Assembly: GCA_052168195.1 (NCBI GenBank)
Contig: JBQLZI010000001.1
Location: 1 to 46,708 of the forward strand
Length of the DNA: 46,708 bases
Direction of reading: 5' to 3'
DNA from: Phycisphaerales bacterium
GTDB lineage: Bacteria > Planctomycetota > Phycisphaerae > Phycisphaerales > UBA1924
In this document: one piece after another, positions 1-46,708 of the stretch
How positions within the stretch are numbered: position 1 is the first letter of the stretch
Layout of the letters: every line of letters begins with the position of its first letter
Position numbers and translations under genes: made by a program
The notes under the pieces: generated by a model
What the model was told of the DNA's origin: nothing
Seen by the model: the letters and a program-made list of their open reading frames with translations, nothing else
The model's database searches: none

Positions 1-1
1 C

Positions 2-1120
2 AAACAACTCTCCGAAGTCCTCTTCAACAAGCCCGACGCCGAGCCGCCCGGGCTGGGCATCAAGCCCCTCAAGAAGACCAAGACCGGCTACTCCACAGAC
101 ATCGAAGTCCTCGAGAAACTCGCCGCCGACCCGTCGGTCGATTCCCCCGTCCCCGCGCTCATCGTCGAGTACCGCCAACTCACGAAACTCGTCAGCACCT
201 ACCTCGTCGCGCTCAAGGACGCCATCAACCCGCGCACGAAACGCATCCACGCGTCGTTCAACCAGACCGTCGCCGCCACCGGGCGCCTCTCGTCGTCCGA
301 CCCCAACCTCCAGAACATCCCCATCCGCACCGACGTCGGCCGCGACATCCGCCGCGCGTTCTACGCGCCGCAGGGCCGCTCGCTCGTCTCCGCCGACTAC
401 TCGCAGATCGAACTGCGCATCCTTGCGCACCTCTCGCAGGACCCGGCGCTCATCGACGCCTTCCAGAAGGGTCAGGACATCCACCGCGCCGTCGCCGCCC
501 AGATCAACCAGGTCCCGCTCGAAGACGTCACCCGCCAGCAGCGCGACGCCGCCAAGATGGTCAACTTCGGGATCGTCTACGGCATCACCGCGTTCGGCCT
601 CGCGCGCCGTCTCGGCGAGGGCTTCAACGAGAAACAGGCCGCCGAGATCATCGCCAACTACAAGCAGCGTTTCGCGGGCATCACCACGTTCCTGCAGGAA
701 TGCATCGCCCAGGCCGAGCGCCACGGGTACGCCGAAACCATGCTCGGCCGTCGCCGCCCCATCCCGCAGATCCACGCGCGCAGGCCCAACGAGCGCGCGC
801 TCGGCGAGCGCATGGCCATCAACTCCGTTGTGCAGGGCTCCGCCGCCGACCTCATCAAACTCGCCATGCTCGACCTGCACACGCGCCTCAGCGCCCACGC
901 GCCGCACCTGCGCGAGGCGAAGGGCCTCCCGCACGAGCCCGCGATCCCCGGCGTGCAGATGCTCCTGCAGATCCACGACGAACTCGTCTTCGAAACGCCC
1001 GACGACCGCGCCGAGGAAACCCGCGCGCTCGTCGTCGAACGCATGGAACGCGCGATGCAACTCCGTGTCCCGCTCAAGGCCGACGCATCCATCGCGCAGA
1101 ACTGGTTCGAAGGCAAGTAA
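2..1120 (+). CDS. polA: DNA polymerase I, C-terminal polymerase domain (5' end lies outside the window)
   Basis: The frame is open from base 2 and in frame with ORF 557..1120. The translation carries family-A polymerase hallmarks: KKTKTGYSTDIEVLEKLA, QIELRILAH, KMVNFGIVYG, QIHDELVFE. Confidence 0.95.
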   Translation, partial: KQLSEVLFNKPDAEPPGLGIKPLKKTKTGYSTDIEVLEKLAADPSVDSPVPALIVEYRQLTKLVSTYLVALKDAINPRTKRIHASFNQTVAATGRLSSSDPNLQNIPIRTDVGRDIRRAFYAPQGRSLVSADYSQIELRILAHLSQDPALIDAFQKGQDIHRAVAAQINQVPLEDVTRQQRDAAKMVNFGIVYGITAFGLARRLGEGFNEKQAAEIIANYKQRFAGITTFLQECIAQAERHGYAETMLGRRRPIPQIHARRPNERALGERMAINSVVQGSAADLIKLAMLDLHTRLSAHAPHLREAKGLPHEPAIPGVQMLLQIHDELVFETPDDRAEETRALVVERMERAMQLRVPLKADASIAQNWFEGK

Positions 1121-1350
1121 ACAGCCCCCGCGAAAGCAGATGCGTGCAATCTACCGGGCCGCGCACGGGAACGCAAGAAAAATCAGATTTCGTTTGACAA
1201 ACGGCAAACCGTTCTGTGGGATGGCTGCGTATCGCGGTCCGCCGCGGCGACGCACACGCCGCGCCGCCCGCCCTTCCGGAACCACACCGCCGACCCGCCC
1301 GTGCGCGGGCGGCGGCCGGGGTCAGTCAGCACGCACAGGGGACAACTCGC

Positions 1351-3384
1351 ATGCGCCGCACCGCAACCGCCCGCTCGCTCGCGCTCGCACTCGCCGCCGC
1401 CGCAGGATCAACCGCCACCGCGGGCGAGATACCCGTCAACCGATGGCTCAACCCCGTCAGCGGAGACTGGAACGCTCCGGCGCTCTGGTCTCTCGACACC
1501 GCTCCCGGCGCCACGGGCTTCCCTCAGCATGTCGTCATCGATGCCGTCGGCGATCCATACACCGTCATGCTCACTCGAACGATCAGCGCCGGTATAGAGA
1601 CGCTAACCCTGGATTCGCCCGACGCCACACTCTCATTCAGCCGCGGCAGACTGGTTCCCTCCGGCATTTTCCAGGACACAGGCTTCAGACGCTTCGACAT
1701 TCGTGCCGGAACGCTGCTGTTCGACCGTGACTCGTTTGGCTCCAATGTTCTCGCGTTCGCGGACGGCCAGCAAAGCAACCGCGTCGGCCAACTCGGCGCG
1801 ATCCGTGTCGGCGACACACGCCGATCGACAGCATCGTTTTTCGGCGCCGTGGATAACGAGGGACTTATCTCGATCGGCGAGGATTCCTCGATCGATTTCG
1901 GATCGTTCCGGGGCAGCACCGGGCTCGTCAACAACGTCTCGGGTCGCATCGAACTCGCGGATGACGCCTCGATCGGTTTCGAAGTGTTCCACAACCACGG
2001 CACGATCCGAGCCGAGGGCGATGCCCGATTCGGCATGACGTTCGGCGGCGCCACCCCCTACTTCGAGAACCACGGCGTCATCGACGTCGATGGCGGAATG
2101 ATCATCGACGCATCCGCATTTCACGCCGGTGAGATCCGCGCCACCGAGGATTCCACGGTCGAGTTTCGGGGCTCGCATTTCTTCGCCGACGGCTCTTCGC
2201 TGACCGGAGGAGGAGTCTTCCGGTTCGACGGCGCCGCGCCGCTTGCCGGTTCGCTTGGCGGCAACGCCCGCCTGCGAGTCGGAAGCGCTCAAACCATAGC
2301 GGCTCACATCACGGGCGACGTTTCGCTCACCCTTGAGAACAGCGACAGCATCGAGTTTATGACCCGCTTCGACGGCGGCGGCCTGCGAGTCGAGCAGTCC
2401 GTCGGGTCCGCCACGTTCACCGCCCCCATTACGGCGAGTGGGTTCTCCTCTGTGAACGCCGACCTGACGATCCAGCAAACACTCACAACCGTCCACGACA
2501 TCAATGTCTATGGCGCCAGCGCCTTGTTTGCAGGCCCTGTCCTCGCCGGATCGCTCGACCTGACCGTTGTGTACGACGGGAACAGACCCGAAGCGGAAGT
2601 TCGCTTCGCGTCAACGGTCGGGGTCAGCGGCGATGTATTCCTCACCGGTATCGCGAATCGCGGCGCGATCTTCGACAATAGATTGACGATCGGCGGAAGC
2701 CTCACCGCCACCGGCGCCACATTCAACGGTTTCGTTGCGGTCGACGGGAACGCGACGTTCAACGCTCCATCTACGTCTATCGCACGCGGCATCGAAGTCG
2801 GGGGACGCCTCGTCTTCAACGGCGGCCAACTCGACGGCCCGGTGAGCGCTCAGTCCGTGCTGCTCGATCGTTCGCTCGGCGTTCAACTGTTCTCCAGCGT
2901 CATTACCGCGGACACTGTCACAGTTCGCGGCGCCGAACTTCAGCTCCAACGCAGCCTTCATCACATCACCGGCGACCTCGAAATGGAACTCTCGCTGGAA
3001 ACCTTCGCCCCGCGCCTGCAAGCCAACGCCCGCTACTTCGCGAGTCAGGATCAGCTCTTCGGCACGAGCATCCTCGTCGGTGGCGACGCGACGCTCACCG
3101 GAGACCTCGAAGTCCTGCTCGCTTCCTCCTCCGATCCCGTACCTCTCGGCGCGTCGTTCACCCTCATCGACGCCGGGGGGACCATCACCGGCGAGTTCGA
3201 CCGACTCTTCCTCCCAACCCTCCCGGGCGAGCTCTTCTTCGACATTGTCTACGAGCCACACGCCGTCCGCCTCGTCGTCGTCCCGACCCCCGCGTCGGCG
3301 ACCGCGTTCTCGCTCTTTGGGGTCGCCGCCGCCCTCCGCCGCCGGCGCGCCAAGGCCCTGGCAGGATCAGCCCACCCAGTGTGA
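1351..3384 (+). CDS. Secreted repeat protein with a PEP-CTERM-type C-terminal sorting signal
   Basis: The internal ATG at 1351 gives a signal peptide (MRRTATARSLALALAAAAGSTATAG). The C-terminus is VPTPASATAFSLFGVAAALRRRR (P-x-P motif, TM helix, Arg cluster). It is a paralogue of the next gene. Confidence 0.75.
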   Translation: MRRTATARSLALALAAAAGSTATAGEIPVNRWLNPVSGDWNAPALWSLDTAPGATGFPQHVVIDAVGDPYTVMLTRTISAGIETLTLDSPDATLSFSRGRLVPSGIFQDTGFRRFDIRAGTLLFDRDSFGSNVLAFADGQQSNRVGQLGAIRVGDTRRSTASFFGAVDNEGLISIGEDSSIDFGSFRGSTGLVNNVSGRIELADDASIGFEVFHNHGTIRAEGDARFGMTFGGATPYFENHGVIDVDGGMIIDASAFHAGEIRATEDSTVEFRGSHFFADGSSLTGGGVFRFDGAAPLAGSLGGNARLRVGSAQTIAAHITGDVSLTLENSDSIEFMTRFDGGGLRVEQSVGSATFTAPITASGFSSVNADLTIQQTLTTVHDINVYGASALFAGPVLAGSLDLTVVYDGNRPEAEVRFASTVGVSGDVFLTGIANRGAIFDNRLTIGGSLTATGATFNGFVAVDGNATFNAPSTSIARGIEVGGRLVFNGGQLDGPVSAQSVLLDRSLGVQLFSSVITADTVTVRGAELQLQRSLHHITGDLEMELSLETFAPRLQANARYFASQDQLFGTSILVGGDATLTGDLEVLLASSSDPVPLGASFTLIDAGGTITGEFDRLFLPTLPGELFFDIVYEPHAVRLVVVPTPASATAFSLFGVAAALRRRRAKALAGSAHPV

Positions 3385-3495
3385 CGCAGATTTCTCTTGC
3401 TTCCTCCCCAGCGTTCGGCGATACTGGACGCGCACAGCGGAGTCACCCGCGGGTCGTTCCACCCCGTCGGGCCTTCCGGGGAAAGGAAGTGAATC

Positions 3496-5415
3496 ATGCG
3501 TTTCCGTACGAGCCATGCGCCTGTCGTCGCCGCCGCGCTCTTGTCCGCCGCCGGTCGCGCCATGGCGGGCGATCCGACGCCGCTCTTCCAATGGGCCGCC
3601 CTGTCCGGAGACTGGTTCGACCAGACAAACTGGTCCCCGCTCGGCGTGCCGGGCGCGCCGCCGTTCACGGACGCCGACGCGCTCGTCGCGATCGATCGCG
3701 ACAACATGGTCGCCATCACCGCGGCGAACGCGGTCGCGCTGCGCGACTTCACGACCGATGCGCAGGCCGACCTGACATTCGCACAGACACTCACCATCTC
3801 CCGCAACCTCACGATGCGCATGGGCGAGGGGCCGTCTTCCGTGCTCCGCGCCAACCAGGGTCTTGGCGTCGGCGGCACGATGCGCATCGAGCACGGCAAC
3901 CGGGTGATCGCCCCGTCGATCACCGTCACCGGCGCGGGCGATTCCCTCGAGAACCTCGGCGAAATCGAAACGCTCTCCCTCAACGCCGAAGGCGTCGTGA
4001 ACACCGGCCGCCTCGTCCTGGGCCTGAACGGCACGGCCGAAACACGAACCATCCACAACGCCGGCGATATCGAGGTCATCGGCGAGACCGGCGAGACCCT
4101 TTCCGTCATCCGCGCGACGGAAGGCATCGTGAACGAAGGCCGGTTGCTCTTCAACCGCGCTCGCACGCAGATCCACGGCGACATCGTCCACCGAGGCGAG
4201 CTCGGGCCCCTCAACTCCGGCGCGCTCATCGAACTCTTCGGTAGCCAGTACTTCGAGCAGGGCGCCGTTATCCGGCCGGAGACTCCGATCCGGTTCCGGA
4301 ACACCTCCGGCGGCGAGCAGACCATCGTCGACAACGTCGGTGCGCTCTCAGCCATCGGCATCCAGGACGGCGCCTGGCGGTTCGAGAACCTTTCCCTGCA
4401 GGGCAATTTCTCGACGGCGTTCAACACGACCGACCTCACGTTCGAAGGCGATTTCAGCGCTGAATTCGTCAACATCCTCGCCGAGAACGTCGTGTTCAAC
4501 GGAGACTTCACATCCATGAACATGCAGGTGGCGGCGCGCGACGAGATCGTCTTTCACGGCGCAATCAATGCAACGAGGATCGCGATCGCTGCGCCCGACG
4601 TCCGCTTCTCGCAGCGGCTCGACGCCGCCGTCCCGGTCGTCCTGGGAGAGGGCCGGATCCACTTCACCGACGGCTACTCGTTCGCGAGCGACCTGCGACT
4701 CTCGAACGCCCGTGCGGAGTTCGCCGAGGGGCTCGCCGTCGGCCGCGACCTCGGCGTCCTCGGCGTGAACACGCTGACCGTGACCGGCGGGCCTATCCAG
4801 GTCGGTCGCGACCTGAACTGGCAAACCCCGACGCGCAACCTGACCCACGCCGTCGTCGCTCAGGGCCACGCGGACATCTTCGCGATCTCCATCCTCGAGC
4901 CCGTCACCGCGTCGACCATCACGCTGCTCGGCGTCACGAACCTCTACGCGGATCTCACCGCGACGTCCGGCGCGGTCGAGGTCGTGCGATCCTCCCTCGC
5001 GGTCGCGGGCAACCTGTCCATTGACGAGATCACGATCAACGGCGACCTGGAGATCCTGTACGAACCGACGTCGGCGCTGCGTTTCAATGTCGCGCCAAAC
5101 GCCGACGCGCGGGGCCTGCGAAGCGATCTGCTCGCCGTCTCCGGGACGGCCGCGCTCGAGGGCGCTTTGGCTGTCACCGTGATCGGCGACCCCGACGGAT
5201 TCTCCGAAGGACAGGAGTTCGTCCTGATGACCGCGAGCGCGTTCTCGGGCGAGTTCCGCTCGTTCGCGCTGCCCGATCTCGCGGGCTCCCTGCGGTTCGA
5301 GTACTTCCGCACCGACTCCGCCCTCGGCGTCAGGGTGGTCCCGAGCCCCGCGGCCGCCCTGCTGCTCGGCCCCGCCATCGCGGCGCCCGCCCTCCGCCGC
5401 AGCAGACGCGGCTGA
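3496..5415 (+). CDS. Secreted repeat protein with a PEP-CTERM-type C-terminal sorting signal (paralogue)
   Basis: Signal peptide MRFRTSHAPVVAAALLSAAGRAMAG. It shares the N-terminal W..SGDW...NWS motif with the previous gene. The C-terminus is VVPSPAAALLLGPAIAAPALRRSRRG. Confidence 0.75.
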   Translation: MRFRTSHAPVVAAALLSAAGRAMAGDPTPLFQWAALSGDWFDQTNWSPLGVPGAPPFTDADALVAIDRDNMVAITAANAVALRDFTTDAQADLTFAQTLTISRNLTMRMGEGPSSVLRANQGLGVGGTMRIEHGNRVIAPSITVTGAGDSLENLGEIETLSLNAEGVVNTGRLVLGLNGTAETRTIHNAGDIEVIGETGETLSVIRATEGIVNEGRLLFNRARTQIHGDIVHRGELGPLNSGALIELFGSQYFEQGAVIRPETPIRFRNTSGGEQTIVDNVGALSAIGIQDGAWRFENLSLQGNFSTAFNTTDLTFEGDFSAEFVNILAENVVFNGDFTSMNMQVAARDEIVFHGAINATRIAIAAPDVRFSQRLDAAVPVVLGEGRIHFTDGYSFASDLRLSNARAEFAEGLAVGRDLGVLGVNTLTVTGGPIQVGRDLNWQTPTRNLTHAVVAQGHADIFAISILEPVTASTITLLGVTNLYADLTATSGAVEVVRSSLAVAGNLSIDEITINGDLEILYEPTSALRFNVAPNADARGLRSDLLAVSGTAALEGALAVTVIGDPDGFSEGQEFVLMTASAFSGEFRSFALPDLAGSLRFEYFRTDSALGVRVVPSPAAALLLGPAIAAPALRRSRRG

Positions 5416-5522
5416 TCGCCCCTCGCCGAGTCTTGACACTCGGCCCCCGGGGGCTATGTTTCCGCGTTCCGCAGGTCGCGGCCTCACCTGCCCGACGCCC
5501 GTGGAACGACATTTGAACGTAA

Positions 5523-6921
<1,399 letters not shown>

Positions 6922-6968
6922 CGCTCGGCTCCAGCATAAGGCGCGGCCGCGAGGCCGCTAGACCTTCC

Positions 6969-7244
6969 TCATGAATCCTGCGTCCCGTACCGCTCCGTCT
7001 GCTCGCGCACGAAGCGGCACAACTCCTCGCGCGAAAAGCGGTTGTGCTTGCCGACGCGGCACGGGCGGATGCGTCCCGTCAGCACGAGGTATTCGAGCGA
7101 CTTCACCGCGTCGGCGATGTCCCGCCCGCCCTCGGTGAGCCGGAGGAACACCGCGGCCTCGGCGGCGGTCATGACCGCGGGCGCGATCGTCGGCGGGTCT
7201 GTCGGGAGCCACTCGGGGGCGGGCCCGGGGATGTGGGTGATCAT
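6969..7244 (-). CDS. Excisionase-family / MerR-type HTH DNA-binding protein
   Basis: 91 aa. AAEAAVFLRL...RPCRVGKHNRFSREEL is typical of Xis/AlpA-like HTH proteins. It lies directly upstream of int on the same strand. Confidence 0.65.
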   Translation of the reverse strand: MITHIPGPAPEWLPTDPPTIAPAVMTAAEAAVFLRLTEGGRDIADAVKSLEYLVLTGRIRPCRVGKHNRFSREELCRFVREQTERYGTQDS

Positions 7245-7325
7245 CGGCTACCCCGATCGTCACTTTGTACGCTTACACGCTAACGGCGATCGCGCGCAGA
7301 CGCGGTCGCGTCCGAGCGCGCCGGT

Positions 7326-7736
7326 TCACCGGGGCTTCTTGGTTCTGGTTGGTTTGCGGGTCTTCTTCGCGGCCATGGTCCGCGCCTGCGCGATGAGCGC
7401 GTCCCACTGGTCGGCGTCGAGACCCTTGGCGGCGCGGAGGAGGTCGGGCGCCTTGGCAGCGGCGGTCGGGCTGCTGGACGCGATCTCCCCCACCACTGTC
7501 TCGGCCTTGCCCCACCCGGCGCGGAGCGTGGCCTCGTCAACGCCGTAGACCTTGGCAATGCGGAGGAGGAGCTCCTCGGAGGGCGAGCGCCGCCCCTTCT
7601 CGATGTCCGTGAGGTGCGCCGGGGCGATTTCGAGCGTGCTCGCCGTCTCGCGCAGGCCCTTGCCCATCACCTCGACGCGACGGGCGCGAAGGACCTCGCC
7701 GATGGGGGCTGCGGGCTGTTTCGGGGACGGGGTCAT
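7326..7736 (-). CDS. XRE-family HTH transcriptional regulator
   Basis: LRETASTLEIAPAHLTDIEKGRRSPSEELLLRIAKVYG is an HTH_3-type motif. The ATG at 7736 is preceded by GGAG; the track's upstream start is a TTG. Confidence 0.8.
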   Translation of the reverse strand: MTPSPKQPAAPIGEVLRARRVEVMGKGLRETASTLEIAPAHLTDIEKGRRSPSEELLLRIAKVYGVDEATLRAGWGKAETVVGEIASSSPTAAAKAPDLLRAAKGLDADQWDALIAQARTMAAKKTRKPTRTKKPR

Positions 7737-7826
7737 AGGCAACTCCAAGGAGGCCGGAGCGGGCCAGCATGGCCTGTACGCTTTTATGCTAACATGTCCA
7801 CTTCTCTAGTCAAGACTCGAAACCGC

Positions 7827-8165
7827 CTAGCGCGCGAGCCCGTAGACATGAACGATAGTCTGAAGGTTGGAGAACTCCCACGGCTCAAGGAAGATCCCGC
7901 GGTGCGGAAGGGCGTCATCAACCTCGCACCAGTACCCAAAAACGAGGCCCGGAGCTGTCAGCTCGTAGACACAGAGGCTCCAGACTCCACCGTCACAGTT
8001 GAACTGGAACGAGATCCCACACCGAACAAGTTCCCCGACGACAAGCTGAACGGGAAACCGAGCCAGATGAACGCCGCGCATGATGGTCTGCTGGTCAAAC
8101 TGAATGACCGTTTGGACATCCGCCAACGGTGACGAGAAGTTGAAACTCGAAGGAAATGCGCTCAT
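7827..8165 (-). CDS. Hypothetical protein (lower-GC cargo)
   Basis: The minus-strand ORF has a globular-looking, aromatic-rich composition. A competing + ORF (7614..8132) is low-complexity. The start was chosen at the internal ATG at 8165. Confidence 0.3.
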   Translation of the reverse strand: MSAFPSSFNFSSPLADVQTVIQFDQQTIMRGVHLARFPVQLVVGELVRCGISFQFNCDGGVWSLCVYELTAPGLVFGYWCEVDDALPHRGIFLEPWEFSNLQTIVHVYGLAR

Positions 8166-8263
8166 CTGATCACCGTCCCATCTGGCCGAATCAGCCTTGA
8201 CATCCGGCAATGCATATGCAACAAAGAATGCATAACCCACAAGCAGGTTTCCGTTCCAGGGCT

Positions 8264-8569
8264 ATGTCATCAAAAACTGTCTTCCTCTCCGACTTCGTCG
8301 AAGTCCGCAACGATTTAGCTCAAGTTGTGGGTTCCGCACATGCTCAGTGGCTCGCGGATTTGGAACGAATGCCGCTCAAACTCATCAACTCCGGTGACAG
8401 GTACTCGGTGATGCCAGTCGACCCGATGGTTGGGGCCGCTGCTGGCGGACGAAGTCCAGAACGGGCCTTGCGGGGTTTGCTTCTGGTGTTGTTCGCGATG
8501 CACACCCGCCAGGACATCCGATCCATGCTCGATCTTGCGGCCCTCCACGCCGCCCAGCGCTCACGCTGA
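8264..8569 (+). CDS. Hypothetical protein
   Basis: Internal ATG at 8264 (MSSKTVFLSD...). It is divergent from the previous ORF. No recognisable motif. Confidence 0.35.
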   Translation: MSSKTVFLSDFVEVRNDLAQVVGSAHAQWLADLERMPLKLINSGDRYSVMPVDPMVGAAAGGRSPERALRGLLLVLFAMHTRQDIRSMLDLAALHAAQRSR

Positions 8570-8742
8570 CCCACACCTCCTGATACGACCCGGGTCAAGA
8601 GCCGGTTGCGGCTCTATCTCTGTTCTTCTAACTTACCTCTTAACCTGTTGTCATGGTAACACGGCCTTGCGGCTGCTCGCGAAGCTTTATGCGATTTTTG
8701 CAAATCTCAGGCGTAGAGTTGTCCGAGAAAAGAGGCACTCGA

Positions 8743-9795
8743 ATGACCGCCAAGAGAAACCCCAGCCGGAACAGGCGTGACCTGACCGCCGATCAACGCC
8801 GGGACGCCGTGGCCACCCATATCAGGTGGTTTCGGAATGAGGGAATCGACGAGGATCTCCTCGCCGCGGCGATGGGCATGTCGACGGGTCACCTCCATCG
8901 CCTGATTGCTGAGGCGACGAGCCCGCGTCGGGATGCTGAACAGTCGGCGGTCTCGTTCTTGAACGATCGAGTGATCACGACGCTCAAGGGCCTTCGAGAG
9001 CTCGTGGACCATTTCCCTCGAGCGCGGAAGCTTCGCGGTGACGCGTATATGGACTACGTTGTCGCCGAGCTGGATCAGCTTCAAGAGGGCGACATCCACT
9101 CCTTGGCAACCTGCCTACCACCGCTTGAGCGTGATGCCTCACGAATTCGAAGAGCCATAATTTCAGCAGCAGCTCGCGGCGTCGAATTCAACTACTATCT
9201 TCTCCATGACTCCCCAGCCCAAGCTTTCCTCAAGTCGATTGAAGAAGGCAAGCGTCAAGAGGCCAATGACGCCGGCGACAACAAAGCCTTGCAGAAGGAA
9301 CTCGACGAGCGCAAGGAAGCCGTCGACAATACCTTCAACTGGCTAAGAAACGCCACGGTGCATGCAAGCCTAGTTCTCAATGCGATGCTTGGCGAAGCCG
9401 CTCGAATGGACCTCGACGAGCTCGGTCACTTCGACCTTACAAGCAGTGAAAGGTGCCAGCTGGTTTCCAATCCAGACTCGGTGCAAAGAGACAATGTCGC
9501 CGGCAAACCACGCAAGGGAGTCTGGTTTTACTGGCTGAAGACCCCTTGGCTTGGCCTGAACGAGAAGATCGTTTATGTAACGTTTGCCGACAAAAACCGC
9601 AAGCGAGTCATCCGCAAAGAGATCCTCGATACAGACTACATGAATCAATCTCGTCCCTTCGAGCTTCAAGATCAGCAATGGACACTGATAGATTACGATG
9701 TCTCCGAAGATCTGCTCAAGGGACTCATGCGAACTAGTCGAGAGCGCATCACCTCGGAGGAAATTCTCAAGTTCTACCGAGGAATTAGCCAGTGA
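8743..9795 (+). CDS. Hypothetical 350-aa protein with an N-terminal HTH-like segment
   Basis: The ATG at 8743 is preceded by AGAGG. The N-terminal segment AAAMGMSTGHLHRLIAE looks like an HTH. It is a long ORF in a lower-GC region. Its stop overlaps the next start (GTGA). Confidence 0.6.
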   Translation: MTAKRNPSRNRRDLTADQRRDAVATHIRWFRNEGIDEDLLAAAMGMSTGHLHRLIAEATSPRRDAEQSAVSFLNDRVITTLKGLRELVDHFPRARKLRGDAYMDYVVAELDQLQEGDIHSLATCLPPLERDASRIRRAIISAAARGVEFNYYLLHDSPAQAFLKSIEEGKRQEANDAGDNKALQKELDERKEAVDNTFNWLRNATVHASLVLNAMLGEAARMDLDELGHFDLTSSERCQLVSNPDSVQRDNVAGKPRKGVWFYWLKTPWLGLNEKIVYVTFADKNRKRVIRKEILDTDYMNQSRPFELQDQQWTLIDYDVSEDLLKGLMRTSRERITSEEILKFYRGISQ

Positions 9796-10115
9796 GTTTG
9801 TTTATTTCTCTCCTCGGCTGGACGGGGATGGCTCTACTATTGCTTTCTTTTGCCTTCCAGCAACGCATTCGTGGCAACATTTACTTTGTTTTGAACGCGA
9901 TCGGCGCTCTCTTGATTGCGATCTACTGCATTTATTCCAAGGCGTGGCCCCCGGCTGTACTGAACATAGTCTGGCTGCTGGTCGCTATTCGCTCCTTGCT
10001 CATTAGAAAACGGAGCATGTCCCACTCTTGGAGTGCGTCAGGCGAAGGGCACTGCCTGAAAGCGTCAGTTCAAAATCGGCACGCCCTCACGCACAACGAC
10101 CGCGTCGAGGTCTAG
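9792..10115 (+). CDS. Small multi-pass membrane protein, CBU_0592-family-like
   Basis: Three hydrophobic helices (LLGWTGMALLLLSFAF, VLNAIGALLIAIYCIY, VLNIVWLLVAIRSLL) resemble the pattern I recall for CBU_0592-type proteins. GTG start overlapping the upstream stop. The 3' end overlaps the convergent ImmA gene by about 50 nt, so the true end is uncertain. Confidence 0.5.
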   Translation: MSLFISLLGWTGMALLLLSFAFQQRIRGNIYFVLNAIGALLIAIYCIYSKAWPPAVLNIVWLLVAIRSLLIRKRSMSHSWSASGEGHCLKASVQNRHALTHNDRVEV

Positions 10116-10814
10116 TTGTGCGATCGCTTCCTCGGGCGCGACGAGCAGCGGGATGAGCGACGGCTTGAGCAGCCGCTTCTGTCCGGGGAGCCGGACCTCG
10201 CGGCATCGATAGGCCATCGCCTGGGTCGACACCGCGAAGCGCTCGGCGAGCGCGGGGATGAAGCACCGTCGCCACAGCCAGACTGCTCGGACATCGTCGC
10301 CGCGGAGCAGGTCGAAGCACGAAGCATGGAGCCGCTTCTCCAAAGCGATCCCCGCGAACGCGGACGAGAGCAGGTCGATCGGCATGAGCATCGCGGCGGC
10401 GAATCGGTCGGCCTCACGCTCCACTTCGGGCGCGCCCGCAGGGTGCGGCATCACCTCGTCACGGTACTGGTCGCCCCCGGCCGTATGGAGCCTCATGTGC
10501 CCGAGCTCGTGGGCGCAGGTAAACCGGTACCGGCCCTCGTTCCCGAGCAACGTTTCGCTCACGAGGATCTCGCGCTCGCTCCGTCGCGCAACACCGAGCA
10601 CGCCCGTGCCCATTTCTTCGTCGCTCGCCACGCTGAATCGGTAGCCGAGCGGCCGCTCGATCCAGTCGTCGATCGGGATCGGCAGCGGGATCTCGGCGAG
10701 CCCGAGCCGCTCGACGCAGGTGCGGATCACCGATTGGGCGGCGAGTTCGACTCGGGCGTCGGCGGCCCTGACCGACAATCGCATGCTCGGGATGGACGCT
10801 CCCGTATGGGTCAT
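10065..10814 (-). CDS. ImmA/IrrE-family zinc metallopeptidase
   Basis: HEXXH motif in CAHELGHMRLH, with downstream EREADRFAAAMLMP typical of the family. Confidence 0.85.
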   Translation of the reverse strand: MTHTGASIPSMRLSVRAADARVELAAQSVIRTCVERLGLAEIPLPIPIDDWIERPLGYRFSVASDEEMGTGVLGVARRSEREILVSETLLGNEGRYRFTCAHELGHMRLHTAGGDQYRDEVMPHPAGAPEVEREADRFAAAMLMPIDLLSSAFAGIALEKRLHASCFDLLRGDDVRAVWLWRRCFIPALAERFAVSTQAMAYRCREVRLPGQKRLLKPSLIPLLVAPEEAIAQLDLDAVVVREGVPILN

Positions 10815-10903
10815 CGCGGTGACTCCATACCAATGTACCGAAACTGAATCGTGGGGCGGGGACAGGGTTCCAGCCCCGAAAAAGGTGCGCTACCAAAGTC
10901 GGC

Positions 10904-11431
10904 ATGAAACTCGCCGACTTCATGCATGCCTTCTCCATCACGCCCCAGCAGCTCCGAACGATGCTGGGCGTGAAGAGCCGCAGCACGGTCCTGCGGTACA
11001 TTAGCGGTGAACGCCTGCCCACGCCTGACCTCATGCGGCGCATCGAGGAGCTCAGCGGGGGCGCGGTCACCCTCGACGACTTCATCGACCCTGAACCGCC
11101 CAAGTGCGTCCGCGTCGTTATCGACCGGCAAGGGAACGAGCACACCGTATACCCCTGGACCGTGCTCGAAACGCGCCCGAAACGACGCATCGCCGCCAAC
11201 GACAACCGCCCGCCGCGACCCAAGGCGGAGAAGGCCGACGACTGGCCGTCGCCCCCTCTTCGTCGGGCGCTCGACATCCTCGGCTCGCGCGCCCGGCTCT
11301 CCACACGAGGAGGATTCCTGCTCGACGGTCGACTGACCGACACTCGGAGCGTGATCCGCGCGGCCAACGCCGTCCTGCGATCTCGGAATCAGCCCCCGAT
11401 CGCCTACCCGGGCGTGGAGCCGCTGGAATGA
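10904..11431 (+). CDS. Cro/YdaS-like HTH DNA-binding protein
   Basis: ITPQQLRTMLGVKSRSTVLRYISGERLP is an HTH motif. It is divergent from the ImmA gene across a ~90-bp intergenic region. Confidence 0.7.
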   Translation: MKLADFMHAFSITPQQLRTMLGVKSRSTVLRYISGERLPTPDLMRRIEELSGGAVTLDDFIDPEPPKCVRVVIDRQGNEHTVYPWTVLETRPKRRIAANDNRPPRPKAEKADDWPSPPLRRALDILGSRARLSTRGGFLLDGRLTDTRSVIRAANAVLRSRNQPPIAYPGVEPLE

Positions 11432-11934
11432 GCGGCGCGCGGATTCCGCGCCACGGCGCCCGTGCAACGTGGGGGCCGGTCGCCGGTGGCGGGTTGACAT
11501 CCGACCCTGAGCGCGCGCGTCATGGGACCGAGGAAGACCCCCTCGGTGAGCACGCGCGATCGCTCGCCGGGCTGCCGCGACTGCTGACCACCGCGGAAGC
11601 CGCGAGGGCGCTGCGCGTGCACCGCAACACGCTCCACCGCGAACGCGTCGCCGGCCGGCTCGGCTGCGTGCGGCTGGGACGGCGCGTCTTCCACACGGCG
11701 GAGCAGCTCCGCCGTTACCTCGACAACCGAGTGAACCAAGGAGACAACGACGGATGTTCTACGAACCGGTGTGGGAGTACGAGGGATTCACGCTCGTCAA
11801 GCGGCCCGACTCCCCCAACTACTTCATCTACTGGCGTCCCGCCCGATCCCGCCGCGCAGTGCGCGAGAGCACGCGCACGAAGGATCTTGACCAGGCCAAG
11901 CGCCTCTTGGTCGAGTACGCCCGCGAGCGACTGA
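11428..11934 (+). CDS. Excisionase-family HTH protein (xis-like); the 3' tail overlaps integrase 2
   Basis: ATGA overlap with the upstream stop. LLTTAEAARALRVHRNTLHRERVAGRLGCVRLGRRVFHTAEQLRRYL is an excisionase-type HTH. There is no in-frame stop until 11934, 181 nt into int2. Confidence 0.5.
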   Translation: MSGARIPRHGARATWGPVAGGGLTSDPERARHGTEEDPLGEHARSLAGLPRLLTTAEAARALRVHRNTLHRERVAGRLGCVRLGRRVFHTAEQLRRYLDNRVNQGDNDGCSTNRCGSTRDSRSSSGPTPPTTSSTGVPPDPAAQCARARARRILTRPSASWSSTPASD

Positions 11935-12932
11935 AGCCGACCAAGCGTTCCGCCGAGCGCGTGCCGCTGCTCGACGTTCTCGTTGATTACATCGAAAGCA
12001 AATCGGTTGGGACAAAACCCTTTCGACCCGCCTCGCTCTCGGTTCTGAAGCATGTGAGCGCCTTCATCGAGATCGACTCGGTCGAGTCGGTCGCCGACTT
12101 CGGTCTTGACGCGCAGCGCCGCTACATCGAGTGGCGACGGCGGACGCTGCTCGCGCAAGGATTCACCGCGTCCAACGCGACGATGAACCGCGAGCTGGGC
12201 GTCGTGAAAGCCGCGATGCGGTCGTCGTGGAAACGCGGCCTGATCGAGAGCGTGCCGCATGTGGAGATGCTCCCCAACCCGCCCCCACGCGACCGGTTCC
12301 TGCGCGTGCACGAGGTGCGGCGGCTGCTCTCCGAGTGCCATCTCCCCCACCTGCGGCTGTATGTGATGCTGGCGCTCCACACACTCCAGCGCCCCATCGG
12401 GATCTTCTCGCTGCGCGTCGAGCAGGTGGACCTCGACTGGGCGCGGATCGACTTCCTGCCCCCGGGATCGATCCAGTCGAACAAGCGGCGGCCGGTCGTG
12501 CCCATCACGCCGAGTCTGCGTCCGTACCTCGAAGACGCGATCGCTCATTCGGAAACGGGCTATATCCTGGAGAAGGACGGCCGCCCGGTGCGGAGCGTCA
12601 AGAAGGCCTTCCGCGCCGCGTGCGAGCGAGCGGGCATCGACGATTGCACGCCGTACACGCTGCGCCACACCGGCGCGACGCTCATGGCCGCGGCGGGCGT
12701 GCCGCTCCGCCAGATCGCGGGAATGCTCGGGCACTCCGAGCAACGCACGACCGAGATCTACGCGAAGCACCACCCCGACTTCCTACTCGACGCGGCGCGC
12801 ACCATCGAGACGTTGTTCGGGGAATCTCCGCCCGGGGCGCTTCCGTCGATGGAAGCGCATCATCTGACCCGACAGCTCACGCACGAGGCGCCGCGTTTCG
12901 CGGCGGCGCCACCCGCGAACGACATTCGCTGA
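11754..12932 (+). CDS. int: Tyrosine recombinase / integrase 2
   Basis: 392 aa. HTLQRPIG (Arg box), TPYTLRHTGAT (HxxR) and LGHSEQRTTEIYAKH (catalytic Tyr). Confidence 0.9.
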   Translation: MFYEPVWEYEGFTLVKRPDSPNYFIYWRPARSRRAVRESTRTKDLDQAKRLLVEYARERLKPTKRSAERVPLLDVLVDYIESKSVGTKPFRPASLSVLKHVSAFIEIDSVESVADFGLDAQRRYIEWRRRTLLAQGFTASNATMNRELGVVKAAMRSSWKRGLIESVPHVEMLPNPPPRDRFLRVHEVRRLLSECHLPHLRLYVMLALHTLQRPIGIFSLRVEQVDLDWARIDFLPPGSIQSNKRRPVVPITPSLRPYLEDAIAHSETGYILEKDGRPVRSVKKAFRAACERAGIDDCTPYTLRHTGATLMAAAGVPLRQIAGMLGHSEQRTTEIYAKHHPDFLLDAARTIETLFGESPPGALPSMEAHHLTRQLTHEAPRFAAAPPANDIR

Positions 12933-12939
12933 TCACGCC

Positions 12940-13773
12940 TTAGACTGTCGCGACCTCGTCGGCGGTGACACCTGCGATGATATCGGCTGCGACTCGCTGG
13001 ATGTGCGAGAGCGACTCGGCGAGCGTCGCGGCGTCGCCGCGGTAGAGCCGGATGTAGTCGGTCGACGCGTCCCGCGCATCGACGCCGACGGCGCGGCAGA
13101 CCGCGTAGGCGACGGCCTCGGCCTCGGTCTCAACGATGGTCTTCGTGAGCTCCTTGCGGCGCTCGTCGCGGTGGAGGAGTTCGTGGGCGAGCTCGTGGGC
13201 CAGCGTTGCGAACTGCTCGGCGGGCTTCGAAGCCAGGTCCAGCGCGAGCTTGATTGTGCCGCCGCAGGAAAGGCCGAAGGAGCCGCCGGGCATATCGGCG
13301 TACTCAAGCGCGATTCCCTTCTCGGCGACGAGCGAGCGAAGGCGGTCGAGCGCACGAAGCGCGAAGGCGTCGCCTTGAGGGCGCGCGAGGTCGGGCAGCG
13401 GCTCGCCTTCGGTCTGCGCAACATCGAAGACGTAGACAGCGCGGAAACGAAGGATGAAGTCGTCGTCGACGAGCGCACCGCTCGCCGTCTCCTTCGCGGA
13501 GCGCTTCTTGAGTCGCATGGGCGCGAAGATGACGATGCCCTTCTCGCCTTTCTTGACGAAGCGGCCCATGGATCGCCACGCGTGGAAGCCCGCGACGCGT
13601 GTGGCGTCGGGGCGCTGGGTGAGGATGAGCATGAGGTTGGTGGCCGAGTAGCGGTGGAAACGCGCCATGGTGTCTAAGAAGGCGGTGAGCCGGTCGCTGT
13701 TGCCTTGCGCAAGGGCGTTGGCGAGGTCATCAAGTGCCTGATCGGCAAGTTGCTTGGCGTCGGATGCGTTCAT
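12940..13773 (-). CDS. ardC: ArdC-like antirestriction protein (ssDNA-binding N-domain plus metalloprotease domain)
   Basis: The internal ATG at 13773 is preceded by GGAGG. FHRYSATNLMLILTQ and GFHAWRSMGRFVKKGEKGIVIFAP form the ArdC N-domain. AHELAHELLH is an HEXXH motif. Confidence 0.85.
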   Translation of the reverse strand: MNASDAKQLADQALDDLANALAQGNSDRLTAFLDTMARFHRYSATNLMLILTQRPDATRVAGFHAWRSMGRFVKKGEKGIVIFAPMRLKKRSAKETASGALVDDDFILRFRAVYVFDVAQTEGEPLPDLARPQGDAFALRALDRLRSLVAEKGIALEYADMPGGSFGLSCGGTIKLALDLASKPAEQFATLAHELAHELLHRDERRKELTKTIVETEAEAVAYAVCRAVGVDARDASTDYIRLYRGDAATLAESLSHIQRVAADIIAGVTADEVATV

Positions 13774-14090
13774 CGGAGTCCTCCTTTCGTGAGGGGTTGG
13801 TGGTCCTTCACCCGACAGGGGGACCACCAAGCACGAACAAGGAGGACGGAGAGACAGCGCGACGCGAGAGCGCACGAGCACCGCTCGATGCGCGGGGACG
13901 CAGCGCACACCGCCGGGGACGCTGGGGACGATCAAGCGGATGAGCTCAGGATGTCATGGGGACAATGGATGCCGTGGCCGGGGACGGCGTCGGAAGCGGA
14001 TTCAGGGCCCGTTCCGCGCCAAAACCGCGCCAGAATCGTCTGAGTATGTGGGTATGGATCTCTGGAAGCCGCGGATGGCTTGGGGTCTGA

Positions 14091-14135
14091 TGGTGCTGCC
14101 GAGAAGGATTGAACTTCCGACCTCTCCCTTACCAA
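14091..14135 (-). other. Orphan tRNA 3'-half-like fragment with encoded CCA (att-like remnant)
   Basis: The minus strand reads ...AGGTC-GGAAG-TTCAATC-CTTCT-CGGCAGC-A-CCA: a canonical T arm, an acceptor 3' strand, a discriminator and CCA. No matching 5' acceptor strand or anticodon stem lies upstream. Confidence 0.6.
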
Positions 14136-14238
14136 CCCACCAAGACCGGCTGAAACCCTCGGTTTTCCTGCACTTCAGCGCATCCGTACGCACCCTGTTG
14201 CTGCGTTTGCACCCCGTCGCTGCGCCAGTTCGCGCCAG

Positions 14239-16995
14239 CTAGGCCATCTCAACCCAACCAAGCAATCCTATTGCATAACCACGGTTCGAACGTGAAATTC
14301 CACGATGGACAAGCTCTCGCTCAAGAGCCGGCTCTATGTGCTGATGAAAGACTTGTTTTCTCAGTTCAGCACTCATCACCGAAACATCCTGACTCCGCTT
14401 GAAGACTTCAGCGTAGAGCTTCTCACAGCTAGGGACGCGCTTGCCGCTCGCGTCAATAGCAATCGGCACGATCTGACGGATTGAGTTAGCGCCGTCTTCA
14501 AAGGCCTCAATCATCCATATCGTAAGAACACCTTCGAAGTCGCCTCGAGCAATGGAGCCAATCTCTTCTGGCGGTATCGCTTTCCACCGATCAATGAGCT
14601 TCCGCAACTCTGGATGATCAAGCCCCCACAACGACAGCGATTCGTCTGCCTGCACTTTCTCGCGGTCGAGTGAATAAGTTGTCTGAGCACGCCCTTCACC
14701 CAATTCGATCCGAAAAGCTCCCCCCGGCTCCAATTTGAAGCTGCCGCCATCAGCGATGCAAGCCGTCCGCGTAAACGCTTCGATCCTCAGCTTACTGTTG
14801 TCCAAGTTTGCGAATGGCTTGTAGTCGTCAAGACTGAAGCGGTCCAAGTCCTGGAACAACTCGAAGACAACTTGCCGAGCCTCGTTCGCGTTCGATATTG
14901 CCGCCTCAAGTTCTTCCCGTGTCCGCTTCAGCTCGGGATCAGAAAGCGCGTCCCGATAAAGCTGGTCATAGCTAAGGCGATCAGACAACTGCCCCAGTAT
15001 CTGAACTTTTAGATCTTCTGTCACATTGCCATGTTCATCGATTTTTCCCAACGTTCGCGCAATTTCGGACAGTTTCTCGGTGAGAAGTAGAAATATCTTG
15101 CCTTCGATCGTGTCCGACAACACGAGATTGTAGACTTGTGCCGTATCTTTCTGACCGTAGCGGTGAATACGACCGATCCGCTGCTCGACATCCATCGGGT
15201 TCCAAGGCAGATCGAAGTTGAAGAGCACGCGTGCAAATTGGAGATTGATGCCTTCACGTCCGGCCGCAGTGCACACCATGACACGAGGTCCATCGGCGCG
15301 ACGGAATTTCTTCTCGGCGGCGAGCTTCGTACCGTGATCACCGCCGCGGAGGACAACTACGCCTTGGCCGGGATAGGCCACTTCGATCTCCTTCGACAGC
15401 AGGTCAACGGTCGCTAGATAGGTCGCGAAGATAACCACCTTCTCGTGCGGGTTCTGTCGCCAAAGAGCACCCAGTCCACGTAGCAGCTTATCGACCTTGG
15501 TCTCGCGCTCCTTGGGGTATGCCGCCAGAAGTTCGGCGATCCGCATCCGCTCCTCGGGCAATGAAAGCGAAACGCTAATCGCGGCGAGATTCTCGCCTTC
15601 CGCCGTCGTGGCTTCTTCGCTCTCCGAAGACGCCGCGAGAGCAAGTTGGTCTTCGTCGAGTTTGCGGATCAGGCGGAGCTTAAGGTCAGCGAGTATGCGA
15701 TCCACCTCGCCACGCCCGGCTTGATCCTGCGTCAGCCCTGTCTCCTGATGGATGAGTTGCCGCGCCTCTTCGAGTAATCTGGTATGTCCATCGATATCGA
15801 GTTCTTGATCCTTCAGAATCGCCTCGTGGATGGTGAGCATCAGCTGGCGGCGGCGGAGTGTGCTTCTCACCGCCGCGAAGCTCGATGCGGCGATCTTCTG
15901 GAAGATCGTCATTACGAAGCCGAGCGCCCGACCTTGATTGCCCTGCTTCTTGGCGAGGTCGAATCCGTCCTGCAAATACTCGCGGAGCTTCGTGTAGAAC
16001 TCACGCTCCGGCTCTGACATGGTAAACGACTCGGTATGAACCCATCGCCGAGCAAAGAGTGGTGAGCCGTCGGGCGTGCACGCGTCTGCTTTAGTGCGGC
16101 GAAAGACTACGCTGTTGAGGCGGTGCCGCTCCTCGACCATCTCATCGGCATCGCCGAAGAGCGTTGGGTTAAGCAGCTGAACGAGCATCCAGAAGCGGAA
16201 ATGATCGCCCTGGTGAGGCGTCGCGGAAAGGAGGAGCAGGTCGCGGGCGTGGTCACGCATCGCTTCCGCAAGCTTATAGTTTTCGGTCTTTCGCACCTTG
16301 CCGCCGCTCTTGTAGGCGGACAAGTGGTGTGCCTCGTCGAATACAACCAGGTCCCACTTGGGCGCGTCGAGGATGCGGCGCACGCGGGTACGACGCTTAA
16401 GGGTGTCGACGCTCGCGATAAGTCGATCGTGTTTGGCGAACGCGTTTGACTTGCGGTCGGTCACGTCACCAGAGCTGCCAAAGACCTCGAAGTCGAGGTT
16501 GAACACCTCGTTCAACTCGCGGTGCCAGTTGTTGACCAGCCCTGCGGGCACGATCATCAGCGCTCGGTTGAGCTCGCCTCGGCTAGCTAACTCCCTGAGA
16601 ATCAAAGCTGTTTCGATTGTCTTGCCAAGGCCTACCTCGTCAGCGATTAGGAATCGCCTGGGCGAAGCCGTCGCGATTCGGTGCGTCAGAACTACTTGGT
16701 GAGGAAGCAGGTCAATCCGGGCCGCGGTGAGCGCGGCGGCGTTCTCCATGAGTGGAAGTGCGTGAGCCTCCACGTGCAGCCACGCGCGACGCAGTCGGTC
16801 ATCGCCACCGGCAACGTTCTCCAGAATTCGATCCACCCGGCTGCGAGACGTGGCCACCGTCGCGGCATCAACACGGCGCTCGCCTGATGGAAAAAAGACT
16901 CGCAAATAACCATCGGAGCCAATTCCGACGACAACACCTTCGCCAAAACTAGCATGCGTCACACGCTCGCCGGGTTGAAACTGGACCTGAGGCAT
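14239..16995 (-). CDS. SNF2-family helicase (BrxHII-like)
   Basis: LLPHQ, ADEVGLGKT (motif I), FDEAHHLS (motif II) and WNPMDVEQRIGRIHRYGQ (motif VI). The ATG at 16995 lies 2 nt after the upstream stop. Confidence 0.9.
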   Translation of the reverse strand: MPQVQFQPGERVTHASFGEGVVVGIGSDGYLRVFFPSGERRVDAATVATSRSRVDRILENVAGGDDRLRRAWLHVEAHALPLMENAAALTAARIDLLPHQVVLTHRIATASPRRFLIADEVGLGKTIETALILRELASRGELNRALMIVPAGLVNNWHRELNEVFNLDFEVFGSSGDVTDRKSNAFAKHDRLIASVDTLKRRTRVRRILDAPKWDLVVFDEAHHLSAYKSGGKVRKTENYKLAEAMRDHARDLLLLSATPHQGDHFRFWMLVQLLNPTLFGDADEMVEERHRLNSVVFRRTKADACTPDGSPLFARRWVHTESFTMSEPEREFYTKLREYLQDGFDLAKKQGNQGRALGFVMTIFQKIAASSFAAVRSTLRRRQLMLTIHEAILKDQELDIDGHTRLLEEARQLIHQETGLTQDQAGRGEVDRILADLKLRLIRKLDEDQLALAASSESEEATTAEGENLAAISVSLSLPEERMRIAELLAAYPKERETKVDKLLRGLGALWRQNPHEKVVIFATYLATVDLLSKEIEVAYPGQGVVVLRGGDHGTKLAAEKKFRRADGPRVMVCTAAGREGINLQFARVLFNFDLPWNPMDVEQRIGRIHRYGQKDTAQVYNLVLSDTIEGKIFLLLTEKLSEIARTLGKIDEHGNVTEDLKVQILGQLSDRLSYDQLYRDALSDPELKRTREELEAAISNANEARQVVFELFQDLDRFSLDDYKPFANLDNSKLRIEAFTRTACIADGGSFKLEPGGAFRIELGEGRAQTTYSLDREKVQADESLSLWGLDHPELRKLIDRWKAIPPEEIGSIARGDFEGVLTIWMIEAFEDGANSIRQIVPIAIDASGKRVPSCEKLYAEVFKRSQDVSVMSAELRKQVFHQHIEPALERELVHRGISRSNRGYAIGLLGWVEMA

Positions 16996-16997
16996 GC

Positions 16998-17519
16998 TCA
17001 ACTGATCCTCGGGTGATGCAGACCGACCCAGTGCTTCCCGTCGTAGTCGGCGGTAGACTCCTGCGTGTTCATGAGCCGCTCGATCTCGTTCTCTGCCCCA
17101 GACCAGAGCAGCTGGCCAATATGCAGGCCGTCTTCTCCCGAGCCTCGATGCTTGTAATGGTACGTCTCGCTCGCGCCGCGCATGGTGATTCGGTTGCGAC
17201 CGGACGGGAGCCAGAAGACCAACCCAGCTTGTCCTTCGTAGAACGCTTGGAACGAAAGGATTGCGGGCCGCAGGTCTTCGGTCAGCCAGCGCTCGGCATC
17301 CGGGCCGTCAAGGACATCGAGACAGCCCTCGACGCCGGCGACGACAATGGTGTCGCCGCCCGCCACCGGCAGGGCGTCGGGCCAGTGATCGACCATTGCA
17401 AACAACTGTCGAATTGATGCGACTTCGAGCGGGTCCGCGATGGATGCCATTGTCTCGGCATCCCAAAGCAGCGAGAACCCTTTGCGCGACCAACTTTCAT
17501 TGAACCGCGTACGCACCAT
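16998..17519 (-). CDS. Small accessory protein, in the position of DUF3780 in DUF499/DUF1156 systems
   Basis: 173 aa. The ATG at 17519 overlaps the methylase stop (TGATG). I cannot confirm family membership from motifs, so the name rests on synteny only. Confidence 0.6.
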   Translation of the reverse strand: MVRTRFNESWSRKGFSLLWDAETMASIADPLEVASIRQLFAMVDHWPDALPVAGGDTIVVAGVEGCLDVLDGPDAERWLTEDLRPAILSFQAFYEGQAGLVFWLPSGRNRITMRGASETYHYKHRGSGEDGLHIGQLLWSGAENEIERLMNTQESTADYDGKHWVGLHHPRIS

Positions 17520-20500
17520 CAATCGTCCTCCCCGAGTGCGTCGAAGAGCGTCAGTTCCTTGGCCTTCGGCTGGTTCTTCGCCTCCCACGCCTTGTAGAGC
17601 TGTGACGCCGTCACGGCGGCATTGCGCGTGGGAGAGTTCGCGCCGTGAGTCTTGAACCACATCAGGATCGCGCCCAGCGCTGGATGCGGGCGGAAGTTCG
17701 GGTTGTTCAGTGTGTCGTTGACGTTGATGCCACTGTTTTCAGAACACGCCCCAATAAAGAACATGGCTTGGTCGTAGTCGCTGGTCATGCCGCGGCGCTG
17801 CTTGCCGACCCAGCCCTGCGCGATCTCCAGCGGCGGGACGAGGTAGAAGACCTTCTTTTTCTCGGTTACCCAGCCGCGGCTCTCAAAGTCTGAAGGGGCG
17901 CTGCCGGTGCCGCGGAGGAACTTCTGCATCTGGTCGCGCGGCAGCTCGTCTTTACCATCGAACAGACGGAGCAGCATCCGCGTGAAGGGCTCGGCGTTGT
18001 GCGGCGGAGGCTCCCTCACGCCACCCGCCTCTTCGTCGAGGAGCTGATTCACGCCGAGCAGGGCTTCGAGGACGGACATCGGCGTGTCCTGGTCCTTGTA
18101 GACCTTGCCGTAGTGACGAGAGAAGTGTTCAAGTGCTTTGCCGCGTCGGATCACTTGGAGGTCGGCTTCGGGCAGACCGTCCTCTTGGTGATGCTCAAGC
18201 AGCACCTGGAGATCGCGAACATCTTGAAGCACTTGGCGGCGGAGCTTCGCCCAAGAGATCGGTTTGGGATCCTCTGTCCGCTGGCGGCAGACGTGGATGA
18301 TGTCGTACTCGATCATCTTTGAGCCGAATTGCCCCGTACCTTTAGTCTCGTCGCTCCGGATCGGGTAGGTCGCTTGGAGGTAGAAGCCCGCGTCGAACAG
18401 CGACTCAAGCACCGAGACCCAGGGTGCGTCCTCGCTGTGGTGGAAAGTAAACGAGAGCACGCCCCCGGGCTTGAGGATCCGCTTGGCCTCCTGCCAGCAT
18501 GCTGTGAGCAGCCGCTGGTAGAAAGTGTCGGCGTTGCTCCTGCCCGTCTCGGGGTCGTCGCCGGGGTGACGAGCGCGGTTGGCAACAGCCTCCATTGTTT
18601 TGGGCGTGTACTCGGCCTCGAAGTATTCTGGATACCTGTCCTTCAGAGCGAGCCTGAGCCAGACGTAGAAGAAGTCTGCGAGTTCCGAATAGTGAAGTAG
18701 CCCGCCGAAAGGCGGATCGGTGATGACCGCGTCGTAGGAGCCATCGGGGATGGTCTCTAGCTCGGTGGATGTGCCACAGGTCAGTCGCTCAGACGATGAC
18801 AGGCAGGCGAGCGATTCGTTGTAGGTCAGCGGATCGTGGCACAGCACCTTCTCACTATTGCCAGAAACATACTCGGCGAGATGCGGAAAGCTAGAACCCA
18901 GACTTCCGTTGTGCACGGTTTCCCAAGGATCGCTCGTCCAATCTAAGGCAGCGAACATATTGCTGTACTGCGACTGCCAGTTGCCCCGTCCGAGATCCGC
19001 GAATACGCAGTTTTCCACCATCGTGGCCTTTGGGTGGTAATTATTGTTGCTCATATGTGGTACGAGCTTGTCGTAGCCGGTATCCCAGATACAGAACAGA
19101 TTCTGGTTACGTAGATACTGCTGGAACGCGCCCAACACGAACTCAACGACAGCCGTGTCCTTTCGGGCTGCGAGCTCGCGCAATAGTGTCGCGTGGATGA
19201 TCAATTGCCGCGAATTGAACATCTTCCACCAGTGCGTGAAGCCGTGGGCCTTTCGGATGTCGCCGTTCGCCATCCCGGTCATGAAGCCGAACGGCACTTC
19301 GCTGGTGGGCCAGAAGCCGACAAGATCGGCGTCTTTGCGATCCTGCCACTCCTGAAGTGACGCGTCATACTCGCGCGTGTCGCGCACCGGCGCGAAGAAG
19401 CGACCGTTGTACGCTTCGTCGTTGACCTTGCACTCAGGACAGAAGCCCTGCACGGCATACATCGCGATCGGGCCGTTCTTCTGAGTTGCTGCAATCGCCT
19501 CACGGATGTCGTCGGCCTTGCCGCATGCCGCGCACGCGAAAGTGCTCTTGCCGGGCACGGTGCCGCCCTCTTTGCCGGTTTTGATGATGGTGCCGTCGGC
19601 GACATTGATCTCCTCGGGCAACGTACCGCGCACCTCAACCAGCTTGCAGGTCGCCGCGCGTGCCTGATTCCATCGAACAGTGGCCTCTACGGGATCGTCG
19701 GCGCTCCCGCCGTAGGGATGGCCATCACCATCTATCGATGACTCACCCTTGAGCCAATCCGGGTGGACGAGCAGTGAGAGCTCGATCTTCTTCTTGACGG
19801 GCTTGCCAAGCGAGCCGAAGCGCTCATCCTTGCCGCAATGCGGGCAGGTCGCGGATTCGGGGTTGCCGGCCATGTTGAGATTGGCGATGGAGTAAGACTT
19901 CTCTGTGTCGGCGACGACCAGTTCGACGCCGGGCGCCATGCGGGCCTCGCGTTCTTCGAGGTCGTACTTGCCGCTGCAGTGCTTGCAGGTGCGCTTCCAT
20001 GCCTTGATGGAGATCGTCTTCACCGCCATGACAGGCGATGACATGATCGGCGTGCGATGGCCGCAGTCTGTGACCTGGCACGGCCCGTGCTTGGCCCAGA
20101 AGGTGTAGATGACCTCGGGGCCTTCGTAGCGGTAGTGCTTCCGCTTTTCGGGCGTGAGGGCGAGCGGGTCGAAGTCTTCGCCCATGAGCTGGTCGCCCTT
20201 GGGGCCCGCGCCGATCTTGTACCACTGACCTTTGTGCCCGCGTGGGCAGTCGCAGGCGTAGAACGGCATGATCTGTGGCTTGACGTCCGCCTCGATGTCG
20301 GCCAGCAGCTTCTCGACCTCGGCCTTGTCGACCTGGGCGAGCTCGTTCTTCACGACGAACCACGCGACCGGGTTGAGGTCGTTGCCGTACATCTGCATGC
20401 CGAGGCGCGAGCCCTCGACGACGGTGGTGCCGCCGCCCATGAAGATGTCGGCGACCTTGAGGTGCCTAAAGGTGCCCTTCTTCTGGTGGTTGCCGTAGTA

Positions 20501-20845
20501 GACATCCCAGACGAGCTTGGCGGCCTCGGCGGGGTCGTCTGGGGCTTTGATGGCGGCGGCGAGCAGCATTGAGCGGAACACGCTGCTGCGCCGGCGCGCC
20601 CACCACTTGGACATCTGGTAGATGGGCTTGCCCGCGTTGCCCTCGATGGCCGCGATCTGGTTGATGGGGATGATCGGAAAGTCGACCTCAAGGCAGGTCA
20701 GCGGGCGGCTGGGGTCGGAGAAGTCGACGGTCTCCAGATCCCACGCCTTGCCCGCGTTCACGGCCTTGGCGACTTCCCGCGCGACCCACTCAGACTTGGT
20801 CAGACCTTCGTCCTTCCATGGCTGCTCTTTCGCCGTCGTGGCCAT
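17519..20845 (-). CDS. DUF1156-type DNA methyltransferase with Zn-ribbons (PglXI-like, N6-A/N4-C class)
   Basis: The internal ATG at 20845 lies 2 nt after the PglZ stop. YQMSKWWARRRSSVFRSMLLAAA is the DUF1156 hallmark. FMGGGTTVVEGSRLG is the AdoMet motif I and ITDPPFG is motif IV. There are several CxxC pairs (CKHCSG, CPHCGK, CAACGK, CPECK). Confidence 0.9.
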   Translation of the reverse strand: MATTAKEQPWKDEGLTKSEWVAREVAKAVNAGKAWDLETVDFSDPSRPLTCLEVDFPIIPINQIAAIEGNAGKPIYQMSKWWARRRSSVFRSMLLAAAIKAPDDPAEAAKLVWDVYYGNHQKKGTFRHLKVADIFMGGGTTVVEGSRLGMQMYGNDLNPVAWFVVKNELAQVDKAEVEKLLADIEADVKPQIMPFYACDCPRGHKGQWYKIGAGPKGDQLMGEDFDPLALTPEKRKHYRYEGPEVIYTFWAKHGPCQVTDCGHRTPIMSSPVMAVKTISIKAWKRTCKHCSGKYDLEEREARMAPGVELVVADTEKSYSIANLNMAGNPESATCPHCGKDERFGSLGKPVKKKIELSLLVHPDWLKGESSIDGDGHPYGGSADDPVEATVRWNQARAATCKLVEVRGTLPEEINVADGTIIKTGKEGGTVPGKSTFACAACGKADDIREAIAATQKNGPIAMYAVQGFCPECKVNDEAYNGRFFAPVRDTREYDASLQEWQDRKDADLVGFWPTSEVPFGFMTGMANGDIRKAHGFTHWWKMFNSRQLIIHATLLRELAARKDTAVVEFVLGAFQQYLRNQNLFCIWDTGYDKLVPHMSNNNYHPKATMVENCVFADLGRGNWQSQYSNMFAALDWTSDPWETVHNGSLGSSFPHLAEYVSGNSEKVLCHDPLTYNESLACLSSSERLTCGTSTELETIPDGSYDAVITDPPFGGLLHYSELADFFYVWLRLALKDRYPEYFEAEYTPKTMEAVANRARHPGDDPETGRSNADTFYQRLLTACWQEAKRILKPGGVLSFTFHHSEDAPWVSVLESLFDAGFYLQATYPIRSDETKGTGQFGSKMIEYDIIHVCRQRTEDPKPISWAKLRRQVLQDVRDLQVLLEHHQEDGLPEADLQVIRRGKALEHFSRHYGKVYKDQDTPMSVLEALLGVNQLLDEEAGGVREPPPHNAEPFTRMLLRLFDGKDELPRDQMQKFLRGTGSAPSDFESRGWVTEKKKVFYLVPPLEIAQGWVGKQRRGMTSDYDQAMFFIGACSENSGINVNDTLNNPNFRPHPALGAILMWFKTHGANSPTRNAAVTASQLYKAWEAKNQPKAKELTLFDALGEDD

Positions 20846-20847
20846 GA

Positions 20848-21849
20848 TCAAGCCCCGCCTTTCCTGCTGAGCTCGATGAATGGCACGGCTACTTCGAGGA
20901 CGCTGAGCCCGCCGTGTGTCAGAGTCGGGTAGCCGCCGGCGCTCTTCCATTTCCGGCGGCCGTTGACGAATAAGTGCGAGCCGTGGTCCGTGTTGAGTTG
21001 AAGATCGATAGGCGGAACCCACGGAGCGCGCTCTGCATTTGAACCGGTCCAACGCCCACTCTTGTATGTCTTCTTCATGTACTCGGAATGGTCATTCCCC
21101 GCATCAGGGAACAGTTCACTTGCGGCGTAACCGTGATCGGAAGTGATGACGAGGCGTCGACCGTGAGCGAGTCGATCCACTAGTGACCAGAAAGCCTCAC
21201 CTTGCAAGTGCTCCGCTGCCTTAGCAATCAGAGGGCGAAGACCTTCGCCAGCGTCAGCGAAATCATGGACATCCTTGTCGGGCCATTCATGCCACAGCAC
21301 CCAGTCGGGCTGGGAGCCGATCATGGCTGCGCAGTCGTCCCACGGCATGTTCGTGCATTCAGTGGATGCGCCTGGCAATCGGTGAGATGCACCCGCGCCA
21401 TTAGCGCCTAGTGAAGAGCGTTGCGCGAAACCCATGGCTTTGGCAAAAGGCGTCGTATCGGCAGGAAGCTCAGCCGCTGTTGGTCGCGCGGTGTGAACGA
21501 CTAGTCCGTGAGACTCTGCGCCGCTGAGCAGCCAAGGCACTTCTCGGAGAGAAAGAGCGTCAAGTATGAGCACGGCACGCCCCTGTCCACGGCTCTTCCA
21601 CCATGAAGCGAGCTCTTTGCTCGTGCGAGGGACGCACGACTCGTATTTGGCCCAGAGGTCCCAGCCCGCAGTGGCGAGGAACAGATCGAGATCGCCGACC
21701 TCACGATCACGTCGGACGATCTCTGATTCAGGTTTCGCGCCACCGAATGGTGCCGAGCATGTACTCCAGGCATACTGGAACGCGGCTGTCCATGCGTCGG
21801 GCGGCGAAGAATTCTGGAGTCGACGGAGGAGGTCGCCCGGAAGAGTCAT
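20848..21849 (-). CDS. pglZ: Short PglZ-domain (alkaline-phosphatase-fold) protein
   Basis: VLILDALSLREVPW, ELPADTTPFAKA, VITSDHGY and THGGLSVLEVAVPF match the PglZ core motifs. It is only 333 aa. ATGA overlap with the upstream gene. Confidence 0.78.
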   Translation of the reverse strand: MTLPGDLLRRLQNSSPPDAWTAAFQYAWSTCSAPFGGAKPESEIVRRDREVGDLDLFLATAGWDLWAKYESCVPRTSKELASWWKSRGQGRAVLILDALSLREVPWLLSGAESHGLVVHTARPTAAELPADTTPFAKAMGFAQRSSLGANGAGASHRLPGASTECTNMPWDDCAAMIGSQPDWVLWHEWPDKDVHDFADAGEGLRPLIAKAAEHLQGEAFWSLVDRLAHGRRLVITSDHGYAASELFPDAGNDHSEYMKKTYKSGRWTGSNAERAPWVPPIDLQLNTDHGSHLFVNGRRKWKSAGGYPTLTHGGLSVLEVAVPFIELSRKGGA

Positions 21850-24584
21850 TCCACCTGCTCCTTCTCCAACCCGAGCTCGTATGTCATTCCGTCGGGGAGC
21901 TTCTTGATCAGTTCCTGCAATTGTGCGCCGGTGAGCTTGCCGATCTTGAGATGTAGATTGTGGATCTGTGTTCCGGCCCGAATCCCTTGCGATTCGATCC
22001 GGCCAAGGAGATTCAACGACGACGTCGCCGGGATGTCGATCGGTACCCGCGTGGTTGACGCGCCGAAGATCCCGCCGGGCGCTGGCCCGGCACCGCCTCC
22101 GTACGTTCCGCCACCAGTGCCCCCACTCGAACCACCCGGTACGCCCGTGCCACCGGCGCCGCTCGGATCGCCACCCGGTTGCAACCCACCACCAGCAACA
22201 CCACCGGTCGGTCTCGCTGGCATATTGACGCCCCCTGTACCCGGGACGCTCTGCGGAAGAAGGACATGAGTCTCATCCAAGTGGCGGCCTGTGCCAAGTT
22301 GGCCCTTCAGCCGTCGCCACGCCATTTCCTCGCTCTCGTGGTCTTCCTGCTGAAGGTATCGCTGTCCTCGGAGATTGATGGCGATTTTGCCTTTGGCGCA
22401 GAGGCGGATGATGCGCTCCTTTACCAGAGTCTCGCCGAGCCACGGGATACAGTCCTTGCCGCCGGGCCGGGGCTCGCGCAGTTCTCGCAGGAGCTTGCCG
22501 ATGGCCTCGTTGTTCTCTGCTGCAACGAGGATGAACTCTTCGAAGTCCTCGGGGATGAACAGGTCTTCGCCAATCAGCTTCTCTATGGCGTCGGGGATGT
22601 TGGTGCCTTGGGCACGGTGAGGCTCGATGTAGAATCGGCAGTTGTCCGGCTGCTGAAAGTTCCAGTTCGCTAGGATGGCAAAACGGTCGAATCGGGCCTT
22701 GAGGATGTCGCGGAGTTCTTTCTGATATTTCGCCTGCAGCCGCGAGTACTCGGTGTTCTGCGTCTTCCATTGCTCAGCGAGATGAACACATCGAGCAAGC
22801 ACGATCAGATCGCGATCGCCGAAAATATTGGTGCTTCCATCCTGAGGAAGCAGGAACCGCACCGCGTTTCGATTTTTCGGCAGGTAGTCCCGCACCCAGC
22901 GACCGAAGGCAGCCTCAGGCTTTGTGGGAGCCTCAGGGAGCACAAGAATCGGAAGACGATCATCCCATTGGCTCGGATGATCAGCCTCGTCGATCGATGC
23001 CCACGGTTCCCGTTGCCAAACTTGCGGCAGAACAATGACTCTGAACCGGCTCGCCATATCCTCGGAACCGCCGATGACGTAGCGTGTCTCCTTCGCCAAC
23101 TTCGCGGTGTCTTGGCCCTCTTGGAACAGACGATCGTTTCTGGCGCTGGCAATAAGCTTCGCCTGAGGGTTTTCTTCCTCCTTGAAGATGTACCGGTTTC
23201 CATCCTCGTGAATGTTAAAGCTGTTCTCGACGATGGTCGAGAGTTCGACCTGAAATGCGTTGTCGTCTACGGCGCGATCTCGGGTCAGATCGACTTGAAG
23301 TGTGGCTTGATCTGCCCCGGCCTGGTTAATGTCCGCGAGTGAGCGGAGCCAGAGGGATCCGAGAATTCCTTCGAGGTGCGGAAGACGCTTCGCATAATCA
23401 GGGACGGCATCCCGCACGGCCTCAAGATTTCGCAGCGCTTTCTCGCGTAGTTTGGCGTGGTGGTGGTTCGCCACTGAGTCGAGCAAAGCCTCCATGCCGC
23501 CCCTGTCGTCATCGAGTTGGAAATCTGCCGCTGTGATAACGGCAACTTTTTCGCCCACGCGCTTGAAGAGATCCGCAAGGATTCGGATGAGGTCGCGCGT
23601 GCCTTGTGCACTGGTTGCGATAAGGACCTGGTCCTCGAGGAGTTTCATCAGATGGGTGGCGTACGGCCACATCTCGATGAACTCCTCGGAAAGGCGGGCA
23701 TGCTCGGCAGGTGGCGTATTGCGAAGACGGAAATACTCTTCAGCATGCGGCTTGATGATTGACTCGATCTGCGACCTGGGAACTTGCAAGCGGTTTTCGA
23801 AGAGTCGGTGCAACAACAATCTCGCGCGATCCTGCTTCGCAGTAATTCCCGTGAAGTCAACAATCACCGGGTTGACGCGCTGGATCTGTTGAAACGCATC
23901 GGTTTTGCCGTTGCGGACCGATACCACGAGTAGCAGCCGGTCGGGATGCTCTTTGGCGATCTCCGACAGGATCTGGATGAAGTTGAAGGCCCAGGTTTGC
24001 CAGCGGTTCTGCTTCGAGTTGGTTAGTCCATCGAACCACGTCTGAAATTCGTCGAGGATGAGTGCCATCGGTGTGTGCTGCAACATCTCCATGATGATGG
24101 TGTCGCTCGGCACATCCGTTTTCTTATCTCCTTCGGCCTCCCATTTGCCCTTGCAATACGCTCCGTGCGGGTGCTTGTCGAAGACCAGATCCCACAGCGT
24201 TTTGTAGTGTTGCTGGTGTAGGCTCTCGCTCACTACATGCATCGATGGTCGGAGCGATACCCGGTCGAGCATTTGGTTCGAGAGCGTATCGCGCCAGTAG
24301 GTCAACCACGCGGTCGTAGCGCCTGAGTCAGTGAGCGCGTGATACAGCGTGGCCATCAAGTGGGATTTGCCTTGTCCTCGCTCCCCCTTCAGGACAATCG
24401 GACGAGCCTGGTCTGGCCCCGAAGCCTCCAGCATCTTGAGCACATCGATGCTCGGATATGTGATGCGAAGGAAGTCGCTTGCAGGAACCTGAGTCGCACC
24501 GGTATTGTTCTTGTTGGCGAGTTCGATGGCCGTGCCTTTAAGGCGCCGTCCCTTAAACTCGTCGCGAATAGTCAACCCAAGCAT
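21846..24584 (-). CDS. DUF499-type P-loop ATPase (BrxC/PglY-like)
   Basis: 912 aa. Walker A is KGERGQGKSHLMATLYHAL and Walker B-like is MALILDEFQ. A Gly-rich linker precedes a small C-terminal domain. Confidence 0.85.
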   Translation of the reverse strand: MLGLTIRDEFKGRRLKGTAIELANKNNTGATQVPASDFLRITYPSIDVLKMLEASGPDQARPIVLKGERGQGKSHLMATLYHALTDSGATTAWLTYWRDTLSNQMLDRVSLRPSMHVVSESLHQQHYKTLWDLVFDKHPHGAYCKGKWEAEGDKKTDVPSDTIIMEMLQHTPMALILDEFQTWFDGLTNSKQNRWQTWAFNFIQILSEIAKEHPDRLLLVVSVRNGKTDAFQQIQRVNPVIVDFTGITAKQDRARLLLHRLFENRLQVPRSQIESIIKPHAEEYFRLRNTPPAEHARLSEEFIEMWPYATHLMKLLEDQVLIATSAQGTRDLIRILADLFKRVGEKVAVITAADFQLDDDRGGMEALLDSVANHHHAKLREKALRNLEAVRDAVPDYAKRLPHLEGILGSLWLRSLADINQAGADQATLQVDLTRDRAVDDNAFQVELSTIVENSFNIHEDGNRYIFKEEENPQAKLIASARNDRLFQEGQDTAKLAKETRYVIGGSEDMASRFRVIVLPQVWQREPWASIDEADHPSQWDDRLPILVLPEAPTKPEAAFGRWVRDYLPKNRNAVRFLLPQDGSTNIFGDRDLIVLARCVHLAEQWKTQNTEYSRLQAKYQKELRDILKARFDRFAILANWNFQQPDNCRFYIEPHRAQGTNIPDAIEKLIGEDLFIPEDFEEFILVAAENNEAIGKLLRELREPRPGGKDCIPWLGETLVKERIIRLCAKGKIAINLRGQRYLQQEDHESEEMAWRRLKGQLGTGRHLDETHVLLPQSVPGTGGVNMPARPTGGVAGGGLQPGGDPSGAGGTGVPGGSSGGTGGGTYGGGAGPAPGGIFGASTTRVPIDIPATSSLNLLGRIESQGIRAGTQIHNLHLKIGKLTGAQLQELIKKLPDGMTYELGLEKEQVE

Positions 24585-24758
24585 TCGCCAACACCCCCCA
24601 TGTGTGGTTCTCCGCAGCCTCGGCCATCACTCGCGGCCGATCGCATCTTGCAGCACTTCCGACGAATTCCACTCATTACCCTATGTCCTAACGCTGTTCG
24701 AACTGTTGGTACACAAACGGATGGGAATAGTAAAGCTTGAATTGAACGCGACACTAGA

Positions 24759-25958
24759 TCACTCAACCTGCACCCGTCCAGATCTGGGTGGCTCTTCCCC
24801 CCGATCGTCGTAGACGCTTCCATCACTTGCAACCCATTTTCGGGGTGTTGGCTGGAGGGGAATAGCGAGATGGTAACGGCTGTGCTTCCGCTTGCCCTCG
24901 CGGGTGAGTGCGCCCTTCTCCACGAGGTCGGCGAGGTCGCGGGAGGCGGTGGCGGTCGACGCGCCGGTGATGCCGATGTACTTGCTCGCGGTGAGTCCGC
25001 CATCGAAGCCGCGCGGGCCCTCGCGGAGCATGCGGAGGACGGCCTTCTCCTGACGCTCGTTGAGTTGATCGCGGAGACGGTCGAGGAGTCGGGCTTTGTC
25101 GAGGGTGAACTCCACCAGTGCGTGCGTGCGGTGCTGGGCTTCAAGGGCGACCCCTGCGAACCACGCGAGCCAGCCGGTGACCTCGTTGCGTTTGTTGGAC
25201 GCTTCGAGGATGTCGTAGTACTCCCGCCGGCGGGCGAGGATGGTCCCGGCGAGGGCAAGGAGCGTGGATCGGCCGAGGGTCTGGGAGATCGCCTTCTCAC
25301 AGAGAGCGCGGGCGATGCGGCCGTTGCCGTCCTCGAAGGGATGGATGCAGACGAAGTGCTGGTGGACGAGCCCGGCCCGGGTCAGCGCGGGGAGGGGCGT
25401 CTTACCCCCCGGCGCGGTGCGGTTGAACCAGTCGATGAAGCGGTCCATCTCCGTGGGGACACGGTCCGAGGGTGGAGCCTCGAAGTGGACGGTCGGGTCG
25501 TGGACCTTTCCGGAGACGACCTGCATGGGCTCGGGCTGGGTGCGGTAGCGGCCCACATCATGAAGGTCGCGGCGCCCTTTCATGAGGAGCCGGTGCCACT
25601 CGAAGAGCACTTCGTGCGTCAGCGGCTCGGCGGCGGTGCGGTGGCTGGCGACGGTGACCGCGGCGACCCCTTCCTCGGCCGGTCGTGGGCGCGCGGTGTC
25701 AGCCCTCAGCCCGAGCTGGCGGCGGACAGAGGATTGCACGCTCTCGCGGTCGAGGAGCTCGCCCTCGATCTCGGAGGTGGTGAGCGCCTCGCTGGTGAAT
25801 GTCTCGACCCGGACGGCGTCGGCGTCGGCCTCGCCCAGGTGCTCAACCACCCCGAAGACGACCCCGGCCCCGAGCAGAAACGCCTGCTCGGCCTTGGCCA
25901 GACGCGCGGCGTCCCAGGTGAAATCGGGCCAATCGGGCTGTTCCCAGTTCCATTTCAT
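24759..25958 (-). CDS. Fic-family protein (AMPylase-type motif) with a C-terminal wHTH-like region
   Basis: Canonical HPFEDGNGRIAR motif. The N-terminal MKWNWEQPDWPDFTWD is typical of the DUF4172-Fic architecture. Confidence 0.9.
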   Translation of the reverse strand: MKWNWEQPDWPDFTWDAARLAKAEQAFLLGAGVVFGVVEHLGEADADAVRVETFTSEALTTSEIEGELLDRESVQSSVRRQLGLRADTARPRPAEEGVAAVTVASHRTAAEPLTHEVLFEWHRLLMKGRRDLHDVGRYRTQPEPMQVVSGKVHDPTVHFEAPPSDRVPTEMDRFIDWFNRTAPGGKTPLPALTRAGLVHQHFVCIHPFEDGNGRIARALCEKAISQTLGRSTLLALAGTILARRREYYDILEASNKRNEVTGWLAWFAGVALEAQHRTHALVEFTLDKARLLDRLRDQLNERQEKAVLRMLREGPRGFDGGLTASKYIGITGASTATASRDLADLVEKGALTREGKRKHSRYHLAIPLQPTPRKWVASDGSVYDDRGEEPPRSGRVQVE

Positions 25959-26064
25959 GATCGATAACCCCCTTCTTTATCGATCAATCATTGCATATAT
26001 CTTGATCGATAGCAAGCCCCGCTATCGATCATCCGGAGAGGGCGAGCATGATGGAAAATCGATA
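25958..26064. promoter_or_regulatory. Paired inverted-repeat operator candidates upstream of and overlapping the Fic start codon
   Basis: TGATCGATA-N11-TATCGATCA occurs at 25958-25986 and again at 26003-26031, with an extra half-site ATCGATA at 26058-26064. Confidence 0.5.
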
Positions 26065-26409
26065 GAATGGTCCCTGCGGGCGGCTTGGATCCTCGCCGTT
26101 GCGCCGGTTTCCGAGGCTTGTGAGACTCCATCCGACCCCTCCTAACCCCGTTTAGGGAAGATGTCTGATTCTTTCGGAAGGCTTACCGATCTTCCTACTC
26201 TCGGGGCTGTCAGGAGCACCTTCCGAGCAGGCGAAGATCCTCACTCCATCGATCGAGCGGGGCTTGGTGATGGAGGCTCGGGGACGTTGGAGACGGGGAC
26301 GGTCGGGGACAACGTCCGGGAACATCGGAGAAGGAAGACGACTTGGAGGAGATCTGAGAAGAAGGTCGACAGGCTCTCCGATCGGCTTCGGATCCCACAC
26401 CCGACAGCG

Positions 26410-26436
26410 CAAAAAGAACCCCGCGCGAAGGCGGGG
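26410..26436 (-). terminator. Rho-independent terminator after the DUF2958 operon
   Basis: The minus strand reads CCCCGC-cttcgc-GCGGGG followed by TTCTTTTTG, about 30 nt downstream of the stop at 26467. Confidence 0.65.
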
Positions 26437-26466
26437 TCAGTTGCGGACGGTTGAGCAATGAACGGG

Positions 26467-26766
26467 TCAGCGTTCCCGCTGGCGGATCACGCTGAGGCGA
26501 GTCGGCGAGAAGTGAAGGTCGCGCTCGATGGTCAGGCCCCCGGGCCCGCGGACCGAGCCGAGCTCCTTGAGACTGAAGTAGCCGTACTCGACCTCGTGGC
26601 CGTAGACGAGCCCGAAGAAGAGATCCTCGCCGTCGAACTCGGTGGCGTACCAGGTCCAGTTGCTCCACGGCGTGAAGAACCGGACCCGGACGAGCGGGTC
26701 CTCGTCGGCCTCGGTCGCATAGAGCGGCGGGAGCGTGACGCGGATGTCGGAGGGGAGGAGCATCAT
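26467..26766 (-). CDS. DUF2958-domain protein (associated with conjugative elements)
   Basis: LPPLYATEADEDPLVRVRFFTPWSNWTWYATEFDGEDLFFGLVYGHEVEYGYFSLKEL...IERDLHF matches the DUF2958 consensus as I recall it. Confidence 0.75.
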   Translation of the reverse strand: MMLLPSDIRVTLPPLYATEADEDPLVRVRFFTPWSNWTWYATEFDGEDLFFGLVYGHEVEYGYFSLKELGSVRGPGGLTIERDLHFSPTRLSVIRQRER

Positions 26767-27104
26767 GACTCACCCCCGGTCCCGCCCCCGCCCCCGGACT
26801 CCAGACGAAGCCCCTTCAGTCGGCGGGCCAGGTCGAGCACGCTCGACCGGCCTTCGAGGTGATCGATGATCGCCATCGCGGCCTTCACCGACTCGTCGAG
26901 GTCGCCGAGCTCGTCGTACTGGAACTCGTCGTGCGATCCCTTCGAGCTGACCTGAAACGACGCGGTGTGCCGGACCGGCTCGCCGTTGATCCGACGCGCG
27001 GTGATGGTCGTCCGAACATCGCCGATGACGAACCACTCGACGACGCGGGCCGCGGGGTTGCTCGACGTCATCGAGCCGAGCAGTTCGCAGAGACGCGACC
27101 TCAT
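26763..27104 (-). CDS. Hypothetical protein
   Basis: 113 aa. It is translationally coupled at both ends (ATGA overlaps at 27101-27104 and 26763-26766). Confidence 0.6.
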   Translation of the reverse strand: MRSRLCELLGSMTSSNPAARVVEWFVIGDVRTTITARRINGEPVRHTASFQVSSKGSHDEFQYDELGDLDESVKAAMAIIDHLEGRSSVLDLARRLKGLRLESGGGGGTGGES

Positions 27105-27478
27105 CGCGACACGCCCGCCTTGGCTCTCGCCTTGGCGGTCTTCTGCGGGGCGTCATCGCCCCCGGCGGCATGCGCCGGGGGCTTGGACTGCGTCTCGGGT
27201 GTGGGTTCGCCATCGGCGTCCTCGCGTTGCTTCGCTCGTGCGAGCGATTGCAGCTCGTGGATCCGGGTGTGGGCCATGTCGGCCGCCTTGGCGAGCGTGA
27301 GCAGATCGTCGCGGTTGAAGCTCGCGGACGACCGCCACGCATTGGCCTCGGCGTCGAAGTACCGGCGCTCGAAGGTGACCGAGTAGTACCGGGTCCCCTT
27401 CTCGGCGAGGTTCTCCCAGATCGCGGCCCGGATGGGCCCGAGCATCACCGTGTCGGCGGGAGGTTGGTTGGTTGTCAT
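27101..27478 (-). CDS. Hypothetical protein (possibly an ssDNA-binding PC4/YdbC-like fold)
   Basis: Internal ATG at 27478 (MTTNQPP...). First gene of a three-gene coupled operon. The fold suggestion rests only on the IRAAIWEN..YYSVTFERRY..W.SSASF pattern. Confidence 0.6.
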   Translation of the reverse strand: MTTNQPPADTVMLGPIRAAIWENLAEKGTRYYSVTFERRYFDAEANAWRSSASFNRDDLLTLAKAADMAHTRIHELQSLARAKQREDADGEPTPETQSKPPAHAAGGDDAPQKTAKARAKAGVSR

Positions 27479-27828
27479 ACAGACTCCTTTCTGTTTGCTG
27501 GTTGACCATGCCGATCGGGCGACGCGTCGAGCCCCGCCCCCGGAGGGGAAGGGCCCCGCCGACGGCAAGCAAGGCCGCCCGGAGCCGCACGCGCTTCTCA
27601 CGCGTGCGCCCGGGTCTGCCGCCTGCACAAGGCGAGCTCTTCACGAGCCGCGGAAGGCGGACGGCCGCTTGCGTCGGGCGAGCGCGGCGCCAGGCATGGC
27701 GGTCACCAACCAGCCAGAAACGGAGTCCATGAACAACCCCGTCCCCGGACGACGGGGATGGCTCGACAGCCGCAATTGCCATCCGGGGACCGTCTTGAGC
27801 GGGGACCGGCATTCGGTACGCTGATCCG

Positions 27829-30800
27829 ATGCTTCGGATACACCAGTGCCGGAGCGCGGCGGCTGCGCAGTCGTATTTCACGCAGGGGCTCGCGCGAGAG
27901 GACTACTACACCGAGGGGCTCGAGATCACGGGCGCCTGGCAGGGCCGGGCCGCCGAGCGTCTCGGGCTCCTCAAGCACCACAACGGCGCCGTCGAGCGCG
28001 ACGCCTTCGCCGCGCTCACCGAGAACATCCACCCGCGCACCGGCGAACGGCTGACGCTCCGCACCCGCAACAACCGCACGATTGGATACGACATCAACTT
28101 CCACGCGCCCAAGGGCGTCTCGCTCCTCCACGCCGTGCACAAGGACGGTCGGATCGCCGAGGCGTTCCGCGCGTCGGTGCGCGAGACCATGCTGGAGATC
28201 GAGCGCCACGCCGAGACGCGGGTGCGCAAGAAGGGACAGGACGAGAACCGCCTCACCGGCAATCTCGTGTGGGCGGACTTCGTGCATCTTACCGCCCGGC
28301 CGACGGTCGCCGCCGACGGGCCCGATCCGCATCTCCACGCGCACTGTTTCGTCATGAACTGCACCTGGGACCGCGCGGAGGAATCGTGGAAGGCCGCGCA
28401 GTTCCGCGGCATCAACCGCGACGCGCCGTACTACGAGGCTGCGTTCCACGCGCGATTCGCCCGCCGGCTCGAAGGCCTGGGCTACGCGATCGAACGCACG
28501 CCCAAGGGCTGGGATCTCAAAGACGTTCCGCGCTCGCTGATCGACAAGTACTCGACCCGGACGGTCGAGATCGAAGCCTTCGCCGCCGAGAAGGGCATCA
28601 CCGACCCGAAGCAGAAGGGCGAGCTCGGGGCGCGCACGCGCAAGGCCAAGGACAAGACGCTCTCCGCCGCCGAACTCGCCCAGCGCTGGGAGAAGCGGCT
28701 CGACGACCGCGAACGTTCGCTCCTGCAATCAATCAATGATCGCGGCCATCCCCCGCCGCCGCCCTCGGAGACGCCGTCCGACCCGACCCCGTTCCTGCCC
28801 GGGGACGGCTCGCGCGAGCGCGCCGCGGCTAAAGAAGCCGTCGACCACGCGATCGCGCACTGCTTCGAGCGCAAGTCGGCGCTCCCCGAGGTCCGCCTGG
28901 TCGAGCAGGCCCTGCGCTTCGGCGTCGGACGCGTCGACACCGAGGACGTGTGGGCCGAGGTGCGGAGCCGCACGCTCCTCTCGCGTGAGATGAACGGCGA
29001 GAAGTTCGTGACGACGAACGAGGTCCTCGCTCAGGAGCGCGCCATGCTCGCCTTCGCGGTCGAAGGCAAGGGGACCTGCGCGCCGGCGCGCGAGCGCCTC
29101 ATGCGCCGCACGCCCGACTGGGAGCCGTCTTCGAAATCCCTCGCCGAGGATCAGCGCCGCGCCGTCGACCACGTGCTCGACTCGACCGATCGCGTGATCG
29201 CCATCCGCGGCGCGGCCGGAGTCGGCAAGACGACGATGACCCTCGAAGCCGTGGGCGCGCTGCGCGCCGCGGGGCTTCCTGTGACCGTGGTGGCCCCCAC
29301 CGCCGGCGCCTCGCGCGGGGCCGACGGCCTGCGCGGCAAGGGGCTTGCGACCGCGGACACCGTCGCGAAACTGCTCTCGGACCCGCAGATGCAGGCGGGG
29401 CTTAAGGGCGGCGTGCTCTGGGTCGACGAGGCCGGGCTCCTCGGCGTCGGGACCATGCTGCAACTCTCGCAACTGGCTGAACAGCACGATGCGCGCGTGG
29501 TGGTCTGCGGCGACGCGCGCCAGCACCGGCCGGTCGAAGCGGGCGACGCGCTGCGCGTGCTCGAATCCCACGGCGGGATCGCGCCGGTCGAGCTCACCAC
29601 CATCCGCCGCCAGCGCGGGATGTACAAGGAAGCCGTTGCGGCGATCGCCGACGGGAACCTCGACAAGGGCCTCGATCGGCTGGAGAAGCTCAACGCGTTT
29701 GTCGAGATCGACGATTCCGCCATGCGCGACCGCGCGGCGGCGCAGGACTACTTGACGGCGCTCGTGAACGGGAAGACGGCGATGATCGTCTCGCCGACGC
29801 ACGCCGAGGGCGAGCGCGTCGCCCGCGCCGTGCGCGAGGCCCAGCGCGAGAGCGGGATGCTCAGGGGCGAGGACCGGGATTTCGTGCGCCTGCGCGACCT
29901 GAATTGGAGCGAGGCCCAGCGCGCCGACCCGGCGATGTACGGCCGCGACGAGGGCGGGGACGCGCCGGCGCTCGTCGCCCACTTCCATCAGGGCGCGAAG
30001 GGCGTCGTCGCCGGGGACCGGTGCGAAATCTTGGGTACGCGTGCCCGGGAGGACGGAAGCCTCGCCGTGTTCGGACGCACGCCGCGCCGCGTCGAGGTCG
30101 AGCTGCCCGTCGAGCACGCCGACCGATTCCAGGTGTTCGCGCAGGAGAAGATCTCGCTCGCCGCCGGGGACCGGATCCGGATCACGCGCAACGGGCGCTT
30201 GGACAAGGGCCGCTCGCGCGTCACCAACGGCGACACCTGTGAGGTGAAGGGCTTCACTAAGGACGGGCACCTGAAGATCGAGCGCAATGGGCGGGAGCAG
30301 ACGGTCCCGCGGAACTACGGGCACATCGCCTACGGGAGCGTGAGCACGTCGCACGCGGCCCAGGGCAAGGACGTCGACCTCGCGATCCTGGTCCAGTCTT
30401 CGGCGTCGTTCGCGGCGGGGAGCGACGCGCAGTTCTACGTCTCGGTGAGCCGCGGCAAGCAGGGCCTCAGGATCTACACGGACGACATCGCCGAGCTCAA
30501 GGACGCCGTGCGCCGCAGCGCGGACCGCCCGGCCGCGGTGGAGGTCGCCGACGGCGCGACGCCGACGAATCGCGCGTTGAAGACGCACGATCGCAACGGC
30601 CGCGTTGAGAAAGCGCCCGAGCGATCAAACGCGAAGAAGCCCGAGTCGCCGAGCATCGAGACGATGCGCGACGCGGCGCGCCTGCACCGGCTGGGCAAGG
30701 AGGCTCGCGAGCGCTTGGAGCGTTTCCAGCGCGAGCAACCGCCGGCGCGCACGGGGCCGTCGACCGCGACGCCGGAGCGTTCCTCGCCGGGGCCGTCGAA

Positions 30801-30885
30801 GTCGCCGCCCAAGCCCGAGCACGCCAAGGATCAGAACCGCCGGCGCGACGAAGGCCGGGGAAGGGAGCGCGGCTATGAGCGATGA
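27829..30885 (+). CDS. MobF-family conjugative relaxase-helicase (TrwC/TraI-like)
   Basis: 1018 aa. The N-terminal relaxase region has AQSYF...EDYY tyrosines and the DPHLHAHCFVMN His triad. The helicase Walker A is GAAGVGKTT. TIRRQR and SVSRGKQ are RecD-like motifs. Confidence 0.92.
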   Translation: MLRIHQCRSAAAAQSYFTQGLAREDYYTEGLEITGAWQGRAAERLGLLKHHNGAVERDAFAALTENIHPRTGERLTLRTRNNRTIGYDINFHAPKGVSLLHAVHKDGRIAEAFRASVRETMLEIERHAETRVRKKGQDENRLTGNLVWADFVHLTARPTVAADGPDPHLHAHCFVMNCTWDRAEESWKAAQFRGINRDAPYYEAAFHARFARRLEGLGYAIERTPKGWDLKDVPRSLIDKYSTRTVEIEAFAAEKGITDPKQKGELGARTRKAKDKTLSAAELAQRWEKRLDDRERSLLQSINDRGHPPPPPSETPSDPTPFLPGDGSRERAAAKEAVDHAIAHCFERKSALPEVRLVEQALRFGVGRVDTEDVWAEVRSRTLLSREMNGEKFVTTNEVLAQERAMLAFAVEGKGTCAPARERLMRRTPDWEPSSKSLAEDQRRAVDHVLDSTDRVIAIRGAAGVGKTTMTLEAVGALRAAGLPVTVVAPTAGASRGADGLRGKGLATADTVAKLLSDPQMQAGLKGGVLWVDEAGLLGVGTMLQLSQLAEQHDARVVVCGDARQHRPVEAGDALRVLESHGGIAPVELTTIRRQRGMYKEAVAAIADGNLDKGLDRLEKLNAFVEIDDSAMRDRAAAQDYLTALVNGKTAMIVSPTHAEGERVARAVREAQRESGMLRGEDRDFVRLRDLNWSEAQRADPAMYGRDEGGDAPALVAHFHQGAKGVVAGDRCEILGTRAREDGSLAVFGRTPRRVEVELPVEHADRFQVFAQEKISLAAGDRIRITRNGRLDKGRSRVTNGDTCEVKGFTKDGHLKIERNGREQTVPRNYGHIAYGSVSTSHAAQGKDVDLAILVQSSASFAAGSDAQFYVSVSRGKQGLRIYTDDIAELKDAVRRSADRPAAVEVADGATPTNRALKTHDRNGRVEKAPERSNAKKPESPSIETMRDAARLHRLGKEARERLERFQREQPPARTGPSTATPERSSPGPSKSPPKPEHAKDQNRRRDEGRGRERGYER

Positions 30886-31345
30886 CGATCTGCTGCGGCG
30901 GCTCTTGCGCAAACCACCGACAGCCGCACCGCCGCCGCCCCCGTCACCCTCACCCCCGGTAACCTCCGGAGAGCCCGCGGACACCGGGGACGCGGGAAAC
31001 GGCCAGCCCCCGCGCCATCCGATCGCGCCCGAGTGGATCGGCCGCTGCCTGCGCCTCGCGGGCGAGGCGTATGCGCCGACGCTCGTCCTCCGCCTGCGCA
31101 CGGGCAAGCGCGTGGCGCTGGCCAATTCCTACTTCTCGGCGGCGCGGCTCGAAGCGGGCGACCAGCTGGAGCTCGACTTCGTGGGGCACGCGATCTCGAT
31201 CCGGGGCCGCCGGCTCGGTGCTGTCTTCGACGCCGTCGCCGCGCAGCGCGCCCTCGAACTCGCCGAGGCACCCTCCAACTTCGACGAGGACGAGTCGACG
31301 CCCTTCATCGAGACCATCGCGATCGTCTCGACCCAGGAGCGCTGA
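30875..31345 (+). CDS. Hypothetical protein with a Pro-rich N-terminus
   Basis: The ATG at 30875 overlaps the relaxase 3' end by 11 nt. 156 aa, same strand as the relaxase and coupling protein. Confidence 0.55.
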   Translation: MSDDDLLRRLLRKPPTAAPPPPPSPSPPVTSGEPADTGDAGNGQPPRHPIAPEWIGRCLRLAGEAYAPTLVLRLRTGKRVALANSYFSAARLEAGDQLELDFVGHAISIRGRRLGAVFDAVAAQRALELAEAPSNFDEDESTPFIETIAIVSTQER

Positions 31346-31554
31346 GCGCACGCGCCTTCCCTCCGTCAGCCTGACACAGAAATGAGGCGCCGCCGCGGGC
31401 CGCAAGGCCCGCTGCCGGATCGGAGTCGCCGTCGGGGTTCACGAAGCAGGGCCCCCGGCGGCGATCGGAGATCCGGCCCGTCTCCTCCCCCCCGCTGCCG
31501 GACGGTTCGAGCCCGAGGGGTTCTTCATTCTTCGGGGCTTGCGGCGCAGGCCGC

Positions 31555-33066
31555 GTGCGATCGCTATATTGCGCACCGATGTTCCGGCTCGGCCGACGGG
31601 CGCAGGCTTTGTCCCCCAACAACGCGATGCCGTCGGCGTGGTCGCTCGACCATCCGCTGCTGCATCTTGGCAAGCGCGACGCGTGGACAACGCGCGACGC
31701 CTGCGCCTGTGCGCAGATCTTCGGCGACACGGGTTCGGGCAAGACGAGCGGCTCGGGCCAGTACATCGCACGCGCCATGCTCAAGTCGGGCTTCGGCGGG
31801 CTGGTGCTCACCGCTAAAGAGGGCGAAACCCGGCGCTGGGTCGAATACATGCGCGACGCCGGGCGCGAGGACGACCTCGTTATCTTCTCTCCGGAGGGCC
31901 CGCACCGATTCAATTTCCTGGAGCACGAGCGGACCCGGGAATCACGCGGCGGGGGCGCGACGGAGAACCTCGTCGAGCTCTTCGTGTCGGCGATGTCGGC
32001 GGGCGGCGTCGCGGGAAGCGGCTCGCAGGATGCATTCTGGGAACGCGCGGTGCGGCAGTTGCTCCGCAACATCATCGACCTCCTGCGTCTGGCGGGCGAG
32101 CCCATCGACATCGCGAGGATGCATCGCGTGATCACCTCCGCGCCGCTGTCGGACGAGCAGATCGACAACGAGCAGTGGCGCGCCGGGTCGTTCCTTCGGG
32201 AGCTCTTCGAGCGCGCCATCGACCGATGCGCCTCGGACGGGGACCGCCACGATCTCGCGGCGACGAGCGAGTACTGGCTCAAAGAGTTCGCGTCGACGAT
32301 GGACGACCGCACGCGCGGCAACATCGTTTCGACATTTACGACGATGGCGGACGGCTTCAAGCGCGGGACGCTTCGCGAGCTCTTCTCGACCTCGCTCACG
32401 CTGACGCCCGAGGCGACCTTCGACGGCAAGGTGATCGTGCTCGACCTCCCCATCAAGCAGTTCCACGAGCTCGGGGTGCAGGCCCAGGTGATCTGGAAGT
32501 CCTGCTGGCAGCGAGCCGTCGAGTCGGCCGTTCGCGGCCCGGAGTCGAGGCCCGTCTTCCTGTGGGCCGACGAGGCGCAGTTCTTCGTCACGCCCAAGGA
32601 GCCCGAGTTCCTGCAGACGGCGCGCGAGCAGAAGGCCTGCTGCGTCTACATCACCCAGGCGATCTCGAACTACCGGAACGCGCTCGGCCCCCACCGCGAG
32701 GCCGCCGTCCAGAGCATGCTCGGGATCGCCAAGACCAAGATCTTCCACTGCAACGGCGACCCCGACACCAACGAGTGGGCGCAGCGCGTGATCAGCGACG
32801 ACTGGACCATCCACCACAGCCACGGCCTCTCGGCCGGGGATGCGCAGAAGCGCGACGAGAAGGACCGGTATTCGCTCAACGCCGACGCGCGCCGCGAGCC
32901 CCGCGTGTACGCGGCCGAGTTCGCGGCCCTGCGCTCGGGCGGCCCACCGCACTGGACCGTGGACGCCATCCTCTTTCAGTCGGGGCGGAGGTTCCACGCG
33001 ACCGGAAGCAACACGATCCGACTGGAGTTCCCTCAATCCATCCCGCCGGAGGCGGCACGCGCATGA
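31555..33066 (+). CDS. Type IV coupling-protein-like ATPase (TraD/VirD4/TraG superfamily)
   Basis: Walker A is GDTGSGKTSG. Walker B is VFLWADEAQFF. CVYITQAISNY is the TQ motif typical of TraM-recognition-domain coupling proteins. The exact start is uncertain. Confidence 0.78.
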   Translation: MRSLYCAPMFRLGRRAQALSPNNAMPSAWSLDHPLLHLGKRDAWTTRDACACAQIFGDTGSGKTSGSGQYIARAMLKSGFGGLVLTAKEGETRRWVEYMRDAGREDDLVIFSPEGPHRFNFLEHERTRESRGGGATENLVELFVSAMSAGGVAGSGSQDAFWERAVRQLLRNIIDLLRLAGEPIDIARMHRVITSAPLSDEQIDNEQWRAGSFLRELFERAIDRCASDGDRHDLAATSEYWLKEFASTMDDRTRGNIVSTFTTMADGFKRGTLRELFSTSLTLTPEATFDGKVIVLDLPIKQFHELGVQAQVIWKSCWQRAVESAVRGPESRPVFLWADEAQFFVTPKEPEFLQTAREQKACCVYITQAISNYRNALGPHREAAVQSMLGIAKTKIFHCNGDPDTNEWAQRVISDDWTIHHSHGLSAGDAQKRDEKDRYSLNADARREPRVYAAEFAALRSGGPPHWTVDAILFQSGRRFHATGSNTIRLEFPQSIPPEAARA

Positions 33067-33767
33067 GCCACAAAACGTACGAAGAGCTCGATCGGGAGAT
33101 GCAGGAGCACGCCCGCAGATTCGGCCGAGAGATGCTGGCGCTCTCGCCGGTCCTGGGCGATGTCTTGAAGATCGTCGCGTGGATCGCGTTCGGGCTCTTC
33201 CTCTGGCTGCCCGGCTGCGTCGTTGCAACGCTGCTGCTCCTGGGCAACGGCGTGCGCACCGTGCCCAAAGTGGGCGTCGCGCTCGCGGCAGCGGGGATGT
33301 TCTACCTCGCGAGCATCGAGCAGACCCTCGCGGGCGACGCGCTGTTCCTCATGGCGGTGGCGCTGGTCGTGAAGGCATTGTTCGACTGGATATACGCGGC
33401 CGTGCGCCGGTCGCGGTCGGTCGAGCCGAGCAGCTTCGTCGGCGACTCGATCCTCTCCCCCTTCGGCTTTCGCAGCAAGATCCTGACGTTCTTCTTCGCA
33501 ATCTTCGCCGGGGCGGCCGTGTGGGCGACGGAGTTCGGCGACCACGTGGGACCGATCCTCGTCCTCGGCTCCTTCGCCTGCATGTGTGTGATGGTCGGCG
33601 CGGACGTGCGCGCCCACGAGAGCACGATCAGAGAGACGGACGCGTCTGCGCGCATGACGGGAGAGTCCGAGCGTCGGCTGGCGACAGCGCGGAAAGACCG
33701 CGTCTCCGGCCACCGCGTGGAGCTCGGCCCGGGCGTCAGCGACGCGGAGCGACGACGTCCTCGATGA
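33063..33767 (+). CDS. Multi-pass membrane protein, function unknown
   Basis: The ATG at 33063 overlaps the coupling-protein stop (ATGA). It has 4-5 hydrophobic helices. Confidence 0.6.
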   Translation: MSHKTYEELDREMQEHARRFGREMLALSPVLGDVLKIVAWIAFGLFLWLPGCVVATLLLLGNGVRTVPKVGVALAAAGMFYLASIEQTLAGDALFLMAVALVVKALFDWIYAAVRRSRSVEPSSFVGDSILSPFGFRSKILTFFFAIFAGAAVWATEFGDHVGPILVLGSFACMCVMVGADVRAHESTIRETDASARMTGESERRLATARKDRVSGHRVELGPGVSDAERRRPR

Positions 33768-34647
33768 CGAACTGCATGGGCGTCATCTGGCGCCCGTCCT
33801 CGCGCTGGCCGACGATCTCGATCCGCCGCGCGACCACGCCGTCGGGGAACTCGCCGGAGAAGGTGAAGCGGAGGCTGAGCGAAGCGTTCTGCGTGATGGA
33901 GAGCCGCGCCGTGCGGCGCTCGTCGCGCCCGTTGGGCAGCCGGATCCTGCCCTGCGTGAGCTCCTGGCCGAGATTCGTGAGCGCACGCGTCGCGCGGTCG
34001 GGCGGGCGGATTTCGACCCGGATCTCGCCCGGCGTCTCCTTGGTCAGCATGCACTCCAGCACGAGGCCCTCCGAGGTGACATACTGATCGAGCACGTCGA
34101 GCCGGAGCGGGCCGTCCCGGACCGACCGGACAGCGCGCAGCTCGGGCGCCGGGACCTGCGCCGATTCAGGCTTCGCGGGCGGAGCGGCGTACTCCGGGAC
34201 GGGCGACGCGTGGACCTCGGGCGACGCCGACCGGATAACCGTCGGGCCTGACCCCGAGGCCGCCAGAAGCCGGGCCTCGTCGGCGCTCCTGGCGGCGCGG
34301 AGCACCATGGCCTCGGTGCGCGCAAGCGACTCGCGCAGCGCGACGATCTCGCTCTGCAGGGCGCGGATGGACGCCGTAGCGGACTCCCCCACCTGCGCCG
34401 CGGCGCGCTCGGCGGCGGCGATGCGCGACTCGGCGCGCTCGACATCTTTGAGACGTCGGTCCACCGCGCGCTCGACGGCGTCGGGGAGACCCTCCCGCAG
34501 GTTGGCGGCGTCATCCGCCGCCTGCCGGGCCTGCCGCAGCGGATCGCCGAAGCGAACCGCGGAGAGCAGGTACGAGGATGAGGCGATCACCACGGCGACG
34601 ATGACCGGCGCCGCGAACGACATGCTCTCCCGTGACACTCCCATCAT
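33736..34647 (-). CDS. N-terminally membrane-anchored coiled-coil protein
   Basis: The ATG-ATG at 34647 is preceded by GAGGAGG. It has a TM helix (FAAPVIVAVVIASSSYLL), then an Ala/Arg/Glu-rich coiled-coil-like region and a C-terminal globular part. Confidence 0.6.
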   Translation of the reverse strand: MMGVSRESMSFAAPVIVAVVIASSSYLLSAVRFGDPLRQARQAADDAANLREGLPDAVERAVDRRLKDVERAESRIAAAERAAAQVGESATASIRALQSEIVALRESLARTEAMVLRAARSADEARLLAASGSGPTVIRSASPEVHASPVPEYAAPPAKPESAQVPAPELRAVRSVRDGPLRLDVLDQYVTSEGLVLECMLTKETPGEIRVEIRPPDRATRALTNLGQELTQGRIRLPNGRDERRTARLSITQNASLSLRFTFSGEFPDGVVARRIEIVGQREDGRQMTPMQFVIEDVVAPRR

Positions 34648-34918
34648 CGCCTCCTCGACCGAATCGGGCGCGCGGACACCGACCTGACGCGCTGCGCGCC
34701 GTTGGCACAACCCGGGCTGGCCTCGCGACTGTGCATGGACGCCGCGGCCTTGGGTTCTATTAGTGAATTGAACGGCCCGGAACAAAGGGCCCCAAGGCAA
34801 AGAATGTATACCAAATGAGGCGAGGCTGCAACAAGATTGCGAGGCAGCTAAGGCCATCCTGGAAACAACCGAGACAGGCAGTCAGACCCATGAAGGATCC
34901 GATTGCTCAGGTACCCTG

Positions 34919-34974
<56 letters not shown>

Positions 34975-35091
34975 GACATCGCGATCCAACGTCACTGTAT
35001 TACCTGCAAGTACGCACACCGCGCCGCCCAGCACATGACGCGAATAGCTCAGCAGCACCAGGCCGCCACAAGCGCGACAAGGCGCCGACTA

Positions 35092-35781
35092 TCAAGCACG
35101 CTCGCCATCACCGCCAAATGGACTTGATTCCGAGGATGCAAGAAAGCTGTTAATGGTAAACAACAACAAGACAACTCCGCAAAGCGTTTCCACAGTTGCA
35201 AGTGTACGCGACAGAACATGACTTGCCGATATAGAGCTGCCGATCGTGGTATAGCGACCGACGCTGAAATATACAGCCGACACGGCATCCCATCCCCCCA
35301 CCGGGAGCCCTGCATACATCACACTATCCGGAACCCCTACAGCGACGGGAAGCAGGACCGCCAGCGTGGCGAACTGTGCCACTGGCTCTAAGTATGCAGC
35401 CGACGCCATCGCGAAAGTGCGATGGTTGGGCCGATACGCACGCACTGCCACACTGATATGCGCCGACATGATTGCCGACATCAGCTCAAGCATGCGCAAG
35501 CCAATGATAACCATTGTCACAATAGATAGCACTCGGCTCGTTGCGATTACAGATGATGCCACAAGTGCCACAAGACCGATGAAAAGCCAACCAAGTATAT
35601 AGCAATCGTGAAGCGTGTGGTAGTTGAGCCACGGATGCTTAATATCTCTACCGAACCGACAGAATATCCAGCGGTGAAACGATACGCATCGAGATGCAGC
35701 AATATAACATTTTATAACACAAACCAGCGGAAGGACGGGGTTGCACGCAGGCCGTCTCAGTTGACGCGCAGGTCTAGCCAT
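35092..35781 (-). CDS. Ion-channel-like membrane protein (pore-helix-like YFSVGRYTTIGSS segment)
   Basis: The ATG at 35781 is preceded by GGGAGGAAAG. It has several TM helices. The segment AVYFSVGRYTTIGSS followed by a TM helix resembles the pore loop of two-TM cation channels. Lower-GC region. Confidence 0.5.
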   Translation of the reverse strand: MARPARQLRRPACNPVLPLVCVIKCYIAASRCVSFHRWIFCRFGRDIKHPWLNYHTLHDCYILGWLFIGLVALVASSVIATSRVLSIVTMVIIGLRMLELMSAIMSAHISVAVRAYRPNHRTFAMASAAYLEPVAQFATLAVLLPVAVGVPDSVMYAGLPVGGWDAVSAVYFSVGRYTTIGSSISASHVLSRTLATVETLCGVVLLLFTINSFLASSESSPFGGDGERA

Positions 35782-36770
35782 CTTTCCTCCCGAGACATGC
35801 AAAACAAGCGTTGCCATTCAGCCAAATCAAGCCACGGGTCCGCAACTACGGCCACTGTACGAGAGCCTCGCAAAGTCGCAACCTTCACATCAACACAGCG
35901 GACTTGGAGGATATCACCTGGCAGAAAAGCCCCGCGGAACGCATTAGACATTACAATAACATCGTGAGGCGCCTCGTCTACCTGCAAGGCCGGCGTTGCA
36001 TAATAAGAAGCATCAACGCTCTCCACACGGACTCGCCTGGCATACGGCGAGTCACCACACTCCTCCCATGCTAAACAATTCTGAAGAGGATGCGATACAC
36101 ATGCGCGATCATCGATGCACGGAAAGAGGTCTGCAGTCCCCGCGGACGTGCCAAGCCGGAAGGGGAACAGATATCCTGCATCATGCCGGAAAATCCCAGG
36201 ATTCGACAGTCGATTCATGGCAATGCGTCTCCTGCATGCCGCAGCGTCCGAAGGCCTCATTGATATAGCAATGTCGATATCTGCTGCCTGCGACGGATAT
36301 GTCAAATAGAGTCGACTGCCAATTAAGTACGTATCGTCCCGGCATTTACTTCCGATTGCCCAATCGCACGCGTCTTTAATAGGCGACTCGCCATCGCTCC
36401 ACGGATTCGCGTTTTGTAGCCTTATAGGCTGCCAAGACTCTATCACCGACGACGCCGCCGCGCAACATAGCCCGTGCAGACGAAGGAATTGACACCGAAT
36501 GCCCAGATCGCCCACCATTTCTCTAATTTCTCGCTCGGTTCGGTGAACCAACTCGCCGCCTACTTGTCGAGTTTTGATATCAATCATCAAGTGTCCATTG
36601 ATTTCGCGAGCCCCTTGCTCCCGCTCACGCACCGACTCCAGCAATGGCTTGACCCAGATACCACCAGGCATGGGGGGCATAAGATCGCTCCACTCTTCGA
36701 CAGCAAGAATTACGCCACGAGCGCTAGATTCGAGCAAATGGTATTGCGGGAGCATGTGTTGTACTTTCAT
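35757..36770 (-). CDS. Hypothetical protein with a possible Pol-beta-type nucleotidyltransferase motif
   Basis: 337 aa. IGSRLYLTYPSQAADIDIAI fits hG[GS]-x11-DxD. An acidic cluster (TADLFPCIDD) lies about 60 aa downstream. Confidence 0.5.
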   Translation of the reverse strand: MKVQHMLPQYHLLESSARGVILAVEEWSDLMPPMPGGIWVKPLLESVREREQGAREINGHLMIDIKTRQVGGELVHRTEREIREMVGDLGIRCQFLRLHGLCCAAASSVIESWQPIRLQNANPWSDGESPIKDACDWAIGSKCRDDTYLIGSRLYLTYPSQAADIDIAISMRPSDAAACRRRIAMNRLSNPGIFRHDAGYLFPFRLGTSAGTADLFPCIDDRACVSHPLQNCLAWEECGDSPYARRVRVESVDASYYATPALQVDEAPHDVIVMSNAFRGAFLPGDILQVRCVDVKVATLRGSRTVAVVADPWLDLAEWQRLFCMSREERWLDLRVN

Positions 36771-37908
36771 TGCTGACGATTAATGATCGCCACTTGAGAA
36801 ATGAGACAAACCGGACTTGCTCATCGTTCTCATTAAGCAAATTCGCGTAGAAGCACTTCGGATCCAGAACAGTCACCTTAGCACGGGACCATAATAATGC
36901 CTCCAGCCCGAGCAAACTGTTCCAAGTTACGAGTGACTTGGTCGATCTAATGGCTGCACTTGGATTTGATCTATCCACTTCAATAGTGCGGCCCCGCACG
37001 GCGATTGACGACGACCTTGGACTTTCTGGACTCAGAGGGTGAGGACGAAACACCACTCGCTTGTCAGCAAGATGCGGTAGGCGCCCAAAGACATAATCAA
37101 CGAAACCAAGACTGCCAGCAAATGGCGCTCTGCGTAGATTGTAATCGAAGCCGCATTGTCCAACGATGAGGCAGTCGATGCGATCCGGATCGGCCGAAGC
37201 TGCCGACACGGGTTCTTTCTCACAATATTTATCCCAGTACGACCCTTGCGCCGGTCGCGGCGAAGGGGCAGTCTCGATCATTCTGGCCTGAAACATACTC
37301 CAGTCGGCTCGAAATGAGCTACCCGAGGCGGTGAACGGCACTTCGAAATCTACGATATACGAATCTGGCAGTAGGCCGCGCTCAATGACATACAGCTTTC
37401 TACCATACTCACTTGCTACTGCGGCGGCGACATTCATATGCCAATGCCCTCGACCATACACCGCTACCGCAGCGTCCCGGTGCTCCTGAAGAAATACCGA
37501 CATTCTTTGTCGGAACTCACCTGAGGCAAGCAAAATAACTTGTTCGTACTCGAGATTATCTCCAACTGTAAAATTGTAACCTGCATGGTGGAGCGTACGA
37601 AACTCGTCGTCAAGCCACTGCCACGTTGGCCAAGGATCTGAATGACCCCAGTACTGCCTTACTAGTTCCAGATGCGAGCCCAAAAGCGGGGGCCGAAAAC
37701 TGGCTATAGTTGATTGACGGTTCTCAACACAGGGCAGGCAGTTCGGATGCGGGACAATCGAATATGAAAATATTGTCGCGTTTGGAAACAACGACGCAAA
37801 TGAATCCTGTTGGGTCAGAAACGTAGGCAAGACAGCGAGTACTTCGGCTTCGCGCCAAGCGCTTTGTAATACAGCGGGTAGATCGACTTCAGATTTGCTG
37901 TACTTCAT
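36724..37908 (-). CDS. Capsule-polysaccharide-biosynthesis-like (KpsS/KpsC-type) glycosyltransferase
   Basis: Internal ATG at 37908. VIERGLLPDSYIVD, IVGQCGFDYN, VVFRPHP and LVTWNSLLGLEALLWSRAKVTVL resemble the Capsule_synth family pattern from memory. Confidence 0.5.
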   Translation of the reverse strand: MKYSKSEVDLPAVLQSAWREAEVLAVLPTFLTQQDSFASLFPNATIFSYSIVPHPNCLPCVENRQSTIASFRPPLLGSHLELVRQYWGHSDPWPTWQWLDDEFRTLHHAGYNFTVGDNLEYEQVILLASGEFRQRMSVFLQEHRDAAVAVYGRGHWHMNVAAAVASEYGRKLYVIERGLLPDSYIVDFEVPFTASGSSFRADWSMFQARMIETAPSPRPAQGSYWDKYCEKEPVSAASADPDRIDCLIVGQCGFDYNLRRAPFAGSLGFVDYVFGRLPHLADKRVVFRPHPLSPESPRSSSIAVRGRTIEVDRSNPSAAIRSTKSLVTWNSLLGLEALLWSRAKVTVLDPKCFYANLLNENDEQVRFVSFLKWRSLIVSNESTTHAPAIPFARI

Positions 37909-38121
37909 GGCTCCCCACTTTAACCATTTGGTCAGAGGGTTGCAAACCAAGCCAGAGTCCCGTACTGGCAGCGAGGCTAAACTTGCTACACCCAAGCGTG
38001 ATGCAGCAACTGCCAGAAGGACATGTGGTGCCGTGATAATGCACGGTCACGCGACCTATGCGACAGAGCATCCCACCGAACATGTACGAATACTGGATTC
38101 TACAGCCCGAGCTCAGTGATC

Positions 38122-38232
38122 TCTCATTGCGTCCTGACGAGTACCCCAGATACGATGGATTGGCCCCCACTCACGCGAGTCTTCTGCCGTCTTGACCCTC
38201 TGAAGGCGGTTTCTGCCCCCCTCTGAAAGCCG
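38122..38232. repeat. Partial duplicate of the attR-proximal (P) arm
   Basis: About 110 bp are alignable to 42117-42239. The alignment includes a perfect 26-bp block (tcttgaccctctgaaggcggtttctg; 38190-38215 = 42198-42223) and one TTGCGTCCT motif (38127-38135). Confidence 0.65.
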
Positions 38233-38326
38233 GAAGTAGTCGACATCCTTGCGACTGTACCGTCTTAGTGCTAAGGGTGACAACCCACTTCACCCTCCCT
38301 CGTCGCTTGCTCAAAAGGGCTTACTG

Positions 38327-38695
38327 TCAACCGTGTACAACCATTGCACCGGCCTGTTCAGTACACCACTCGATCTCACCACCCCGGACAAAAAAGTGAC
38401 TGCGGCAACCCTTACGGCGCCAGACTGACGGATGCAGCGTCACTAGGCCGTCGGCACGTTCCTTAACAGTCCACCGCGGCCTTGATTCTGGGAGCAGGTT
38501 CATATGGATCGTGTCTCTGCAACCGCACGGGCAGAGCATCGCGGCGGCCCAGGGGTGCCCGTGATCTCCAGCTACGTACACACGATGGTCTCGGAGCCGA
38601 TCGGGAAAGTCCTCGACGCGCTCGACCTTGTACAGCTTCGACCGCCAAGGCCAGAGACGCTGGAGCCACCGTCCGATGATGGAGCGCCACTTCAC
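38327..38695 (-). CDS. DUF6527-like small Cys-rich (putative Zn-binding) protein
   Basis: 122 aa. GTG start overlapping the E1 stop (GTGA). The cluster CPCGC...H...C..H...C is present. Proteins of this kind are annotated as DUF6527 next to E1/E2/multiubiquitin genes, as I recall. Confidence 0.7.
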   Translation of the reverse strand: MKWRSIIGRWLQRLWPWRSKLYKVERVEDFPDRLRDHRVYVAGDHGHPWAAAMLCPCGCRDTIHMNLLPESRPRWTVKERADGLVTLHPSVWRRKGCRSHFFVRGGEIEWCTEQAGAMVVHG

Positions 38696-40095
38696 GCGGC
38701 CACCCCATTTTCTGATAGGGAAGGCATGTCCAGCAGCGGCGAGACATCACCACGACCGACGAGCCTTGAGAACGAGTGCGGTCTATCGGCGGGCTCCGGC
38801 TCGTAGTATGTATGCATCTGCACGAGACTATGGCGGATGATCGCGTACTCGCTGTTGTTCTCCAGCCGAAACGGGTGAAGCCGGGCGAGGAGTTCATTGA
38901 CGAGCATCGACGCGAGCTGGGTGTTGACGGAGACTACCGCCGGCTTGGCCTCATCAACGCCCTCGATGTATTTGGATTTGCGGAGGTCTTCGTAGGCCGC
39001 TGGGTCAGTGCGTTTCGTGGCTTCAGCACGGAGCCGTTCGGGCGTGTACACGCCCCGATCCAAGAGAGAAGCGCCGTCGGGCTGCACATAGTGCACCGCT
39101 CCGCACACCTCCTGAATCGCGCCACGGCCATCCGCGACGAGCTTCACCCCGACATCCAAGAAGGGCAGGTTGTAGAACGCGGCGGTCCGGTTCGCGACAT
39201 GCCGACCCTCGACGCTGTCGACGCACCCGATCAGGATGTCCGTCCCGGCCAGTGCACGAACCGCCTCGGGCGAGTCCGCGATGTTTCCCGCGTAGGTCTC
39301 GACAGCGGTGCCGATCCCCATCGAGCGGATGGCACGTGCCATGGCCTCGACCTTGAGCGTCTTCCGTGCGGCGTCCTCCGCGGTCGTGTTCGGGATGCGT
39401 GGCAGGTTCTCATCGCCGACGTGGTCCGGATCGATGAGCACCAGCCGCCCCACACCAAGGCGAGCAAGTTGCTCGATGACCGGTCCACCGGTGCCGGAAC
39501 ACCCGATGACGCCGACGGACAGCCGACCGAGCAGCGACATCGTCGCCTCTCCGAACAGCCTGACCTGACGGTCGAACGTCGGGTCGGAGACGAAGCTCTC
39601 TCCATCACCGTCGAAGAACAAGATGTCGTTCCCGGCGACGGCGATGCGCCGGAGCCGCTCGAAGCGGCCATCGGGGTGGATCGCTCGGCCGAACATAGGC
39701 CCGCCCGGGAGCATCACGACGCTGGCGTGCGCGTCGACGCCGTCGGTCCACCCGTGCACCGACCCGAAGAGATCCGCGTCCGCCTTGTCGTCCTTCTCGG
39801 AGAACCGTGCGAAGCCGCCGGGGTGGCAATGGAACTTGACCACGGCATGGTCGCGCTCGATGGCTCGCACGAGGAGCTCTTCGAGCCGGCTCGTTGACCA
39901 AGTGACATCGATGTCGGTGCGTCGGCACTCGTCGTACGGGATGTGCACGATGTCTTGGAGCGTAAGGACATGCCCGTGGTCGCCTCGGTGGCGACCACAG
40001 ACTCCCACCGCGACGGCTTCGAGTCCGTCGCCCGGGTACAGGTGATTCATAAGGGCCGCGTGCTGATTGCCCGTCATTCTCATTGAAGTAGTCAT
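38692..40095 (-). CDS. JAB/JAMM metalloprotease fused to a ThiF/E1-like adenylyltransferase
   Basis: HCHPGGFARFSEKD equals HxH-x7-S-xx-D, an intact JAMM motif, preceded by an E (GLEAVAV). VGVIGCSGTGGPVIEQLARLGVGRLVLIDPD is the ThiF Rossmann motif. Confidence 0.88.
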   Translation of the reverse strand: MTTSMRMTGNQHAALMNHLYPGDGLEAVAVGVCGRHRGDHGHVLTLQDIVHIPYDECRRTDIDVTWSTSRLEELLVRAIERDHAVVKFHCHPGGFARFSEKDDKADADLFGSVHGWTDGVDAHASVVMLPGGPMFGRAIHPDGRFERLRRIAVAGNDILFFDGDGESFVSDPTFDRQVRLFGEATMSLLGRLSVGVIGCSGTGGPVIEQLARLGVGRLVLIDPDHVGDENLPRIPNTTAEDAARKTLKVEAMARAIRSMGIGTAVETYAGNIADSPEAVRALAGTDILIGCVDSVEGRHVANRTAAFYNLPFLDVGVKLVADGRGAIQEVCGAVHYVQPDGASLLDRGVYTPERLRAEATKRTDPAAYEDLRKSKYIEGVDEAKPAVVSVNTQLASMLVNELLARLHPFRLENNSEYAIIRHSLVQMHTYYEPEPADRPHSFSRLVGRGDVSPLLDMPSLSENGVAA

Positions 40096-40502
40096 CAGTT
40101 CAAACTCCCGATCTCTCGCGCAAGTAGCGCGTCAGCAAGAACAACCTGGGTGGAGATGTCGTCTTCTCCGACCCTCCATGGATTCGCGGATGTGCGATGC
40201 CGGGACCACCGCTGGAAGGGCTCGCCCCGGATCGACTGGTTCTTGAGCGCGTTGATCGCCTTGCCGTCCCGGCGCGCCAGAGCCGGCTTGACGTAGAACA
40301 TGTCGAGCGGCGCATCGGGGTACCCCGGAGGGATCATCAGCGCGAGCGCGACTTGGTCGTGCGTATAGCCCTTGGGGACGGCATGGTCGTGGAGGATGAC
40401 CCAGCGGGTCTTCCCTTCAACAACCGTCTCCCAACGGTCGGAATGCGCGTCCAGAAACTCTCGGTCGGGCTCAGGCAGTTCAAATTCGCGTCGTAGCTGC
40501 AT
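40095..40502 (-). CDS. Prokaryotic E2/UBC-like protein (E2_E-type), containing no cysteine
   Basis: 135 aa. LALMIPPGYPDAPLDMFYVKP is a UBC-fold-like core. Start and stop overlap both neighbours. The sequence contains zero Cys. Confidence 0.72.
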   Translation of the reverse strand: MQLRREFELPEPDREFLDAHSDRWETVVEGKTRWVILHDHAVPKGYTHDQVALALMIPPGYPDAPLDMFYVKPALARRDGKAINALKNQSIRGEPFQRWSRHRTSANPWRVGEDDISTQVVLADALLAREIGSLN

Positions 40503-40818
40503 TGTCGCTCCCCTCCGTGGGATCGAGCGGGAGCGTCATGAAGCGCTCCACGCCCGGCTTGGTCAGGTCCACCTTGTCGCCGGGGCCGATCTTGCGAACC
40601 TCGCCGCCGCGCAGCTTCTGCGACAGCATGAACTCGCTCGGCGACTTGTCGACGAGGGCGAGGATCTGCGCGCCGGTGATGCACGGCTCGTCGACCACGA
40701 AACGCTCGCGGTCGATGCGGATGCGGTAGCGGTGCCCGGGCGGCACAGGGCGTCCCGCTTTGGCAAACTCTTCGATGTCGATAGTCTCGGTCACGGTCTG
40801 GCCGTTCGTCTGACTCAT
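40480..40818 (-). CDS. Multiubiquitin-domain (Ubl) protein
   Basis: The ATG at 40818 is preceded by AGGAGAAGG. YRIRIDRERFVVDEPCITGAQILALVDK...KIGPGDKVDLTKPGVERFMTLP matches the multiubiquitin beta-grasp pattern from memory. Confidence 0.7.
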   Translation of the reverse strand: MSQTNGQTVTETIDIEEFAKAGRPVPPGHRYRIRIDRERFVVDEPCITGAQILALVDKSPSEFMLSQKLRGGEVRKIGPGDKVDLTKPGVERFMTLPLDPTEGSDNAATTRI

Positions 40819-40873
40819 GGCCTTCTCCTTGCTGTTGAATCTCAACTCAACGGTGGGGGTAAAAAAAACAGGT

Positions 40874-41590
40874 TCAGAACAGGCGCGCTTGGCCTGTGGC
40901 GTAGTCACGGTGCTCGAAGAGCTGCTTGCCCTTCACGTACAGCAGGTCGAGTTGTTGGAGACGCACGACCATCGCCGAGATGGTCACGCCGAACTTGTCC
41001 TTGAGGTCGTAGAGCGCTGGCCAACTGGTGCGGTCGATCTTCTTGACCTCCTCAAGCACTAGGTTCTTGGGCATCGAGATCGCGGCGGCGTAGCGATTGA
41101 CGACGCGGGCTTCGTCCGGCTCATCCGCGCGCTGATCGATCTCCTTCAGCAGCGCCCGCCCTTCGGCGGACTCCTCCAGCTTCTTAATGACGGCAACGTC
41201 GCCGACACCCGAACTCCGGAACGCGAACGGCCCGTCGCCGTTCTCGTCAAAAAGCGCGGGGTGGCCGAATGTCGCCTTGTCTACGTACAGGTCCCAGTGG
41301 CCCATCTCGTGGCCCTTGGTCGAACGCTCAAGCCCGGGATGCTTGTCCATGTACTCGCGGCGGGCTTCGTTCAGGATGATGAGCTTCTTCTGCGGCATGA
41401 TGGCGCCGAGGATCAGTTCGCCGGGGAGTTCCTGCACCGTGTCCCAGAGGAAGTCGAGCCCGAGCACGACCTCGCCGAGGTAGTCGATCTGGATCGGAAG
41501 GGTAAGCGGCTTGCCCATCGCACGCTCCATCTCCAGCAGCCGGGTTTCGGCCAGTACCTCTATGTCTGCGTTGCGATAGAACCGTTTCAT
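40874..41590 (-). CDS. ImmA/IrrE-family zinc metallopeptidase
   Basis: HEMGHWDLY is an HEXXH motif. The ATG at 41590 overlaps the XRE stop (ATGA). NRYAAAISMP is a downstream family motif. Confidence 0.85.
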   Translation of the reverse strand: MKRFYRNADIEVLAETRLLEMERAMGKPLTLPIQIDYLGEVVLGLDFLWDTVQELPGELILGAIMPQKKLIILNEARREYMDKHPGLERSTKGHEMGHWDLYVDKATFGHPALFDENGDGPFAFRSSGVGDVAVIKKLEESAEGRALLKEIDQRADEPDEARVVNRYAAAISMPKNLVLEEVKKIDRTSWPALYDLKDKFGVTISAMVVRLQQLDLLYVKGKQLFEHRDYATGQARLF

Positions 41591-41967
41591 TCGTCGGTGA
41601 TCCTTCTCAGTTTGTCGATGAGCTTGTCCCACTGCTCGGGCGTGAGGTTGCGGTCGACCGCCGACCGGTAGAAGACGCGGGCCTTCTCATTCTGGAGTTG
41701 CTCGCTGACATCGGACGGCGCTTTGCCAGCGAGGGCGAGGAGCTCGTCGCTGTCCGCATCGAGCACCAGTGCAAGAACGAGAATGGCCTGCTGAGATGGC
41801 GGCGGCATCCTCTCGTTCTCGATCTTACTGAGATAGGTGAAGTCGAACCCACGACCGTCCTGCTCCTTCAACTTCGCCGCGACCTTGTCGGCGAGCTCTC
41901 GCTGGGACAGGTGCTTGCCGAGCCTGAGCTCCTTCAGCCGCGTCCCGAATGTCTTTTCCCGTGGCAT
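41587..41967 (-). CDS. XRE-family HTH transcriptional regulator
   Basis: FGTRLKELRLGKHLSQRELADKV...YLSKIENERMPP is a classic HTH_3 motif. Confidence 0.85.
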   Translation of the reverse strand: MPREKTFGTRLKELRLGKHLSQRELADKVAAKLKEQDGRGFDFTYLSKIENERMPPPSQQAILVLALVLDADSDELLALAGKAPSDVSEQLQNEKARVFYRSAVDRNLTPEQWDKLIDKLRRITDE

Positions 41968-42258
41968 TCGCTCCTACTGTACCGCCGTTGAGTTGAGAGT
42001 CAACGCTATGAAGTCAAGAACTTTCCCCCCTCTGCGAGTGCGGACACGGCGCGGGGCCTGGCGGACAGCAAGTGAAACATTCACCACCGGATTCTGCGAC
42101 CCCGAATCCGGTGCTCGCTCATTGCGTCCTCCGTTGCGTCCTGACCAGGGCCCAAGACGCAATGGGCTGGCCCCCCACTCACCCGGGCGATCCGTCTTCT
42201 TGACCCTCTGAAGGCGGTTTCTGAGTGTCTGAGGGCCGGTTTTGTTCGGTATCTTTTC

Positions 42259-42305
<47 letters not shown>

Positions 42306-42308
42306 GAT

Positions 42309-42338
42309 AAGCCCTGCATTTGCAGGGCTTTATCTTTT
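42309..42338 (+). terminator. Hairpin plus T-tract immediately after attR (likely the ancestral tRNA-Asp terminator)
   Basis: AAGCCCTGC-attt-GCAGGGCTT followed by TATCTTTT. Confidence 0.6.
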
Positions 42339-42509
42339 GGTGCGTCTCCGGTCTCGGCGTTCAATCTTTGGAAGATCAAGACGCACTACGGACGCACTTC
42401 CGGTAGATGTCCGGGCGAAGTCACTGCTGGAACGATGGAATCGCCGGTGACCATCGGGATATTGGTCCGGTGGTGTTTGTGCTACGGGTGGTCGCCGACT
42501 CAGCGCGAC

Positions 42510-43256
42510 CTAGGCCGATTCGGAGCCCCTGCTCCGGCGCAAGCGCGAGCTTGCTCGCCAACTCCAGAGGGCAATGCCGGATCCCGACGTCGCGATCGCA
42601 AGCAAGCTGAAGGCCGTCAGGAGCGGATGGTTGAAGTCGTCCCGTCCGGTGTAGTCCATCGTGTGAAGCATCCAAAAGAAGTCGAAGATGCGCCACACAC
42701 GATTCCGCCGCGCGACGACCTGGCCGGTATGCGCGTCGATGTAGAGCCGTGCACGCTTCGCGTGGTCGAACTCGAGCCGGTACGCGGGCAGGTCGCCGTT
42801 GCGAAACTCGATGGGCGGGTCTGATTCGATCAGTTCCACGCTCTTGATCGGCGCTGAGTGCGCAAAGTCGCGTTCAGCGAGCACCTGGGCATCTTGCTCT
42901 GAGATCATGGGCAGGGCCTGGCCGGACTCGAAGTCGAGACGGGCGAGCAACTTGCCTGACGCCGAACGGATCTCCCACGACGGGCCGATTCCGCGGTCAG
43001 TCAGCGCGACAGTCGCAAGGTCCGGGTGCTGAGGCGAGAGGTCCCGCATCGCGGAGCGAAGCTTCTCCGGGAGCGCGTCAATCGCGCTCAGATTCAGCGG
43101 CTCGAACGGCGCGGACGCGATGTCACGCTCGCCGCGGACGTTGTCCAGGTGGAGCACGCTGAACATGAAGCCGCCAACGCTCCAGGCGAGCAGTTGGAGG
43201 CTGACGATCAGCCCCAGCCAGCGGTGGACGATGTAGTTGGCCTTGCGTGGTTTCAT
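42510..43256 (-). CDS. PepSY-domain / PepSY-associated TM membrane protein
   Basis: N-terminal HRWLGLIVSLQLLAWSVGG, C-terminal IFDFFWMLHTMDY and a final TM helix are typical of PepSY-TM proteins. Confidence 0.7.
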   Translation of the reverse strand: MKPRKANYIVHRWLGLIVSLQLLAWSVGGFMFSVLHLDNVRGERDIASAPFEPLNLSAIDALPEKLRSAMRDLSPQHPDLATVALTDRGIGPSWEIRSASGKLLARLDFESGQALPMISEQDAQVLAERDFAHSAPIKSVELIESDPPIEFRNGDLPAYRLEFDHAKRARLYIDAHTGQVVARRNRVWRIFDFFWMLHTMDYTGRDDFNHPLLTAFSLLAIATSGSGIALWSWRASSRLRRSRGSESA

Positions 43257-43263
43257 CGCGTTC

Positions 43264-45616
<2,353 letters not shown>

Positions 45617-45633
<17 letters not shown>

Positions 45634-46708
45634 CGGATGCAGACTCCTTTCGCAGGAACCACCTCTCGGCGCCGAAGATCAGAGCCATACCGCCGATGGA
45701 GACGCCGACGACCAGGGGGTCGCTCGTGAGCTTGATGTACAGGAACGCGCCGAGCACTACGGCGTCGAGCGCAAGTGCCGTCAGCAGCACCCAGCCGCGG
45801 GCGCCAAGGTCGCGCCGCAGGTGCTTGAACACACCCCAGTGGATCGCCATATCCATGACGATGTACAAGATCGCGCCCAGCGAGGCGATCCGGCTGAGGT
45901 CGAAGAAGACGGTCAGCGCGAGCGCGATGACGGTAGTGTAGACCAGCGTGTGCTTCTGGATGCGACCGGGCATGCCGAAGTGGCGGTGCGGCACAAGGGC
46001 CATGTCGGTGAGCATGGCGAGCATGCGGGACACAGCGAACATGCTCGCGATGATGCCCGAGATAGTCGCGACTATGGCGAGGCCGATGGTCAGCCATTCG
46101 CCCCATTGGCCGACGGCGGGTCGAGCGGCCTCAGCGAGCGCTGAGTCTCGCGCGGCGATGATCTCGTTGACGCTCAGATTGCCGGCAACGGCGAGCGTGA
46201 CGAGCAGGTAGAGCCCTGTGCAGATGAGCAGGCTAAAAACGATCGAGCGACCAACGTTCTTTGTTGGCTCCTTGATCTCATCGCCGCTATTGGTGATGGT
46301 TGTGAACCCCTTGTAGGCGAGAATCGAGAGCGCGACGGCCGCGAGGAATCCTGCGACCCCTCCCTCGGCCTCAGAGGGCGAGCCGTCTCCGGTCAGCGTG
46401 TCGAAGGAGAGTCCCGACACCCACAGGCCGATGCCCGCGAACACGGCGATCCCGCCAATCTTGATGATTGCGGTGATCTTGCTCAGGCCGCCGATGACCT
46501 CGTTGCCGAGCAGATTGACGACGAAGGCGACCACGATCAGCCCGACGCCGAGCGTGGGCACGAGCCATGAATCGGATCCTTCGCCGAAGATCCGCATCGT
46601 ATAGGTGCCGAAAGTGCGGGCGACGAGGCTCTCGTTGATCACCATCGAGAAGTACATCAGAAGCGAGCAGCCCGCGGTCACGACGCCCGGGCCGTAGGCC
46701 TTCTTGAG
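45617..46708 (-). CDS. APC-superfamily amino-acid permease (5' end outside the window)
   Basis: The frame stays open to the window edge. It is a polytopic membrane protein with APC-like helices ([38 protein letters not shown]). Confidence 0.8.

Follow-up and report, generated by a model that had tools for sequence, protein, structure and literature searches.

Organization of the Operon

The window, which is the whole 46,708-nucleotide stretch of DNA analyzed here, contains an operon of five minus-strand genes at 24584 to 14239 in the order A-B-C-D-E (Table 1). The earlier note had described five compact, translationally coupled genes in this interval, and the open reading frames and all four junctions were confirmed from the sequence. 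Genes A and B overlap by 4 nucleotides (ATGA at 21849-21846, with GGAGAAGGAGCAGG just before it). The TGA of gene B is followed by a 2-nucleotide gap (tc, 20847-20846) and then by the ATG of gene C at 20845. Genes C and D overlap by 1 nucleotide (TGATG at 17521-17517), and genes D and E are separated by a 2-nucleotide gap (gc, 16997-16996) that precedes the ATG at 16995. All of the motifs quoted in the earlier note were found by position in the genes to which they had been assigned, its placement of an unusually short PglZ between the ATPase and the methylase was borne out, and the five gene identities that it had proposed proved right by HMM searches, family-level searches, and motifs.

Table 1. 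Features of the Operon and Its Upstream Neighborhood
Feature	Coordinates	Strand	Remarks
Gene A, DUF499-type ORC/Cdc6-like AAA+ ATPase (predicted)	24584..21846	minus	912 aa
Gene B, standalone short PglZ-type phosphodiesterase (predicted)	21849..20848	minus	333 aa
Gene C, DUF1156-type N6-adenine DNA methyltransferase (predicted)	20845..17519	minus	1108 aa, start MATTAKEQ
Gene D, small standalone protein	17519..16998	minus	173 aa
Gene E, Swi2/Snf2 (RapA/BrxHII-like) helicase/translocase (predicted)	16995..14239	minus	918 aa
Intergenic region, presumed operon promoter	24585..24758	minus	174 nt, upstream of gene A
DUF4172+Fic neighbor, SoFic-like, outside the conserved system	24759..25958	minus	Pfam, PADLOC

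The five window proteins were all matched at 100% on a Logan metagenome contig using tblastn, and an independent gene call on that contig returned the same five genes with the same lengths, gene E being cut by the contig end. The median junction spacings in the 65 related loci that are complete are 7, 30, 18, and 18 nucleotides from A through E, as derived from tblastn, and the tight gene packing is therefore not a chance feature of the window. A sigma-70-like consensus was not found in the region upstream of gene A; this negative result is uninformative for a host that is probably nonproteobacterial.

The ATPase, Methyltransferase, and Helicase

The Walker A motif of gene A, GERGQGKSH, begins at residue 67 (G67ERGQGKS, residues 67-74), and the Walker B motif, ALILDE, is located at residues 174-179; both are intact. 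A glycine-rich linker at approximately residues 780-840, the least conserved bin of the protein (24% identity), is followed by a C-terminal domain of about 75 residues. Gene A alone matched Pfam AAA_16 (E = 3.2e-5) and DUF499 (E = 3.1e-3), in both cases under the gathering score, and there was no match at all to any PADLOC model, including those for BrxC and HmaC. Most of the 120 best gene A homologues listed (64-89% identical) carry a precomputed assignment to PF04465, and several of those listed have been named "DUF499 domain-containing protein" by NCBI. The predicted DUF499 assignment holds only at the family level.

Gene C contains the motifs WWARR at residue 81, FMGGG (motif I) at 135, and DPPF (motif IV) at 710. 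Between motifs I and IV lies an insert of about 550 residues, presumed to be the target-recognition domain, in which six cysteine pairs are found at residues 198, 256, 287, 334, 438, and 469 (spanning 198-472). The match to the Pfam N6_N4_Mtase model (PF01555), with 29.2 bits, exceeded the gathering score (26.7), and that to DUF1156, with 22.9 bits, fell just short of its own (24). The PADLOC matches were to HmaB, PglXI, and DUF1156_MTase with E-values of 6e-37, 8e-23, and 2e-18, respectively, and the NCBIfam model DUF1156_antiphage was matched at 5.7e-26.

The helicase motifs of gene E (DEVGLGKT at 119, DEAHH at 220, and QRIGRIHR at 605) are accompanied by Pfam matches to SNF2-rel_dom (3.5e-21) and Helicase_C (1.8e-17) and by an NCBIfam match to RapA (1.9e-61). 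With PADLOC, gene E matched the BrxHI/BrxHII models (1.2e-99 and 5.4e-76), HmaA (4.6e-97), and DrmD (1.5e-73). The first 80 residues gave subthreshold matches mostly to Tudor/SH3 families (PcrA_UvrD_tudor, 0.006; SH3_15, 0.041; CarD_TRCF_RID, 0.06), and the candidate Tudor assignment is weak. No nuclease family in Pfam was matched by the whole of gene E or by its C-terminal 253 residues, and a PLD domain was not found in gene E using Pfam; the PLD-helicase model NF042964 matched residues 455-654 only, which is the helicase core. Residues 720-918 of gene E are only 29-41% conserved, and most of the insert of gene C is conserved at 35-58% versus 74-86% for the catalytic cores. This is the pattern expected of specificity or sensor regions.

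The PglZ-like Protein

The motifs ILDALSLRE, ITSDHGY, and THGG are found at residues 95, 235, and 311 of gene B, which has no extra domains in Pfam. Gene B alone matched the PADLOC PglZ model with an E-value of 1.4e-3, and its best NCBIfam match was to BREX_PglZ_3 (NF033449) with an E-value of 8.4e-4; the latter score is 17.7 bits against a cutoff of 250 bits and covers only positions 526-641 of the 642 in the model. When the family was searched, the PADLOC PglZ model PDLC02545 was matched by 34 of 36 members, with a best E-value of 5.9e-8; apart from three weak matches, no second family recurred. The current Pfam PglZ model was matched by 0 of these 36 at E ≤ 0.01. Comparison with the PglZ of E. 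coli HS using hhalign (E = 8e-4) aligned TSDHG and THGG with TADHG and VHGG, and weak matches to PDB sequences, PglZ (9nv3_C) and PorX, coincide with the same motifs of gene B. The PglZ sequence matches are limited to the C-terminal third of the protein, and the predicted homology to PglZ is supported only at the family level. For DUF499 and PglZ, which the earlier note had proposed to check with HMMs, single sequences thus reached E-values of 3e-3 and about 1e-3, under the curated thresholds, and it was the families that bore out the assignments.

Six residues of gene B (D97, T132, D191, D238, H239, and H312) do not vary among 78 sequences, in which H195 is conserved to at least 93%; H312 aligns with the histidine of PglZ and PorX. 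The order and spacing of the conserved residues match those of the metal-site residues of NPP enzymes, and gene B is predicted to keep a complete NPP-type two-metal site. The AF2 model of gene B (pLDDT 72, pTM 0.79) is of low confidence at residues 141-152 and over much of 243-313; an NPP-like fold would accommodate the succession of strands and helices that the model shows near D97, T132, D191, and D238. A Foldseek search of the same model against the PDB, with a library that included the PglZ and PorX structures sought, gave no alkaline phosphatase, PglZ, or PorX match (best E = 0.17). Gene B is predicted to be a metal-dependent phosphodiesterase of the alkaline phosphatase/NPP superfamily and the only phosphodiester hydrolase predicted for the operon.

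The Small Protein

Gene D had no match in Pfam, PADLOC, NCBIfam, or the PDB sequences, and hhalign did not detect any similarity to the BrxB of E. coli. The G-x4-GK[ST] motif was not found in gene D, nor were any recognizable catalytic motifs, and neither gene D nor any of the 43 members of its family matched DUF3780. A search of 1.84 billion representatives yielded 286 clusters of the gene D family at E ≤ 1e-3; of the 150 best relatives listed, nearly all stand alone and have no more than about 190 residues. Within the clade of the window itself, the 120 best matches are 60-94% identical to gene D; when relatives at 26-94% identity are considered, invariance is confined to G14, G62, and G166. 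By sequence, gene D belongs to a standalone orphan family, and no relatives could be detected outside the system.

The Foldseek matches of the AF2 model of gene D (pLDDT 64) were all weak (best E = 0.05) and were mostly to P-loop, AAA+, and RecA folds; BrxB (9zll_E) ranked 46th. The small protein of Type-3 BREX-Related (BR) systems, discussed below, has been read as a BrxB/BrxF-like inactive STAND component with eroded Walker motifs and is present in 82% of the taxa with these systems (PMC12839542). For gene D, this putative label draws only on the weak P-loop-like fold matches. The same study stresses rapid evolution of the small protein, whereas the clade of the window is well conserved.

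Distribution and Genomic Setting

Relatives of gene B are encoded in the genomes of 362 species from many phyla. All 65 of the related loci that contain the five genes keep the order A-B-C-D-E on one strand, with gene D always between C and E. One or more genes are missing from 18 of the 83 related loci, most of which are short contigs or have the match near a contig end. The flanks differ between loci, and the five-gene unit therefore moves as a block. The system is found on conjugative KPC-2 plasmids of Klebsiella as well as on other plasmids, and 34 of 44 plasmid matches are to conjugative plasmids; a scan of 2.9 million viral contigs gave only 7 related loci. A SIR2 gene and an ATPase gene are embedded in or adjoin the Klebsiella locus.

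In the window, the island that carries the operon is bounded by an integrase and an ArdC-like gene and by a TrwC relaxase, and the operon is carried as cargo by an integrative mobile element. The G+C content of the operon is 55-64%, against 67-70% for the flanks, which is consistent with horizontally acquired cargo. The neighbor upstream of gene A matches DUF4172 (2.9e-28) and Fic (2.5e-19) in Pfam and SoFic (1.2e-41) in PADLOC and has a predicted resemblance to the single-gene defense system SoFic; no such gene was found beside the operon in the 83 related loci.

The integrase, the ArdC-like anti-restriction gene, the relaxase, the abundance of conjugative plasmids, and the scarcity of viral loci would all fit an operon that serves mainly as a selfish maintenance or addiction module, or as an epigenetic one, and that stabilizes the integrated element or limits competing elements. 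We regard this as highly improbable. Protection against phages and plasmids has been demonstrated experimentally for the related Hma (Type-1) and MANTIS (Type-2) systems, and other defense genes lie in or beside the loci (SIR2 with an ATPase in Klebsiella, the SoFic-like gene here), as is typical of defense islands. Moreover, the selfish and defensive roles are not mutually exclusive.

Relationship to Known Defense Systems

The Type-3 BR architecture was named by Rakesh and Krishnan (Nucleic Acids Res 2026; PMC12839542) from sequence comparison and is found in 569 taxa. Like the operon in the window, it consists of five co-oriented genes. These encode an AAA+ ATPase of the DUF499 type, a PglZ that stands alone and keeps its metal ligands, an N6-methyltransferase of the DUF1156 type within which a target-recognition insert is nested, a small protein from a separate gene (read as "inactive STAND"), and a Snf2 helicase with a Tudor domain and with neither a nuclease fusion nor a conserved neighboring nuclease. 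Two four-cysteine zinc fingers are found in a subset of the Type-3 BR methyltransferases, and gene C has six cysteine pairs. The distribution over phyla is broad and patchy in both cases, and nothing architectural differs. In the published comparison the PglZ fold is superimposed on the PglZ domain of PorX, which was not reproduced with the lower-confidence AF2 model of gene B. The match was made against the published description rather than against the reference proteins KAA0250883.1 and EKO9556875.1.

We conclude, with a probability of roughly three in four, that the operon is an intact member of the DUF499-centered Type-3 BR systems and that it provides methylation-based defense against phages and plasmids of a restriction-modification-like kind, with a mechanism proposed from homologues. 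The architecture has already been described and named, and the window adds another intact copy borne on a mobile element. The minimal variant of the earlier note is thus not new, since the same five-gene set is that of Type-3 BR (PMC12839542). The gene content is identical to that of a known subtype, though not of an experimentally characterized one: as the earlier note had surmised for the mechanism, we found no experimental test of any Type-3 BR system in the literature.

The closest relative of the BR systems is BREX type 3 (PMC12839542), near which the cluster had been correctly placed. BREX types 3 and 1 (Goldfarb et al. 2015) share with the window a PglZ, an ORC/Cdc6-like ATPase, and an adenine methyltransferase, to which type 3 adds the Snf2 helicase BrxHII, and the small P-loop-derived partner of BREX (BrxB or BrxF) binds PglZ and the ATPase. 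Together with the BrxHI/BrxHII matches of gene E, the PglXI match of gene C, and the selection of BREX_PglZ_3 as the best NCBIfam model for gene B, this relationship could be taken to mean that the operon is a canonical BREX type 3 (BrxF, BrxC, PglXI, BrxHII, PglZ, and BrxA) from which genes have been lost or in which they have shrunk. Such an origin is very hard to credit. The DUF499 ATPases form clades separate from BrxC (PMC12839542), and gene A, which is of the DUF499 type and not BrxC (DUF6079), matched no PADLOC BrxC model. Gene B falls far short of the PglZ cutoff and aligns with only the last ~115 of 642 model positions; it is also much shorter than the PglZ proteins of BREX (about 640-890 residues) and lacks their additional domains. 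Gene C scored higher on HmaB than on PglXI and has a DUF1156 N-terminus, unlike the methyltransferases of BREX. There was no match to BrxA or BrxF among the operon proteins (PADLOC, NCBIfam, and Pfam) or the flanking open reading frames that were scanned (PADLOC and Pfam), the window also differs from BREX in having no BrxL, and the operon proteins missed all of the curated NCBIfam BREX cutoffs by a wide margin. The five-gene set is maintained in each of the 65 complete loci and therefore constitutes a separate lineage rather than a BREX in decay. The description of the cluster as a minimal BREX type 3 variant therefore stands with regard to relatedness and fails with regard to strict membership. 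Likewise, the absence of brxA and brxF noted earlier is correct by sequence, but for brxF it is probably incorrect by function if the small protein is BrxB/BrxF-like, as it has been read (PMC12839542).

MANTIS (Gao_RL, or Type-2 BR) is the only BR type for which a mechanism has been worked out (Shaw et al., bioRxiv 10.64898/2026.09.23.753747). Its DUF499 ATPase (MtsA) and its DUF1156-type N6-methyltransferase (MtsC) are homologous to those of the window, and both systems have an SF2 helicase-type effector and a small accessory protein in a co-directional operon of four to five genes. However, DUF3780 (MtsB) takes the place of PglZ and small protein D in MANTIS, and the MANTIS helicase has an HKD/PLD nuclease and no Tudor domain. 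The operon was not identified as MANTIS/Gao_RL because DUF3780 and a PLD nuclease on gene E are missing. The DUF499/DUF1156/DUF3780/helicase clusters that had been likened to this operon belong to this different subtype, which is now experimentally characterized.

Hma (Type-1 BR; Payne et al. 2021, PMC8565338) has the same core of helicase, methylase, and ATPase, and HmaB and HmaA are among the best PADLOC matches of genes C and E. In Hma, as in the family of the window, other defense genes are often embedded between the core genes. Hma has three genes, with no PglZ and no small protein, and its helicase usually carries a C-terminal PD-(D/E)XK nuclease. This identity was rejected on the basis of the lack of an HmaC match for gene A, the lack of a nuclease in gene E, and the additional conserved genes B and D. 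DISARM was also rejected: gene E matches DrmD, but DrmB (DUF1998) and DrmC (PLD) were not matched by the operon proteins in PADLOC, and the PADLOC match to DrmA is confined to the helicase core of gene E.

Proposed Mechanism

In MANTIS, loading of the DUF1156 methyltransferase depends on the DUF499 ATPase, 6-bp asymmetric sites are hemimethylated as the mark of self, and restriction requires the helicase effector and is favored by inverted sites (bioRxiv 10.64898/2026.09.23.753747). In BREX, a core complex is formed by BrxB, BrxC, and PglZ (PMC13326643). Every step that we propose for the operon is drawn from these homologues (MANTIS and BREX type 1). Gene C would read a short, probably asymmetric, motif through its zinc finger-rich insert and would methylate adenine at N6 on the host DNA through the FMGGG and DPPF motifs, thereby marking self. 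The ATPase from gene A would act as a loader or scaffold that places C on the DNA and cycles it by ATP hydrolysis, as MtsA does for MtsC. At unmethylated motifs of incoming DNA, the A-C complex would recruit the Snf2 motor E, which would translocate along the DNA. Small protein D may be a noncatalytic adaptor that links B to A, in the way that PglZ is tethered to BrxC through BrxB in BREX type 1; this role is an analogy, because no significant similarity of gene D was found, whether to BrxB or to any other protein. Phosphodiester cleavage would be supplied by gene B, as the only phosphodiester hydrolase predicted in the operon.

The cleavage function of the Type-1 and Type-2 BR systems comes from a nuclease fused to the helicase, either PD-(D/E)XK or HKD, and in Type-3 BR this nuclease is replaced by PglZ (PMC12839542). 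The loss of the one and the presence of the other suggest equivalent roles. [quoted passage not shown] The proposal that PglZ is the nuclease effector may nevertheless be too simple, because BREX is reported to block replication and the loss of PglZ nuclease activity reduces BREX defense only in part, the catalytic mutants retaining substantial protection (PMC12205998). The protein from gene B could instead be a signaling or regulatory phosphodiesterase or phosphatase, acting for example on (cyclic) oligonucleotides or in complex assembly, with A, C, and E blocking replication at unmethylated sites without degradation of the DNA. BREX has been described as an inhibitor of the replication of phage DNA. 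Oligonucleotides, both cyclic and linear, are cleaved by PglZ and PorX, and the nuclease activity of PglZ has no specificity for BREX sites and is inhibited by ATP (PMC12205998). We consider this alternative to be unlikely given the exchange of nuclease for PglZ in Type-3 BR and the invariance of the full two-metal site of gene B, and cleavage by gene B remains the preferred role.

A more specific proposal is offered tentatively, and the odds are against it. Among natural systems, Type-3 BR may be the smallest to have a bare PglZ catalytic domain as the sole candidate effector of DNA cleavage, in combination with a nuclease-less Snf2 motor. Gene D might then be a dedicated, system-specific coupling factor with a new fold and role, acting either as a bridge between PglZ and the ATPase or, like MtsB of MANTIS, as an activator of the methylase, rather than a mere decayed relic of a P-loop protein.

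Significance

BREX-type systems are widespread. Type-3 BR reduces the BREX-type problem to five proteins, namely a domain-minimal PglZ, a methylase, an AAA+ loader, a Snf2 motor, and a small adaptor, and this makes it attractive for reconstitution and a simpler route to how BREX stops phages. If a bare PglZ is indeed the sole DNA-cleaving effector of Type-3 BR, the operon would be a minimal model for the long-standing question of the role of PglZ in BREX-type immunity. The contribution of the window is modest and consists of a five-gene block that travels on integrative elements beside other defense genes. Cultivable copies of Type-3 BR exist on the Klebsiella KPC-2 conjugative plasmids, and on these carbapenemase plasmids the system may affect the movement of plasmids and phages in clinical strains and, with it, the outcomes of phage therapy.

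Organization of the Operon

Genes A to E encode, in order, a DUF499-type AAA+ ATPase, a short PglZ-like protein, a DUF1156 methyltransferase, a small protein, and a Snf2 helicase. By direct reading of the sequence, the translational coupling of the five genes was found to be exactly as described in the earlier note. The A/B junction is an ATGA at 21849-21846 that is preceded by a GGAG-rich stretch, the B/C junction at 20850-20843 consists of TGA, the dinucleotide tc and ATG, the C/D junction is a TGATG at 17521-17517, and D and E are separated by a 2-nt gap at 16997-16996. All of the protein motifs quoted in that note were located, each at a defined position in its protein. The five window proteins have 100% tblastn matches on a Logan contig, where a separate gene call returned the same gene set; this contig ends inside E, which is therefore incomplete there. 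The operon is thus real and intact, and its genes had been annotated correctly. The G+C content of the operon is 55-64%, compared with 67-70% for the flanks. A scan for promoters and terminators gave no more sites than were found in shuffled sequence. The coordinates are collected in the following table.

Features of the operon and of the element that carries it
Feature	Coordinates	Strand	Length	Remark
tRNA-Asp	5523-5597			abuts tyrosine integrase
Tyrosine integrase	5542..6921
Second integrase	11754..12932
ArdC-N + M78-peptidase protein	12940..13935			directly downstream of operon
Gene E	16995..14239	-	918 aa
Gene D	17519..16998	-	173 aa
Gene C	20845..17519	-	1108 aa
Gene B	21849..20848	-	333 aa
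Gene A	24584..21846	-	912 aa
DUF4172 + Fic protein	24759-25958	-		PADLOC SoFic (single-gene defence system), E 1.2e-41
DUF2958	26467..26766
TrwC relaxase	27829..30885

The ATPase, Methyltransferase, and Helicase

The domain assignments proposed from the sequence alone were checked with HMMs. Those for E and C were clear, whereas in single-sequence scans DUF499 in A stayed below threshold and PglZ in B was marginal (about 1e-3); both of the latter are backed at the family level.

For A, single-sequence scans with Pfam, PADLOC, and NCBIfam gave AAA_16 and DUF499 below threshold and zero PADLOC matches. Among the best 120 homologues listed (64-89% identity), most carry PF04465, and several are named DUF499 by NCBI. 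In the C-terminal part of A (residues ~780-912; window 21846-22250, minus strand), a Gly-rich low-complexity linker of ~60 residues (17 Gly among the 30 residues 804-833) leads into a conserved domain of ~75 residues. Identity within A is lowest in the linker, at 24%. No Pfam family matched the terminal domain, which may correspond to the RRM/ferredoxin-like sensor domain known from DUF499 ATPases.

Protein C matches Pfam N6_N4_Mtase above the gathering score and DUF1156 slightly under its own, and its PADLOC matches are to HmaB (6e-37), PglXI (8e-23), and DUF1156_MTase (2e-18). Motif I (FMGGG, 135) and motif IV (DPPF, 710) are separated by ~550 residues that include six Cys pairs. Protein E was matched by Pfam SNF2-rel_dom (3.5e-21) and by PADLOC BrxHI|BrxHII (1.2e-99), HmaA (4.6e-97), and DrmD (1.5e-73). 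The N-terminal 80 residues of E gave sub-threshold matches only, mostly to Tudor/SH3-type domains. No nuclease family was matched by the C-terminal 253 residues. Conservation is high in the catalytic cores, 35-58% over most of the insert in C, and 29-41% at the C-terminus of E.

Assignment of B to the PglZ Family

The marginal matches of B alone to PglZ (E about 1e-3 in single-sequence HMM scans) were strengthened when the family was considered. PADLOC PglZ models were matched by 34 of 36 homologues, with a best E of 5.9e-8 and no rival family. The current Pfam PglZ model matched none of the 36 members at E<=0.01, although precomputed PF08665 matches do exist for the family. The PADLOC models were the more sensitive for it. 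A profile of the B family was aligned with PglZ from E. coli HS over the TSDHG...THGG region (hhalign E 8e-4), and weak alignments to the PDB entries for PglZ (9nv3) and PorX cover the same region. D97, T132, D191, D238, H239, and H312 show no variation across 78 sequences (49-85% identity), and conservation of H195 is 93% or higher. These residues have the order and spacing of the nucleotide pyrophosphatase/phosphodiesterase (NPP) active site, namely an Asp, a Thr ~36 residues on, D-x3-H, DH, and a last His. A Foldseek search of the PDB with the AF2 model of B (pLDDT 72, pTM 0.79, catalytic half poorly resolved) returned no PglZ, PorX, or alkaline-phosphatase structure. At the level of sequence and predicted active site, B is a member of the PglZ family.

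The last of these residues, H312, corresponds to H500 of PorX and H741 of PglZ. In PglZ, mutation of this histidine lowers both the nuclease activity and defence, by about ten-fold (PMC12205998). The main alternative retains the assignment of the operon to its defence family and holds that B is a regulatory or oligonucleotide phosphodiesterase and that restriction is non-degradative. It is plausible because catalytic mutants of PglZ keep much of the BREX defence (PMC12205998).

The Small Protein D

When 1.84 billion representative proteins were searched exhaustively with a profile of D, only its own orphan family of 286 clusters was recovered, without informative domain fusions; the best 150 of the 286 are nearly all standalone proteins of at most ~190 aa. 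At 26-94% identity, three glycines are the sole invariant residues of the family, and a Walker A motif is absent from D. Profile searches with D returned nothing against PDB sequences, Pfam (43 members), or E. coli BrxB (hhalign). The single D sequence likewise had no match in the Pfam, PADLOC, and NCBIfam scans. Foldseek matches to the AF2 model (pLDDT 64) were all non-significant and mostly to P-loop/AAA+/RecA folds, with BrxB (9zll_E) at rank 46.

Comparison with Known Systems

[quoted passage not shown] Type-1 BR is Hma, and Type-2 BR, with DUF3780 and an HKD-helicase, is Gao_RL, since renamed MANTIS (PMC12839542). Type-3 BR was described from 569 taxa and combines a DUF499 ATPase, a DUF1156 methyltransferase (with two 4-Cys Zn fingers in a subset), a BrxHII-like helicase without a nuclease fusion, a near-universal standalone active PglZ, and, in 82% of the taxa, a separate inactive-STAND gene (PMC12839542). 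The window operon fits Type-3 BR in its ATPase, its methyltransferase, its nuclease-less helicase, and, at the sequence level, its standalone PglZ. D would be the putative inactive-STAND component, a label that is compatible with, though not established by, the non-significant P-loop-type fold matches of the model. The operon had been read in the earlier note as BREX-type-3-like and a minimal variant; it is not a new variant, because the subtype has already been named from comparative genomics. Judged from its sequence, the operon is one further member of a subtype known so far from such comparisons. No experimental work on a Type-3 BR system came up in literature searches.

The other candidates each fit poorly. 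Against canonical BREX type 3, no BrxA or BrxF match was obtained among the operon proteins and the flanking ORFs scanned, A has no match to the BrxC model, and PglZ is far under the curated cut-off. MANTIS is rejected by the lack of DUF3780 and a PLD nuclease, Hma by the lack of a nuclease fusion and an HmaC match together with two additional genes, and DISARM by the lack of DrmB and DrmC. Readings of the helicase matches as Dpd or Zorya were dismissed since the partner genes are absent.

Proposed Mechanism

In MANTIS, the DUF499 ATPase MtsA puts the methyltransferase MtsC onto DNA, methylation is stimulated by a small co-factor, turnover is enabled by ATP hydrolysis, and a 6-bp site is methylated on one strand (bioRxiv 10.64898/2026.09.23.753747). 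Restriction requires the helicase-nuclease and prefers inverted unmodified sites (10.64898/2026.09.23.753747). A core complex of BrxB, BrxC, and PglZ has also been described (PMC13326643). By analogy, A would load and cycle C, which would mark self-DNA and recognize unmodified sites. D might couple B to A, E would translocate along the DNA, and B would cleave phosphodiester bonds in place of the helicase-fused nuclease domains of Types 1 and 2. The Type-3 BR family, Klebsiella plasmid copies included, offers a promising minimal system in which to study the role of PglZ.

Distribution and Synteny

When one genome was scanned for each species, 362 encoded a relative of B; their phyla include Planctomycetota, Acidobacteriota, Pseudomonadota, Myxococcota, Desulfobacterota, Verrucomicrobiota, Chloroflexota, and Cyanobacteria. 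A further 44 plasmids carry a relative of B (34 conjugative, 28 from Klebsiella), with hosts that include two haloarchaeal genera; just 7 related loci were found in 2.9 million viral contigs. The nearest relatives of the operon are mostly in Phycisphaerae MAGs, and the single nearest is in a Roseicyclus MAG. When the five window proteins were used in tblastn searches, A-B-C-D-E were all present in one order and on one strand in 65 of 83 non-redundant loci. At least one gene is missing from the other 18, mostly on short contigs or where the match lies close to a contig end. Some loci have extra genes inserted, most often between B and C (12 loci) or between D and E (8 loci). Flanking genes vary among loci, and thus the five genes travel as a unit.

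Klebsiella and related genera have the same five-gene system on conjugative KPC-2 plasmids (IncFII/IncU), where blaKPC-2 and an antirestriction gene lie a few kb away and the PglZ and methyltransferase genes are separated by a SIR2-family gene and an ATP-binding (ATPase) gene. An example is the K. pneumoniae plasmid NZ_CP084988.1 (locus 6884-19017), in which the annotated length of the DUF499 gene product is just 705 aa. The SIR2 and ATPase genes between B and C on Klebsiella plasmids recall the embedded defence genes of Hma systems. The methyltransferase of the Pirellulaceae MAG JAWKTN010000003.1 (locus 10997-14491) was predicted as a pair of ORFs of 343 and 697 aa, ~370 nt apart; frameshifting, pseudogene formation, misassembly, or phase variation could each account for this. 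The ATPase gene of this MAG, unlike that of the window, has a small XRE-type HTH gene in front of it.

Mobile-Element Context

The operon is the cargo of an integrative mobile element of the mobilisable or conjugative type. The ArdC-N/M78 gene adjoins the operon, and an anti-restriction-type gene is therefore directly beside a restriction-like system. The DUF4172-Fic gene, co-oriented with A and 174 nt upstream of it, forms a small defence island with the operon; it was not seen beside the operon in the 83 related loci. The sole match of the flanks in a megablast search against plasmids is a P-type ATPase fragment (best match 72%, Phycisphaera mikurensis plasmid). Together with the Phycisphaerae relatives of the operon, this points tentatively to a possible planctomycete host.

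A third low-GC patch at 8001-10000 (52-57% G+C) contains a 380-aa ORF (8653..9795, plus strand) with no Pfam or PADLOC match. A second low-GC island at 35092-40095 (minus strand, 52-59% G+C) contains three ORFs without family matches, one of which (35092..35817) has an ion-channel-like transmembrane segment. These ORFs are adjoined by a JAB+ThiF/E1 fusion protein (38692..40095) that matches the PADLOC CBASS 'E1-E2' models (3e-15), and the island may be a ubiquitin-like-conjugation defence module.

Follow-up and report, generated by a model that had tools for sequence, protein, structure and literature searches.

A low-GC three-gene cassette with glycosyltransferase-like, nucleotidyltransferase-like and potassium-channel-like products on a mobilisable island: a candidate anti-phage module

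The window, a stretch of 46,708 nucleotides from a Phycisphaerales bacterium, carries a low-GC cassette of foreign composition within a mobile island. Its three genes code for a beta-Kdo transferase-like glycosyltransferase (GT; gene 1), a nucleotidyltransferase (NTase)-like protein (gene 2) and a membrane protein with a potassium-channel-like pore (gene 3). The trio is conserved as a unit in other loci and, around one clade of the NTase-like protein, the GT and the channel are exchanged for a NADAR enzyme and a TIR protein. Judging from the sequences, we see an about even chance that the cassette is a conflict module of three components, acquired by horizontal transfer and probably of the abortive-infection type, directed against phages or plasmids; a new kind of anti-phage module would be its most likely identity.

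A cassette of foreign composition on a mobilisable island

The cassette (34861..38105, GC 0.529) has a (GA)25 tract (34921-34970) as its left boundary and, as its right one, a copy, of about 110 bp, of the attR-proximal arm of the surrounding island (38106-38215). The island has a 47-bp att repeat (5553-5599 and 42259-42305); it is a tRNA-Asp integrative mobilisable island (IME) with a TrwC relaxase and a T4CP, and its further cargo includes BREX-related and Bub ubiquitin-like operons. GC is 0.52 over positions 35001-38000, against 0.66-0.73 to the left and 0.62-0.66 to the right, and GC3 is 0.49-0.53 in the three cassette genes against 0.79-0.90 in neighbour genes, which bears out the impression recorded in an earlier note, made from the letters alone, that this stretch is more AT-rich than its surroundings. 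Related loci elsewhere have a GC of 0.45-0.56, which fits import of the cassette from a lower-GC donor. Moreover, the GT encoded by gene 1 was not found in 60 relatives of the host; together with a GC3 of 0.5 versus 0.8-0.9, this points to an accessory, recently imported cassette.

The three genes are intact and overlap on the minus strand between 35092 and 37908, and a recheck of the open reading frames returned the overlaps first noted, 47 nt between genes 1 and 2 and 25 nt between genes 2 and 3. Homologues of gene 2 begin at the position that corresponds to its M6 (ATG at 36755), so genes 1 and 2 may in fact share 32 nt and not 47. The frames are full length compared with their homologues, and every catalytic motif is intact in the window copies. 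Upstream of gene 1, the sole sigma-70-like promoter match (TTGTCA-18-TACAGT; 38254..38283, minus strand) is weak evidence, as one site against 2.7 expected in shuffled sequence is not above chance.

Predicted properties of the three proteins

Gene 1 (36724..37908, minus strand) codes for a 394-residue transferase, predicted to be cytoplasmic and GT-B-like, of the same kind as the retaining beta-Kdo glycosyltransferases (GT99/GT107-like). Its AF2 model (pLDDT 80.6, pTM 0.83) has the modified GT-B fold of WbbB and KpsC, and the best Foldseek matches are WbbB (E 6.3e-9), KpsC (3e-7) and KrkA (2e-5), all with a probability of 1.0; the E values against retaining beta-Kdo glycosyltransferases range from 6e-9 to 3e-5, and the TM score of only 0.44 is expected of two-domain hinge proteins. 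The Pfam Capsule_synth model scores 19.4 bits (E 7.7e-4), just below its cut-off of 20. In profile alignments, RPHPLSPE of gene 1 pairs with RAHPGSL of WbbB and TWNSLLGLEA with TINSSVGLEA. In retaining beta-Kdo glycosyltransferases, QXXXD is an invariant motif that holds the Asp nucleophile, and the His of an HP motif protonates the CMP phosphate (PMC10148158). Gene 1 has both: Q251-C-G-F-D255, with D255 the candidate nucleophile and G250, Q251, C252, F254 and D255 invariant among eight homologues, and H290-P291, within an R-P-H290-P291-L segment that aligns with R-A-H-P-G of WbbB and with the motif invariant in a three-sequence alignment. E176 is a candidate base by inference only. The guess of a KpsC/KpsS-type transferase is thus borne out by the modelled fold and by the motifs. 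With nucleophile and HP motif intact, the enzyme should use a CMP-linked or similar glycosyl-phosphate donor, and such a donor is plausibly at hand, given a full-length KdsB/NeuA-type CMP-sugar synthetase among the genes of the host. Genes for capsule or O-antigen are absent from the vicinity of gene 1.

Gene 2 (35757..36770, minus strand; 337 residues, or 332 from the ATG at 36755) belongs to a rare unnamed NTase-like family that amounts, in an exhaustive search of 1.84 billion proteins, to 43 cluster representatives, and for which there is no Pfam model; the window protein itself matched nothing in Pfam, NCBIfam or PADLOC. A beta-rich N-terminal domain (about 1-115) is followed by a Pol-beta-type core and a beta-barrel-like C-terminal half (about 232-310) with the conserved motifs SNAFRG and DPW. 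The core has the hG[GS] turn and the [DE]h[DE]h motif of the Pol-beta superfamily, with G151-S152, 11 residues and D164-I-D166 (LIGS...DIDI, the latter at 164-167), and a further acidic residue, D214, in ADLFPC. In 37 family members G151, D164 and D166 never vary and S152 hardly does; the window's clade also conserves D214, which lines up with the Asp of the SMODS segment DVVPa, and clade B proteins have C or F in that column in place of the third acidic residue. Profile evidence points the same way, weakly. NTP_transf_2 is matched, at E 0.003 or weaker, by 7 of the 37 members (the window protein is not among them), and kanamycin NTase and MNT appear in a PDB profile search at E 0.04-0.5 (MNT chain, E 0.32). 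With hhalign, the family aligns with MNT at P 4.4e-4 and with SMODS at P 1.1e-3, the latter over 91 columns that include all three acidic positions, values comparable to the P of 4.3e-3 of the control, MNT against SMODS. The AF2 model is poor (pLDDT 59), and with this low-confidence model Foldseek gave no match at E <= 0.001. Hence, the Pol-beta NTase-like signature first noted in this protein stands, by its motif and by weak profile matches, but the fold was not confirmed structurally; an NTase fold and activity are putative.

We considered whether gene 2 could be a CD-NTase, the cyclase of CBASS, and rejected this assignment. SMODS is not matched at E <= 1 by gene 2, nor at E <= 0.1 by any of the 37 members; against PADLOC, these 37 gave weak matches only (E 0.002 and above), with the Cyclase model matched by one of them at 0.032. 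The C-terminal half is predicted to consist almost entirely of beta strands (232-309, in the low-confidence model), whereas CD-NTases have a helical PAP/OAS1-type domain, and SNAFRG and DPW have no CD-NTase counterpart. Thus, the module is not CBASS. A class III (Pycsar) cyclase was likewise rejected, as no cyclase match was found.

Gene 3 (35092..35781, minus strand) codes for 229 residues from the ATG at 35781, or 241 from 35817. The ribosome-binding site GGAGGAAAG directly abuts the ATG at 35781 and is as strong as it had appeared in the earlier note. Hydropathy and charge predict, in the numbering of the 241-residue form, a basic cytoplasmic N-terminus, two transmembrane helices (74-92 and 99-121), an outer helix (145-167), a pore helix with filter (176-195) and an inner helix (201-227). 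The segment that had been singled out as resembling a channel pore loop, YFSVGRYTTIGSS, spans residues 183-195, between the hydrophobic helices 145-167 and 201-227 and within a match to the Pfam pore family Ion_trans_2 (23.5 bits; cut-off 22.5), so that the sequence supports homology of gene 3 to channel pores. Ion_trans_2 is matched by six of six family members, at best with 1.6e-7, and a PDB profile search matched LmK, KirBac3.1, K2P and Kv channels in their pore regions, at 1.6e-4 and weaker, with LmK and KirBac3.1 at about 2e-4. The selectivity filter T-[VI]-G-[YF]-G is not found in gene 3, which has TTIGSS, and relatives have TTVGWGD, TTAGAGD or TTVGAEG; a filter that varies in the family and is degenerate in the window argues against strict K+ selectivity. 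Being off the family norm, the window channel could be a decaying copy. No recognisable ligand-binding domain was found in gene 3, nor an RCK, CNBD or Kir cytoplasmic domain.

Conservation of the trio and exchange of its partners

The GT, the NTase-like protein and the channel occur together in at least nine other metagenome loci, so that the doubt whether the three genes are syntenic in any other genome is settled. Two gene orders are seen, that of the window (L002, L029) and NTase-like protein, GT, channel (L001, L007, L008, L010, L011/12); in L006 the GT precedes the channel and the contig is cut upstream. The GT is the constant partner of the channel across these loci. The trio is kept at 30-40% identity over both orders, which implies selection. 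One of these loci (L010) has an XhoI-type RM system, an Eco57I-like enzyme, a Pua-like nuclease and GmrSD within 8 kb, another (L001) has two integrases, and L007 and L008 adjoin a TadA-like deaminase. No exporter, flippase, polymerase or sugar-synthesis gene was found in any module locus.

In four independent loci (L030/31, L035-40, L041, L042), the NTase-like gene lies instead between genes for a NADAR enzyme and a TIR protein (NADAR -> NTase-like <- TIR), which overlap or abut it in differing genomic backgrounds. The NTase-like proteins of these trios belong to the same clade as gene 2, at about 30% identity, and in the tree the GT and channel context requires at least two changes and is intermixed with the NADAR and TIR context inside a clade with 100/99 support; neither GT with TIR nor NADAR with channel was seen among the loci of the tree. 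The TIR partners match PADLOC PDC-S35 (1e-26 to 2e-28), TIR effectors of CBASS and PycTIR, and their PDB profile search returns PycTIR and Cap12. Genes for radical SAM enzymes and small multi-TM proteins accompany the more distant NTase-like clades; one radical SAM enzyme (in L034) scores 7e-17 against prokaryotic viperin models, with 220 of 257 positions covered, suggesting that the partners of NTase-like proteins are nucleotide-processing enzymes. Distant relatives also adjoin genes for GT2, sulfotransferase-like and Fe-ADH proteins, neighbours that would be at home in glycan or small-molecule biosynthesis as well.

Known signalling defence systems such as CBASS, Pycsar and Thoeris are marked by a constant core with exchangeable effectors. 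Seen around a single NTase-like core, and on DNA that is mobile or rich in defence genes, such an exchange thus favours a conflict module centred on nucleotides, with the channel as effector. The idea that an NTase beside a membrane pore follows nucleotide-signal defence logic gains from the pairing of close homologues with CAP12/PycTIR-type TIR proteins, but the likeness to CBASS and Pycsar is an analogy of logic only. The window cassette, L010 and L001 lie beside defence genes or mobile elements and L041 and L042, whose surroundings look housekeeping, do not, loci too few for statistics; clear defence islands account for only two of about six informative neighbourhoods. Neither the three proteins of the window cassette nor the two homologues from L010 that were searched matched a PADLOC defence model.

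Competing explanations and related systems

In the conflict module that we propose, for which the direction of signalling, the gating of the channel and the defence phenotype are what we infer, the NTase-like protein would be the core, and its flanking beta-rich, possibly OB-like domains would sense a cue from the invader. The predicted Pol-beta-type active site (G151/S152, D164, D166 and D214) would then make or transfer a nucleotide-derived product. The K-channel-like protein would be the effector, triggered via its conserved basic cytoplasmic N-terminal region; cations would then pass through its opened pore, whose selectivity filter is degenerate, and the membrane potential would collapse. 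The beta-Kdo transferase-like enzyme would be an obligatory accessory of the channel that matures or destroys the signal, or restrains the effector. A glycosyltransferase is not known from any signalling defence system. A more speculative and rather improbable extension is that the NTase-like family is a new class of nucleotide-centred immune modules whose product, instead of a cyclic oligonucleotide, is a conjugate of a nucleotide with a glycosyl group or a metabolite, possibly cytidine-based. The CMP-sugar-type transferase, the ribosyl N-glycosidase (NADAR) and the viperin-like radical SAM enzyme would all handle such bonds, each matched to its own effector (K-channel-type pore, TIR NADase and small TM protein, respectively); in the window, the beta-Kdo transferase-like enzyme would directly make, edit or erase the ligand that gates the K-channel-family pore.

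The main rival of the defence reading, weakened by the gene contexts and unlikely in our estimation though to be taken seriously, is a cassette for modification of surface or lipid glycoconjugates, a cargo resembling that of serotype conversion, with any phage resistance due to masked receptors. Gene 1 would attach a Kdo-type sugar to its acceptor, a membrane lipid or a glycan, the NTase-fold protein would be an activating enzyme or a LicD-like phosphotransferase, and the membrane protein would not be a death effector but an anchor, an exporter or a partner. As judged by its motifs, gene 1 is a credible active enzyme of the beta-Kdo transferase kind, and known beta-Kdo transferases all build capsule linkers or O-antigen caps (PMC10148158). 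The plausible CMP-sugar supply of the host and the GT2, sulfotransferase-like and Fe-ADH genes beside distant relatives, typical of glycan clusters, also suit this explanation, as does the frequency with which mobile elements bear surface-modifying cargo. The module loci, however, are devoid of export, polymerisation and sugar-synthesis genes, and the constant membrane partner is a homologue of K-channel pores and no glycan transporter. Moreover, the NADAR and PycTIR/Cap12-type TIR pairing of the same NTase-like clade would be out of place in glycan synthesis, and the radical SAM protein of L034 is closer to viperins than to sugar-modifying enzymes.

Clearly less probable is a toxin-antitoxin-like addiction or regulated-toxin module that stabilises the island and senses no invader, the channel being a membrane toxin kept inactive by covalent modification, whether the NTase-like protein nucleotidylates it or gene 1 glycosylates it. 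TIR and pore proteins both serve as toxins in such systems, and MNT proteins nucleotidylate HEPN toxins; the location on a mobile island, the tight overlaps and the MNT-like core (P 4.4e-4) agree with this scenario. Three components of 230-390 residues with large extra domains in the NTase-like protein are atypical of toxin-antitoxin pairs, though, and modules also occur in the apparently chromosomal, non-mobile settings of L041 and L042; the line to abortive-infection defence is in any event thin. We consider very improbable that the genes serve ordinary physiology, as a regulated cation channel with two modifying enzymes (in osmotic or ionic stress, for example) hitch-hiking on the island, or that they are a decaying, non-functional import. 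The degenerate TTIGSS, compared with TTVGWGD in relatives, the lack of a promoter above chance and the rarity of the family would fit, but three intact, full-length frames with preserved catalytic motifs and a trio maintained at such identity in two orders speak against it, and the alternative wiring to TIR is no housekeeping theme.

Should the defence reading be true, bacterial immunity would gain a new core enzyme family with no Pfam model and about 43 clusters worldwide, a new effector type in the potassium-channel-pore homologue, and an unexpected accessory, a covalent-intermediate Kdo-transferase-like enzyme; the unusual beta-Kdo transferase scaffold would have been recruited outside capsule and O-antigen synthesis. 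The family, its core joined to GT and channel, to NADAR and TIR, or to a viperin-like radical SAM enzyme and a TM protein, also lends itself to a built-in comparison from which the signal chemistry might be worked out. Should the conjugate reading hold, bacterial immune signalling would have its first glycosyltransferase-fold enzyme and its first K-channel homologue. If surface modification is the function, a mobile island would have a new route to alter the envelope of its host. Small (2.8 kb) and intact, the module lends itself in either case to a direct test in a laboratory strain.

Among known systems, CBASS and Pycsar share with the cassette an NTase-type core gene beside a putative death effector, an effector that swaps between a membrane-disrupting protein and a TIR NADase (in the sister module of the PycTIR/Cap12 type) and a location on mobile or defence-rich DNA. 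They differ in that the core of the cassette, with its extra N-terminal beta domain and beta-rich C-terminal half, is neither a CD-NTase nor a class III cyclase, and in the obligatory third gene of the family, for a glycosyltransferase-like or NADAR enzyme. The effector differs too: a K-channel pore is not known in this role for CBASS or Pycsar, and literature searches found none. In Type III-B CRISPR with CorA, a Palm/NTase-type enzyme joins a nucleotide to a metabolite (SAM-AMP), the product activates a membrane effector of an ion-channel family and a dedicated enzyme degrades the signal. As a parallel of logic only, this may be the closest precedent for an NTase with an ion-channel-family effector and a signal-processing enzyme; the cassette has no CRISPR, Cas10 or CorA homology, and its Ion_trans_2 channel and beta-Kdo GT-like accessory are unrelated. 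RexAB of phage lambda, an exclusion system borne by a mobile element, relies on a small ion channel with several TM helices to depolarise the cell once its partner senses infection, a sensor and channel logic of abortive infection that the cassette may parallel; RexAB has two components and neither an NTase nor a glycosyltransferase, and a sequence relationship is not expected. HEPN-MNT resembles gene 2 in the GS...DxD core, which aligns at profile level. MNT proteins, however, are single-domain proteins of about 100-130 residues paired with HEPN RNases, whereas the gene 2 family has this core inside a three-domain protein of 310-355 residues with other partners. Gene 3 has the outer helix, pore helix, filter and inner helix of LmK, KirBac and KcsA-like Ion_trans_2 channels, with T-T-V-G-W/A-G-D in its relatives, but differs from prokaryotic K+ channels at its N-terminal end, where it has two additional TM helices and a basic segment that is conserved. 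WbbB (GT99), KpsC/KpsS (GT107) and KrkA, finally, are the best structural matches of gene 1 and have QXXXD, HP and the NS.GLEA segment in common with it, at about 15% identity; unlike them, gene 1 has an NTase-like protein and a channel as its constant neighbours.

Composition and setting of the cassette

The cassette consists of three overlapping minus-strand open reading frames: a transferase (gene 1, 36724-37908, 394 aa), a nucleotidyltransferase (NTase)-like protein (gene 2, 35757-36770, 337 aa) and a K-channel-like membrane protein (gene 3, 35092-35817, 241 aa, or 229 aa if the ATG at 35781 is used). Their coordinates, and the overlaps of 47 and 25 nt, are those read in the earlier note, and the sequence indeed contains the G-S-x11-D-x-D string in gene 2, the YFSVGRYTTIGSS segment in gene 3 and a GGAGG ribosome-binding site ahead of the 35781 start. 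Homologues of gene 2 start at the equivalent of its residue six, so that its true start may be 36755. The impression that this stretch is AT-rich was borne out: over 35-38 kb the GC content is 0.52, compared with 0.66-0.73 on the left side and 0.62-0.66 on the right; at the third codon position, GC is 0.49-0.53 in genes 1-3 as opposed to 0.79-0.90 in the flanking genes. Thus, the cassette is a recent import rather than a local fluctuation in composition.

The source genome is a metagenome-assembled genome (MAG) of ~2.7 Mb and 68% GC, from which the window is one whole 46.7-kb contig. A 47-bp exact direct repeat (5553-5599 and 42259-42305), corresponding to the 3' portion of the tRNA-Asp gene (5523-5597), delimits an integrated island of ~36.7 kb that extends from the integrase-side genes through a ubiquitin-like operon and includes genes for a TrwC relaxase, a coupling protein and a Fic protein. 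The operon (38327-41967, minus strand), of the DUF6527/JAB-E1/E2/multiubiquitin type, lies directly right of the cassette, and Pfam confirmed its domain content (DUF6527, JAB+ThiF (E1), Prok-E2_E, Multi_ubiq and an HTH protein). The cassette itself sits between a perfect (GA)25 microsatellite (34921-34970), which lies outside all three genes where the composition changes on the left, 121 nt past the gene 3 stop codon, and a copy of the attR-proximal arm, part of a ~110-bp direct repeat (38106-38215 versus 42101-42223; ~80% identical). The copies of this repeat bracket the Bub/ubiquitin-like operon, and one abuts the cassette's right edge; the repeat pair suggests that cargo accreted stepwise at the right end of the island. 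Inverted or direct repeats that would convincingly mark the cassette itself as a transposable unit were not found, nor was the cassette matched in similarity searches against plasmid DNA; a DNA search with the wider region returned a heavy-metal ATPase as its sole match. None of 60 genomes from the same genus, family and order has the gene 1 transferase.

The three predicted proteins

Gene 1 scores just below threshold against Pfam Capsule_synth (19.4 bits; cut-off 20), and its AF2 model, based on eight homologues, is good (pLDDT 80.6, pTM 0.83). The best structural matches of the model in the PDB are WbbB (E 6e-9), KpsC (3e-7) and KrkA (2e-5), with generic GT-B enzymes and UDP-GlcNAc 2-epimerases ranking below the beta-Kdo glycosyltransferases (GTs). 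Retaining beta-Kdo GTs possess an invariant QXXXD motif, whose Asp takes up Kdo as a covalent adduct, together with an HP motif common to CMP-sialic-acid enzymes (PMC10148158). In gene 1, Q251-x3-D255 and H290-P291 are both invariant across the homologues, and WbbB has counterparts that align with the RPHPLSPE and TWNSLLGLEA segments. Because of these matches, motifs and segments, which also bear out the earlier guess of a capsule-synthesis-like transferase, gene 1 is taken as a very divergent and probably active retaining beta-Kdo GT. The host genome encodes a KdsB/NeuA-type CMP-sugar synthetase; a WaaA N-domain was not found in this genome, which is 90% complete. A word-indexed protein search recovered two homologues only, and none was seen in 185,579 species genomes, scanned twice, or in IMG/VR by short-peptide pattern scans, which divergent copies can escape. 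One of the most conserved segments of the family, L.aHLrL..iYWs...W.W.E.EF (residues ~76-105), repeatedly gave weak matches to the ETV6 SAM/PNT domain. We attribute these to chance, because they amount to 6-8 bits per repeat, are inflated by tandem-fusion constructs and fall in a region modelled within the helical insert typical of beta-Kdo GTs.

Gene 2 has no match in Pfam, NCBIfam or PADLOC and no homologues in the word-indexed protein search. Its family came to light only when 1.84 billion representatives were searched exhaustively with a profile; it comprises 43 proteins of 250-356 aa (fragments excepted) and is very rare and known from metagenomes and MAGs only. A profile of 37 sequences, used later, retrieved 3 proteins. 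Only G151, D164 and D166 are invariant in the 37 aligned members, S152 and R279 are nearly so, and the window's clade keeps D214 ('xDlFP'). NTP_transf_2 is weakly matched by seven members, and the family profile weakly matches kanamycin nucleotidyltransferase and MNT chains (E 0.04-0.5). When compared with reference alignments built from bona fide genes of related genomes, the family gave P 4.4e-4 for MNT, covering the GS...DxD region, and P 1.1e-3 for SMODS, over 91 columns that include all three acidic positions; as a control, the genuine NTase families MNT and SMODS, compared with each other by the same procedure, reached a P of only 4.3e-3. The structure model is poor (pLDDT 59) because it was built from seven sequences; the order that it predicts near the motifs (helix, strand, GS, short helix, DxD strand, long helix, D214 hairpin) is the minimal NTase order. 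Foldseek returned nothing significant with this model, and likenesses to cold-shock/OB domains, a 66-residue CdnD stretch and an RNA ligase, all with E >= 0.15, were set aside. The Pol-beta NTase-like signature of the earlier note is upheld by motifs and weak profile matches and not by a fold match. Gene 2 is very probably built on a Pol-beta-type core flanked by a putative N-terminal beta-rich domain and a putative C-terminal barrel-like half. It is not a CD-NTase, since both a SMODS match and the helical C-domain are missing. PADLOC and NCBIfam gave scattered weak matches among the family members, including PDC-S09 at 0.002 in 3 of 37.

The presence of a channel pore loop in gene 3, also proposed from the sequence, is supported by Pfam and profile evidence. 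Gene 3 scores narrowly above the Ion_trans_2 gathering score, a model matched by all six family members (best 1.6e-7), and the pore helix, filter and inner helix of the family profile align to LmK, KirBac3.1, K2P and Kv channels. Hydropathy and charge distribution suit a topology with the N-terminus inside, in which two extra helices precede the outer helix, the re-entrant P-loop and the inner helix. The filter reads TTVGWGD, TTAGAGD or TTVGAEG in the relatives and TTIGSS in the window, the most deviant copy in the family; these sequences make strict K+ selectivity unlikely. A basic N-terminal region of ~60 residues, kept across the family, is the sole candidate regulatory part.

Recurrence of the trio and alternative partners of the NTase-like core

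The three genes also occur together elsewhere, and synteny, whose absence would have told against a module, was found at several metagenome loci reached through homologues of gene 1. The window order (transferase, NTase-like, channel) is seen at L029 and at L002, where the contig ends after the NTase-like gene; the order NTase-like, transferase, channel is seen at L001, L007, L008, L010 and L011/12, and a transferase-channel pair at L006, truncated upstream. In pairwise comparison, these proteins share 24-39% identity with those of the window. The L010 trio has an XhoI-type restriction enzyme, an Eco57I-like methylase/restriction gene, a Pua-like nuclease and GmrSD within 8 kb, and the L001 trio adjoins two integrases. 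Directly upstream of the L001 trio (1237-2301) is a gene for a 354-aa protein with repeated CxxC pairs, duplicated 'GIHVHA' segments and a faint TackOD1 match; it has no match in PADLOC. L007 and L008 have a GIY-YIG gene, a homing-endonuclease repeat protein and a TadA-like deaminase as neighbours; the last, considered as a dCMP/cytidine-deaminase defence partner, was judged a TadA-like housekeeping gene.

Relatives of gene 2 are also found with other partners. In four independent cases from different backgrounds (P0010, P0016, P0020 and P0022), the NTase-like gene overlaps or abuts an upstream gene for a NADAR domain, a ribosyl N-glycosidase, and is met head-on by a gene for a protein of 353-367 aa, the C-terminal half of which is a CAP12/PycTIR-type TIR. 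This convergent module occupies L030, L031 and L035-L042 (for example, L035 8901-12105), in four unrelated backgrounds. The TIR proteins match PADLOC PDC-S35 (1e-26 to 2e-28), CBASS TIR effectors and PycTIR, as well as PycTIR and Cap12 by PDB profile, and the NADAR parts match PDC-M42C. The ~200-aa N-terminal domain of the TIR proteins carries GG..E.TGY and FGGA motifs. The NADAR-NTase-TIR trio probably constitutes a separate defence system, and appears to be so far undescribed. In distant clades, the NTase-like gene lies alongside genes for a small 3-4-TM protein and a radical SAM enzyme, plus Fe-ADH or GT2 (L032 1890-5714; L034 2165-5564); prokaryotic viperin models match the radical SAM protein of L034 at 7e-17 over most of their length. 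Such clusters may be additional variants of this family of systems. In a maximum-likelihood tree, gene 2 of the window, the L002/L029 pair and the NADAR/TIR-linked proteins form one clade (support 100/99) and the NT-GT-channel loci a separate one (100/100); at least two changes are required to account for the GT+channel label. Mixed combinations (GT with TIR or NADAR with channel) were not seen.

A proposed conflict module and its rivals

A single NTase-like core is found repeatedly with one or another effector-like partner (a channel, a TIR NADase or small TM proteins). The accessory enzymes differ as well, but the bonds on which they act are in every case those of nucleotides or glycosyl-nucleotides, and the DNA that carries the modules is often mobile or rich in defence genes. 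The swapping of effectors, the genomic setting and the likeness to known signalling systems lead us to favour, by analogy and at about an even chance, a conflict module. The NTase-like protein would sense an invader and make a nucleotide-derived product, the channel would carry out membrane depolarisation, and the Kdo-transferase-like enzyme would be an accessory specific to the channel. The accessory enzyme co-varies strictly with the effector (GT with channel, NADAR with TIR), a pattern that may just as well reflect action of the accessory on the effector or on the effector's ligand. The main rival, a cassette that modifies a surface or lipid glycoconjugate, draws on what is established about the gene 1 family but leaves the channel and the TIR/NADAR sister modules unexplained, and we consider it unlikely. 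A toxin-antitoxin-like addiction module seems less probable still, and an ordinary or decaying function of the cassette is rated the least probable.

We found no description in the literature of an NTase/K-channel/glycosyltransferase or NADAR-NTase-TIR defence system, and PADLOC has no model that matches the three window proteins or the two L010 homologues tested. That the chemistry of the cassette is categorically new is a minority possibility. The GT-channel and NADAR-NTase-TIR trios share the NTase-like core; a signal common to both, if there is one, would unify the family. Effectors swapped around a constant core on mobile or defence DNA are the pattern of CBASS, Pycsar, Thoeris and CorA-type III CRISPR signalling, and we rate the cassette as a candidate for this nucleotide-centred, effector-swapping form of immunity, with several unprecedented parts.

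What the first reader, a model, noticed from the sequence alone, without database searches (positions are those of the whole stretch)
38327..41967. Six-gene XRE / ImmA / multiubiquitin / E2 / JAB-E1 / DUF6527-like operon: a ubiquitin-like conjugation system with an unusual architecture
All six genes lie on the minus strand and are tightly coupled. XRE and ImmA share an ATGA overlap. A strong RBS precedes the Ubl gene. The Ubl and E2 genes overlap by 23 nt. E2 and JAB-E1 share TGATG. JAB-E1 and the Cys-rich protein share GTGA. Seen directly: an intact JAMM motif (HCHPGGFARFSEKD) fused N-terminally to a ThiF Rossmann domain (GCSGTGG), a UBC-like protein, a beta-grasp multiubiquitin-like protein, and a small CPCGC/C..H/C protein. 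Established knowledge: comparative genomics by the Aravind group predicted bacterial Ubl/E2/E1/JAB operons, and related sets (CBASS Cap2/Cap3, Bil, and the more recent Bub pathways) have been tied to anti-phage defence. To my knowledge, this particular combination has no experimentally defined function or target. That combination is a JAB fused to E1, an E2_E-type protein, a Zn-ribbon-like DUF6527 partner, and an XRE/ImmA sensor-regulator pair in the same transcription unit. It also sits at the extreme end of a mobile island.
Basis: partly seen in the sequence, partly recalled or inferred. Interest (0 to 1): 0.85.

Follow-up and report, generated by a model that had tools for sequence, protein, structure and literature searches.

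The report
Type I Bub ubiquitin-like operon
The six genes are real and intact, but they form an already named and biochemically studied bacterial ubiquitin-like tagging system (a Type I "Bub" operon with its usual CapH/CapP-type switch), so this is a new example of a known kind whose cellular purpose is still unknown.

Summary
All six minus-strand genes, their overlaps and the quoted motifs are present as described. Pfam matches every core protein above its curated cut-off. The E1 and E2 match the solved Citrobacter BubCD (E 1e-76) and BubB (E 2e-28) structures. Every published catalytic residue is conserved: a cysteine-free E2 with Asp67/Ser100/His102, E1 Tyr376 and Arg233, an intact JAMM site, and BubE with a C4 zinc site plus Ser90/His100.

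This is therefore a Type I Bub (formerly 6E.1/DUF6527) operon. [quoted passage not shown] 2024 preprint; NSMB 2026). The XRE/ImmA pair is CapH/CapP-like, and 31% of Bub operons carry such a pair. The paper's Table S1 already lists operons with this gene set, with Ubl and E2 as separate genes.

The architecture is therefore not new. The biological role and targets remain unknown in the literature.

Small additions from this work:
- The Ubl carries a 9-residue tail after its reactive Gly103.
- An 18-bp operator-like element occurs twice, and its positions are conserved across loci.
- The operon lies about 290 bp inside attR of a 36.7-kb element integrated at tRNA-Asp, which also carries Hma-like and SoFic-like genes.

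Verdict: new member of a known kind, low to moderate interest.

The parts
41976..42004 (-). Candidate capH promoter with operator-like element O1 (GTTGACTCTCAACTCAAC, 41987-42004). The -35 hexamer TTGACT lies inside the element. A 16-nt spacer leads to the -10 hexamer TACAGT (ends at 41976), 8 nt before the capH ATG, which suggests a leaderless or near-leaderless mRNA.
   Evidence: Promoter scan. The 18-mer is found twice in the window against 0 expected by chance. The identical 18-mer lies upstream of capH homologues in L002 and L006. It also lies beside capH/capP homologues of 52-67% identity in 9 of 26 metagenome hits.
41587..41967 (-). capH-like HTH (XRE-type) repressor, 126 aa.
   Evidence: Pfam HTH_31 8e-7. 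PADLOC capH 8.8e-5, covering residues 4-124. A 126-aa HTH gene in the same position is found in L002 and L006.
40874..41590 (-). capP-like ImmA/IrrE-family zinc metallopeptidase, 238 aa. HEMGH at residues 94-98. No cysteine, so no cysteine switch. Its start overlaps the capH stop (ATGA).
   Evidence: PADLOC capP 1.7e-9. The AF2 model (pLDDT 76) best matches Thauera CapP 7t5t (E 1.9e-4), then PprI/IrrE. H94, E95, H98 and E160 are invariant in 23 homologues.
40834..40868 (-). capP-bubA intergenic cassette: a T8 run (40861-40868) followed by a second, inverted copy of the operator-like element, O2 (40834-40851, 1 mismatch). O2 ends 3 nt before the bubA ribosome-binding site.
   Evidence: The same layout (T-run, about 9-10 nt, then GTTGnGTTGAnnnTCAAC) lies between the peptidase gene and the cargo in L002, L003, L005 and L006 (Bub cargo). 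It is also present in L007-L009, which carry unrelated cargo.
40480..40818 (-). bubA: ubiquitin-like protein, 112 aa, with a single beta-grasp domain. The reactive Gly103 codon is at 40510-40512. It is followed by a 9-residue tail, SDNAATTRI (40483-40509), that must be removed before adenylation.
   Evidence: Pfam Multi_ubiq 3e-17. The AF2 model (pLDDT 80.5) has a disordered tail. The best fold match is Citrobacter BubA(155-229), 9ea8_B, TM 0.83, rmsd 1.9 A. The C-terminal motif ERFMTLPLDxTEG is conserved and G103 is invariant in the 34-sequence alignment.
40095..40502 (-). bubB: E2-like protein, 135 aa, with no cysteine. Predicted catalytic Ser100 (40203-40205), with His102 and Asp67. Overlaps bubA by 23 nt in the +1 frame.
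   Evidence: Pfam Prok-E2_E 4e-36. PDB Citrobacter BubB 9eae_C, E 2e-28, with QRWSRHR and LDMFY aligned. Residue positions. Of the 47 closest homologues, 46 are stand-alone proteins of 119-142 aa.
38692..40095 (-). bubCD: fusion of a JAB/JAMM peptidase and an E1 adenylation domain, 467 aa.
- JAMM residues: Glu26, His89, His91, Ser99, Asp102.
- Adenylation residue: Arg233.
- Crossover-loop Tyr376 (38968-38970).
   Evidence: Pfam ThiF 9e-27 and Prok-JAB 3e-6. PDB Citrobacter BubCD 9ea4, E 1e-76, over residues 7-462. Residue mapping. Cys331 aligns to Thr in Citrobacter, so there is no conserved catalytic cysteine.
38327..38695 (-). bubE: DUF6527/PF20137 protein, 122 aa, with a GTG start that overlaps the bubCD stop. 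It has a Trp/Leu-rich N-terminal extension, a C4 zinc site (Cys55, Cys57, Cys59, Cys97) and a Ser90/His100 dyad.
   Evidence: Pfam DUF6527 4e-24. Residue positions have the same spacing as Citrobacter BubE C57/C59/C61/S92/C99/H102. The L002 homologue conserves them.
42259..42305 (+). attR: an exact 47-nt direct repeat of 5553-5599 (the last 45 nt of tRNA-Asp plus 2 nt beyond it). It marks the end of the integrated element that carries the operon.
   Evidence: tRNA-Asp at 5523-5597. K-mer repeat search. Integrase at 5542-6921. TrwC relaxase at 27829-30885.

Best explanation
The locus is a Type I Bub (bacterial ubiquitination-like; formerly 6E.1/DUF6527) operon, with a co-directional CapH/CapP-like regulatory pair in front of it. 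It is carried as cargo at the attR end of an integrative mobilisable or conjugative element inserted in tRNA-Asp.

Proposed mechanism. Only the presence and conservation of the parts is shown here. The steps themselves are inferred by homology to the Citrobacter system.
1. The HTH repressor binds the 18-bp element that overlaps the -35 of its own promoter. It probably also binds the inverted copy just upstream of bubA. This keeps the operon off.
2. A stress signal activates the ImmA/IrrE-type metallopeptidase, which cleaves the repressor and de-represses the operon. For canonical CapP the signal is single-stranded DNA from DNA damage or infection.
3. BubA is made with a 9-residue tail. The JAB domain of BubCD removes the tail to expose Gly103.
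4. The E1 domain adenylates Gly103 and forms a BubA~Tyr376 oxyester. BubA then passes to Ser100 of the cysteine-free E2 BubB, assisted by His102 and Asp67, and from there to lysines of unknown targets.
5. BubE, a Ser90/His100 protease with a C4 zinc site, removes BubA from targets. This restrains the pathway, possibly at the membrane through its hydrophobic N-terminus.

The likely role is a stress- or infection-induced defence function that benefits the mobile element. No phenotype has been shown for any Bub operon.
For: Domain content:
- All core proteins match Pfam above the curated cut-offs.

Homology to solved Bub proteins:
- BubCD matches at 1e-76 and BubB at 2e-28 by sequence.
- The Ubl model matches Citrobacter BubA(155-229) by fold, TM 0.83.

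Catalytic residues:
- Every residue that Ye et al. validated by mutation is conserved. These are JAB E28/D104, E1 R227/Y370, E2 S333/H335 (D299 is reported only as invariant) and BubE S92/H102 with its four cysteines.
- The E2 has no cysteine at all.

Operon conservation:
- The same six-gene operon is found in L002, L006 and L019 at about 50-70% identity.
- Table S1 of Ye et al. lists operons with this architecture.

Regulators:
- PADLOC capH and capP hits.
- Fold match to Thauera CapP.
- The same pair sits in front of unrelated cargo.

Operator-like element:
- The 18-bp element occurs twice against 0 expected by chance.
- It keeps both positions across loci.
- It is identical next to capH homologues of only 52-67% identity.

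Context:
- tRNA-Asp direct repeats, integrase, relaxase, an Hma-like system and a SoFic-like gene. This matches the published observation that Bub operons sit in elements inserted at tRNA genes.
Against: - Nothing here is experimental. All activity is inferred by homology at about 40-50% identity.
- The main text of the paper defines Type I Bub by a Ubl-E2 fusion. Here the two are separate, overlapping genes.
- The CapP-like protein is divergent. It has no Pfam or PDB sequence hit and no cysteine. At 238 aa it seems too short for the full GAF domain of Thauera CapP. Single-stranded DNA sensing is therefore uncertain.
- I found no recognisable promoter next to O2, and the conserved T-run is not part of a conserved terminator hairpin. 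How O2 acts is unknown.
- The authors report that no Bub operon has protected E. coli from phage.
Confidence: 0.85

Rival explanations
1. One reading: this is a new ubiquitin-like conjugation system whose architecture is distinct from Bub, Bil and CBASS.
For: [quoted passage not shown] Here the two are separate genes. PADLOC 2.0 has no model that recognises the Ubl, E2 or DUF6527 proteins.
Against: Table S1 of the same paper lists about 30 Type I Bub operons with separate Ubl and E2 genes, many with CapP and CapH. The proteins match the solved Citrobacter Bub proteins strongly and share all catalytic residues.
Confidence: 0.03
2. The separate Ubl and E2 ORFs result from a recent frameshift or a sequencing error in an ancestral bubAB fusion gene, or they are rejoined by programmed frameshifting.
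For: The two ORFs overlap by 23 nt in different frames, exactly where Citrobacter BubAB is cleaved. The apparent Shine-Dalgarno sequence GGAGGGG lies within the conserved Thr-Glu-Gly codons (ACG GAG GGG), so it is not independent evidence of a separate start.
Against: Of the 47 closest E2 homologues, 46 are stand-alone, and all 120 listed Ubl homologues are stand-alone. The overlap is conserved at 17-23 nt in L002-L005 despite 65-71% identity. In relatives the tail after the Gly ranges from 0 to 9 residues, and many end exactly at the Gly. No frameshift signal is conserved or needed.
Confidence: 0.03
3. The system does not conjugate proteins. Either it is an inactive relic, because the E1 and E2 lack catalytic cysteines, or it is a ThiF/ThiS-like adenylation and sulfur-transfer pathway.
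For: There is no cysteine in the E2 and no conserved catalytic cysteine in the E1. The E1 domain gives sub-threshold hits to ThiF/MoeB models. Earlier comparative genomics predicted that 6E E2s are inactive (cited).
Against: Ye et al. showed ATP-dependent conjugation by the homologous Citrobacter and E. coli systems through Tyr and Ser oxyesters. It was abolished by Y370F and by S333A/H335A. The equivalent residues are all conserved here. No sulfur-transfer or thiamine/molybdopterin genes are adjacent. NCBIfam scores are far below the equivalog cut-offs.
Confidence: 0.04
4. The identity is the same (Type I Bub), but the role is not anti-phage defence. Instead it is a general DNA-damage or stress response, or a function that serves the mobile element itself, such as modifying host or element proteins during induction or transfer.
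For: No Bub operon has been shown to protect against phage. The regulators belong to a family that responds to DNA damage. The operon lies within an element that carries a relaxase and an integrase. The authors themselves raise stress-response roles.
Against: Bub operons co-occur with defence genes. This element carries Hma-like and SoFic-like genes. CapH/CapP, CapW and CapK/CapS mostly control known defence systems. The related Bil and Type II CBASS systems are anti-phage.
Confidence: 0.35

Closest known systems
Type I Bub operon (6E.1/DUF6527). Reference system: Citrobacter sp. RHBSTW-00271 BubAB/BubCD/BubE. Ye et al., bioRxiv 10.1101/2024.11.21.623953; Nat Struct Mol Biol 2026.
   Same: - JAB-E1 fusion with the same JAMM residues, the adenylation Arg and the crossover-loop Tyr.
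- Cysteine-free E2 with Ser/His/Asp.
- Beta-grasp Ubl that ends in a conserved Gly.
- BubE with a C4 zinc site and a Ser/His dyad.
- Location in an element inserted at a tRNA gene.
- Frequent association with CapH+CapP.
   Different: - Ubl and E2 are separate, overlapping genes rather than one BubAB polypeptide. This subclass is listed in the paper's Table S1 but not discussed in its text.
- The Ubl has one beta-grasp domain, against three in Citrobacter.
- JAB processing would remove a 9-residue tail rather than release the E2.
- The host is probably a Phycisphaerales planctomycete. The closest genome locus is a Phycisphaerales MAG.
CapH+CapP regulators of CBASS and other defence operons (Lau et al. 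2022, bioRxiv 10.1101/2022.04.27.489752; Calloji et al. 2026).
   Same: An HTH repressor paired with an ImmA/IrrE-type HExxH metallopeptidase, placed directly in front of the cargo. The best structural match of the peptidase model is Thauera CapP. The module is found with varied cargo.
   Different: - It is co-directional with the cargo and translationally coupled. In most CBASS cases the pair is divergent.
- It has no cysteine-switch loop. Only about a third of CapPs have one.
- At 238 aa it has no evident full GAF domain.
- It has a roughly 55-residue, low-confidence insertion after HEMGH.
- Sequence similarity to characterised CapP is very low.
Type II Bub operon (6E.2).
   Same: The Ubl, BubE and the oxyester chemistry belong to the same families.
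   Different: Type II has an E2-E1 fusion (BubBD), usually no JAB domain, and a Ser/Lys/His E2 site. This locus has a JAB-E1 fusion and a Ser/His/Asp site.
Bil (bacterial ISG15-like) systems and Type II CBASS Cap2/Cap3.
   Same: Bacterial E1/E2/JAB-type conjugation machinery linked to mobile or defence loci.
   Different: Bil and CBASS use catalytic cysteines. [quoted passage not shown] CBASS has an E2-E1 fusion (Cap2) that acts on a CD-NTase. None of these features is present here, and neither system has a DUF6527 protein.

Membership tests
Type I Bub (6E.1/DUF6527) operon | A BubE protein (PF20137/DUF6527) with a C4 zinc site and a Ser/His dyad. | tested here: met
   Pfam DUF6527 4e-24. C55/C57/C59/C97 and S90/H100 have the same spacing as Citrobacter C57/C59/C61/C99 and S92/H102.
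Type I Bub (6E.1/DUF6527) operon | A JAB/JAMM peptidase fused N-terminally to a single E1 adenylation domain (BubCD), with a crossover-loop Tyr and no catalytic Cys. | tested here: met
   PDB 9ea4 BubCD, E 1e-76, over residues 7-462. E26, H89, H91, S99, D102, R233 and Y376 align to the published residues. C331 aligns to Thr.
Type I Bub (6E.1/DUF6527) operon | An E2 (Prok-E2_E) with Ser+His+Asp in place of the catalytic Cys. | tested here: met
   Pfam 4e-36. PDB 9eae_C BubB, 2e-28. D67/S100/H102 are present and the protein has no cysteine.
Type I Bub (6E.1/DUF6527) operon | A beta-grasp Ubl (Multi_ubiq) with a conserved reactive C-terminal Gly. | tested here: met
   Pfam 3e-17. Fold match to BubA 9ea8_B, TM 0.83. 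G103 is invariant in 34 homologues.
Type I Bub (6E.1/DUF6527) operon | Ubl encoded as a fusion to the E2 (BubAB), as the paper's main text states. | tested here: not met
   The two are separate ORFs that overlap by 23 nt. However, the paper's own Table S1 classifies about 30 operons with separate Ubl and E2 as Type I Bub. The authors therefore do not apply this feature as defining.
Type I Bub (6E.1/DUF6527) operon | ATP-dependent Ubl conjugation through Tyr and Ser oxyester intermediates. | not testable with these tools
   Requires biochemistry. Only residue conservation could be checked.
CapH+CapP regulatory pair | An HTH repressor with a C-terminal oligomerisation region, encoded next to the peptidase. 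| tested here: inconclusive
   Pfam HTH_31. PADLOC capH 8.8e-5, nearly full length. No significant PDB sequence hit. Oligomerisation was not tested.
CapH+CapP regulatory pair | A zinc metallopeptidase of the ImmA/IrrE (M78) fold with HExxH plus a distal Glu. | tested here: met
   HEMGH at 94-98 and E160 are invariant. PADLOC capP 1.7e-9. Top fold hits are 7t5t CapP and PprI/IrrE, although TM is only about 0.45-0.48.
CapH+CapP regulatory pair | A cysteine-switch loop and a C-terminal GAF domain, as in Thauera CapP. | tested here: not met
   The protein has no cysteine. It is 238 aa, and after the helical region the model has only a short beta-hairpin. The cysteine switch is present in only 33% of CBASS CapPs, so it is not strictly defining.
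CapH+CapP regulatory pair | The repressor binds the cargo promoter and is cleaved by the peptidase on a single-stranded DNA signal. | not testable with these tools
   Only a candidate operator was found: an 18-bp element in two copies, conserved across loci.
Bil (bacterial ISG15-like) system | [quoted passage not shown] | tested here: not met
   The JAB domain is fused to a single-adenylation-domain E1. The E2 has no cysteine.
Type II CBASS (Cap2/Cap3) | A CD-NTase together with an E2-E1 fusion (Cap2) and a JAB protein (Cap3). | tested here: not met
   No CD-NTase or effector is among the six operon genes or the nearby island ORFs that were scanned. PADLOC E1-E2 hits cover only the adenylation core, residues about 180-305.

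The most novel reading that the evidence does not exclude
The split-gene, single-beta-grasp Type I Bub subclass, gated by this unusually conserved short CapP-like peptidase and a two-operator cassette, may be a portable stress-induced module that works differently from the Citrobacter model. The peptidase has no cysteine switch and no full GAF domain. For example, it might sense a signal other than single-stranded DNA. The Ubl might also be directed at proteins of incoming or resident mobile elements, such as relaxase or conjugation proteins or phage proteins, which would give the first biological role for any Bub pathway.
Probability: 0.12. Interest if true: 0.6.

Novelty: new member of a known kind. 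Interest (0 to 1): 0.25.

Why it matters
Bub pathways are of real current interest. They are the only ubiquitin-like conjugation systems known to work without catalytic cysteines, and their cellular targets and role are still unknown. This locus adds nothing fundamentally new to that picture. It is a clean, intact example from a probable planctomycete host, on a well-delimited element at tRNA-Asp, of a subclass already listed in the published catalogue.

Its practical value is modest:
- It documents that the split Ubl/E2 arrangement is the rule among its close relatives. It also shows that the Ubl then often keeps a short removable tail. That offers a rationale for keeping the JAB domain in operons with tailed Ubls, although many relatives end exactly at the Gly.
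- It points to a candidate operator and promoter for this CapH/CapP subfamily that could be tested directly.

Tried and rejected
- **Frameshift or pseudogene origin of the Ubl/E2 split.** Rejected, because homologues are almost all stand-alone and the overlap is conserved.
- **Programmed +1 frameshifting.** Rejected, because tail length ranges from 0 to 9 residues and many Ubls end exactly at the Gly.
- **Intrinsic terminator between capP and bubA.** The conserved T-run is not preceded by a conserved hairpin. Only L006 has one, and z-scores elsewhere are not significant. The terminator scan found nothing on that strand.
- **A sigma-70-like promoter at O2, in either direction.** Manual reading of seven loci found no conserved -10 hexamer. 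How O2 acts remains unresolved.
- **Sequence search of the CapP-like and CapH-like proteins against the PDB.** This gave nothing useful. Only the fold search linked the peptidase to CapP and IrrE.
- **The genome-contig scan with BubCD.** It returned only one locus, a Phycisphaerales MAG cut at a contig end. Neighbourhoods therefore came from metagenome contigs.
- **The published NSMB version (PMC12885553).** It is not held in the library, so statements about the paper rest on the preprint and on the EMBO J 2026 citation.
- **NCBIfam.** It has no Bub-specific models. Its only hits are sub-threshold ThiF/MoeB matches.

Full report
**1. The observation**

The six ORFs exist on the minus strand at the stated coordinates:
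- XRE: 41587-41967.
- ImmA-like: 40874-41590.
- Ubl: 40480-40818.
- E2: 40095-40502.
- JAB-E1: 38692-40095.
- DUF6527: 38327-38695.

- XRE and ImmA overlap as ATGA.
- AAGGAGAAGG precedes the Ubl ATG.
- Ubl and E2 overlap by 23 nt, in different frames.
- E2 and E1 meet as TGATG.
- E1 and DUF6527 meet as GTGA.

Pfam matches HTH_31, Multi_ubiq, Prok-E2_E, ThiF plus Prok-JAB, and DUF6527, all above the curated cut-offs. The ImmA-like protein has no Pfam hit, but it carries HEMGH and hits the PADLOC capP model at 1.7e-9. The XRE protein hits capH at 8.8e-5.

**2. What it is**

Homology to solved Bub proteins:
- The E1 fusion matches the solved Citrobacter BubCD structure at E = 1e-76 over almost its full length.
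- The E2 matches Citrobacter BubB at 2e-28.
- An AlphaFold model of the Ubl has pLDDT 80.5, a single beta-grasp and a disordered C-terminal tail. Its best PDB match is Citrobacter BubA(155-229), TM 0.83, rmsd 1.9 A.

These proteins come from Ye et al. (bioRxiv 10.1101/2024.11.21.623953; published in Nat Struct Mol Biol 2026). That paper renamed the '6E/DUF6527' operons as Bub. It showed that they conjugate the Ubl through a Ubl~Tyr oxyester on the E1 and a Ubl~Ser oxyester on the E2. It also showed that DUF6527 (BubE) is a Ser/His protease with a C4 zinc site.

Every functionally validated residue is conserved here:
- JAMM site: Glu26, His89, His91, Ser99 and Asp102.
- E1: adenylation Arg233 and crossover-loop Tyr376.
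- E2: Asp67, Ser100 and His102, in a protein with no cysteine at all.
- BubE: Cys55, Cys57, Cys59 and Cys97, plus Ser90 and His100. The spacing is identical to Citrobacter, with numbering offset by two.

The JAB-E1 fusion and the Ser/His/Asp E2 site mark it as Type I rather than Type II.

**3. The one apparent departure**

[quoted passage not shown] Here the two are separate genes. This is not an artefact:
- Of the 47 closest E2 homologues, 46 are stand-alone.
- All 120 listed Ubl homologues are stand-alone.
- The overlapping arrangement recurs in L002-L005 at 65-71% identity.

It is not new either. Table S1 of the same paper lists about 30 Type I operons with separate Ubl and E2. Many also have CapP and CapH, in divergent or co-directional order.

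The Ubl C-terminus ERFMTLPLDxTEG is highly conserved. In relatives it is followed by 0 to 9 unconserved residues. Here it is followed by nine (SDNAATTRI), which overlap the E2 start in another frame. By analogy with BubCD cutting BubAB after Gly229, I infer that the JAB domain trims this tail to expose Gly103.

**4. Regulators**

The 238-aa peptidase belongs to a large and very conserved family. There are 382 hits, at 55-95% identity, whose few named sources include Planctomycetota, Armatimonadota and Bryobacteraceae MAGs. The family is always paired with an HTH gene of roughly 126-148 aa. It sits in front of Bub operons (L002, L006, L019) or in front of unrelated, unannotated cargo (L007-L009). 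That is the behaviour expected of a portable CapH/CapP-type switch.

The peptidase model (pLDDT 76) best matches Thauera CapP, then PprI/IrrE. However, the protein has no cysteine switch and seems too short for a full GAF domain. Single-stranded DNA sensing is therefore only an inference.

An 18-bp element, GTTGACTCTCAACTCAAC, occurs twice in the window. One copy overlaps the -35 of a promoter-like site just upstream of capH. The other is inverted, between capP and bubA. Zero copies are expected by chance. Both positions are conserved in other loci, whatever the cargo.

An exact-match scan of metagenome contigs found 26 hits. Nine of them lie directly beside capH/capP homologues that are only 52-67% identical at the protein level. 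This argues for selection on the DNA itself. It is the likely operator.

The -10 hexamer sits 6-9 nt before the capH start codon in several loci, which suggests a leaderless transcript. A conserved T-run upstream of the second copy is not part of a conserved terminator and remains unexplained.

**5. Context**

The last 45 nt of tRNA-Asp (gene 5523-5597) plus 2 nt beyond it, 5553-5599, are repeated exactly at 42259-42305. The repeats delimit an element of about 36.7 kb that carries:
- an integrase (5542-6921) and a second integrase;
- a TrwC relaxase;
- an ArdC-like protein;
- an Hma-like helicase and methylase pair;
- a SoFic-like protein;
- a low-GC block of unknown genes.

The Bub operon is the last cargo before attR. 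It also matches the published note that the studied Bub operons sit in elements inserted at tRNA genes. The closest genomic relative found is a Phycisphaerales MAG.

**6. Mechanism, rivals and novelty**

The best explanation (confidence about 0.85 for identity, lower for each inferred step) has five steps:
- CapH-like repression through the 18-bp sites.
- Relief of repression by the CapP-like peptidase under stress.
- Trimming of the BubA tail by the JAB domain.
- Adenylation, then transfer through Tyr376 and Ser100 oxyesters to unknown lysine targets.
- Reversal by BubE.

Rivals:
- A truly new system is unlikely.
- A frameshifted fusion is unlikely.
- An inactive or sulfur-transfer pathway is unlikely.
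- The real open question is the biological role. As of 2026, no Bub operon has been shown to protect against phage.

The finding is a new member of a known kind. It is interesting as an example but not surprising to a specialist, hence an interest score of about 0.25.

Noticed in passing
window 5523-5599 and 42259-42305: tRNA-Asp lies at 5523-5597. A 47-nt stretch (5553-5599: its last 45 nt plus 2 nt beyond) is repeated exactly at 42259-42305. The repeats delimit an integrated element of about 36.7 kb, with a tyrosine integrase (5542-6921, minus strand) next to the tRNA and a TrwC relaxase at 27829-30885.
   Followed up: yes
window 14239-25958: The same element carries an Hma-like defence cluster and a SoFic-like gene.
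- SNF2 helicase, 14239-17001: PADLOC HmaA 5e-97 and BrxH 1e-99.
- DUF1156/N6_N4 methylase, 17519-21052: HmaB 8e-37.
- AAA_16/NACHT-like protein of 912 aa, 21846-24584.
- SoFic-like Fic/DUF4172 protein, 24759-25958: 1e-41.
   Followed up: partly
window 41976-42004 and 40834-40868; L002, L005-L009, L019-L024: The 18-bp element GTTGACTCTCAACTCAAC occurs at the capH promoter and, inverted, between capP and the cargo. It is conserved across loci with different cargo. The -10 hexamer lies 6-9 nt before the capH start, which suggests a leaderless mRNA. A conserved T7-8 run about 9-10 nt upstream of the second copy has no explanation: it is not a conserved terminator, and no promoter was found.
   Followed up: partly
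L007 5800-9365; L008 5797-9356; L009 5807-9596: The same highly conserved HTH and 239-aa peptidase cassette precedes a different, unannotated cargo. This cargo consists of proteins of about 392 aa, 453-492 aa and 251 aa with no Pfam hits, followed in L007 and L009 by a PDDEXK_1 gene. It occurs in an Armatimonadota genome (L007), in a contig whose peptidase is labelled Bryobacteraceae (L008) and in an unassigned contig (L009). It may be an uncharacterised stress- or defence-induced system.
   Followed up: no
window 35092-37995: A low-GC block (about 52-54%, against 62-70% in the flanks) lies directly downstream of bubE. It has three minus-strand ORFs: one of 241 aa with a weak Ion_trans_2 match, one of 337 aa with no hit, and one of 423 aa with a weak Capsule_synth match. 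It is not conserved next to Bub operons in other loci.
   Followed up: partly
window 10065-10814 and 12940-13935: The element carries two more M78/ImmA-type peptidase genes. One is fused to an ArdC-N anti-restriction domain (12940-13935). There is also a second integrase at 11754-12932.
   Followed up: no
literature: Ye et al. preprint, main text versus Table S1: [quoted passage not shown] Table S1 lists about 30 Type I operons with separate Ubl and E2 genes. Close relatives of this locus are almost all of the split type, with Ubl tails of 0-9 residues after the reactive Gly.
   Followed up: yes
L004 5682-7811: A related Bub operon (E2 64% identical) has no co-directional capH/capP. Instead it has a divergent Peptidase_M78 gene, a 122-aa gene and a sigma-70-like gene. 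No bubE gene was called downstream of the E1, leaving an uncalled gap at 7811-9020.
   Followed up: no
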